This document shows positions 1 through 39,170 of a stretch of DNA of 39,170 nt, piece by piece. A program made the position numbers and the translations under genes. The notes beneath the pieces were generated by a model. That model was not told where the DNA came from, made no database searches, and was given only the letters and a program-made list of their open reading frames with translations. The stretch is from Rhodothermales bacterium. GTDB taxonomy: Bacteria > Bacteroidota > Rhodothermia > Rhodothermales > Bin80. The stretch covers positions 1-39,170 of the forward strand of contig JAAXGV010000207.1 in assembly GCA_012271185.1 (NCBI GenBank). The letters run 5' to 3'. Within the stretch, counting starts at the first letter, position 1. Every line of letters begins with the position of its first letter.

Positions 1-47
1 ACAGCACGATTGGGACTTGACTCGGATATTCACAGTGACAAAGGTGC

Positions 48-380
48 TTATGTGGGACGCCTTTCCACGCGGTCCACCCACATTGAATGCTGCTCTTTGG
101 CCTGGCAGGGGTAATAGGTGTTGTAACGAATAGCCCGTGGCACGATGTCCATGAGGTGTGGCTCCTTCTCAAACAGGCGACGCAAGATTGGCAGGAGCAC
201 CAGGTACACGAATGCGCATGCGCCCAGCACGATCGGATCAAGACGTGACGCAATGCCCATGCATGCCATGAGCAAGGCAAGAAGCAGGAAGGCATCCTGC
301 GGCAGACCAAAAAGCTGCGGGCGGCGATGAAGAGAGTCATGCACAGCAGCTCGTTGCAGGTATTCATGCGCGGGTGGCAT
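48..380 (-). CDS. virB3: VirB3/TrbD-like type IV secretion inner-membrane protein (110 aa)
   Basis: C-terminal part of ORF 48..758, restarted at ATG 380 (MPPAHEYLQRAAVHDSLHRRPQLFGLPQ). It shows the VirB3-like 'V(H)xSLxRPxLxGxP' start, two hydrophobic segments and a 'KEPH' motif. The ATG overlaps the pilin stop (TGATG). Confidence 0.7.
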   Translation of the reverse strand: MPPAHEYLQRAAVHDSLHRRPQLFGLPQDAFLLLALLMACMGIASRLDPIVLGACAFVYLVLLPILRRLFEKEPHLMDIVPRAIRYNTYYPCQAKEQHSMWVDRVERRPT

Positions 381-703
381 CAAAGCACTGCGCCCTGAAA
401 CGCGAAGAACTCTGAAATCTGTGCCGCGCCGAAGATGATGACCGCACCCACGACCGTGCGCCCAAGCACTTCGCCAGCCCGGTTGGACCGCGCGATCCAC
501 CATGCAATGCCACCCAGCACTATGATGAGGAGAAAGGCGGCTGTGGCCAGGTCGCCGGTAAGCAGTGCCACCAGCTTTCGTACCGTGCCAGTCGCGATCT
601 CTATGCCGCCGATGCCGCTGGCAGATGCCAGCGCAGGAAAGAGGAGCAGTCCTCCGATGGTTAGCGGCAGTGCCGGAAAAAGGCGTTCCCAGGTGCGTGT
701 CAT
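380..703 (-). CDS. virB2: VirB2/TrbC-like conjugative pilin precursor (107 aa)
   Basis: Signal peptide ending PALA-SA, two hydrophobic helices (LTGDLATAAFLLIIVLGGIAWW; VVGAVIIFGAAQI), pilin size, and position directly upstream of a virB3-like gene. Confidence 0.75.
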   Translation of the reverse strand: MTRTWERLFPALPLTIGGLLLFPALASASGIGGIEIATGTVRKLVALLTGDLATAAFLLIIVLGGIAWWIARSNRAGEVLGRTVVGAVIIFGAAQISEFFAFQGAVL

Positions 704-773
704 TGAGCTGAAGGTATGTTGTGCCGATTATACCGTGGACACCAGTGAGCAGACGCACGGGTGCAGCTACGAT

Positions 774-2888
774 TCAGGCAATGTTGCGCCGAAGATCGGC
801 AATCAGGGGGCTGGGCGTGTCGTAGCTCGATATGAGCAGCGTCTTGCGGGCCCGTGTACAGACGACATAGAGCAGCGAACGCTCCTTCCTCAGGAACTCC
901 GCACGTCCAGCGGCACCGGCTGCAGCCTTCATATGTTTGCGGGAAGGCAGGTGTTCGTCGGTCACGCTTGCAGCAATGACATGGTCAAACTCCAGTCCCT
1001 TAACCCGGTGCATCGTTCCAATGCGAATGCCTGGCTTGGCCAGGTTGTCAGGACGAGAGCTCTTGATGGAAAACGTTGGTACGGAACGCATCATCAGCGC
1101 ACCTTTGTATTGACTGACCAGGTCATTGGAGCGCGCCACAAGGCAGATGCGGTGCCACTCGTCGCCACAGCGCAGTTCGGTGATGTACTCCAGGATCCCA
1201 TCGACCTCTTCCTGGAAGGAATTGTAATGGTTGATGACAGGGTCCTCGCCATGCATCAGTGACGTGTAGCCTTTAACCGTGTCGCACGATCCATCGAGAT
1301 CGTCGTAGGGTACGCCTTCAAGAACACCTACTGCACATTCGCGCACTTCCTCGGGAGTGCGGTAGTTGACGCGCAGTCGCCGGCTGCGGCCCTGGATGTT
1401 TATACCGCAATGGCTCAGCACCAGGGGGCGGCCGAAGATACGCTGGTGCGCATCGCCGACAATCATCAGGTTGTTGCTGTCACCCCGCGGCGCGATGGCG
1501 CGAACGAGACGCATAGCTGCGGCAGGCAGATCCTGGGCCTCGTCAACAATCACGCTGCGATACCTGCACGGCTGCTCTTCCAGCCTCTTGGCCATCTCGT
1601 GCATAGTGTCTTCCGGCTCCCGGAGGCCGATGCTCAAAAGGTTTGAGCGATATGCAGAAAAGATCTGCCACAACTTCTGTCTGGACTTGCGGTGCAGCCC
1701 TTTTCCGCGACCTTTTCGCGATACACCCAGGTACTCAGATTCTGTTTCGATGCCGTGGGCCAGCACCACGGCGCTGAACTCCTCCTTGATGAAGTTCAGC
1801 GAATGGGAGAACTCAAAGTCCTGACTGTCAACAGCTTCCTGCCAGTATGTGTTTTTCTCAGCTTCTCTGTAGGCCATACGCCAGTGCAGATCCAGCCGCT
1901 TGCCCTCTCTGTTGACCCAGGCATCAATGTTGATGACTTCAATACTCCAAACGCTTCCGCACTGCACATCTTCTTAAGGTTTGCGCGGACATCCGCCACA
2001 AGGTTCTTGCTGAAAACCAGAAACAGGATTCTGTCCTCAGGCCCGTTAAACACCTCCGTTGCAAGGCGTTTAGCGCGATGCATGGCCACAACAGTCTTTC
2101 CAGTACCGGCTCCGCCAAGCACCCGCATGGGGCCGCGGGCATTCATGTTGACCAGGCTGCGCTGAGCAGGATGCAAGAAGATGCGCCATTCACCCAGTGG
2201 CGCATCTATCATCTCACGCAGTGACGCATCGTCGCGAATGATAACGAATGCAGGTTGGCCCTTTGGGTGCTTGAGAGCATCGCTGTAGTCGTCTCCAGCG
2301 ACCTGCCGGGCCATCACATCAATTTCGCGCACAAGACTGTCATAGTCTGCCCCATCGGCAAGCTCGCTTAGCACAAGTGCTGCGTCCTCGGGGAGATCGT
2401 CCATGTGATCCTCAAGGTCGGACTTTGTGGCAAACGTGCGAACAAGCGCTATCAGATCCTTTGGCACTCCGAGCCGGCAAAGCTGACGATCCCGCCAGGC
2501 AGAAAAAAGATCCTTATCAGCGGGCTTCGTGTCGGTTTCAGCACTGATATGCTGAGTTTCGTAAATCTGGATAACCTTGGTGTCCGGATGGATCGCCACC
2601 TTGTTCTGGCATGCCCACTGGTATGCAGCGTCATGGTTGTCTACCCGCAAACAGATGAGCGTGTTATCCTTTTTTTTCCTGCAGGACGATGGCGCGGTAC
2701 TTCCGGTCAATACGGATCGATCGCAGGTTATCGCTGCCGGCGTTCGTGATAGGTTCAAAATTGAACCCTCCTGAGGTAGGATTAAGGCGGTAACGCTTTA
2801 CGAACTTATTGACTTTATTCCGAATCTGCTGTGGCAAGCGATCTTTCATCGCCATAAACTCGGTCGTCATCGCCAGTGCAACATTCAT
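774..2888 (-). pseudogene. UvrD/SF1 helicase with N-terminal RelE-like domain, split by two frameshifts
   Basis: Three overlapping ORFs (2664..2888, 1796..2758, 774..1967) join into one protein with Walker A GGAGTGKT, VDEAQD, GDAHQRI, NYRT, TMHRVKGLEF and LYVVCTRAR. Frame breaks lie at the T8 run 2670-2677 and near 1945-1950. Confidence 0.85.
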
Positions 2889-3086
2889 GGGTCGTACGGT
2901 CTTAACTGGTGTGATTTCAGGCCATTTCTTGTGGACTCGTGTACGCTGGGAAAGGTCCAGCCGGCTGCGCAGTCTTCGAGCTCGCCGTGGGGCCACAACC
3001 ATGCTGCGGATGCCCTCACAGTGCCACTGTCATCACAGGCGCTTTCACCTGCCTCTGGCGCCGGAACCACGCGGGTGTGCAGCTCT

Positions 3087-6000
3087 TTAGCATAGGGCGT
3101 ACGGCTCGCCTTCGCACCTTTCTTCCCGGCCGGTTGCGAGAGCGTCATGCTTCGGACAGGGTGTGCTGGGTTCCAGCCCATCGTACCGGTCCTGCTCCAT
3201 GCCTGTGGTGCAGAAGAAGCCACGCTGCGGCAAAAACTGAAACAGGTTCATTAGGCGTAGGAACCCGTTCCAGGCGGCTTTAAATCCTTTGCGCCTGGGC
3301 GCTCCGTCATCCAGGTGCACGCATATGCTCACAGCACTTGTATCATAAGCGCTGACTGCAGCCCTGCTGGTTCGCACCAGGATTGTTGCACTGTGGTCAC
3401 TGTCATCCGTGCGCTGGCCCACCAGCGTATCCTCGCCCCTGTCCAGACCAAACCACCGGGGTGCCAGGCCCGAAGCAGCCTCTGACCAGTCTTTTCGGGT
3501 CCAGTCCTGGACACACAATACTGCATGAGCGTAGGCCAGCACGGTCCATCTGGCACGGTGCGGCTCTTTCAGGAAGGCCATGAACAGGTCCATGCTGCCA
3601 GCGGTCCGCACGCTCTTCATGGTGCCGAGGTCGCCGCATGCGTCAGCCAGGTGGTTCAAGAAATGCTCAATCTTTGCTTCCTTGCCTGCATCCAGTGCGA
3701 TGTAGTCCTCGTAATGCGTACCACCGTCGTTTGCTGTCAGATCGTTCCAGGTCAATGACCATACATGGTACCGGCCCGATGCCAGTATGGCCATCCGCTT
3801 GGCGGTATCCTCTGCAAGCTGGCCGCAATGATATGCATAGCCATCAGTGAACACGGCTACTGGCAATGCCCCGCACTGCGAGGCCGGCCTGAAAACGAAG
3901 TCCGGGCGGGACCATTCTGCCAGGTTCTCTTTTGGTCCAAGCGAGACCTGGCATTCTATCTCCCACGTTTGATCGCCATGCGTTAGCCTGTATCCCTCCT
4001 TTCCGTTCCTGAAAACCCTTTCGAACGCGCCGTCGGCTCTCTGCTCCAGCTCCTCCACCAGCTTAACCTCACACTGGCTCTCCAGGAACGGGTTCAGGTC
4101 CACCTGGTCCAAGGACTGTATCCTGGCAAGGTCTGGGCCCTGTTCCAGGATCTTCTCCAGGGTTGCGCTGGCAACCTCCCGCGAAATGCGATCTCTGACC
4201 CAGCTGTTCCGGTAGGCGTACAGGCAGCGGTAGCACCCGTCTTTTGTTGCATCCTGCGCACATTCACACTGCTCAAGGCGCTTCTGCGCGATGCGGAGCA
4301 CCTCCAGAATCTTCTCAGGGCTACGGGCAAGCCCCTTCAGGTATCCGGTGCCCCCTGGCACTGAGTCGTAGATAAAAACGAAAACCTTCCGCCTGGAATC
4401 ATCAGCAAGGGGAGCGCTCTGGATCATGGTGCGCAGGTGGCTCACCCGGCCGCGGAAGTACTCTTTGAGTCCCATGTTGAGTGCTGCACAAAACGAGTCC
4501 GCTTCGCGGGATACCGGGCCGTCCGCAGCTGCGGGCAGCAGTATCCGGACAGCTTCCGAGGTGAACGCATGATACAGGAAGAGCTCGCTGCCGGCGTCAG
4601 GGCCTTTGCCGCGAAGGCAGCAGTCGTAGGCGTGCCTGATGGCACTGTCGCCGTGCATCCGGACCATGCCACATTTCGGGCAGCACGCGAAGCCACGCGT
4701 GTTCTTTTCCTCTCCGGCTATGACAACCGGTATGCAAGGATGCTCATGGCCGAAGTTGACAGTCCGCAGTGCAGCCTTCCGCACATACTCGAAGCCAAAA
4801 GGCACGATGGCTTTCCTGGATACGTAAGCAGGGCTGGCGTCACGACGGCTGAACTGCACGTGTGTGCGGACATGGTACTGCGTCCGCTCGCGCACCTCAG
4901 CGTCATCATATGAGCGACTGGCACGGTCGTTTGACACAGATGCGACGCGTAACATGCGCACCATAGCATGTTTGCGCCCCGTATCACGCCATGTGCTGCT
5001 TTCACACTCCGGGCATCGGGGCTGTGTGGCCGTAGCCACGCGTTCGAGATACATGCAGCTGTCGCAGAAGCGCCAGTCTTCTATGTCCCCGTCCTTAAGA
5101 GTGATCTGTGAAATTCTGACACTGCGGCCACCCGCGTAAAACCTGTTACCTGGCGCAAGCTCCCGGATGGCTGACGCGCCCAGGCGGGTGTATTCATCGG
5201 TTGACACATTTTTGGTGTCCCCTTCGCTGTACAGTATCGTAGACTGCAGTGTGACCAGGCTCTGGGGGAAGGCGTAGTTGGGCAGTATCCCTTCCTTGGT
5301 CAGGAAGTTGAATACCGGCATCTTGTTAATGGTGGCCTTTATAGAGCCAAGCATCCTCCGGTGGCGATGTAGCTCCCTTTCTTCCTGAGCGAAGTTCTGA
5401 TCTTTTGGGCGGGACTTCAGTTGCTCTATCTGCCGCCAGACTCGCCCGATATCTTGTGTCAGCTTTGTACGCTCGTCACGTTTGGTTGCAAACGCTTGCA
5501 GAACGGCAAACCTGAGTGTCGGGTCGCTGCTGGTGTTATCCAGGTTCAGGTAGCACTGCAGCTGCTCCCGACACTGTTTGTCGATGTGTTCTCCAAAGAG
5601 CCCGATGAACTGCTCGAACAGGCTTTCTGCATTCTCGTCAGCGTATGCAAGCCAGCTGTACGGAAACCGCATTTCGTCCTCCTTGTCCAGGTGGCCGAGC
5701 ATCAGGCGCAGGTTAGGGGGTACAGCCTTCTCGCTGACACCGCTGGCGATCCACGAGTCAAGCGTGAACGCAGCCAGCTGGCGCTTAAGCACGGCCGGCG
5801 CGCGCAGGAATGTGCCGGGCACGTGGACATCGCCGGCGATCATGTCTTCCGGTTCTGCAAAGTAGTACAGATCATGCGGCTGTGCAGCGGCGACGGTAAG
5901 CCCGAACGCGTTGCCGTCGCGTCGTCCTGCGCGTCCGATACGCTGCACGTAGTTGGCCTGAGTCGGTGGCACGCTGCAGAGGATAACCGATGATAGGTCT

Positions 6001-8999
6001 CCGATATCAACACCCAGCTCCAGCGTGGGAGTGCAGGAGATGATGTTCGGGTCCCAGGGCAGTGAATCCTGGCGCATGAAGTCTTTCTCCAGCTGCTCCC
6101 GCTCCTTTCTCGCCAATAGCCCCGTATGCTCTTTCGCAACAATCCGCCGCACGTCCGCAGACCGGTATCGTGCACGGTAGTAATCCAGCTGACCCGTATC
6201 GGCGGCCTCGAAGGCTCCGAAGCAGGCGTGCCGTACACAGGGCATACCGACCCACAGCGCGTGCTCATGCTGCGGTACGGTTACCTGGTAGCTGCACTGG
6301 TTGCACCTGCAGCTGTTCACGCTGGTAGTAATCTGGAGCGCATCAGGCCGCAGGCCCCATACGGGGTGCTTTGTGCTGTCCTTTCTGGCCAAGACCTGCA
6401 CCCGCGCGGCCTCGCCAAGCACATAACGGTACAGCTGGTCCTGGATCCAGGGAATCTCGTCGTCAGCAAACAGACTCCTCCTGGCCCACCCGCCAAGCCA
6501 GGTTCTGCGCTGTCCGCTGCCAATGGTCATGAACGTGTCGCTCCGGCCTGACGTGATGAAGGCCGGGCGGGGACTGCGAGGCCCCATGCGGGGCATATGT
6601 TTGATGTGCAGGTCGCTCATCACGCCGTACTGCCTGCCCATCCTTTTGATGTAGTTGCCCAGTACCTCGTGCAGGATGCCTCCACTGACCCGCAGCCGGT
6701 AAATCAGGCCGATCAGGAACTGGTGCAACCTGCGGGCTGTCAGGTTGCGAAGCCCCCCAAGCTCGTTGCGAAGCCGCTCAAGTAAGGGGTCACACGCCAT
6801 CAGCTCCGCACGGGCAAAGGCTGTGGCTGACAGCGTGTTTTCGAGGCTTCGCCCGAGGCGGGCGTTGAGGCCAAAAGCCTGATACACTTCCCATTCGAGC
6901 CGTTTTTCGACGTACGCAACAAGGTCGGAACCTTTGGGCAGCTCGCCGTGCTGCGTCAGATACGCATAGTCTGCCAGCCAGCAGAGGTTGGGCGCGATGA
7001 AGGTGCCGACAAAGTCTATGTCACCGTACGCATCGCGTGCTGCCTGCACATAGCGCGCTGCCAGCACATCGAGTGCTGCGTTTTGCTCATCCTGCAGGAT
7101 ATGCTGCAGCAGTGATGTTCGGACGTTGAATGAAAACGTGCGTGCCTGAAAATAGCCGGCGCGATGCGACGCATCCTGCACTGAGTCAGAGAATGCCAGC
7201 ACCTTCTTGTCATCGTTGTGTCGGGACCCGAAGAGCTGCCCGATCGCTACGGATGTCAGGCTGGCTGCCTGTGCGCCGACAATGCTGACCGTGTTCACAG
7301 CGCCACAGGAGGCGCATGTTATCCGGGACCATGATTTGCCATCCTTCTGGTTTATCAGGTCCGGGACGCTGACGGTAAGGTGGTCCGTACAGTCCGCACA
7401 CGCCTGGGCACTGAGTGGATGGAGGATGCGGCACTTCAGGCAGAGCCGGTACTGGGGGGATTCGATGCGGCTGTCCGGGTACAGGAGGCGAAACTCGGCA
7501 CTGCGACCAAAAAAGGCCCGATAGATTGCGGCGGGGCTGGCTTCAATCACCGGATCGTTCAGCCGCTGTCGCGCCGCCCACCCGGCTGCGCCGCAGTTGC
7601 GGCAGACCGCCAGCGGCAGATGGTTTATTTCCTGCCTGTCCTCCTCCGAATCCTCGAGATCATCGTACCACACCAGGCGTGCATCTTCACGTGTGGATAC
7701 CAGCATCCGTCGGAGCTCGCGTATCCACAGCTGGATGTGCACGTTCAGCAGCGGACGGCTGGGATCCTGGGGGTGACGCGCATAGCTGACCAGGGCCAGC
7801 AGACTCTCCAGCAGCAGGCCCGGGGCCTCAGCCTCCGGTGCAAGCCTGCGCGCAACTGCACGCCATGGCACCGTCGCCGCCTCAACAATCTTGATAAGGT
7901 TGTGAAAGGCCACATGCTGCCTCAGGGACTGCCCCAGCCGGGATCGCCAGCTGCCGCTGACAACCTCATCGGCTGTGATTTCCGTGCCAAACCATGCGTC
8001 ATGCTGCGCTGCAACATATTCCGGCAGTGTGCCGTGGCGGGCTGGCGCGAGGGGCTCCAGGCTTGCCGGAAACGCAACATGTCTGATAAGCTCTTCCCCG
8101 AGAAAATCCCTGGCCGTCAGGCGGTCTTCTGATATGATGGCGTTCTTATCGAACGCTTCGCCAAAGATCTTCTTTGCGTAGTCTTGAAGCGCGTCGGTAT
8201 GCTGTGGCGCCAGTGTGGCTGAGGTTCCGACGGGGCATGCGTCTGGCGCGCGGAGGCGATGCTTCAGGCGTCTCAGCAAGCAGGTCAGATCTGTTTCCTG
8301 AGCGCCGTCGAAGGTGTGCAGCTCGTCCACAACGATAAAACGCAGCGCGCCGGGGCGGTTGTCCTTCCATATCCTGGCATCGCGCGGCCGAACCAGAAGG
8401 TAATCCAGCATCGAGTAGTTGGTGAGCAGGATATCTGGCGGTTTCTGCTGCATGGCCTGCCGCCGGGTGATGATGTTGCCTGCGGTCATACGCCCCTGCG
8501 GCACCGCATCCTGGCCGCCTATGTACAGCCCTGCTGTGACCCGGCCGCGGAGGTCCTTATTGCCATGGACTATGCCCGCGATGCGCAGCGCCTGGTCCAT
8601 AGCTAGCGCATTCATAGGGTATATCAGTATCGCCTTGATGCCTGGCTCACCGGCATGTTGACGGCAGTAGTCCAGGACCGGGTACAGGAACGCTTCGGTC
8701 TTGCCGGAGCCGGTCCCGGTGGCTATGATGGTCGGATCCGGTCTCTTAAGGCGCGCAAAGGCCTTCTCCTGGTGCACGTACGCTGCAAAGGGCAGGGAAA
8801 GCCCGGGAAAGTATGCTGCGCCCTGCGTGCCCACCTTGAAGGGCAGCTGGAACGACACGTAGGCTCCCTTGAACGCTTCTCCTCGCGCCACAAAGTCCGA
8901 TATGGTTCTGGCAAACCGTGACGTGGAGATCCGGTACTGCGTCTGCAGAAAGTCTTCTACGGCCTGCCTGACCTGGCTGCTGAGTACGGAAGGGATCAT
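3087..8999 (-). CDS. Giant YprA/DrmA-like SF2 DEAH helicase with Zn-binding motifs, DUF1998 domain and C-terminal PD-(D/E)xK-like nuclease; original C-terminus probably ran to 2885
   Basis: TGTGSGKTEAF, DELH, SAT, TPTLELGVDIG and QRIGRAGR motifs; many CxxC pairs; DUF1998-type YDSVPGGTGY...CEC...GCYRCL; RPDF...AVFTDGYAYH near the end. ATGA overlap with the methyltransferase stop at 8996-8999. Confidence 0.9.
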   Translation of the reverse strand: MIPSVLSSQVRQAVEDFLQTQYRISTSRFARTISDFVARGEAFKGAYVSFQLPFKVGTQGAAYFPGLSLPFAAYVHQEKAFARLKRPDPTIIATGTGSGKTEAFLYPVLDYCRQHAGEPGIKAILIYPMNALAMDQALRIAGIVHGNKDLRGRVTAGLYIGGQDAVPQGRMTAGNIITRRQAMQQKPPDILLTNYSMLDYLLVRPRDARIWKDNRPGALRFIVVDELHTFDGAQETDLTCLLRRLKHRLRAPDACPVGTSATLAPQHTDALQDYAKKIFGEAFDKNAIISEDRLTARDFLGEELIRHVAFPASLEPLAPARHGTLPEYVAAQHDAWFGTEITADEVVSGSWRSRLGQSLRQHVAFHNLIKIVEAATVPWRAVARRLAPEAEAPGLLLESLLALVSYARHPQDPSRPLLNVHIQLWIRELRRMLVSTREDARLVWYDDLEDSEEDRQEINHLPLAVCRNCGAAGWAARQRLNDPVIEASPAAIYRAFFGRSAEFRLLYPDSRIESPQYRLCLKCRILHPLSAQACADCTDHLTVSVPDLINQKDGKSWSRITCASCGAVNTVSIVGAQAASLTSVAIGQLFGSRHNDDKKVLAFSDSVQDASHRAGYFQARTFSFNVRTSLLQHILQDEQNAALDVLAARYVQAARDAYGDIDFVGTFIAPNLCWLADYAYLTQHGELPKGSDLVAYVEKRLEWEVYQAFGLNARLGRSLENTLSATAFARAELMACDPLLERLRNELGGLRNLTARRLHQFLIGLIYRLRVSGGILHEVLGNYIKRMGRQYGVMSDLHIKHMPRMGPRSPRPAFITSGRSDTFMTIGSGQRRTWLGGWARRSLFADDEIPWIQDQLYRYVLGEAARVQVLARKDSTKHPVWGLRPDALQITTSVNSCRCNQCSYQVTVPQHEHALWVGMPCVRHACFGAFEAADTGQLDYYRARYRSADVRRIVAKEHTGLLARKEREQLEKDFMRQDSLPWDPNIISCTPTLELGVDIGDLSSVILCSVPPTQANYVQRIGRAGRRDGNAFGLTVAAAQPHDLYYFAEPEDMIAGDVHVPGTFLRAPAVLKRQLAAFTLDSWIASGVSEKAVPPNLRLMLGHLDKEDEMRFPYSWLAYADENAESLFEQFIGLFGEHIDKQCREQLQCYLNLDNTSSDPTLRFAVLQAFATKRDERTKLTQDIGRVWRQIEQLKSRPKDQNFAQEERELHRHRRMLGSIKATINKMPVFNFLTKEGILPNYAFPQSLVTLQSTILYSEGDTKNVSTDEYTRLGASAIRELAPGNRFYAGGRSVRISQITLKDGDIEDWRFCDSCMYLERVATATQPRCPECESSTWRDTGRKHAMVRMLRVASVSNDRASRSYDDAEVRERTQYHVRTHVQFSRRDASPAYVSRKAIVPFGFEYVRKAALRTVNFGHEHPCIPVVIAGEEKNTRGFACCPKCGMVRMHGDSAIRHAYDCCLRGKGPDAGSELFLYHAFTSEAVRILLPAAADGPVSREADSFCAALNMGLKEYFRGRVSHLRTMIQSAPLADDSRRKVFVFIYDSVPGGTGYLKGLARSPEKILEVLRIAQKRLEQCECAQDATKDGCYRCLYAYRNSWVRDRISREVASATLEKILEQGPDLARIQSLDQVDLNPFLESQCEVKLVEELEQRADGAFERVFRNGKEGYRLTHGDQTWEIECQVSLGPKENLAEWSRPDFVFRPASQCGALPVAVFTDGYAYHCGQLAEDTAKRMAILASGRYHVWSLTWNDLTANDGGTHYEDYIALDAGKEAKIEHFLNHLADACGDLGTMKSVRTAGSMDLFMAFLKEPHRARWTVLAYAHAVLCVQDWTRKDWSEAASGLAPRWFGLDRGEDTLVGQRTDDSDHSATILVRTSRAAVSAYDTSAVSICVHLDDGAPRRKGFKAAWNGFLRLMNLFQFLPQRGFFCTTGMEQDRYDGLEPSTPCPKHDALATGREERCEGEPYALC

Positions 9000-11900
9000 C
9001 CGAGGCGCTCAAAGTAGTTCCATGCCACCTTGTAGTCTTCTTCGCGATCGCACCGGTCGAAGGGTGCATGGAGCTCAACGGTTCGCTCCCTGGGTCCGCC
9101 TGGCAGGGTATCGTCCATGAATGTGCAGGTCACAGTGCCGTGCTTCATATCCCGTACATCCTCCCAGCCCAGGGCGATATTGGTGCTTTCGCCTTTGATG
9201 CCGTAGCCTGTGTCGCCGCGCTTCTTTCTTCGAGGCAGGTAGCCCATCCCTTTCTTGCTTGAAAACACGCATCGCCCCCCCGCGTCGTACCAGGTATCAT
9301 GCTCGTACATGTACAGCACTGGAAACTGTATCCGGTATACGGCGCACAGCTCATCGAGTGTGAGCCCCAGCGCCTGTGCGCAGAGCACATCCAGTTCAAC
9401 CAGGGCCTGGCGGCGGGCGTAGTCGGTTCTGAGGGCGCTCTCACGCTGCCAGGGGACGTTGAACAGGCTGAAGTAGCCGTCGTGCAGACGGGGGTCTGAT
9501 TTGGTCCAAGCCGCTATGGAAGCGCTGGTAACGGATACGTTCCACAGGTCTCGGTAGTCTGCTGTCACGCAGACGAGCCCGAACACTCGGGCGGCAGCCG
9601 CAGCGCTGAACGGCATCAGCGGCAGAAGCGAGGTTCGCCCTGCGTGAAGATTATGACTCCCGGCTGTTTTGACATAGCCGTCCATGATGATCGTCAGCCA
9701 TCCCTGCAGTGCACGCAAGAGGTTCTGCACCTTCCGGAAAGCGATTGAAGTTACCGCATGTACATGAGCGGCTCCCGGAGGCATCACCGCTGCGATGAGC
9801 GTTCGCTCGTTGTCCAAGCTTAACAGTCTTCTACAGGCTATGCGGTAATAGCCGCTGTGTGGTTTTTCCCAAGGAGTCGAGGGGATCTGCCGGGCGTATT
9901 CCGATGGGTCGCAGGCGATCGTGTAGTTGGTGCGGGGGCGGTACGCATCGGGCAGACGCACAAGGTCCAGGCGGGTATAGTCCCCGTGTGATTTGCAGCC
10001 GCTGTTCGGGGTGCTGTAGAGCGGGTTACCCACATGAAAGTGGGGACCGGACAGGATCCATTCCTGCGCCGAGCCGGCAAATCGGGTGCTTCTCTGGATG
10101 ACGCCGGCCTTCTGTGCGTTTGTCTCATTCCACATTGCGCTGATGCTGAACTGTCCGCTCAGGCTGCGCAGCCGATCTGCTGTGAGCCGCCGCAAAACCG
10201 CATGGATGGGTGTGGAGTGAATCTCAGGCAGCTGCGCCTGCAGTGAGCGCGTGCCTGCCGGGTCGAACAGCCGGGCATACAGCGAGAGCTCTTCCGGTCC
10301 TGTCCGGATGATGCGTTCACGGTGCCCTTCCAGGACCCACTTGTTGTCCTTTGTCTTGATGCCCGGCACCGGCCCGTAGCCCGCATGACGAAAGGATGCG
10401 TCGATCGTGCCGGGATGCAGCAGATGTGACATGCAGGTGAAGGCAGGGTTCGCTTGGGGCTGCGCATACACGTTTATACTGAATCTGACTCCGTGGCCAA
10501 TCTCAGGAAAAAGGCGCTTTTCATTAGTAAACCGGAAGTGGCGGCGCAGCCGGGGATACAGCGCTTCTCTCAGCGGTCCGCCCTTGGCGTCATCATACAC
10601 GCCCGTGGGATGCAGTAGCCCAATGGCGCCTGTGGAGAGCGACAGGGCTGCGGCCAGAAAGGACTTGTACAGGTTGGCCTTCATGCCCTGCAACAGCGGA
10701 TAGTTGGCATTCTGAAAGGCGGCTTCCGCCTTTGCGGCGCCGAACGCTTTCAGGTATCTGCTGCGGTTGGTCGCCTGCTGAAGCCACGCTGCACGCAGCT
10801 TTGCCGTCTGACTTGCGCTGAACCGCTTGGTCGCGAAGCGTGGCTCCGTATCGGCCAGGATGTTCTGCTCAACGAAGGAGGCCTTCTTCCACGGCGGATT
10901 CCCTATCACGATATCAAACCCTCCCCGCACTGCGAACTGGTCGGCATACTCCAGCTGCCAGTGATGAAACCGGAATTGCTTGGACAGCTTCGCTACCAGG
11001 CCCAGCCGGGGACGCTGTTCCTTCAGGGTATCCAGGTCCACGTAACCGATTGCGTCGCGCTCCACAGGTATACCATCCACGACGCTGGTCTGCACTACCT
11101 CGTCCCGTCCGGCCAGTATCCGGCTGAGATCGCTCAGGTACTCATCGCGTGCAGGCAGCAGCTCAGTCTTTTCGATGGGCCAGTATCACAGTGCACACCA
11201 GTAGTCCATAACCAGCTTCAGCCGCTGGTAGGCGCTGGCATGGCCGCCCGGGCTCAGGACCTCGCGCAGATGCCGCTCCTTCATGCGGGTATCCGTGCGT
11301 CGCGTATATGCACGATCCTTGTCCGGATAGATGGCAAACGCGTCGGTGGTGCGATCGTCGAGACGTGTCAAGTCGCGCACATGCTGCGCCCACAGCCTGT
11401 CAATGATGCCCGAAAAGTGCTCCAGGAGCACGCATTCGCGTGCGCTGATCCGGGCAGTGAAGTGCTTCTTCCACCGGTCAGCCTGTTTGAGCTCCGCCGC
11501 GGCGATCTGCTTGACGACCTTGCCGCGGTAGTCCATCATACCGGGGTCGCCTACCAGAAAATGGTATATCGTCCCGTCTTTGGCGAACTCCACGTCTTCC
11601 GGAGGCTGTTTCCACCATCTGCCCTGCATCAGCTGATCCTCGGAATACACGCGGCGCCACGCTCCCACGAGTGAGTTGCCGCACTTGAGCTGGTTGCCGA
11701 ACCAGGGCACAAAGCCGTCCGGAACCAGCGTGTTAAGCCACAGAGATACCCCGCCCAGCTCCACCGCGATAGGGTTCAGGTCAACGCCATACGCGTTGTT
11801 GTCCGCCAGATACATCTTCACGCGCTGCAGCTCTTGGGCATACCGCTCAGCGGACAGGGATTCGCCCCGCTCGCGGGTCTTGCGCCGCAGATATGCCTCC

Positions 11901-13564
11901 GCGAGCTGCGAAACCGCTTCATTCAGGAATGCGGCTGAGCCCATCGCAGGCTCGCAGACGGTGAGGTCCAGAATCTCGTCTGCGGACAGGCCGTGCAGCA
12001 CCTCCTCCAGGGCATGCTGTACCACACACTGGGTGAGAGACTCCGGTGTATAGTAAGAGGCGGACTCCTCGCGTGCGCGACTCGTCAGGCGGTATATGAA
12101 CGAGCCCTTCCTGTGGCAGACCAGCCGGCCGCCGCTGTCATACACGCGCTCCTCCTCATCGTAATGCGCTTCCAGCGCCGCCGCGTTCACGAAGTATGTG
12201 GGCGAGAGCATATCCGGGTACGTGCCGCGCTTTTTGACCTCGTACAGGTCTTCTTGTGCAATGAAGCCCTGATAGCTCAGCAGGGCCTCGTAGACCTCGC
12301 CCAGGTGGTTGACCCCGAGCTGCGCATACGAGATGCGGCCCTTCCGGCCCGGATAGCCCTCATGGCCAAGGGACATCATCCGGATGATCCGCTGCCATAC
12401 CCGGTTGCGGATGCGGATCGAGTTCAAGAGCGGTGTCTCCTTCGGGTCAAACAGGCTGCATTGCAGGGGTGCTATGCTGAATGTGTCCTCGCTTCCCTCC
12501 ATGGTACGCTGCCGGCCCTCCTCCTGCCTGCCGGCAAACACCAGCTTGAAAAGCCTCAGCAGCGATTCGTGCAGGAAGTACCCTTCCGAGCTGTCACCCT
12601 CCTCCAGGGATACCATCTCCAGGTCACGCAGCAGCTCCAGGCTGTATCCCTCGCGGTACAGTATGGCGTTCATGGGGAGGTACCCGAGCTCCTGGCGCGA
12701 CTCCACCGTGAAAAGGAACAGCATCCGGTACATGTAGCGCAGGCACTCAAACGACAGTGCCTTCTCATCCACGCTGGTGGCTTGGCGTCGCGCCGTGCGA
12801 CGATAATGCAGGAACTCATTGCCCAGGAGCTCCACGGCTTCCCGGAGCGCATACTTGAGGCTGCCGGACACGCCTTGCGCATGCGCTTTGGACCGCTGAT
12901 CGATACGGTCAAGCTCAGAGGTCAGGCCACTGGCCGGGCAGAGGCTGTCCCGGCTCAGCAGCATCGCCACAAGCTGGAAGGTGCTGATGGGTGTGCGACG
13001 GTTGAAGAGCTCCGCCCAGTCAACACGGAGCGCCCGGTGCCCGGACCACTTGGTCCGGTCCAGCAGCACAAAGACGTGCAGCGAAACGATAAGCAGCCAG
13101 CGCGGCGGCGCGTCACAGAAGAAGGCCTCCCCAACCAGCCGCTCCAGCGTGGCGCCCTCTGCTGCAAGCTGCATGATGTCGTCCCCGGTATGGGCGCCGT
13201 CCAGTGCCTCCACTATCCACAGGTAGGGTCGACTTTCCCGCTCTACCTGCCCCAGCCGTGTGAGTGTGCCGCTGTTCAGGTGCGCGGTCGAGATCTCCGG
13301 ATTGTAGCCCAGAGCACCCAGAAGAGGCCACACATGGCGCCGCTGGATCTGCAGCCGCTCCGGTGCGCGGGCCCGCCGGAAATCCTCGCGGTGCTCCAGG
13401 AACTGGCGAGCCATACGCTGGAGCATGACCCAGCGGGGGGTCTCCCCATTCACCGGGCGCCTGGCTTTGACCCACTGCTTCAGGTCCTTCTCCAGGATCA
13501 CCTGCAGATAGTGGTCCGAGTAGAACTCGTTCTCATTCCTGATGCCGGTCAGGTCCAAGGCCAT
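8996..13564 (-). pseudogene. Large N6-adenine DNA methyltransferase (Eco57I/DrmMI-like, ~1520 codons) interrupted by one in-frame TGA at 11186-11188
   Basis: ORF 11186..13564 has YYTP and motif I EPAMGSAAF; ORF 8996..11095 has motif IV GNPPW and a likely target-recognition region. Both are in the same frame, and the gap reads MDYWCAL*YWPIEKTELLPARDEYL...VQTSVVDG. Confidence 0.88.
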
Positions 13565-13568
13565 GCCG

Positions 13569-16394
13569 CTACCCTCCAGCCAGCACGGCGACTACCTGCA
13601 TGTAGGGGGTTTCCTCTATGTGCATGGTGTCATGGATCCATTGCCGGTATGTGTTAAACTTCTCTTCTACTCTGCGCAGCGCATGCACCCTCCGGCCTGT
13701 TGTGAGCTGATCCTCGGCCATGAAGCGCTCTCCGACATGCGTCTCGTGGCGAGCCTTAAGGTGCTTGAGGTCCGCGAGGTGCGACTGTAGCTTCGGATCG
13801 AGCTCGGATACAAACCTGTCGCGCTCTGCGCGTACAAATTCCGCAGCCTGTTCGACAGCGTCCGGGAGCATGCGGCGTGCAACCTCAATGGCCTGCTGTT
13901 CACAGCCTGCGTTTGCCAGCCTGCTCGACTGCAGGGCCGCAAATTCCGGTGATCCTTGAAGGCGCTCAACGTGGAAGACCCCGCCTGTGGCCCGGACCAC
14001 GCACCACTCCTGGAACACGGTGCGCCCCTTGCGATTCGGATAGGAGATCGAGATGATGTAAGAGATGGCCTGTGCATTGGCACTCGGCAGCGCGATGACC
14101 GGCGCTTCCAGGCGCCTGAACGATGCGCGCACCTTGTCGGTCGCCCAGTCCATCAGCGGGTGCAGCGGCCACAGATAGTGCATTTGCGGCCACGTTTCTT
14201 CGGTTGCACGGGCGGCCCTGATGCCTGCCATCATGACCTTGGGCTGCGCAGTTAAATCAAAAATGTTGTGCTTCGGCCGGGCTTCGCGCGGCAGCGTATC
14301 TGTCACGTTCTGCAGGGCGTTGGAAGCCGTGAGCTGAATGCGCTGTTCGTGGTCCCACATACGCAGCTCAAAGTCCAGCGAGTCGCCTTTGATGCGTGTT
14401 AGGGCGGACTTCAGGTAGTCATAATCCGATGCATACAGCGACGGCATGGAGCGTGTGCTGTGGACTGAAGGCTGGGTGCCTGTCCCGAGCAGCGCAGCAA
14501 CCGGATCGAAAGGGTCCTCTTCCTGCTCGCAGGTGAACAGCCCTCCGGTGGAAGTAGTGCCCTCAATGACATCGCGAACCCTCAGCTCCTCCTTTTGCGC
14601 ATCGTACAGCCCCATCAGGATGGCGGGGTCTCCGATGTTCTTGTGTGCCTGCTGCTCCTTCTCGACGAGAATCTTGAGGATGCGCTGGTCATCCCTGAAC
14701 TTCTTTGCCGAGCAGCTGGTCACCAGGTACACAATCTGCGGCTTGCGCTCCTGCCCATACCGGTCTATGCGCCCATTGCGCTGCTGCAGCGTCATGAGCG
14801 ACCACGGGATATCAAAGTGGATAAGCCTGCGACAGTGGTAGTGCAGGTTCAGTCCTTCTGAGCCCACGTCCGATGAGAGCAGCAGCCGCACCGGCGACCG
14901 GTCGCTGCCGAATGCTTCCACGATCTCCTGCTGATCCACATCCTTCATCGTCCCTTTGAGCACGCGGACAGTGTTAGGCCCAAGTTGCAGGTCAGCCTTC
15001 AGGCGCTCATGCAAGAAGTCAAGCGTCGCGATACGTTCCGTGAAGATGACGACCCGATCATGCGGATCCCGAATGTCCCAGCTCCAGTGCCTGAACACCT
15101 TCAGGAGGCGCTGATACTTGGAAAAGGTGTCGGGCCGGACGTGCCCGAGCCGGTCGGCGATGCGCTGGAGAAGGCCCGTGGCTTTGGGCCCTTTGCCTTG
15201 CTTCCGGAGCTTTGTGATGCGGGCCTGTATGGTTTCCAGGCAGGCCGCCGGTGACGACAGCACGGCTTTTTCCAGCACGGTTCGCAGCAGCCATCCGTTG
15301 CCCACCCTGGCAGAGAGCTGCTCGTTTGTGGTGTCTGCCAGCGCCGAAAAGACGGCTTCTTCGGCCTTCGAAGCCTCAGTCGGCAGGATATGGGTGTCGC
15401 GCTCCTTAAAGGCCGCCGCGACTTCGTGCCGGATATCTTTCTTGAAGCGGCGCACAAACAGGTTCTTACCTTTCAGGTCTTCTCTGGTGTACTGATCCGG
15501 GTTGGCTATGGCTGTCGGGTCCAGCATGCTCATGAGGTTGGCGAAGCTGCGTGCCCGTCCGTCGTGCGGTGTCGCACTCAGCATGATGAGTGCATCGGAG
15601 CGGTCTGCCAGGATCTCCGCCAGCTGATTTCGCAGCGACCGGGTGCCCCGGTTGGCCACGTTCTGGGCTTCATCGATCACGATGATATCCCAGTAGGCCT
15701 GCTCAACGAAGACGCGGTAGTCTGCTGCTAACTTGAGCGTGTCGATCGAGATGATCGACTTATCAAAGTGATTAAAGGGGTTGTGTCCTACCGGAATCTG
15801 GTTACGCACGCGCTGTATACCTGCAGAGTCCAGCCGTACCAGCGGGATCGCAAAGCGGGTCCACAGCTCTTTCTGAAACTGCATGAGCATGCTCTTGAGC
15901 GTCACCACGAGGATGCGCCGTCCGCGTCCGCGCCGCATCAGCTCCGCAATGAGGATGCCCGCTTCCAGCGTCTTGCCCAGTCCGGTGCCGTCTGCAATCA
16001 GTATCCTGGGCCGGGGCTGCTGCAGCGCCAGCACCGCAGGCAGACGCTGATAGGGAACGTTATCCATAGCGCCGCGATGTCCCAGATACAGGTGTTCGTC
16101 GGTAGGGGGCGTGGCGCGCAGCTGACTTTCTATGTGAAGCTTGGCTGCCAGATAGCCTGGCGATTCATCGTGAACCAGCCTCACCTTCTTCGGATCGACT
16201 TCGGCGAACTTCTCTAGCTCTGTCAGGAACTTCCAGTCGCAATCCCGGACCAGCGGGCTTACGCCGGTGACTGACAGTATGTAATGGCCATCAAAGGTGC
16301 GATCGGCACGGCGCACGATCCACTCTTCGCCTCGGATTTCCAGCCGTGCCCCCGGTGCAGGCGGTCGCTCTATTGCAGAACTCATACGTAGCAT
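13569..16394 (-). CDS. SNF2-family helicase (DrmD-like), first gene of the defence operon
   Basis: ADGTGLGKT, DEAQ, SATPH, SEGLNL and QRNGRIDRYGQ motifs. It stops 4 nt before the methyltransferase ATG, with GGAGG in its last codons. The start may be 16385. Confidence 0.9.
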   Translation of the reverse strand: MLRMSSAIERPPAPGARLEIRGEEWIVRRADRTFDGHYILSVTGVSPLVRDCDWKFLTELEKFAEVDPKKVRLVHDESPGYLAAKLHIESQLRATPPTDEHLYLGHRGAMDNVPYQRLPAVLALQQPRPRILIADGTGLGKTLEAGILIAELMRRGRGRRILVVTLKSMLMQFQKELWTRFAIPLVRLDSAGIQRVRNQIPVGHNPFNHFDKSIISIDTLKLAADYRVFVEQAYWDIIVIDEAQNVANRGTRSLRNQLAEILADRSDALIMLSATPHDGRARSFANLMSMLDPTAIANPDQYTREDLKGKNLFVRRFKKDIRHEVAAAFKERDTHILPTEASKAEEAVFSALADTTNEQLSARVGNGWLLRTVLEKAVLSSPAACLETIQARITKLRKQGKGPKATGLLQRIADRLGHVRPDTFSKYQRLLKVFRHWSWDIRDPHDRVVIFTERIATLDFLHERLKADLQLGPNTVRVLKGTMKDVDQQEIVEAFGSDRSPVRLLLSSDVGSEGLNLHYHCRRLIHFDIPWSLMTLQQRNGRIDRYGQERKPQIVYLVTSCSAKKFRDDQRILKILVEKEQQAHKNIGDPAILMGLYDAQKEELRVRDVIEGTTSTGGLFTCEQEEDPFDPVAALLGTGTQPSVHSTRSMPSLYASDYDYLKSALTRIKGDSLDFELRMWDHEQRIQLTASNALQNVTDTLPREARPKHNIFDLTAQPKVMMAGIRAARATEETWPQMHYLWPLHPLMDWATDKVRASFRRLEAPVIALPSANAQAISYIISISYPNRKGRTVFQEWCVVRATGGVFHVERLQGSPEFAALQSSRLANAGCEQQAIEVARRMLPDAVEQAAEFVRAERDRFVSELDPKLQSHLADLKHLKARHETHVGERFMAEDQLTTGRRVHALRRVEEKFNTYRQWIHDTMHIEETPYMQVVAVLAGG

Positions 16395-16458
16395 TGTTCA
16401 CATTCATAATACTACTCTCCGTCTCAACTGTATTTCTGCCTCGCCGCTGATATTTACC

Positions 16459-16503
16459 CGTCAGGCAGCGGGCGGGTTCAGCTTGATCGTCCGCTGCCTG
16501 ACG
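16459..16503. promoter_or_regulatory. Inverted repeat upstream of the defence operon
   Basis: CGTCAGGCAGCGG (16459-16471) and CCGCTGCCTGACG (16491-16503) are a perfect 13-bp inverted repeat, extendable by G-T pairs. There is no U-tract on either side; function is inferred. Confidence 0.45.
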
Positions 16504-16855
16504 ACCGGTTCACCTGCGTACAGCCGCCGGCCGCACGGCAAGCCTTCTCGGGTCCACACTTGGGAGATCAAGCTCCCTGATCATTTCCTCTTGCCGAGCA
16601 CGTTGTTCTCCGGCAGCGCGTGCGACCAGGCTTACCTCTTAGCCGATCCCGGCAAGTCTGTGGTACTGTTACACAGCAACCTTCGCGTCTCTCGAAGCCA
16701 TGCCCGCGATTGCGGAGCGGAAGCATTTTTCGCGCCAGTCTGCCGCTGCTCCCACCTGAAGGTGCCTGAGTCCAAGTGAGGCACCAGTCGCAAAACAAGA
16801 CGATGGCCTTGCCTGCCCTGTCAAGCAAGGCATAGCCTGCGTTTCCGGTGATCGG

Positions 16856-17062
16856 TCAAGCTGGCGTATCCGGTTTCTGTGGAAGAAACCAGGGGGTCAT
16901 GCGTCCTTCTATCCGCGCAAGGCGTTCAGACACGTCCGCGATGCGTCTGTCAAGGCGTTCTGATACGTCAGTGATGCGCCTGTTCAGAGTGGTATACAGT
17001 CCTCCAATGGCCAACAAAATGGTAACCGTAGCGCCTACGGCAGAAAGTATCGTGGTGATCAT
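16856..17062 (-). CDS. Small membrane-anchored coiled-coil protein, copy A (68 aa)
   Basis: MITTILSAVGATVTILLAIGGLY hydrophobic helix, then RRITDVSERLD/RRIADVSERLA 11-residue repeats and an RIEGRMTPWFLPQKPDTPA tail. Frame is conserved in all three copies. Confidence 0.75.
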   Translation of the reverse strand: MITTILSAVGATVTILLAIGGLYTTLNRRITDVSERLDRRIADVSERLARIEGRMTPWFLPQKPDTPA

Positions 17063-17443
17063 GGGGCTGCATAGTGAGTGTGGTGATAGAACGCCGTCAT
17101 ACGAGATTCGTTCAGCAGGGGGCACGCTGTTCGGCATAGCCATGCGCTATGGCGAATCCCTGGCTACGTGGTGCGGGTAGCTCACAGGCCAGCCGATACT
17201 GTTCAAGAACGCGTTGACAATGCTGGCGCGTCTGATTCTCTGTGGTCACATGCGGCGGCGCTTGGTCGACATGGGCTTGGTCCAAGTGCCCACGCTGCAG
17301 TTCCCTATCTTGTGAGCGTACTTTTTGGGCTGGTCTGGTGGCAGGTTGTCATCGATTTTCGTGCCTGCCTTCTTTGCTTCGATGATGACGATGGCCTCGT
17401 CTGCCTTGTCAAGCAGGGCGTAGTTTGCGTTCCCGGTGATCGG

Positions 17444-17671
17444 TCAAGCTGGCGTATCCGGTTTCTGTGGAAGAAACCAGGGGGTCATGCGTCCTTCTAT
17501 CCGCGCAAGGCGTTCTAACACGTCTGATATGCGTCTGTCAAGGCGTTCTGATACGTCCGAGATGCGCCTGTCAAGACCCTCGATGCGCCTGTTAAGCGTG
17601 GCATATAGTCTTCCAATGGCCAACAAAATGGTAACCGTAGCGCCTACGGCAGAAAGTATCGTGGTAATCAT
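17444..17671 (-). CDS. Small membrane-anchored coiled-coil protein, copy B (75 aa)
   Basis: Paralogue of copy A with an extra in-frame heptad (RRIEGLD). Confidence 0.75.
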   Translation of the reverse strand: MITTILSAVGATVTILLAIGRLYATLNRRIEGLDRRISDVSERLDRRISDVLERLARIEGRMTPWFLPQKPDTPA

Positions 17672-17871
17672 GGGGCTGCATAGTGAGTGTGATGATAGAA
17701 CGCCGTCATACGAGATTCGTTCAGCAGGGGCACGCTGTTCGGCATAGCCATGCGCTATGGCGAATCCCTGGCTACGCCACAGGCCAGCCGATACTGTTCA
17801 AGAATGCATTGACAAGGCAGGCACGCGCCTGGCTCTCTGTGGTCACATACGACAGCGCTTGGTCGGCATGG

Positions 17872-18568
17872 GCTTGGTCCAAGTGCCCACGTTGCAGTTC
17901 CCTATCTTGTGAACGTACTTTTTGAGCTGGTCTGGTGGCAAGTTGCCATCGACCTTCGTGTCTGTTTTTTTCACCGTGACGATGACCTCGTCTGCCTTGT
18001 CAAGCAGGGCGTAGTTTGCGTTCCCGGTGATCGGTCAAGCTGGCGTATCCGGCTTCTGTGGTGGAAACCAGGGGGTCATGCGCCCTTCTATCCGCGCAAG
18101 GCGTTCAGACACGTCTGAGATGCGTCTGTTAAGGTGTTCTGACACGTCCGAGATGCGCCTGTCAAGGCCCTCGATGCGCCTGTTCAGCGTGGCATACAGT
18201 CTTCCAATGGCCAACAAAATGGTAACCGTAGCACCTACGGCAGAAAGTATCGTAGTGATCATAGGGCTGCGTAGTGCGTGTGATGATAGAACGCCGTCAT
18301 ACGAGATTCGTTCAGCAGGAGGTACGTTGTCCGGCGTAGCCATGCGCTATGGTGAATCCCTGGCCACTCGGTGCGGGTAGCTCACGGGCCAGCCGATACT
18401 GCTCAAGAACGCGTTGACAAGGGCTGGCGCGCGTCAGGCTCTCTGTGGTCACATACGGCAGCGCTTGGTCTGGGAAGCTTCCAGCTCTCGCCGCAGGTTC
18501 TCCTTTATCATTACTGATTTCCGAATTTCTGGCACCTTCAAAGGACGGGCAGCGTGGTCATCATGCTG
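17872..18568 (-). pseudogene. Decayed 5' part of an HsdR_N-like nuclease paralogue, interrupted by the small-ORF cassette (shorter copies in the other two units)
   Basis: Translates LKVPEIRKSVMIKENLRRE versus LKIPDFQKSTMEKENLRRE in the intact gene, then shows indels (1-bp loss near 18480, a short deletion near 18470) and the cassette insertion. Confidence 0.8.
18035..18262 (-). CDS. Small membrane-anchored coiled-coil protein, copy C (75 aa)
   Basis: Paralogue of copies A and B; the ATG at 18262 is at the same relative position. Confidence 0.75.
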   Translation of the reverse strand: MITTILSAVGATVTILLAIGRLYATLNRRIEGLDRRISDVSEHLNRRISDVSERLARIEGRMTPWFPPQKPDTPA

Positions 18569-18749
18569 TCAGGTTCGCTCAAGAGACAACAGCGCCAGGA
18601 TTGAATCATTTCACAGCAGAATGCTGCTCCGACCCGCTGGCTGCCAGCAGCGGCACAGGAAATACTGAATCAATCCACGGGAGTCTTGGCGTGGCCACCT
18701 CTGTGATATGTGCAGTCGCTCTTGAGGTGGCAACCGAGTGCTGTCACAA

Positions 18750-19922
18750 TCAGTCTTTTTTCCGTATCCAACTGGGCAGCCATACCTCAAAGTCTGTGCC
18801 GGGCTGTGGCACCAGGCCTTCTTGGTTGCTAGCTAAGCTTGCAAGCCACCTCTCTTTGGCAGCATTACCTTTATTTGTATCAACGTATGCTTTTCCGTCA
18901 AAAATGGCTCGGTACCCCTTAAACTTGCCGTCCGGAGGCTGCGGGCCGAGCGATATGCCAGGACCTCCTTTGAACGAATCAAGGCCGCCACCCCATTCAA
19001 TCAGCCACTCAGCCACCCTTGCCTGAACGTCGGCGCCGCTGCTTTCCACCTTCCATTCGTCCCAGTCACCGGAGGCCTTATTCCGGGTTCTCCAAGCACG
19101 CTTTTGCCCCTTCTGAGTCAGTATGGTACCATCGGCCTGCCTAAAGGTCGTGGGAGGATTCCCAATTGGTCCGGGCTTATTAGTGCCGTTTGGCGGAGGA
19201 ATTATGATAACCGGTCCATTTCCATTTGGTTCAGTCGCCGAATGTAGCCTGATCCAGGCGCGCTTCACAATGATCAGATCGCGCGCACTGGCTTTTGTTT
19301 TTGACAGACCGAGCTCCTTCCACACAAGCTGTGCAAGTTTGTCTGACGGCTCCTTCCTTGCAGATTCCCACCAGTGCTGCATTTTTGAGGTGACTTCATG
19401 CGTCCTCGCATCGTACAGCAGTCGCGAAGGGTCCGGATCGGAGAACTGGCTCCTGACAGAAGCCAGCCAGCCCAGCACAGAAGGGCGGAGCCAGCCCTTG
19501 CTCTGCACATCATATGTGACAAACGGCGCTTCACCCAGCGTGTTTGTAGGGTCCAGGCAAAACCAATACCACTCCAGACCATTGGTCCAGGCGCCCACGT
19601 TGCAGGTCCCTATCTTGTGAACGTACTTTTTGAGCTGATCTGGTGGCAGGCTGTCATCGATCTTCGCGCCCGCCTTCTTTGCCTCGATAATGACGATGAC
19701 CCTGCCTGCCTTGTCAAGCAGGGCGTAGTCTGCGTTTCCGGAAATCGGCACGGGAAACTCCTGGGCTACGCGGTGCGGGTGGGCCACAGGCCAGCCGACC
19801 CTGTTCAAGAACGGATCAATGAGGCTGGTACGCGTCAGACTTTCTGTAGTCACATACCGCAGCACCTGGCCGACATGGGCTGGGAAGCTTTCCAGCTCTC
19901 GCCGCAGGTTCTCCTTTTCCAT
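18750..19922 (-). CDS. Stand-alone type I restriction HsdR_N-like PD-(D/E)xK nuclease with unrecognised C-terminal domain (~390 aa)
   Basis: TESLTRTSLIDPFLNRVGW, QEF...ADYAL...IIIEAKK, QLKKY and TNGLEWYWF are typical HsdR_N/YeeA-type motifs, followed by a Pro/Gly/Asn linker. The start may lie about 10 codons further upstream. Confidence 0.8.
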   Translation of the reverse strand: MEKENLRRELESFPAHVGQVLRYVTTESLTRTSLIDPFLNRVGWPVAHPHRVAQEFPVPISGNADYALLDKAGRVIVIIEAKKAGAKIDDSLPPDQLKKYVHKIGTCNVGAWTNGLEWYWFCLDPTNTLGEAPFVTYDVQSKGWLRPSVLGWLASVRSQFSDPDPSRLLYDARTHEVTSKMQHWWESARKEPSDKLAQLVWKELGLSKTKASARDLIIVKRAWIRLHSATEPNGNGPVIIIPPPNGTNKPGPIGNPPTTFRQADGTILTQKGQKRAWRTRNKASGDWDEWKVESSGADVQARVAEWLIEWGGGLDSFKGGPGISLGPQPPDGKFKGYRAIFDGKAYVDTNKGNAAKERWLASLASNQEGLVPQPGTDFEVWLPSWIRKKD

Positions 19923-20202
19923 TGTTGATTTCTGAAAATCCGGAATCTTCAAAGGACGGGCAGCGTGGTCGTCATGCTGCCAGAAGGCAGCAGCACGAAG
20001 GTTGGGCCGTCCCGTAGCGGAATATACTGCGCACAGCATAATTCTATCCCGAGCCGCGGGCTGGAACTGCAGGAGGCGCTGACGGAAACCAGCCTCGCAT
20101 GGCGAGAGCACAACTGCCAGCCCCTCAGTCTGCCGCGACGGAGGGGGTTGGTATACTGCGCCTGCCAGCAGTACCTTTCATGCCGGAATTACCGAGCACA
20201 CG

Positions 20203-21606
20203 ATGCCAGCGATCGGATCAGAGGAAACACCCCTGCGCGTAGCCATCATCGGGGCAGGACCCGCAGGGTTCTACGCGGCAGGACATCTCTTCAAGCAGCG
20301 ATCATGCTGCGTGACAGTGGACATGTACGACAAGCTGCCCACACCGTTCGGGCTCGTCCGCTGCGGTGTGGCACCGGACCACCAGAAGATCAAAAACGTG
20401 ACCCGCGTCTATACCAGGACCGCAGCCCATACAGGGTTCAGGTTCTTCGGTAACGTGGAATACGGCCGGCACCTCTCGCTGGATCAGCTGAAAGCACACT
20501 ATCACCAGATCTACTTCTCCACCGGCGCACAGGTGGACCGGCGCCTGAACATTCCGGGCGAAGACCTGGGACGCAGCTACTCCGCGACAGACTTCGTAGC
20601 ATGGTACAACGGCCACCCCGAATACCGCCACCTGGAGTTTGACCTCTCCCGCCCGTGTGTCGCCGTCGTCGGCGTAGGTAACGTGGCCGTAGATGTTTGT
20701 CGGGTCCTCTGCCGCACCATAGAGGAGCTGGCGGCCACAGACATTGCCGACTACGCCCTGGAAGCGCTCCGCGAAAGCAGGGTACGCGAGGTGCACATGC
20801 TGGGCCGCCGCGGACCAGCACAGGCGGCGTTCACCAATCCCGAGGCCAAGGAGCTGGGCGTGCTCCCGGGTGCCGATATCCATGTGCCACCCGGTGAAGC
20901 GGCACTGGATGCATGCACGACAGCACACCTTGGAGAAAAACCCGACCGCCTTACGCAGAAAAAGATCGGGATGATCCGGGACTTTTCCATGCGGCAGCGT
21001 ACGGGCAAGCCAAGGCTGCTGACGATACGCTTTCTTGTGTCACCCGTAAAGCTCCACGACGACGGTACAGGCCACGTGGGAGGGGTGCAGCTTGTCAGGA
21101 ATGAGCTGTACGCCGTCGGCGACGGCCGCCTCAGGCCCCGCGCAACGGACACGCTGGAAGAGCTGCCGGCGGAGGTGGTCTTTCGATCCGTAGGGTATCG
21201 AGGCGTACCCCTCTCAGGTCTACCCTTTAATGACAGCTGGGGCGTGGTGCACAGCAGCAAGGGGCGCGTGATGGATCCGGAGATCCAGGCTTCCGTGCCG
21301 GGCGTCTACGTGGGTGGCTGGATCAAGCGCGGCCCCACGGGGGTCATCGGAACCAACAAGGCGGATGCCCTGGAGAGCGTCAAAGCCATGATGGAGGACG
21401 TACAGAACGGGTGCTGCCTGAATCCTGCAGCGCCCAGTGTAGAAGCCGCAGAAAGGATGGTCCGCGCATGTCAGCCTGACTACGTGTCGTGGGAGGACTG
21501 GGAGCGCATAGATGCGCTGGAGACCGCCCGCGGCAAGCCGGCAGGGCGGCCCAGAGTCAAGTTTGTTGACACAAGCGAGGTCCTGGCGGCACTGGGGCGT
21601 GCCTAA
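20203..21606 (+). CDS. fprA: Ferredoxin--NADP+ reductase (FprA/adrenodoxin reductase type)
   Basis: GAGPAGFY, PFGLVRCGVAPDH, GVGNVAVD, RRGPAQAAFT, GWIKRGPTGVIGTN and RPRVK motifs. Confidence 0.9.
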   Translation: MPAIGSEETPLRVAIIGAGPAGFYAAGHLFKQRSCCVTVDMYDKLPTPFGLVRCGVAPDHQKIKNVTRVYTRTAAHTGFRFFGNVEYGRHLSLDQLKAHYHQIYFSTGAQVDRRLNIPGEDLGRSYSATDFVAWYNGHPEYRHLEFDLSRPCVAVVGVGNVAVDVCRVLCRTIEELAATDIADYALEALRESRVREVHMLGRRGPAQAAFTNPEAKELGVLPGADIHVPPGEAALDACTTAHLGEKPDRLTQKKIGMIRDFSMRQRTGKPRLLTIRFLVSPVKLHDDGTGHVGGVQLVRNELYAVGDGRLRPRATDTLEELPAEVVFRSVGYRGVPLSGLPFNDSWGVVHSSKGRVMDPEIQASVPGVYVGGWIKRGPTGVIGTNKADALESVKAMMEDVQNGCCLNPAAPSVEAAERMVRACQPDYVSWEDWERIDALETARGKPAGRPRVKFVDTSEVLAALGRA

Positions 21607-22598
21607 AGCGAGCCGCGCTCACGGTCCATGCTGTTGTTTAGCCGTGCCAGCCGTAGCATCAGCACCTCAAGCTCGTCATAGTAGGCGTCCACATTCATGG
21701 TGGACTTGCGCGCCTTCAGCGCGGCAATCTCATGTTCTATCGCCTCCTTGCTCTGCTGCATGGCCGTGAGCATCTTCGTGGCGCCTTCAAGCGAGGGTCG
21801 CCGCAGAAAGGTCACAGCGGCCAGGTGGCCGTCCTGACTGTCGCGCAGCTGCTCCAGGCGCGTGCCTTCACCGTCGCCGGTGTCGTCAATAAGAGGGTGC
21901 TCAGTCGCCAGGAGGCCCTCGCCTTCAAAATGTCCGGCCGTCTGTATCGCCGCATAGTTGAACACCTCCAAGACGGAAAGGCTGCCGTCACGGTCCAGAT
22001 CAGCCGAAGGGCTGGACAGGGCCTCCACAAAGAAGCGCGGGAAGATCGTCTGGTTGCGCTGCGTGCCGCTGCGGGTGGCCGTTATCACAACACGCTCCGG
22101 TGCGCTTAGCGCTGCAACAAAAGGGGCACTGGCGCTGGCGGTGTTGACGAAAACGATGCGTGCCGCCGGTAACGCATTGATCAGCAGGGCATAGTCAGCG
22201 CTGGAAAGGTCCCTCCGGGCGATGTTCAGCATAGCATCGCGGCCGTCGAAGCTGCCATGCCCGAACAGCACGACATAGACCTGATCCTGAGGGGTGACCA
22301 GGCCTGCCAGCGCAGTGAAGGCGGCCCTGATGTTCTCCGCATTGGCGATGGCATCCACGACAGGCTCCCCGGCCGTAGCCGGCTCAGACAGAACCGTCAC
22401 ATTGCTTTCCTCGAAGCCCAGCGGCCCTACAAGTGCCGCATGTGCATCAAACAGGTACTGCCGGAGCGTGCCGGTATACTCCGGCGATCCTCCAAGCCCG
22501 CCAATGAGCACGGCGTACTGGGTCTGTGCCAGGCATGGCCAAGCCACCAGACACGCGTAGAGCGCTACGGTAAGCCTTGCTGTCGCCGATAGAGCCAT
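21603..22598 (-). CDS. Secreted caspase/C13-like fold protein, probably non-catalytic
   Basis: Signal peptide, LIGGLGG, LFGHGS, VVITAT, an EF-hand-like DLDRDGSLSVLE loop and a C-terminal coiled coil. Start chosen at ATG 22598. Confidence 0.6.
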   Translation of the reverse strand: MALSATARLTVALYACLVAWPCLAQTQYAVLIGGLGGSPEYTGTLRQYLFDAHAALVGPLGFEESNVTVLSEPATAGEPVVDAIANAENIRAAFTALAGLVTPQDQVYVVLFGHGSFDGRDAMLNIARRDLSSADYALLINALPAARIVFVNTASASAPFVAALSAPERVVITATRSGTQRNQTIFPRFFVEALSSPSADLDRDGSLSVLEVFNYAAIQTAGHFEGEGLLATEHPLIDDTGDGEGTRLEQLRDSQDGHLAAVTFLRRPSLEGATKMLTAMQQSKEAIEHEIAALKARKSTMNVDAYYDELEVLMLRLARLNNSMDRERGSL

Positions 22599-24847
22599 TC
22601 CGCACAGAGCAGTAGCAGGGCCAGAAGAAAAAGTGCCGGCATATCCCACAGGTATTCAGCGTGATACACCGACGTGCTGGTGCGGCGCTCACGCAGGTTC
22701 ACTGGCACAGCGCCGGCCTCCGCGGGCGTATAGTAATAGCCAGCCACCTCAGCCAGCTGCTCCAGCACAGGACGCTTGAGGGTGGCATCATAGTACTCCA
22801 CCTGCTTCGTGCGGGCCAGGACGCTGTGCTGCTCCCGGCCAATGAGAAGGCCTCCATGCCGGGCCGTCACATCCAGCTCGTACAGTCCCTCGGCAGCAGG
22901 CGCGATGCGTGTGGTGTAGGTGCCGGAGCGGGTCAGCTCCTCATCAAAGCGAAGCGGCACGATACTGCCGTCAGGTGCCGTCAGCACGCCCTCCACCTCC
23001 GCATGCTCAAGGGCGCTGTACACGTCATCGTACACGTTCACACTAAGCTGCGTCGCGTCACCGGTGCTCAGATAGTTCTGGCCCGTCTGCAGGTCCACCT
23101 GTTCAGGTGCGGACGCTGCCAGCCATCGCGCCAGCTGCTGCCAGAAGCGCTCATGCCGATAGTCGGTCGCGTCCAGCAGCATCTGCCAGCGCCAGGTGCT
23201 GCTGGTCGCCAGCGCCGCCGTGCGGCCCTTGCCGTAGCGCTGCACGATAAGGAGCGGCTCCGCTGCGCCATACCGGTCAGCAGGCTTCTGGGCAAGGACC
23301 TGCGCACCCGCCTTGGGGGTACCAAGGTAATTGATGCTGGTCAGAAGCGGCATGCTGCTCCACAAGCCGCGGTTGGTGACAAGCTCTGAGGACAACTTGA
23401 GTATGGGGCTTTCCAGGCCGGCAGGCGTGGGCTCAAACGCAAACCCCGCCGACTCCTCGCCGCCTTCCAGGGGATGGCTGAAACGCACAGGCACCACCTG
23501 CGCGCGCGTGGCGTCCAGATACACGGGGAGCACGTCCGCAACAGGGCCGGTCACATAGACGCCCTCGGCAAAAGTCTTGCGCCCGCCCATCATGAGGAAG
23601 CCGCCGCCACGGACACGGACAAAGGATTCGATGAGGCGCAGCTGCCCGGGCGAGAACGCGGTAGCCTCCACATCTCCCAGGATCAGGGCATCGAAAGCAT
23701 ACAGGTCTCCGGCCACGCTCGGGAAGCCCCCCGCCAGCTCCGCAGGGCTGCGGATGCCCTGACGATAGAGCTTGCCGGTCCCCGTGCGCGTGATCGACGT
23801 GAACTCCACAACCTGATCGTCCTCAAGTGCGCGCTTGATGAACTTGAAATCCTGCCGGAGATGCCCCTCGAAATACAGCACGCGGAGCGTGTCCGTGCGG
23901 GCATCCACCAGCATCGATAGCGCATTGTTGGTGGTGTTGAGCTCGCCCGGTGCTGTGTCGACAGCTATGCGGTAGGCATGCGCGCCATCAAGCGGCGGCT
24001 CGAAAAAGAAGCTCAGATGGTCAATCCGGCCATCACCTTTCAGTGTGCGTGCTTCACTGAAAATAACCGCATCCCCGGCGTAGATGCTGAAGGTCACTGG
24101 GTCAGGCTCACGACCCCAGCTGCGAACCTTCACATCAATCTCAGCCCCGGCATGCTTGCCCACGCCCTTGCTCACCAGGACATCCACCAGCTCCCGCTCG
24201 GCCGCGAACGACTCCTGGCCCATGCCGATGATGTGCAGGCCGATGCCGGCGGAGCGCAGCGCTTCTGCCTTGTCCAGCGGATGCTGTGCGGTGTTGTCCG
24301 CGCCATCGGTCACCAGCACGACACCGGTCAGCGGAAGGCCCCGGAAGTCTTTGATCACCCGGTCAAGCGCGGCAGAGATGTTGGTGCCCACGCCGTGCGC
24401 GCCGCCGTCCAGTGAGTCGGCCCGCACGGTACGCTCATCAAACGTGTACAAGCGCACCTGAAAGTCCTCCTCAGCAGACTGGATAATGCCGCCATCGTCA
24501 TGGTAAAGCAGGTCATACGCCTGCGCTATGCGAGACTGGCCGTTATCTCCGTCTGTGACCGACATGCTGCCGGACACGTCGACCAGGACAGCGACAAAGT
24601 TTTCGTCAGGGATGACGCTGGGAGTGATCAGGGCTGGCTCGAAGAGCGGGGTGACAAGCAGCAGGGCGGCTGCCAGACGCAGGCTGAGCGATACCAGCCG
24701 TACGCGCCGCGGTGCGCTGGCCCGGAGCAGAAAAACACACACAAGGACGGCAAGCCCAGCCAGCACCAGAAGGGCAGGGAAGGGCTGTATGCTGACAACG
24801 CCCTCGGAAAACTGAAGTGGACTGAACTTGAGCAGTCGCTCTGCCAT
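22565..24847 (-). CDS. Membrane protein with vWA domain and class I glutamine amidotransferase-like domain
   Basis: N-terminal TM helices, MIDAS DVSGS, VTDG, GGGFLMMGG, YGKGR...TWRW and a C-terminal TM helix ending EWLYRR. Confidence 0.8.
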   Translation of the reverse strand: MAERLLKFSPLQFSEGVVSIQPFPALLVLAGLAVLVCVFLLRASAPRRVRLVSLSLRLAAALLLVTPLFEPALITPSVIPDENFVAVLVDVSGSMSVTDGDNGQSRIAQAYDLLYHDDGGIIQSAEEDFQVRLYTFDERTVRADSLDGGAHGVGTNISAALDRVIKDFRGLPLTGVVLVTDGADNTAQHPLDKAEALRSAGIGLHIIGMGQESFAAERELVDVLVSKGVGKHAGAEIDVKVRSWGREPDPVTFSIYAGDAVIFSEARTLKGDGRIDHLSFFFEPPLDGAHAYRIAVDTAPGELNTTNNALSMLVDARTDTLRVLYFEGHLRQDFKFIKRALEDDQVVEFTSITRTGTGKLYRQGIRSPAELAGGFPSVAGDLYAFDALILGDVEATAFSPGQLRLIESFVRVRGGGFLMMGGRKTFAEGVYVTGPVADVLPVYLDATRAQVVPVRFSHPLEGGEESAGFAFEPTPAGLESPILKLSSELVTNRGLWSSMPLLTSINYLGTPKAGAQVLAQKPADRYGAAEPLLIVQRYGKGRTAALATSSTWRWQMLLDATDYRHERFWQQLARWLAASAPEQVDLQTGQNYLSTGDATQLSVNVYDDVYSALEHAEVEGVLTAPDGSIVPLRFDEELTRSGTYTTRIAPAAEGLYELDVTARHGGLLIGREQHSVLARTKQVEYYDATLKRPVLEQLAEVAGYYYTPAEAGAVPVNLRERRTSTSVYHAEYLWDMPALFLLALLLLCAEWLYRRQQGLP

Positions 24848-24855
24848 GCCTGCCT

Positions 24856-27800
24856 CTACTGCCGCGACAGCGACTCATAGTACTTCTCCACCATACCGGA
24901 ATATTCCGGTGGCACCTCCCCGCGGCGGCTGCCGTACAGCCGGGTCTCCATCTGCACCAGATCAAGCGCACGCGCGATCTTTTCCTCCAGCTGATTCAGT
25001 GCGTCGTAGACACGCCGTTCGAAGAAAGCTTTGGCGGATTCCTCATCCAGCAGGACACCCGTATGGTCAGCGCGCGTCAGCGCATTCTGGACCCCTGCCA
25101 GCGCCTGTTGCGTGGCGTTGTCACCGCCCTGCTGCATAAGGTCCTGCAGCCGTGCCGTGGCCCTCGACAGCTGGCTCCGCATCCGTGCCTCAAGGCTGCG
25201 GCTGTCCGCTTCAGGGTCGCTTTCGCGCAGCCGTGCCGCATCGGATTCCAGGCGCCGCAGCTGCTCCTGCAGGTCCTGCACCTCGCGCAGCGTGGCGGCG
25301 AGTGACTCCTCCTCCGTAACCGGCAGCGACTGTTCCAGGGCGCGGCGGCTTTCGTCCAGGTTGGCAAGGTCGCGCAGAATCTCTTCTTCTAGGCGCTGGG
25401 CGCTCTCCAGCCAGCCATTGCGGAGCGCCCGGTAGGAGCTTGCCATGTCGCCCGCAAGGTCATCGCGCCGCACCTGCTGCTGCAGGTTGCGCAGGCTGGC
25501 GGTCATCTCAGGGTCCTGGCTCTGTGCTTCCATCCGTGCAGCCTCTTCCATCGCCTGATGCAGCGCATCGACAAGCGCCAGGCGCTCATCGTCCAGCGGG
25601 CGCATCTCCGCCTCAGTGGGACGCGTGGATCGGGAGGCCAGCTCCTCAATGTCCTGGGCCAGGCGCTGCTCCCGGTCCGACAGGTCCTGCAGATCGTCCG
25701 TCAACGCTTGGAGCTGTGCACGTCTTGATCCGCGGGTGGCCATCTGCAGGTCGGGCTGCAGCTGCTGCAGGTCCCTCAGCGCCTGCTGCTGCCGCTGAAC
25801 GGCCTCGTCCAGATTGCCCCGGCGGAGCGCTCGGTCAGCTTCGCGCATATTGCGCAGTGCGCTGGCCATGCGTCCCTCGGTCTGCTGCATGTCGCGGGCC
25901 ACCTGCTCCAGCTGCTGGCGGACCTCCTCCTGATCCCTGCGCAGCTTGTCGACAAAGCGTTTGCGGTCCTCGCCCTGCAGGGTTTCGGGGCGCTGAAGGT
26001 TGGCCAGATCCTGCTGCCGCCGTGCCAGGTCCTTTACCCGGCGCAGAGCATCATCGAACTGCTGCGTTTCTTGCGCCCGCTGCTGCTGTACCTCGTACTT
26101 GTCCTTGGAGATATCCAGCTCAAGGTCCATGAGCTCAGACATACGCTCCTCCGTGGCCGACATGCCGCCGCCCTGGCCACGCTGCTGTTGCTGCGCAACC
26201 TGGTTCTCCCTGTTTTGGGCATCGGCACGAAGCAGCGCGGTCAGTGCCTTGCGCTGCGTCGGCAGCGCATCCCGCAGCGCATCCCGCTCCAGCTGCTCCA
26301 CGGCGTGGCCCATGCTAAGGACCGCATCCTCGAGGTAGCGGACAGTCTGCTGCTGCATCTCGTTGCCGCGCAGCTCCAGCGAGAAGGCAGTGGACTGTAT
26401 ACGCTCTTCAATGCTGCGCTGGAGGCTGGACTGGGCCCCTATCAAGGCCCGGAGCGCACCCGCATAATCTTCATGCGTGTCACGCTCGCGGACCAGGCGC
26501 CAGGTGGCGGCGATAAGCTCCTGCTGGCTGACCACCAGACCGCTCTGCTGCCGGCCGCTCTGCCCGCCCGCCGCTGCGGAAACCTGCGTATAGGTCTGAT
26601 CAAAGGGGATGATCTCAATGAAGTACATGTCCGTCACAGCATGCTGCAAGGCGTCCTGCGCCTCGAGATAGTACGTGATCACATCACCTGGCTGCAGGCT
26701 GTAGTCCTCCAGGAACAGTAGGTGCTCGCCTGCGCTTTGGCGTGCGTCTGGCGTGTCCAGCAGGCTGATGGTCTGCGCCTCCCCGCCCCCGACAAAGAAG
26801 ACCAGACCAAAAGCCTTGACGCCATAGTCATCGTCGACGTCGGCGGCGATCAGTACCTCTTCGACAGCGTTGGCGCGCACATCCCGCCCCGGATCCTGTA
26901 CAGTGATGTGCGGCTCGCTGTCGGGCACTGGAATGATAGCATACTGAGCCGGAAACAGGTTGCGCTTGCCGTTGGCGTCGGTCAGCCTGAGCGTGTACAG
27001 GTCCTCTTCCTCCAGCGTGATCTGCCCTGAAAACAGGCCGCCGTCCCGTGCGGCAAGAGGAAGGACCACGCCGCTTTCGAGGAGCATCTCGGCGGTCTTG
27101 GGCATGCCTGTGGTATGCACCGCCAGTGTCACGGTGGACCCGGCAAGACCGTGTATGTCGCCCGTGTCCTCTTCCGTGCGGGGGGGCAGCGGGATATGGT
27201 CCGGGTACTCATAGGTCAGGTCAATCTGATTCACGGCCGGAAACTCATACACGGAGATCACGAAAGGCTCCGAGCGGCGACGCCCAGCCTCCACATAGTA
27301 TTCTATCGGGTCCTGTATGCTGGTGAATTCGGCCATGAATGCTGTGCCTTCCAGGCCTGCCTTCATAACCTGCCGGACCCATGTGCCGCCGGACTCCCTG
27401 AAGACGATGAGAATATCGCTGCCGGGGTCGTTGCGCAGCTCGGCTACAACAGTCTGGGATTCGCCTTTTTCCACCTCCACGTTGCCTGGCAACACCGTCA
27501 TGAAGGGTCGTACCGCTGCGGCGCTGTTTGATGCGACGAGGCGCACCTTGTCCAAGTTCAGCCCGCCCACAAGCAACAGCGCAGCTGCGGCAACAGCGCA
27601 GGCGCCGGCGATGGCACGGGCTCGCAGCTTGCGCACCAGCGTGCGCGGAACGATGCCGCGTGCCATGCGGCCCGCATCCTCCAGGAGGCCGGACAGGACC
27701 GCGTCAGCACCCTCAACCCTGTTGGCACGCGCCTCTATGGCACTGTTCAGGCGGTCTTCAAGGCCTGGCGCCTGCTCCTCAATGAACAGGGCGATCCGGC

Positions 27801-28056
27801 GGTCGCTGATCTTGCGCAACACAGGACGGACAGCATACCAGAAGGTCGCGCCGCCCGTGATAACTGCACCGCCTGCTGCCGCGAGCCAGAAAAGGAGCCT
27901 GTGCCCGCGCAGGAAGGGGTAGGCCAAGAGCAGCGTGACCGCGCATGCAAAGAAGATGACCAGCGCCACGGCGCTGCCCTGCAGCAGTGCACGCCGCCTG
28001 AGCTGGGACCGGACGGCCCGGATCAGGCGCTGAAGGTGTATCGGTGCGTTGTTCAT
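24856..28056 (-). CDS. DUF4175-like large membrane-anchored coiled-coil protein
   Basis: N-terminal TM helices, LEDRLNSA, DDYGV, a long Q/E/R-rich coiled coil and a terminal VPPEYSGMVEKYYESL motif. Confidence 0.75.
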   Translation of the reverse strand: MNNAPIHLQRLIRAVRSQLRRRALLQGSAVALVIFFACAVTLLLAYPFLRGHRLLFWLAAAGGAVITGGATFWYAVRPVLRKISDRRIALFIEEQAPGLEDRLNSAIEARANRVEGADAVLSGLLEDAGRMARGIVPRTLVRKLRARAIAGACAVAAAALLLVGGLNLDKVRLVASNSAAAVRPFMTVLPGNVEVEKGESQTVVAELRNDPGSDILIVFRESGGTWVRQVMKAGLEGTAFMAEFTSIQDPIEYYVEAGRRRSEPFVISVYEFPAVNQIDLTYEYPDHIPLPPRTEEDTGDIHGLAGSTVTLAVHTTGMPKTAEMLLESGVVLPLAARDGGLFSGQITLEEEDLYTLRLTDANGKRNLFPAQYAIIPVPDSEPHITVQDPGRDVRANAVEEVLIAADVDDDYGVKAFGLVFFVGGGEAQTISLLDTPDARQSAGEHLLFLEDYSLQPGDVITYYLEAQDALQHAVTDMYFIEIIPFDQTYTQVSAAAGGQSGRQQSGLVVSQQELIAATWRLVRERDTHEDYAGALRALIGAQSSLQRSIEERIQSTAFSLELRGNEMQQQTVRYLEDAVLSMGHAVEQLERDALRDALPTQRKALTALLRADAQNRENQVAQQQQRGQGGGMSATEERMSELMDLELDISKDKYEVQQQRAQETQQFDDALRRVKDLARRQQDLANLQRPETLQGEDRKRFVDKLRRDQEEVRQQLEQVARDMQQTEGRMASALRNMREADRALRRGNLDEAVQRQQQALRDLQQLQPDLQMATRGSRRAQLQALTDDLQDLSDREQRLAQDIEELASRSTRPTEAEMRPLDDERLALVDALHQAMEEAARMEAQSQDPEMTASLRNLQQQVRRDDLAGDMASSYRALRNGWLESAQRLEEEILRDLANLDESRRALEQSLPVTEEESLAATLREVQDLQEQLRRLESDAARLRESDPEADSRSLEARMRSQLSRATARLQDLMQQGGDNATQQALAGVQNALTRADHTGVLLDEESAKAFFERRVYDALNQLEEKIARALDLVQMETRLYGSRRGEVPPEYSGMVEKYYESLSRQ

Positions 28057-30050
28057 GATGCGTCTTGTTCCTTGCGGTTACGGTGCGCCAAGAGCGTTTC
28101 CAGAGCAAACAGCCCTAGAACAGCTATTATAGCGAAGCGCCACAGCTTATGCTTCTGTTCCGCCTCCTCGCCCGAAAAGGCAGCCTCGCCGGGTGTCGCG
28201 GCTGCCTCACCTATGCCGCCAACGATAGCGGCGTAGACCTCCCCTTCGCTTCGCGCGGTGAGAGCAGACTCGCGAGAGTCTGTGTTCACAGAAAAAGGGT
28301 AGGTATCCTCTCCCAGCACGGCCGTGTAGTGACCGGGCTCGTGCAGCTCCCGGAAGAGACCCGTCCCCGTGGTGTCCATCACCACCTTGTACACCTCGCT
28401 GCCTGGTGTGCTGACATCCCAGGCAGCGCCCGGTGTGCCATACAGAGGCACCGCATCGCCTACAGTGAACTGCCTGGGCCGCTCCGTTAGAGTGGTCGCG
28501 TATGAGGCAATCTGGTGGACAAGCGGAACATAGAGTTCGTGCAGCACCAGGTCGGTCCAGCCGGTACTGAAGCTGGAGGTATAGACGATCACCGTGCCCA
28601 GCCCGACCCGGCGCTCAATGACAAACGGGTCGCCGTTGTCGTAGCTGCCCAGCACCAGGCTCCCGGTGGCTGGCGTCACCTGCACGTATGTACGAAACTT
28701 CGGCCTGATCAGCGCGCTTGACCCAGCGAGGCTGGCGAAGATGGGGTGCTGGGCCTCGACCTGGCCGATGAAGGCGTCTTCGCCGGTATGCACAACACCT
28801 TCGAGGTGTCCTGTGCCAAGCTGCTCCAGCCCATAGTCGCTAGGTGCCAACGTATCCCCGAAAGAAAGCACAACGCCGCCGCCCCTGTCGGCGAAGGCCC
28901 GCAGGGCCGCCACCTGGGCCTGTGTGAGGCGTTCTGCGTTAGCAACAAACACAACATCATGCCGGTACAGCGCGGCGCCTGTGATTCGCTGGCCACGCTC
29001 AAAGTCGAAGCGGGACTGCTCTGCAAGCGCAAAGGCGCTGCGCAGAAAGAAGGCATCACGATCGGCGGCAACCGCCAGCACCGAGGGCCGGGAAGCCACC
29101 GCATAAGTGAAGTAGTGCCTGTTGTCCCTGTCCAGGTCGTCCCTGTCCAGCGCCAGGTAGCCCTGGTGCAGGCCTGCACGCGGTGCTGTATGCTGAAAAG
29201 TCACCGACCCAAGGCCTGGGGTGGCTGCAGGCTTCCGGTCGGCTGCACGGTTCCCCAGCACCAGGCTGATGCCGTCACCTGCTGCCAGCGCCAGGTGGCG
29301 GGCATCAAAGCGCGTGACGGTGGTTTCGCCGCGTTGGCGCATCGTGAGCGCAAAGTCGTCAAAGTACCGGTTGACGCGGTTGTCTTGTCCAACCTTAATA
29401 GGCTCAAATATGACACCGTCAGGCAAGGTGTACTCAGCCATGGAAGGGCTGAAGCCGTTCTGCTGCAGATCCGATATGAGCACGACGCGCTGCGACGCGT
29501 GCTGCGCTTCCATCAAGATATCCTCTGCCAGCTGAAACGCGGGAAAGAGGTCCGTGGCATGACTGGTTGGGCGCAGCGCCGGGATCGAGGCCTGCAGCAG
29601 ATCCCGGTCGCGGGTCAGTGGCACCAGCTGTGTCGCCTCGCCCGCAAATCCCACCAGGGCCAGCTCATCGCGCCCGTCGGACTGCGCCAGGATCTGGTCC
29701 AGCGCCTCCAGCGCTTCATCAAAGGTGTTCCCGGCCTGCATGCTCATCGACTGGTCGAACAGGATCACCACGGACTCATCTTCCCGCTGCGGGATAAAAG
29801 GTAGGCTTTCACGGATCATGTAGGGGCGGGCGAAGGCCGTGGCCAGGAGCACGATCATGGCCATACGCAGGGCGAGCAGCAGAATGTCGCGCAGCCTGCG
29901 CCGCCGGATACGCTCCATCGGTGTGGCCTGCAGGAACATCAGCGAGCTGAATGGCACCTCCCTGGCTCTCATCCTTCGCACAAGGTGAAAGAGCACAGGC
30001 AGCAGTGCTGCACTGGCAGCAGCCAGGAAGAGGGGCGAAAGAAAGGACAC
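28053..30050 (-). CDS. BatA N-terminal domain plus vWA domain membrane protein
   Basis: MSFLSPLFL...LPVLFHL...FSSLMFL...LLALR...AFARP (BatA N-terminus), DQSMS MIDAS, ISDLQ and a C-terminal TM helix. Confidence 0.85.
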   Translation of the reverse strand: MSFLSPLFLAAASAALLPVLFHLVRRMRAREVPFSSLMFLQATPMERIRRRRLRDILLLALRMAMIVLLATAFARPYMIRESLPFIPQREDESVVILFDQSMSMQAGNTFDEALEALDQILAQSDGRDELALVGFAGEATQLVPLTRDRDLLQASIPALRPTSHATDLFPAFQLAEDILMEAQHASQRVVLISDLQQNGFSPSMAEYTLPDGVIFEPIKVGQDNRVNRYFDDFALTMRQRGETTVTRFDARHLALAAGDGISLVLGNRAADRKPAATPGLGSVTFQHTAPRAGLHQGYLALDRDDLDRDNRHYFTYAVASRPSVLAVAADRDAFFLRSAFALAEQSRFDFERGQRITGAALYRHDVVFVANAERLTQAQVAALRAFADRGGGVVLSFGDTLAPSDYGLEQLGTGHLEGVVHTGEDAFIGQVEAQHPIFASLAGSSALIRPKFRTYVQVTPATGSLVLGSYDNGDPFVIERRVGLGTVIVYTSSFSTGWTDLVLHELYVPLVHQIASYATTLTERPRQFTVGDAVPLYGTPGAAWDVSTPGSEVYKVVMDTTGTGLFRELHEPGHYTAVLGEDTYPFSVNTDSRESALTARSEGEVYAAIVGGIGEAAATPGEAAFSGEEAEQKHKLWRFAIIAVLGLFALETLLAHRNRKEQDAS

Positions 30051-30053
30051 GAG

Positions 30054-30953
30054 CTACGTTCGGCGCCGGCTACGGGCAGAAAGATACTGAAACAGCGCCC
30101 CGTCCAGCGGGCGGTCTGTGGTGATCATGATGTAGTCTGTGCGCAGGAGTCCGCAGGCCCGCCGGATACGCTTCTGGAAGCGGCTGAAGTTCTCCTGATA
30201 GAGCTTGCGGGCGCTGCTGCCTTCGACAAGGAGCCGAGTGCCGGTTTCAAGGTCCCTGATCCGCATCACATCGTCGAAATCGAATGCGACCTCCTGCGGA
30301 TCCAGTATGTGAAAAATCAGCACCTCGTGTCCGCTGAATCTGAAGTGGCGCAGTGCCTCAATGAGCTGATCCGGATCGGACAGTAGGTCGCTCACCAGAA
30401 CAATGAACCCCCGCCGCTGCTGCTGATCCGCGATGGCGTGCAGCGGCTTGTCGAAAGAGGTACCCGTGCCCAGGGACAGGTTACTAAGACTGGTCAGCAG
30501 CGTGTGCAGGTGTCCTTTGCTGCTGCGCGGGGAGAGGGTTTCGCGGATGTCGTCGTCGAAGAGCACCAGGCCGGCGGCGTCCCGCTGGCGTATGGCCAGA
30601 TAGGCCAGCGAAGCGACCAGGTAGCAGGCGTATTCCAGCTTGCTTACGCTGTGTGACCGGTACCCCATGGAGCGGCTGGCATCCAGCACGAGGTGAACAC
30701 GCGTATTGGTTTCGCCTTCGAACTCTTTGACGAGGAAGCGGTCGGTCCGTGCGTAGACCTTCCAGTCCACCCGTCGCAGGTCGTCTCCGGGCACATAAGG
30801 CCGGTATTGCATGAAGTCCACACTGAACCCCTTGTAGGGGCTCCGGTGCAGGCCGGCGATGAAGCCTTCAACCACAGTACGGGCGAGCAGCTCCAGCCCG
30901 GAAAGGCGTGCCAGAACCTGGGGCAGGATAAATCGTGTGGCTGCGCTGGACAT
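30054..30953 (-). CDS. DUF58 family protein (MoxR-associated)
   Basis: GLHRSPYKGFSVDF...RPYVPGDDLRRVDWK...KEFEGET; DASRSM; VSDL. Confidence 0.92.
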   Translation of the reverse strand: MSSAATRFILPQVLARLSGLELLARTVVEGFIAGLHRSPYKGFSVDFMQYRPYVPGDDLRRVDWKVYARTDRFLVKEFEGETNTRVHLVLDASRSMGYRSHSVSKLEYACYLVASLAYLAIRQRDAAGLVLFDDDIRETLSPRSSKGHLHTLLTSLSNLSLGTGTSFDKPLHAIADQQQRRGFIVLVSDLLSDPDQLIEALRHFRFSGHEVLIFHILDPQEVAFDFDDVMRIRDLETGTRLLVEGSSARKLYQENFSRFQKRIRRACGLLRTDYIMITTDRPLDGALFQYLSARSRRRT

Positions 30954-30955
30954 CG

Positions 30956-31984
30956 TCAGTGGGTGTGCGCCATCTTCCAGAAGGCGATGCCGCCGGCCTG
31001 ACGCCCGACGTTCGCGGTGGCAACGCGCGTCAGCGCAGACAGATCAATGACATCTACGGTGCCAGGCTCACTCCCAACACCTTCGGCAGTAACAAAAGCA
31101 TACCGCCCATCCGGTGAAATGGTTACGCCATGCGGGATGCTGCGCGTGCTCGCCAAGCGGGCAATTTCCAGGCCGGTGGTCACATCGTATATCCCGATAG
31201 CCGCTGCGCCTTTCAGTGTAACAACCATGCGGCGGCCGCTTGGCGTTACCGCAAGGTTGTAGGGGGCGCCATCCGCGGGGATGCGCCTGGTGATCTTCCA
31301 GGCTGTGACATCCACCTCGATGATCTCATCGCCGCCATTGTCGGCCACAAACACGCGGTCGGCATGCGGGTGGTGCACCACCCACGTGGGTTTTCTGCCG
31401 GTTGTGAGCGTGCGGGTCGCCTTTAATGATAGGGCGTCAACCTCGTGGAGGGTCCCGCCCATCATAGATACGGAGTAGTGCTTTGTGCCGTCCGGCGAGA
31501 GCCGCGACCCATGCGGCATCGCTCCTGTAGTGATCCGGCCCACTTCCATCATACGCTCAGGATCCACGACAGACACCGAGCTGGGTTCCATGGTGCCATG
31601 CAGGTTGAAGTTCGCCACGTAGAGCAGCCCCGTTGTCCGCGAAACCGACATGGTGGCCGGAAAAAGGTCCAGGGTCACGCTGCCTATCTTTTGGTCGGTG
31701 GTGGTATCATACTTGTCCACGGATCCGAACGGCTGCCCGTGTGCGAGGGATACGTACCAGTATCTTCCGTCCGGGCTTACAGCCAGTCCGTGGGGACCTT
31801 CGATCTCCGTGGGGATATTACCTACGGGAATGGTCCTGACAGACGCAGCAGTCTTCTGGTCAAAACGTACCAGTGAGACGGTGTCATCCGACTCATTGGC
31901 CACGTAAACGTAGTACTGCTGGGCGCTGGTGCGGTTGCTGCATACCAGGAGCAGCAGTGCCAGGAGGGGCGTTGGCGCAGGCAA
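30956..31984 (-). CDS. YncE/YVTN-type beta-propeller repeat protein, secreted
   Basis: YVANESDDTVS, repeated PHG..SPDGRY blades and an N-terminal hydrophobic signal. Start codon uncertain. Confidence 0.85.
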   Translation of the reverse strand: MPAPTPLLALLLLVCSNRTSAQQYYVYVANESDDTVSLVRFDQKTAASVRTIPVGNIPTEIEGPHGLAVSPDGRYWYVSLAHGQPFGSVDKYDTTTDQKIGSVTLDLFPATMSVSRTTGLLYVANFNLHGTMEPSSVSVVDPERMMEVGRITTGAMPHGSRLSPDGTKHYSVSMMGGTLHEVDALSLKATRTLTTGRKPTWVVHHPHADRVFVADNGGDEIIEVDVTAWKITRRIPADGAPYNLAVTPSGRRMVVTLKGAAAIGIYDVTTGLEIARLASTRSIPHGVTISPDGRYAFVTAEGVGSEPGTVDVIDLSALTRVATANVGRQAGGIAFWKMAHTH

Positions 31985-32013
31985 AGTGTCTGTCGTTATG
32001 TATCCGAGCGATT

Positions 32014-32670
32014 ATGCTGCTGTTCTACTGCACGTCCCTTGACCGGTTGCCTCGGCTGCGTGCATGCGGCGTCCGTGACGCCCTTTTGTGGCGTACGCTG
32101 GGCGATGCCCGCCTCCTCGCAAGTGAAGCCATTGTCGTAGCAGACGGCACAGGCTTGGGAGAGACCACAGATGAGGGTGGGCCTTCCCTGCGAGCACGCA
32201 AGGTGCCTGCCGCAGCCTTCGTGAACCTCTCCCCCTATCTGCCTCCTGCCTCCGTGCGGGCGGCAGGGGGTGTGGTACTTCGCAGCGGTGTATGGCCGCT
32301 GCAGGTGCTGCTCATACATCGTAAGGGATACTGGGACCTGCCAAAGGGCAAGTGTGTGCCCGGTGAGGTGCTGCGCGAATGTGCTGAGCGTGAGGTGCAG
32401 GAGGAGACAGGGATTGGCGAGCTCCGCACCTTTGGCTGCCTCGGAGCGACACGGCATGGATACGCGCAAGGTGGTGAGTATCACATCAAGCACACCTACT
32501 GGTACCATATGCAGAGCCCGGCCATAGCATTTACGCCGCAGGCAGACGAAGGCATCACAGGCGTGCGCTGGATGCGATGGGAGGAGGCGGTGTGTATGCT
32601 CGGCTATGAATCCCTTCAGCGCCTACTGCGAGGCGCTGCTGATGCGCTCGGCAGCACGGAGACAGGCTGA
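32014..32670 (+). CDS. NUDIX hydrolase with an extra N-terminal domain
   Basis: AAGGVV, WDLPKGK and Nudix box GEVLRECAEREVQEETGI. Start chosen at ATG 32014. Confidence 0.85.
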   Translation: MLLFYCTSLDRLPRLRACGVRDALLWRTLGDARLLASEAIVVADGTGLGETTDEGGPSLRARKVPAAAFVNLSPYLPPASVRAAGGVVLRSGVWPLQVLLIHRKGYWDLPKGKCVPGEVLRECAEREVQEETGIGELRTFGCLGATRHGYAQGGEYHIKHTYWYHMQSPAIAFTPQADEGITGVRWMRWEEAVCMLGYESLQRLLRGAADALGSTETG

Positions 32671-32915
32671 ATAACGCCTTCCACTGCACAAGCGGCGCTT
32701 CGCCGGTTCGGCCTTCGCTCAGGCTGTATCTGCCGCGCCTGCACCGGTGCTTGCATACAAGGCGGGAAGGGCCGATGCAAGGCTGTGCGAGGTTTGGCGG
32801 CGATGCCTTGCCGAGTCCTGATCAGACCAGAGCCATCCTCGTAGCTGCCTTCCAGCCCCCTGCACCGGCCTCGCACAGAGAGGGTTAGGAACCGCAAAAG
32901 GATGATGCTGGAAGC

Positions 32916-34085
32916 TCAGTGCTGACCCGGGAAAACGGCAGGGCTGTGCTGCGGCCGGGGTGGGTCCGTGCTGGTGACGAGGTCGTCCCCGCTCTTGAGC
33001 AGTCTGTCCAGGTCGCGCCCGACAAATTCATAGCGCCACCCGGAGCGGAGCGGGCTATGAAATCCCGCCACGTGAGCCTTTACCTCTTTCAGGGAGGCGA
33101 CCCGCTGAGGTGCCACGTGCCTGTTCTCCGCCCGTTCCCGCACGAATGCCGCAGCGGATGCCGCGCGCGCGGTGAATGCATCATCTGACGGCAGGCTGGG
33201 AGGTTCAGGGGGGTAGTCTTCCGGCGACAGTGCACGAACCGACTGCACTTCGAGAAGCAGCTCCTGGCCGTAGCGGCCAACGAAACCGTCTGGCAGATCC
33301 CGAATCCGTCCCAGATGGCGCAGGTTGCGTGGCAAACGTATCGCAATGGCCTTAACCGCGCCGTCAGGCAAGAGCCACCTCCGTGGCGTGTCCAGCTGCC
33401 GCGCCTTTGCTTCACGCCATGCTGCTACGGCTTGGATAGCTGCGCGCTGTTTGCCTGTGAGCCTGTTAAGCCTTCTAAACCTCAGGTACGCAGTGCGCAC
33501 ATCCGCAGGCGTGTACAGGGCGCGGTCGCTGTATCCCTGCATCTCTTCGGCCAGCCATGCCTCTCGTCCCAGCCTTGCTAGCCGTCCTTGGAGCACCTTG
33601 TAGGCTTGACACAGGTAGCGTACATCGTCACAGGCATAAGCCAGCTGCTTCGGACGCAGGGGGCGCCGGAGCCAGGCCGTTACCGTCTCCGACTTGTTAA
33701 GCACCTCATTGAGCAGAGCGGCAACAAGGCCTGCCAGTGAAACTTGCTTCGGCAGACCCACAAGGCTTGCCGCACACTGCGTGTCAAAAATGTTGCAGGG
33801 TACTGTTCCGGTGGTGTCATGCAGCAGTGCAAGGTCTGTTTCTGGAGCATGAAGCACCTTGACCACATCGTCGTGGCCAAGCAGCATGCCCAGCGGTGTC
33901 AGGTCTCTGATGACCAACGGGTCAATCACGGCCACATCCTCCGAATCCAGGGCGACCTGGATAAGCGCCAGCTTGGGATAGTATGAGTTGTGCGAAACAA
34001 ACTCTGTGTCCACCGCCGCCAGTCCGGTTGCAACGGCACGTGTAACCAGGGTGCGTAGCGCCTCGGATGTCGTAATCAAGTGCAT
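32916..34085 (-). CDS. rnd: Ribonuclease D
   Basis: AVDTEF, LALIQ, KVLHA, FDTQ, WLRRPL...YACDDV, HRDC region WREAKARQLD.P and C-terminal GWRYE. Start chosen at ATG 34085. Confidence 0.92.
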   Translation of the reverse strand: MHLITTSEALRTLVTRAVATGLAAVDTEFVSHNSYYPKLALIQVALDSEDVAVIDPLVIRDLTPLGMLLGHDDVVKVLHAPETDLALLHDTTGTVPCNIFDTQCAASLVGLPKQVSLAGLVAALLNEVLNKSETVTAWLRRPLRPKQLAYACDDVRYLCQAYKVLQGRLARLGREAWLAEEMQGYSDRALYTPADVRTAYLRFRRLNRLTGKQRAAIQAVAAWREAKARQLDTPRRWLLPDGAVKAIAIRLPRNLRHLGRIRDLPDGFVGRYGQELLLEVQSVRALSPEDYPPEPPSLPSDDAFTARAASAAAFVRERAENRHVAPQRVASLKEVKAHVAGFHSPLRSGWRYEFVGRDLDRLLKSGDDLVTSTDPPRPQHSPAVFPGQH

Positions 34086-34254
34086 CGAATGAAAAGCAGG
34101 TTGCTCAGGCTCCGGAGGCAGGCCCGTTCCGGAGCGGCATGCCACGATCCGGGATCACTGTGCAGGCAGACCTGCGGACCTCCGAAGAGCACACATCGTA
34201 AGAGAGCAACGCATTATCTTCTGCCCGACCAAGCCTCAGCTGCCCTGGAGCCCT

Positions 34255-34596
34255 ATGCCGTACGTCGTTGCCGAGCCGTGCATCAACTGCAAGCACACGG
34301 ATTGTGTGGAGGTGTGCCCCGTAGACTGTTTTTATGAAGGGCCCAATTTCCTTGTGATTCACCCGGACGAGTGCATTGACTGCAATGCCTGCGTTCCTGT
34401 CTGCCCGGTTGAGGCCATCTATCCTGACGATGAGCTGCCGGAGGAGTGGGAGCACTACATACAGTGGAACCAGTACCTTGCTGAAAAATGGCAGGAGGAT
34501 GGATATAACATCGTTGAGCGCAAGGAGCCGATGGACGATGCGGAGGAATGGAAAACAAAAGATAAGTCCGAAGAGCACATCCTTGATTGGGAGTAG
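34255..34596 (+). CDS. fdxA: 7Fe-type ferredoxin (FdxA family)
   Basis: [18 protein letters not shown] and [21 protein letters not shown]. Confidence 0.93.
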
Positions 34597-34745
34597 CCTT
34601 CCCAGGTACGCGTGTCAGCGTCTTTATGCCGCTGACTGGCCTGGCCAGTGCATGAAAGGGAGACTGGTGTACATGGTTCCAGTGCAGTCCTGGCATCTTA
34701 CCGCGCCACGCGGGCATCTGGCCTGAATGCCGGGCGTCAGCTCCC

Positions 34746-36023
34746 TCAGGTGCCTGCGGAGTAATCTGTCGCGTAGACAGTCTGTTCCGGGGTCAGCGTA
34801 TCAATCCTTAGGCCCATCGACTGCAGCTTCAAACCGGCGATATGCTGGTCAATGCTGCCGGGAAGGTTCATGACGGTGTTGGCGAGTGCCTCGCCGCGCT
34901 CATGCTGCTGCACCAGGCTGAGGTGCGCCATAAACTGGTTCGCGAAGCTCATATCCATCACTTCGGAAGGGTGGCCTTCCGCCGCAGCCAGGTTCACCAG
35001 CCGCCCCTCGGCCAGGACAAAAAGCTTGCGTCCATCGGACATGGTGTATTCCCGGTTGTCGGGCCGAATCACCCGTGAGCATGCCGATACCTCTGCGAGC
35101 TCCTTCAGGTTAAGCTCCACGTCATAGTGACCGGTGTTGCATACGACAGCACCATTCTTCATGGCCTCAAAGTGGCGTCCCCGTATGATGTCCTTCATAC
35201 CGGCCGCGGTAACGAACACATCACCAATGGCAGCGGCTTCATCCATGGGCATAACACGCATGCCTTCCAGCGTTGCCTTGAGGGCGGCGGTGGGTTTGAC
35301 CTCGGTCACGATGACATTGGCCCCCAGGCCTTTGGCGCGCATAGCCACGCCACGCCCGCAATGGCCATACCCTGCTACAACAAAGTTCTTTCCGGCCACC
35401 AGTATGCTGGTGGCGCGCAGGATCCCGTCCAGCGTAGATTGCCCTGTGCCATAAACGTTGTCGAAGTCCCACTTCGTTTCCGTGTCGTTTACGGCATAGA
35501 CAGGATAGAGCAGCTTCCCGTCCTGAGCCATCGCACGCAGGCGCTGCACACCGGTGGTCGTTTCTTCGCTGCCGCCGATAATGTGATCAGCCAGGTGTGG
35601 GAAGCGATGGTGCACCGTGAAGATGAGATCGGCACCATCATCCAGCGTCAGGTGGGGCGGCTTGTCAATGGTGCGGTCAATGCTCCAGTAGAATTCCTCC
35701 ACACTTTGGCCGTACCAGGCATAGATCTCAATCCCGTGCCTGGCAAGGGCGGCTGCCACCTCGTCGTTGGTCGAGAGCGGGTTGCACCCGCTCCAGGCCA
35801 CCTCGGCGCCGCATGCCGCGAAGCTTTCCACAAGCACGGCGGTTTCCTTCGTCACATGCAGGCAGCCGGTGATCTTGTAGCCCTTAAATGGCTGTGTCTT
35901 CGAATATTGGGCGCGCAGCCGGGCCAAAACCGGCATCCGGCTCTCTGCCCACTCAATACGCATCCGCCCGGCATCTGCCAAGGCTAGGTCCCGTACCTTA
36001 TACGCGCCTGCTTTGTGGTCCAT
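34746..36023 (-). CDS. ahcY: Adenosylhomocysteinase
   Basis: GCLHVTKET, LDDGADL, EETTTG, FDNVYGTGQS, GYGHCGRG and GRLVNLAAAEGHPSEVMDMSF. Start ATG 36023. Confidence 0.97.
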   Translation of the reverse strand: MDHKAGAYKVRDLALADAGRMRIEWAESRMPVLARLRAQYSKTQPFKGYKITGCLHVTKETAVLVESFAACGAEVAWSGCNPLSTNDEVAAALARHGIEIYAWYGQSVEEFYWSIDRTIDKPPHLTLDDGADLIFTVHHRFPHLADHIIGGSEETTTGVQRLRAMAQDGKLLYPVYAVNDTETKWDFDNVYGTGQSTLDGILRATSILVAGKNFVVAGYGHCGRGVAMRAKGLGANVIVTEVKPTAALKATLEGMRVMPMDEAAAIGDVFVTAAGMKDIIRGRHFEAMKNGAVVCNTGHYDVELNLKELAEVSACSRVIRPDNREYTMSDGRKLFVLAEGRLVNLAAAEGHPSEVMDMSFANQFMAHLSLVQQHERGEALANTVMNLPGSIDQHIAGLKLQSMGLRIDTLTPEQTVYATDYSAGT

Positions 36024-36264
36024 ATGAAATCTGGTGTGCGTGCCGCTGCAACGATCTGAGCCCGGAGCCGTTTCCCGGATGAAGATGAAGAGGTCTTCAA
36101 GATTGCCCCCTACAGAGGTCTTTGCGGTGCGGGGAGCAGCGGACTGGCCTGGAGCGTGGCCCGTCATCCGCGTCGGGTTCCAGCGCAGACCGCCCCAGCC
36201 TGGGCGCAGGATGCATGGGCCGGGACTGTTTGCCGGAGGCTGTACTGCCCGCAAGCGGTAACGC

Positions 36265-39170
36265 CTACCGGGAAAGGATAAGAGCCTCGGAAAACACCGC
36301 GCCTCCCGCGCGCATGTGCAGGAAATACAGCCCGGCTGCAAGGCCAGGGAGCTCCAGATGCACCGTGTGTGTGCCGGCCTCCTGGGTGTGATCAGCCAAC
36401 ACCTCCACACGCTGTCCGAGTGCATTGTAGAGTTCCAGCACTATCGGCATGGCCTCCGGAAGCGAATAGCTGAACGTCGTGTGCCCGGAAAACGGCTCAG
36501 GGTAGTTGCTGAACAGCTCAAGCCCCGGGTCGGCGACAAAAGCCTCTTCACTGGTGGAGCTCTCGATGGCCACTGAGCGCACCAGCCACGACTCAGCGTC
36601 ACCGAACGTGCCACCTGTGCCAAGATCAATACGCAGCCAGACACTTGCGCCAGTATGCCTTGTCAGGTCAAACAGCGTAACCTCGTCTCGCGCCATGGCA
36701 AAAACCGGCTCGCCAGCCATCGGATGCGTCTGGGGCAGGTCATCGGATGCGTCATACCCGTCCCGGGGCGCAAGCACCTCCCAGCGGGCACCATTGTTGG
36801 CTGATACCTTGACGTTGCCGCGAGCGTCTTCAAAGCGCATGGCATGGTCCAGGCGGAGCGTGATGTCACTGGCATTGGAAGGCAGCTCCGCCGGAATCAG
36901 CACAATGCTTGATACCAGATCGTTGCTGCTGTTTGTCGCAGCGTAGCCGCCATTCTCGTCAGACGCCCACAGCCCTGTGGTGGTGGCCCGCGCAAGCACC
37001 GCAATGCGGTCTACCAGGCGCGCTTCCACCAGAAGAGGCGGAGCACCCTGCGCCGGAAACTCCAGCACGTTGCCGTCAAAGTCCTGGATATGCAGGCGGT
37101 ACCGGATCCGATCTCCCGACTGGAGCACTTCCGGTTCCTGGAACGTTCCGACAAATGTGATGATACTGGATGGATCCATCGCCAGCCGCAGCGTGCCGTG
37201 CTGGTCGGCAGTGCCGCTCCGCTCAAAGGTATAGTCTGCTGTGACAGCATCTATTCCCGTATTGTCCGTAGCGACGACACGGGCGGGCGTGGGGGCCTCA
37301 CCAGCCGGTATGGCAATAAGCGGCGCAGGCGCCCTACCCAGCAGCGCTGGGGCGGTGTCATCGGTCGGGAGCTGCTCCAGTATGCGTATACCGCCAACGA
37401 CCCAGCCCGCGTAGTCGTGCGCGGAGGTCTGTGCATTGCCTTGGCCGGTACCGGCAGTCAGGCGCAGCTGCAGGTGCGGGACATGTGGGAGGCTGAAGAG
37501 CGCCCGTCGCCAGCCGTAGCTGTAGCCCGCAAAAGCCGGCTGACCGGCCAGCGGGTTGGAATCATCCAGCATTGCCGTGTAGCCGGCCTGCGGCACGAGC
37601 ACCTGCCAGGTTGCGCCGTCATCTGTGGAGGCCCTGACATTGCCGCCGTCAAAGGCCGTGCCGCCGGGGCTGTGCACTGGTGCGGAGATACCCGAATGCT
37701 CAAAGTCGTGCCAGTGCCAGATCTCCAGAAAAGCCTCAGGGAAGTTGATCAGGTTGATCCCGGGAATCTCCAGTGCGCTGATGCTGGAGTGATCCGCATA
37801 GGGGCCGTCCGCAGTCATCAGCCACACCTGTTCGCCCGAATGTGCAACCAGGAGGCCATACGACGGCTTGGCGCGTCGCCACGCGCCATTGGCAGACAGC
37901 ACCGCACCCTCGTCTGCGTGATAAGAGGCCAGGATGCCTTTTTCAATGATGTCGACAGCGAACGCCGGCGCATCCACCGGGGGCAAGGTGCCCGTGTTCT
38001 GCGCGCCTGACGCATCAGTCGCCCATATCCGGTAGTGGACGCGGCTTTTGACCTGGAGGTCCATCGCTGGAAAGCTTCCCGTAAACAAGGCATCGTTGCC
38101 TGTCAGCGTAAATGTCTCGCCGGACAGGCGCGACCCATCCGGCAGCTCCACATCATACTCCACCCAGGCTGAGGCTACGGGCATGGCATCGGCGATGGCA
38201 GCAGAAACAAGGGGTGGCCAGTCCTCTGCTGCAATGTGCGTGAAGTACTGATGAGTGATGACGGGCGCCTCAGTGTCCTTCATCACATCAGTAGTGAACA
38301 CGGTCTGCGGCGCGTCGGCAGGAAGGTATGCGACATTCCCGTACGGGCTTTCCACCCTGAAGTAGTATGTGACCGTTTCCGCGCTCGCCGAGAGCGGGAC
38401 CGTAAAGGTGTACAGGTCGTCCCCGGTTTGCGCCATCGTGGCGATCTCCCACGTGCCGCCGTTGACGGCATAATGCACCTCGGGACTGATCGCGTCGTCG
38501 CTGCAGCTCTGGATGTGCAGCTCCACAGTGAGCGGAAAAGCGAAGTCCGGCAGCGTGGCTTCCGGCGTGTGCGAAAGCACAAAAGTGCCAGGCGTACAGG
38601 TGATGTAGCCGCGGTCCACCAGGATCGGGGCGATAGTGGACACGTGACTGCCCTGATGGAGGTCGCGGTCAGCCTGGATAATCGCCTCGGCTGCGTCAGG
38701 AAACGTGACGGGCGCATTCAGATAACGGTGCGAAGCCAGCACCAGCCTGTCTGTTACCTCCTTGCCTGCCGCGTCATAGAGGTCATGCAGGGACGTGGCC
38801 CATATGATCCCGTCACGGTAGATGTTGCAGGGCGGATTGCTGACACACGTGAAACCACTGGGGTAGGTGGCGGTGGTGCCCAGCCTTCGCCCGGGCCATG
38901 TTTCATTGCCGTCCCAGGCAAACACTTTTTCCCAGTCGCCCGCAGGGATGGTACCATCGTCCATGAGCCCCCGCGTATAGGTGCTGGCCCAGTAGTCTGA
39001 AAATCCCTCGTGCAGGGCGCCGCCTTCCCCGGTATTGAAAAGGTGCGGTGTGGTGCCTTCAAGCAGCGCATGGCCGTACTCGTGCCAGATCACTTCCGCA
39101 TCTTCTCCATCGTCAATACCGCCATCACCAAAAGAGACGGCGTTCAGATGGGGGTAATAGGCTGAGTTGT
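36265..39170 (-). CDS. Secreted M36/M4-type zinc metalloprotease with accessory beta-domains and T9SS C-terminal sorting domain (5' end outside window)
   Basis: Frame is open to the window edge (NSAYYPHLNAVSFGDGGIDDGEDAEVIWHEYGH). GALHEGFSDY provides the third ligand; C-terminal NYPEPFS...YNALGQRV...LAAGLYF matches a T9SS type A domain. Confidence 0.88.
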   Translation of the reverse strand, partial: NSAYYPHLNAVSFGDGGIDDGEDAEVIWHEYGHALLEGTTPHLFNTGEGGALHEGFSDYWASTYTRGLMDDGTIPAGDWEKVFAWDGNETWPGRRLGTTATYPSGFTCVSNPPCNIYRDGIIWATSLHDLYDAAGKEVTDRLVLASHRYLNAPVTFPDAAEAIIQADRDLHQGSHVSTIAPILVDRGYITCTPGTFVLSHTPEATLPDFAFPLTVELHIQSCSDDAISPEVHYAVNGGTWEIATMAQTGDDLYTFTVPLSASAETVTYYFRVESPYGNVAYLPADAPQTVFTTDVMKDTEAPVITHQYFTHIAAEDWPPLVSAAIADAMPVASAWVEYDVELPDGSRLSGETFTLTGNDALFTGSFPAMDLQVKSRVHYRIWATDASGAQNTGTLPPVDAPAFAVDIIEKGILASYHADEGAVLSANGAWRRAKPSYGLLVAHSGEQVWLMTADGPYADHSSISALEIPGINLINFPEAFLEIWHWHDFEHSGISAPVHSPGGTAFDGGNVRASTDDGATWQVLVPQAGYTAMLDDSNPLAGQPAFAGYSYGWRRALFSLPHVPHLQLRLTAGTGQGNAQTSAHDYAGWVVGGIRILEQLPTDDTAPALLGRAPAPLIAIPAGEAPTPARVVATDNTGIDAVTADYTFERSGTADQHGTLRLAMDPSSIITFVGTFQEPEVLQSGDRIRYRLHIQDFDGNVLEFPAQGAPPLLVEARLVDRIAVLARATTTGLWASDENGGYAATNSSNDLVSSIVLIPAELPSNASDITLRLDHAMRFEDARGNVKVSANNGARWEVLAPRDGYDASDDLPQTHPMAGEPVFAMARDEVTLFDLTRHTGASVWLRIDLGTGGTFGDAESWLVRSVAIESSTSEEAFVADPGLELFSNYPEPFSGHTTFSYSLPEAMPIVLELYNALGQRVEVLADHTQEAGTHTVHLELPGLAAGLYFLHMRAGGAVFSEALILSR

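Follow-up and report, generated by a model that had tools for sequence, protein, structure and literature searches.

A probably amplified small membrane-protein gene of an undescribed family, embedded in dead nuclease fragments in a Rhodothermales genomic island

PspB (74 aa) is bitopic, being anchored at its N terminus and carrying a leucine zipper on the cytoplasmic side, and RmuC (PF02646) and the DUF3782-type coiled-coil nucleases are membrane- or stalk-tethered nucleases of the PD-(D/E)xK kind. The ldr/rdl long direct repeats reportedly go back to Kawano 2002 (as cited in Fozo et al. 2010). In E. coli, these direct repeats of ~0.5–0.6 kb occur several times in one intergenic stretch, are multicopy, and carry small ORFs with one transmembrane (TM) helix, the Ldr peptide being 35 aa long (PMC2887945). 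The same source gives type I toxins as small hydrophobic proteins of <60–70 aa that have one TM helix and, at the C terminus, no more than a short polar or aromatic stretch, and its search criteria include tandem repeats that carry a small one-TM ORF and are similar beyond that ORF (Fozo et al. 2010, PMC2887945). Translation of hok, in the hok/mok/sok system, relies on the overlapping mok frame (PMC4147584). ARMADA II/class 1 DISARM has four genes in the order armABCD (SNF2-type helicase, adenine methylase, DExH helicase with DUF1998, and UvrD-like gene), and the description, in the part of the text that is available, names no small membrane protein (PMC13463889).

The DNA analyzed here (the window) is a 39,170-nt contig, JAAXGV010000207.1, from a Rhodothermales bacterium (assembly GCA_012271185.1). 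An array of three tandem units of ~590 bp lies on its minus strand (16799–18572), between an intact nuclease gene and an ARMADA/DISARM-like operon. In our judgment, the array reflects the amplification, within a genomic island, of a gene whose small membrane-protein family has yet to be described. The best overall explanation, to which we assign a probability of about 0.6, is that a dead nuclease fragment carrying a small-gene cassette was amplified into three units, and that the encoded protein is independent of the ARMADA-like operon. The features are as follows.

18750–19922, minus strand: intact HSDR_N-type nuclease gene, 390 aa from the ATG at 19922 (Pfam, PHROG)
18480–18572, minus strand: head of a decayed second nuclease copy, comprising nuclease 5′ untranslated region and first codons (repeat family D6, alignment)
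17873–18479, minus strand: unit 3, with nuclease aa ~12–57 at 18352–18479, cassette at 18035–18351, and nuclease aa 59–113 at 17876–18034
18259–18300, minus strand: 13-codon leader ORF (MTAFYHHTHYAAL), its TGA stop overlapping the main ATG as ATGA
18035–18262, minus strand: small ORF copy 3, 75 aa, with TM helix, hendecad coiled coil, and RLARIEGRMTPW
17276–17872, minus strand: unit 2, with nuclease aa 15–57 at 17760–17872 (13-bp loss), cassette at 17444–17759, and nuclease aa 59–113 at 17279–17443
17444–17671, minus strand: small ORF copy 2, 75 aa (ORF list, AlphaFold2 model)
16799–17275, minus strand: unit 1, with nuclease aa ~15–57 at 17152–17275 (2-bp loss), cassette at 16856–17151, and nuclease aa 59–79 at 16799–16855
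16856–17062, minus strand: small ORF copy 1, 68 aa, one heptad (EGLDRRI) absent
774–16394, minus strand: ARMADA/DISARM-like operon, outside the array (profile matches, and architecture compared with PMC13463889 as far as its text is available)
13569–16394, minus strand: SNF2 helicase, operon gene
8996–13564, minus strand: adenine methylase, operon gene, broken by an in-frame TGA at 11186–11188
3087–8999, minus strand: DExH helicase with MZB/DUF1998, operon gene
774–2758, minus strand: UvrD-like helicase in two frames, operon gene

The sequence-only reading had described three ~590-bp units oriented like the nuclease gene and the operon, and both points were borne out. A repeat search found a 300-nt block in three copies (at 16798, 17386, and 17977, spaced by 588 and 591 nt) and a 248-nt block, also in three copies (spaced by 609 and 591 nt), and the small ORFs are co-oriented with the nuclease gene (18750–19922) and the helicase gene (13569–16394), all on the minus strand. 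Additional repeat families link the units with 19582–19983, the 5′ part of the intact nuclease gene. For family D6, identity between 18479–18572 and 19890–19983 is 87%. Within every unit, TRF reported a 33-nt repeat present twice. Based on alignment and tblastn, each unit consists of nuclease aa 15–57, an inserted segment that is not in the intact gene, and nuclease aa 59–113, with the nuclease part of unit 1 truncated at ~16799, inside the IVIIEAK motif. In each nuclease piece, codons 57 and 59 are separated by a cassette of ~315 nt that contains a conserved leader, a 13-codon leader ORF (repeated at 17668–17709 and 17059–17100), and a 68–75-codon gene. The insertion preserves both collinearity and frame (P57 – TAG ... 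103 codons ... TGA – P59). The inserted segment runs from ~90 nt upstream of the gene to exactly the stop codon.

We suggest that the stretch arose when a dead 5′ fragment, from a second copy of the neighboring HSDR_N-type nuclease gene, was amplified in tandem to three units. Ahead of the amplification, a ~315-nt cassette would have interrupted this second copy between codons 57 and 59, bringing ~36 nt of unassigned origin, a conserved ~55-nt leader with its leader ORF, and the 68–75-codon gene, whose stop codon is exactly where the cassette ends. Unequal exchange between the nuclease-derived flanks may have copied the unit, and the units would have gone on recombining, the nuclease pieces decaying while purifying selection retained the small gene. 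The array itself can be accounted for by ordinary insertion plus unequal crossing-over. Unit 2 is a mosaic, with a leader that is unit 1-like at eight of nine informative sites, ORF codons ~20–38 that are unit 3-like, and a 3′ third of the ORF that is mostly unit 1-like.

The junction of units 2 and 1 (17276|17275) is crossed, with 0 differences, by Logan contigs from two studies, namely X1 record 2 (17139–17462; X1 may be the source sample) and X5 record 10 (17154–17341). Each Logan contig covers part of the array, so the copy number rests on the assembly. Every variant that the Logan contigs show in unit 2 (an extra G at 17726 among them) matches a state of the sister units, and for this reason we treated these variants as cross-talk or conversion and drew nothing from them. 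Positions 1–20201 of the window are missing at the syntenic place of a genome of the same genus (G001).

The intact nuclease has an N-terminal HSDR_N_2 PD-(D/E)xK domain (motif ADYALLD...IIEAKK), recognized by Pfam HSDR_N_2 (E=9e-6, 26.2 bits, against a cut-off of 25), and it matches the PHROG 4225 endonuclease (E=5e-18); a PDB sequence search with it returned 0 matches. The open frame extends to a GTG at 20111, and we consider the ATG at 19922 (390 aa) the most likely start, based on the duplicated 5′ region (family D6) and on relatives' open frames of roughly 350–385 aa. A relative of this nuclease is present in 35 of 301 genomes of the phylum, G000 counted. The flanking fragments retain neither an intact HSDR_N/PD-(D/E)xK frame nor the catalytic motif: the nuclease-derived frames of all three units have stops and frameshifts, and at D...ExK unit 2 has N for the first D, unit 3 is without E-A, and unit 1 is truncated before ExK. 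Over aa 59–113, identity to the intact protein is 78% for unit 2 and 71% for unit 3. Indels in the nuclease parts include the 13-bp loss of unit 2, a 6-bp loss in unit 3, and events of 2 bp and 1 bp. The loss of ~13 bp near 17777 that was read from the letters is real, and the 1 bp said to be lost near 18480 is one of two losses at that place, where ~10 nt are also missing.

As in RmuC and DUF3782-type nucleases, a coiled-coil element here directly precedes a PD-(D/E)xK core. The small ORF and this downstream core share a frame, and a single TGA is all that separates them. Given that TM helix, coiled coil, and PD-(D/E)xK form a known architecture, it could be supposed that the units are remnants of a membrane-anchored stalked nuclease, in which the TM/coiled-coil ORF was once fused to the core that follows and the TGA arose by nonsense mutation and was then carried into every unit. 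We consider this very improbable. The stop of C195, a paralogue elsewhere in this genome, aligns with the TGA column of the units, and three metagenomic homologues (P0002, P0005, and P0033) also end there, so the TGA is the natural stop of the gene, and what lies here is two reading frames that this stop separates. In addition, the core is without the first helix of the fold, which is upstream of the cassette, and the 1143 longer candidates (133–2000 aa) included no fused homologue (weak evidence). TGA is an ordinary stop in this DNA, where it ends nine of 18 long ORFs; recoding of TGA was rejected on the same count. To judge from the sequence, the array offers neither the single polypeptide nor the profile match of a stalked nuclease: DUF3782 had no Pfam match among the small ORFs, and no RmuC was found in this genome (95.6% complete).

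The 68–75-codon gene is of a kind that annotation pipelines would miss or leave without a name, and the dead nuclease pieces in the same unit serve as an internal neutral yardstick for it, which makes the array a clean case for reading selection off the sequence directly. As the sequence-only reading had it, the ORF is open in every copy and differs only by substitutions and one in-frame 21-bp indel (one heptad), and frame-breaking indels are confined to the flanks. The p-distance among copies is 0.063–0.077 for the ORF, 0.108–0.159 for nucA, and 0.098–0.212 for nucB. NG86 dN/dS for the three copy pairs is 0.23, 0.25, and 0.12, values that rest on few changes (20) and on pairs that are non-independent because the copies exchange sequence. 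There are 13 synonymous and seven non-synonymous changes, with 26% synonymous expected (binomial p=3e-4), and silent-site divergence (0.13–0.23) is about the same as that of the dead flanks (0.10–0.21). The small genes are under purifying selection. This agrees with the earlier proposal that selection keeps the small proteins, given a dN/dS that is not near 1, silent sites that diverge about as much as the dead flanks, and diverged paralogues and metagenomic homologues that retain start, TM helix, motif, and stop. It might be argued that this is a young neutral duplication, with ORFs that are open for want of time and encode no functional protein, as there are just three copies with 20 substitutions and exchange between copies can homogenize them. 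However, stops and frameshifts have by now accumulated in the flanks of these units and none in the ORF, and this, together with the dN/dS and the constancy of architecture down to paralogues of 50% identity, leaves little room for the neutral account.

The protein is predicted to be one long helix, in which an N-terminal membrane anchor is followed by a coiled coil of 11-residue repeats that ends RLARIEGRM-PW. An AlphaFold2 model of copy 2 has a single helix over residues 2–61 (mean pLDDT 81.5). The best 19-residue hydropathy window is residues 1–19, with 0 K/R before it and three in the next 15 residues, and the charged rod makes up about 55 of 75 residues. The product is predicted to be a single-pass inner-membrane protein; because no charge precedes the hydrophobic helix and arginines follow it, its N terminus is probably outside and its C terminus inside. 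The hydrophobic helix would run unbroken into a cytoplasmic rod of 11-residue repeats, and the rod would terminate in the RLARIEGRM-PW motif, after which comes a short proline-rich tail. The helix and repeats suggest that the protein may self-associate via the rod; a homodimer prediction, run without controls, scored 0.01 and speaks neither for nor against this.

Searches with the small ORFs found no described family. The Pfam matches were all coiled-coil noise below threshold (the best at E 0.0033 and 17.9 bits, where the cut-off is 38), PADLOC and NCBIfam gave no match for any of the three, PHROGs gave nothing significant (best sub-threshold E 0.008 over 25 residues), and all clusters from the ESM Atlas were labeled “hypothetical protein”. 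No significant match to a described toxin family was found in Pfam (at E up to 10), PHROGs, PADLOC, or NCBIfam. In size and architecture (N-terminal membrane helix followed by cytoplasmic coiled coil) the array protein resembles PspB, but Pfam gave no PspB match at E up to 10, the surroundings are not those of a psp operon, and neither the hendecad repeat type nor the C-terminal motif is alike. What does recur is a signature consisting of an N-terminal TM helix, a variable repeat rod, and (E/Q)R(L/V/M)ARIEGR(L/M)-P-(W/Y) near the C terminus, which is present in all three array copies, C195, P0002, P0005, P0033, and other members of alignments A2 and A4. Across 21 alignment rows, E59 is invariant, and A56, R57, and G60 are conserved in at least 90%. 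These proteins thus appear to constitute a new family of small N-anchored coiled-coil proteins that end in ARIEGR(L/M).

There are at least five further relatives in this genome outside the array (C195, C57, C35, C69, and C176, the last of which holds one more member). C195 is 50% identical and without nuclease flanks; by segment, identity to it is 81% in the leader, 85% in the TM helix, 43% in the middle, 93% in the motif, and 38% in the tail. The members at C57, C35, and C69 are 157–197 aa long, with differing counts of GRIDQVN-type repeats. Of the metagenomic homologues, P0002 has 63% identity, and the ends of P0005 and P0033 are the same. Similar genes with other repeat numbers occur in related genomes (two copies in G056, four in G016, and one in G015), and three Latescibacterota genomes have tandem pairs of similar genes. 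This points to a scattered, unnamed family of membrane-anchored rods whose length varies by repeat gain and loss, multicopy in this repeat-rich genome and recurring as tandem pairs in another phylum. The family would be patchily distributed and often located in the flexible genome. About half of the examined loci are near mobile, toxin–antitoxin (TA), or restriction–modification (RM) genes, in a tally without base-rate control from which we claim no enrichment. Given this proximity, there may be a link with the mobile/TA/RM gene pool, including a selfish or toxin-like role.

Among the loci on viral contigs, two of six have the TM plus ERLARIEG architecture in a small ORF. These two contigs, along with the combination of TM helix and coiled coil and the sub-threshold PHROG matches to holin and Rz-like spanin mentioned above, might suggest a left-over phage lysis gene of the holin or spanin type. 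We regard this as extremely unlikely: none of these matches is significant, no phage genes were recognized around the array, and the neighbors on the two viral contigs include no lysis family (in one, 0 of 13 ORFs had a PHROG match; in the other, two of 11 did, to primase/polymerase and terminase).

It had been proposed that the small proteins are an accessory module of the defense island. The operon has the armABCD order of ARMADA II/class 1 DISARM (PMC13463889, in the portion available), and differs in that an in-frame TGA breaks the methylase and the UvrD-like gene is spread over two frames; for DrmD, the NCBIfam score here (331 bits) is far below the equivalog cut-off of 610. If the small protein were a membrane effector, sensor, or anchor of this system, acting with the operon or with the intact nuclease, the setting would be suitable, as the array is co-oriented with and 400 bp upstream of the first operon gene, and there is no minus-strand terminator-like site between them. 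Some relatives also have suggestive neighbors: C57 and the G016 locus L076 adjoin an AAA_15/AAA_21 ATPase gene, and loci L020 and L021 adjoin a type I methylase. Nevertheless, a defense role is not supported, and we think it quite unlikely. The genes lie within a pseudogene rather than in a conserved operon slot, there is no PADLOC match, and the published ARMADA II consists of four genes, with no small membrane protein in the available description (PMC13463889). Three of the five paralogue loci (C195, C35, and C69) are without a recognized adjoining defense gene; these three and two of the four G016 copies have housekeeping or unknown neighbors, and the similar genes of other genomes are in unrelated contexts. 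The same defense system was never common to two loci, and no ARMADA/DISARM core operon was found at the other family loci of this genome and its relatives. The neighborhoods of the similar genes are assorted. In appearance, the array fits the amplification of a gene within a mobile island better than it fits a new component of a defense system. The protein may instead be a small membrane-tethered scaffold or adaptor that belongs to the accessory gene pool and is independent of the ARMADA-like operon, and its expression may be controlled through the conserved leader and the leader ORF.

No sigma-70-like promoter sites were found on either strand of 16400–20250, and no minus-strand terminator-like sites; the sole terminator-like site in this interval is on the plus strand (17336–17354), one where 3.5 are expected by chance. 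The TAnnTTTG consensus motif is absent from the array and has four matches in the window, with 5.4 expected. An Rfam search of the whole window gave no match, and RNA fold z-scores on the two strands (+0.87 and −0.70) are nothing unusual. Two RNA runs under the same species label yielded 0 reads and carry no weight for or against expression. The sequence results bear on the suggestion, made from the letters, of a type I toxin-like array analogous to ldr/rdl, in which each unit would encode a membrane-damaging peptide whose translation is gated, on the pattern of hok/mok/sok or ldr/rdl, through the leader ORF and an antisense RNA that has escaped notice. Part of the analogy stands, as the small ORFs have one TM helix (residues 1–19) and are tandemly duplicated in one intergenic region as ~0.6-kb direct repeats (588/591 nt spacing), with similarity beyond the ORF, which matches the search criteria in the available text of Fozo et al. 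2010 (PMC2887945). Other observations speak against it or differ: at 68–75 aa (paralogues reach 157–197 aa) the protein is at or above the length limit, a charged coiled coil makes up two thirds of it where only a small polar C-terminal region is described for such toxins (PMC2887945, as available), the array is flanked by nuclease gene fragments, similarity in sequence to toxin families is lacking, and no antisense RNA signal was found in the sequence searches above. We hold this reading to be possible but doubtful. In its favor, the 54-nt leader is conserved like the best coding blocks (81% in C195, where it is fused in frame, against 43% for the middle), and the leader ORF ends ATGA over the main start, which recalls the dependence of hok on mok (PMC4147584, in the portion available), although only this overlap is seen here, from the sequence, and there is no homology. 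The family is also multicopy, and the two copies in G056 flank a HipA-like gene. More speculatively, the cassette might be a self-contained, copy-prone mini-gene of an undescribed class, either a leader-ORF-gated toxin or a variable-length tether that partners PD-(D/E)xK nucleases, which inserted into and killed a defense-island nuclease gene and was then amplified. Should its members turn out to be toxins or tethers of nucleases, the family would bring a new small-protein player to mobile and defense islands.

All features of the array lie on the minus strand. A repeat search recovered a 300-nt block three times (at 16798, 17386 and 17977, a spacing of 588 and 591 nt), a 248-nt block also three times, and further repeat families that connect the units with 19582-19983; inside each of the three units, Tandem Repeats Finder added a 33-nt repeat in two copies. 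We aligned the units with the 5' region of the 18750-20111 gene and ran that gene's protein against the genome by tblastn. Each unit comprises nuclease codons ~15-57, a segment that is not in the intact gene, and nuclease codons 59-113; across codons 59-113, unit 2 matches the intact protein at 78% identity and unit 3 at 71%. Unit 3 retains a copy of the nuclease 5' UTR and first codons (18479-18572 vs. 19890-19983, 87%), and unit 1 is truncated at ~16799, within the IVIIEAK motif.

Features of the array
18035-18351, minus strand: cassette of unit 3
17444-17759, minus strand: cassette of unit 2
16856-17151, minus strand: cassette of unit 1
17873/17872 and 17276/17275, minus strand: unit junctions
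17059-17100, 17668-17709 and 18259-18300, minus strand: 13-codon leader ORF MTAFYHHTHYAAP, within the leader before each small gene

The intact nuclease is an HSDR_N_2-type PD-(D/E)xK protein (Pfam E=9e-6; 26.2 bits, cut-off 25) that also matches a PHROG endonuclease family (E=5e-18). Its start is most likely the ATG at 19922, giving 390 aa. Of 301 genomes from the phylum, 35, this one included, contain a relative, with open frames mostly of 350-385 aa.

Through the units, the nuclease frame reads ...V-A-R-D-S-P, TAG, 103 codons, TGA, P-I-T-G-N..., so the cassette takes the place of codon 58, collinear and in frame; the in-frame length itself carries no weight, because a multiple of three is expected 1 in 3 by chance. 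Along the cassette lie about 36 nt of no assigned origin, then a ~55-nt leader, then the small ORF, whose stop is exactly the cassette's 3' boundary. That the small ORF and the nuclease core were once fused as a "stalked nuclease" is unlikely, because the TGA is the natural stop of the small-protein family and no fused homologue was found among 1143 longer candidates.

The three small proteins (68, 75 and 75 aa) have in common MITTILSAVGATVTILLAI. This segment scores highest among the 19-residue hydropathy windows; no K/R precedes it and the 15 residues after it contain three, from which an N-out/C-in topology would follow. All three continue with 11-residue repeats (RRISDVSERLD), RLARIEGRMTPW and a proline-rich tail. 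AlphaFold2 (21-row alignment) predicts a single helix over residues 2-61 (mean pLDDT 81.5), and the protein may self-associate. No family was matched in Pfam, PADLOC, PHROG or NCBIfam. An ldr-like (type I toxin) array keeps some weight: the tandem long repeats and the one-TM ORF of the array fit it (PMC2887945), the leader is strongly conserved, and its overlapping ORF, whose TGA and the main ATG share ATGA, recalls hok/mok (PMC4147584). Against it, neither the size of the protein nor its charged rod is typical of such toxins, and an antisense signal was looked for and not found. The leader ORF is His/Tyr-rich, and three of four differences between units are synonymous in its frame (alignment).

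Stops have accumulated in the nuclease-derived parts, together with frame-breaking indels of 13, 2 and 1 bp and a loss of 6 bp. The catalytic residues there have also decayed: unit 2 has N in place of D, and unit 3 lacks E-A. The small ORFs differ by substitutions and a single 21-bp indel, exactly one heptad, and nothing else. Pairwise p-distances are 0.063-0.077 for the ORF versus 0.108-0.159 and 0.098-0.212 for the nuclease parts. The comparison of dN/dS with flank divergence proposed in the sequence-only reading gave Nei-Gojobori values of 0.23, 0.25 and 0.12, with dS (0.13-0.23) close to the extent to which the dead flanks have diverged. Codons shared by all three copies carry 13 synonymous and 7 nonsynonymous changes, where ~26% synonymous would be expected without selection (binomial p=3e-4); this count is small and comes from copies that are not independent. 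Set against the stops and frameshifts of the flanks, these values uphold that reading's proposal that selection keeps the small proteins.

Unit 2 has a mosaic make-up: in its leader, 8 of 9 informative sites agree with unit 1, whereas ORF codons ~20-38 resemble unit 3 and the 3' third of the ORF mostly resembles unit 1. The units have therefore exchanged sequence, and such exchange is also the simplest means of building and maintaining an array of this kind. In the best-supported account, a compact small-gene cassette would have struck a second nuclease copy, and the nuclease-cassette unit would then have been amplified through unequal exchange; the nuclease pieces are decaying, and the small gene is retained. 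The unit 2/unit 1 junction is crossed with 0 differences by Logan contigs from two studies, X1 (17139-17462), which may be the source sample, and X5 (17154-17341). Two RNA runs yielded no reads at all, which carries no weight on expression in either direction. Contig differences over unit 2 were set aside because all match sister-unit states. The array copy number rests on the present assembly, as no Logan contig spans the array.

A word-indexed search of 5.8 billion proteins returned the small protein itself and P0002 (68 aa, 63% identical), and no others. With a profile, 1.84 billion representatives yielded 84 matches at E<=1e-3 (many resting on repeats alone) and 2 at E<=1e-10. The anchor, rod and ARIEGR end are common to the database proteins P0005, P0033 and others; none of the relatives with these three parts is named. 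The best-supported reading is that the small gene belongs to an undescribed family of membrane-anchored rods.

In the same genome, a paralogue on contig C195 is 50% identical and lacks nuclease flanks. Compared with unit 2, its leader is 81%, anchor 85%, middle 43%, ERLARIEGRM block 93% and tail 38% identical, and its leader ORF is fused in frame. Another member lies at the end of contig C176. Three longer members (157-197 aa), with a varying number of GRIDQVN-type repeats (GRIDQVN/GRIDRVASDLG), constitute a second subfamily that keeps the family's architecture, in ~1.2-kb segments about 80% alike. The genome is rich in dispersed 100-400-nt repeats, many located at contig ends.

Second-subfamily loci in this genome
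C57:2663-3136 (L043)
C35, ~8090-8577
C69:885-1478

Across the phylum, the profile matched in 15 of 401 genomes, this one included (E<=1e-3). We translated the 17 matches outside this genome: seven, in three genomes (G056, two; G016, four; G015, one), share the architecture of the family and vary in repeat number, three are other TM plus coiled-coil proteins, and seven are clearly unrelated (e.g., flagellar hook-associated, kinase and OmpA-like proteins). The two G056 members are nearly identical and differ in repeat number. Tandem pairs of such small genes (TM, coiled coil, ARIEGRLDPY) were found in three Latescibacterota genomes, at L019 (5.6-6.2 kb), L020 (5786-6198) and L021 (5786-6198); in the L020 pair, stop and start overlap as ATGA. 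The architecture is also present at two of six viral-contig loci.

Neighbors of other family loci
C57: split AAA_15 ATPase
C176: IS1595 transposase
L072 (G056, 5527-8400): HipA-like kinase gene (6787-8004) and a 110-aa ORF between two copies
L076 (one G016 copy, 1142-11451): integrase, DDE transposase and AAA_15 ATPase on one side
Another G016 copy: group II intron RT
G015: transposases
L020 and L021: type I HsdM-like methylase
C195, C35, C69, two G016 copies and L017-L019: housekeeping or unknown genes

No system is common to the 15 loci compared. Roughly 8 of the 15 lie near mobile, TA or RM genes, a count with no base-rate control from which no enrichment is claimed. The operon downstream of the array has the gene order of ARMADA II, a system that is related to DISARM and has four essential genes, and whose gene list, in the available part of that account, includes no small membrane protein (PMC13463889). 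Given this and the assorted contexts of the other loci, a dedicated role of the small proteins in this operon, along the lines of the earlier suggestion, is not supported.

Genes of the operon
Gene 1: SNF2 helicase
Gene 2, 8996-13564, minus strand: adenine methylase, broken by a single in-frame TGA at 11186-11188
Gene 3: DExH helicase with MZB/DUF1998, 1970 aa
Gene 4, 774-2758, minus strand: UvrD/GajB-like helicase in two overlapping frames, 1796-2758 and 774-1967

Either a frameshift or an assembly error accounts for the split of gene 4. Positions 1-20201 are absent at the syntenic place of the same-genus genome G001, where synteny begins exactly at 20202, and a TrbD/VirB3-like protein is encoded at the left end (48-758); array, operon and nuclease thus lie in a genomic island. 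The left flank in G001 maps to C57:8103-16268 of this genome. L076 is an island in a comparable chromosomal neighborhood, and its other side carries a Bat/DUF58 operon of the same type as that at 22565-31984 here. The methylase break reads …DYWCAL*YWPIEK…, and a single type IIG profile of 1584 positions is matched along its full length by the two halves together.
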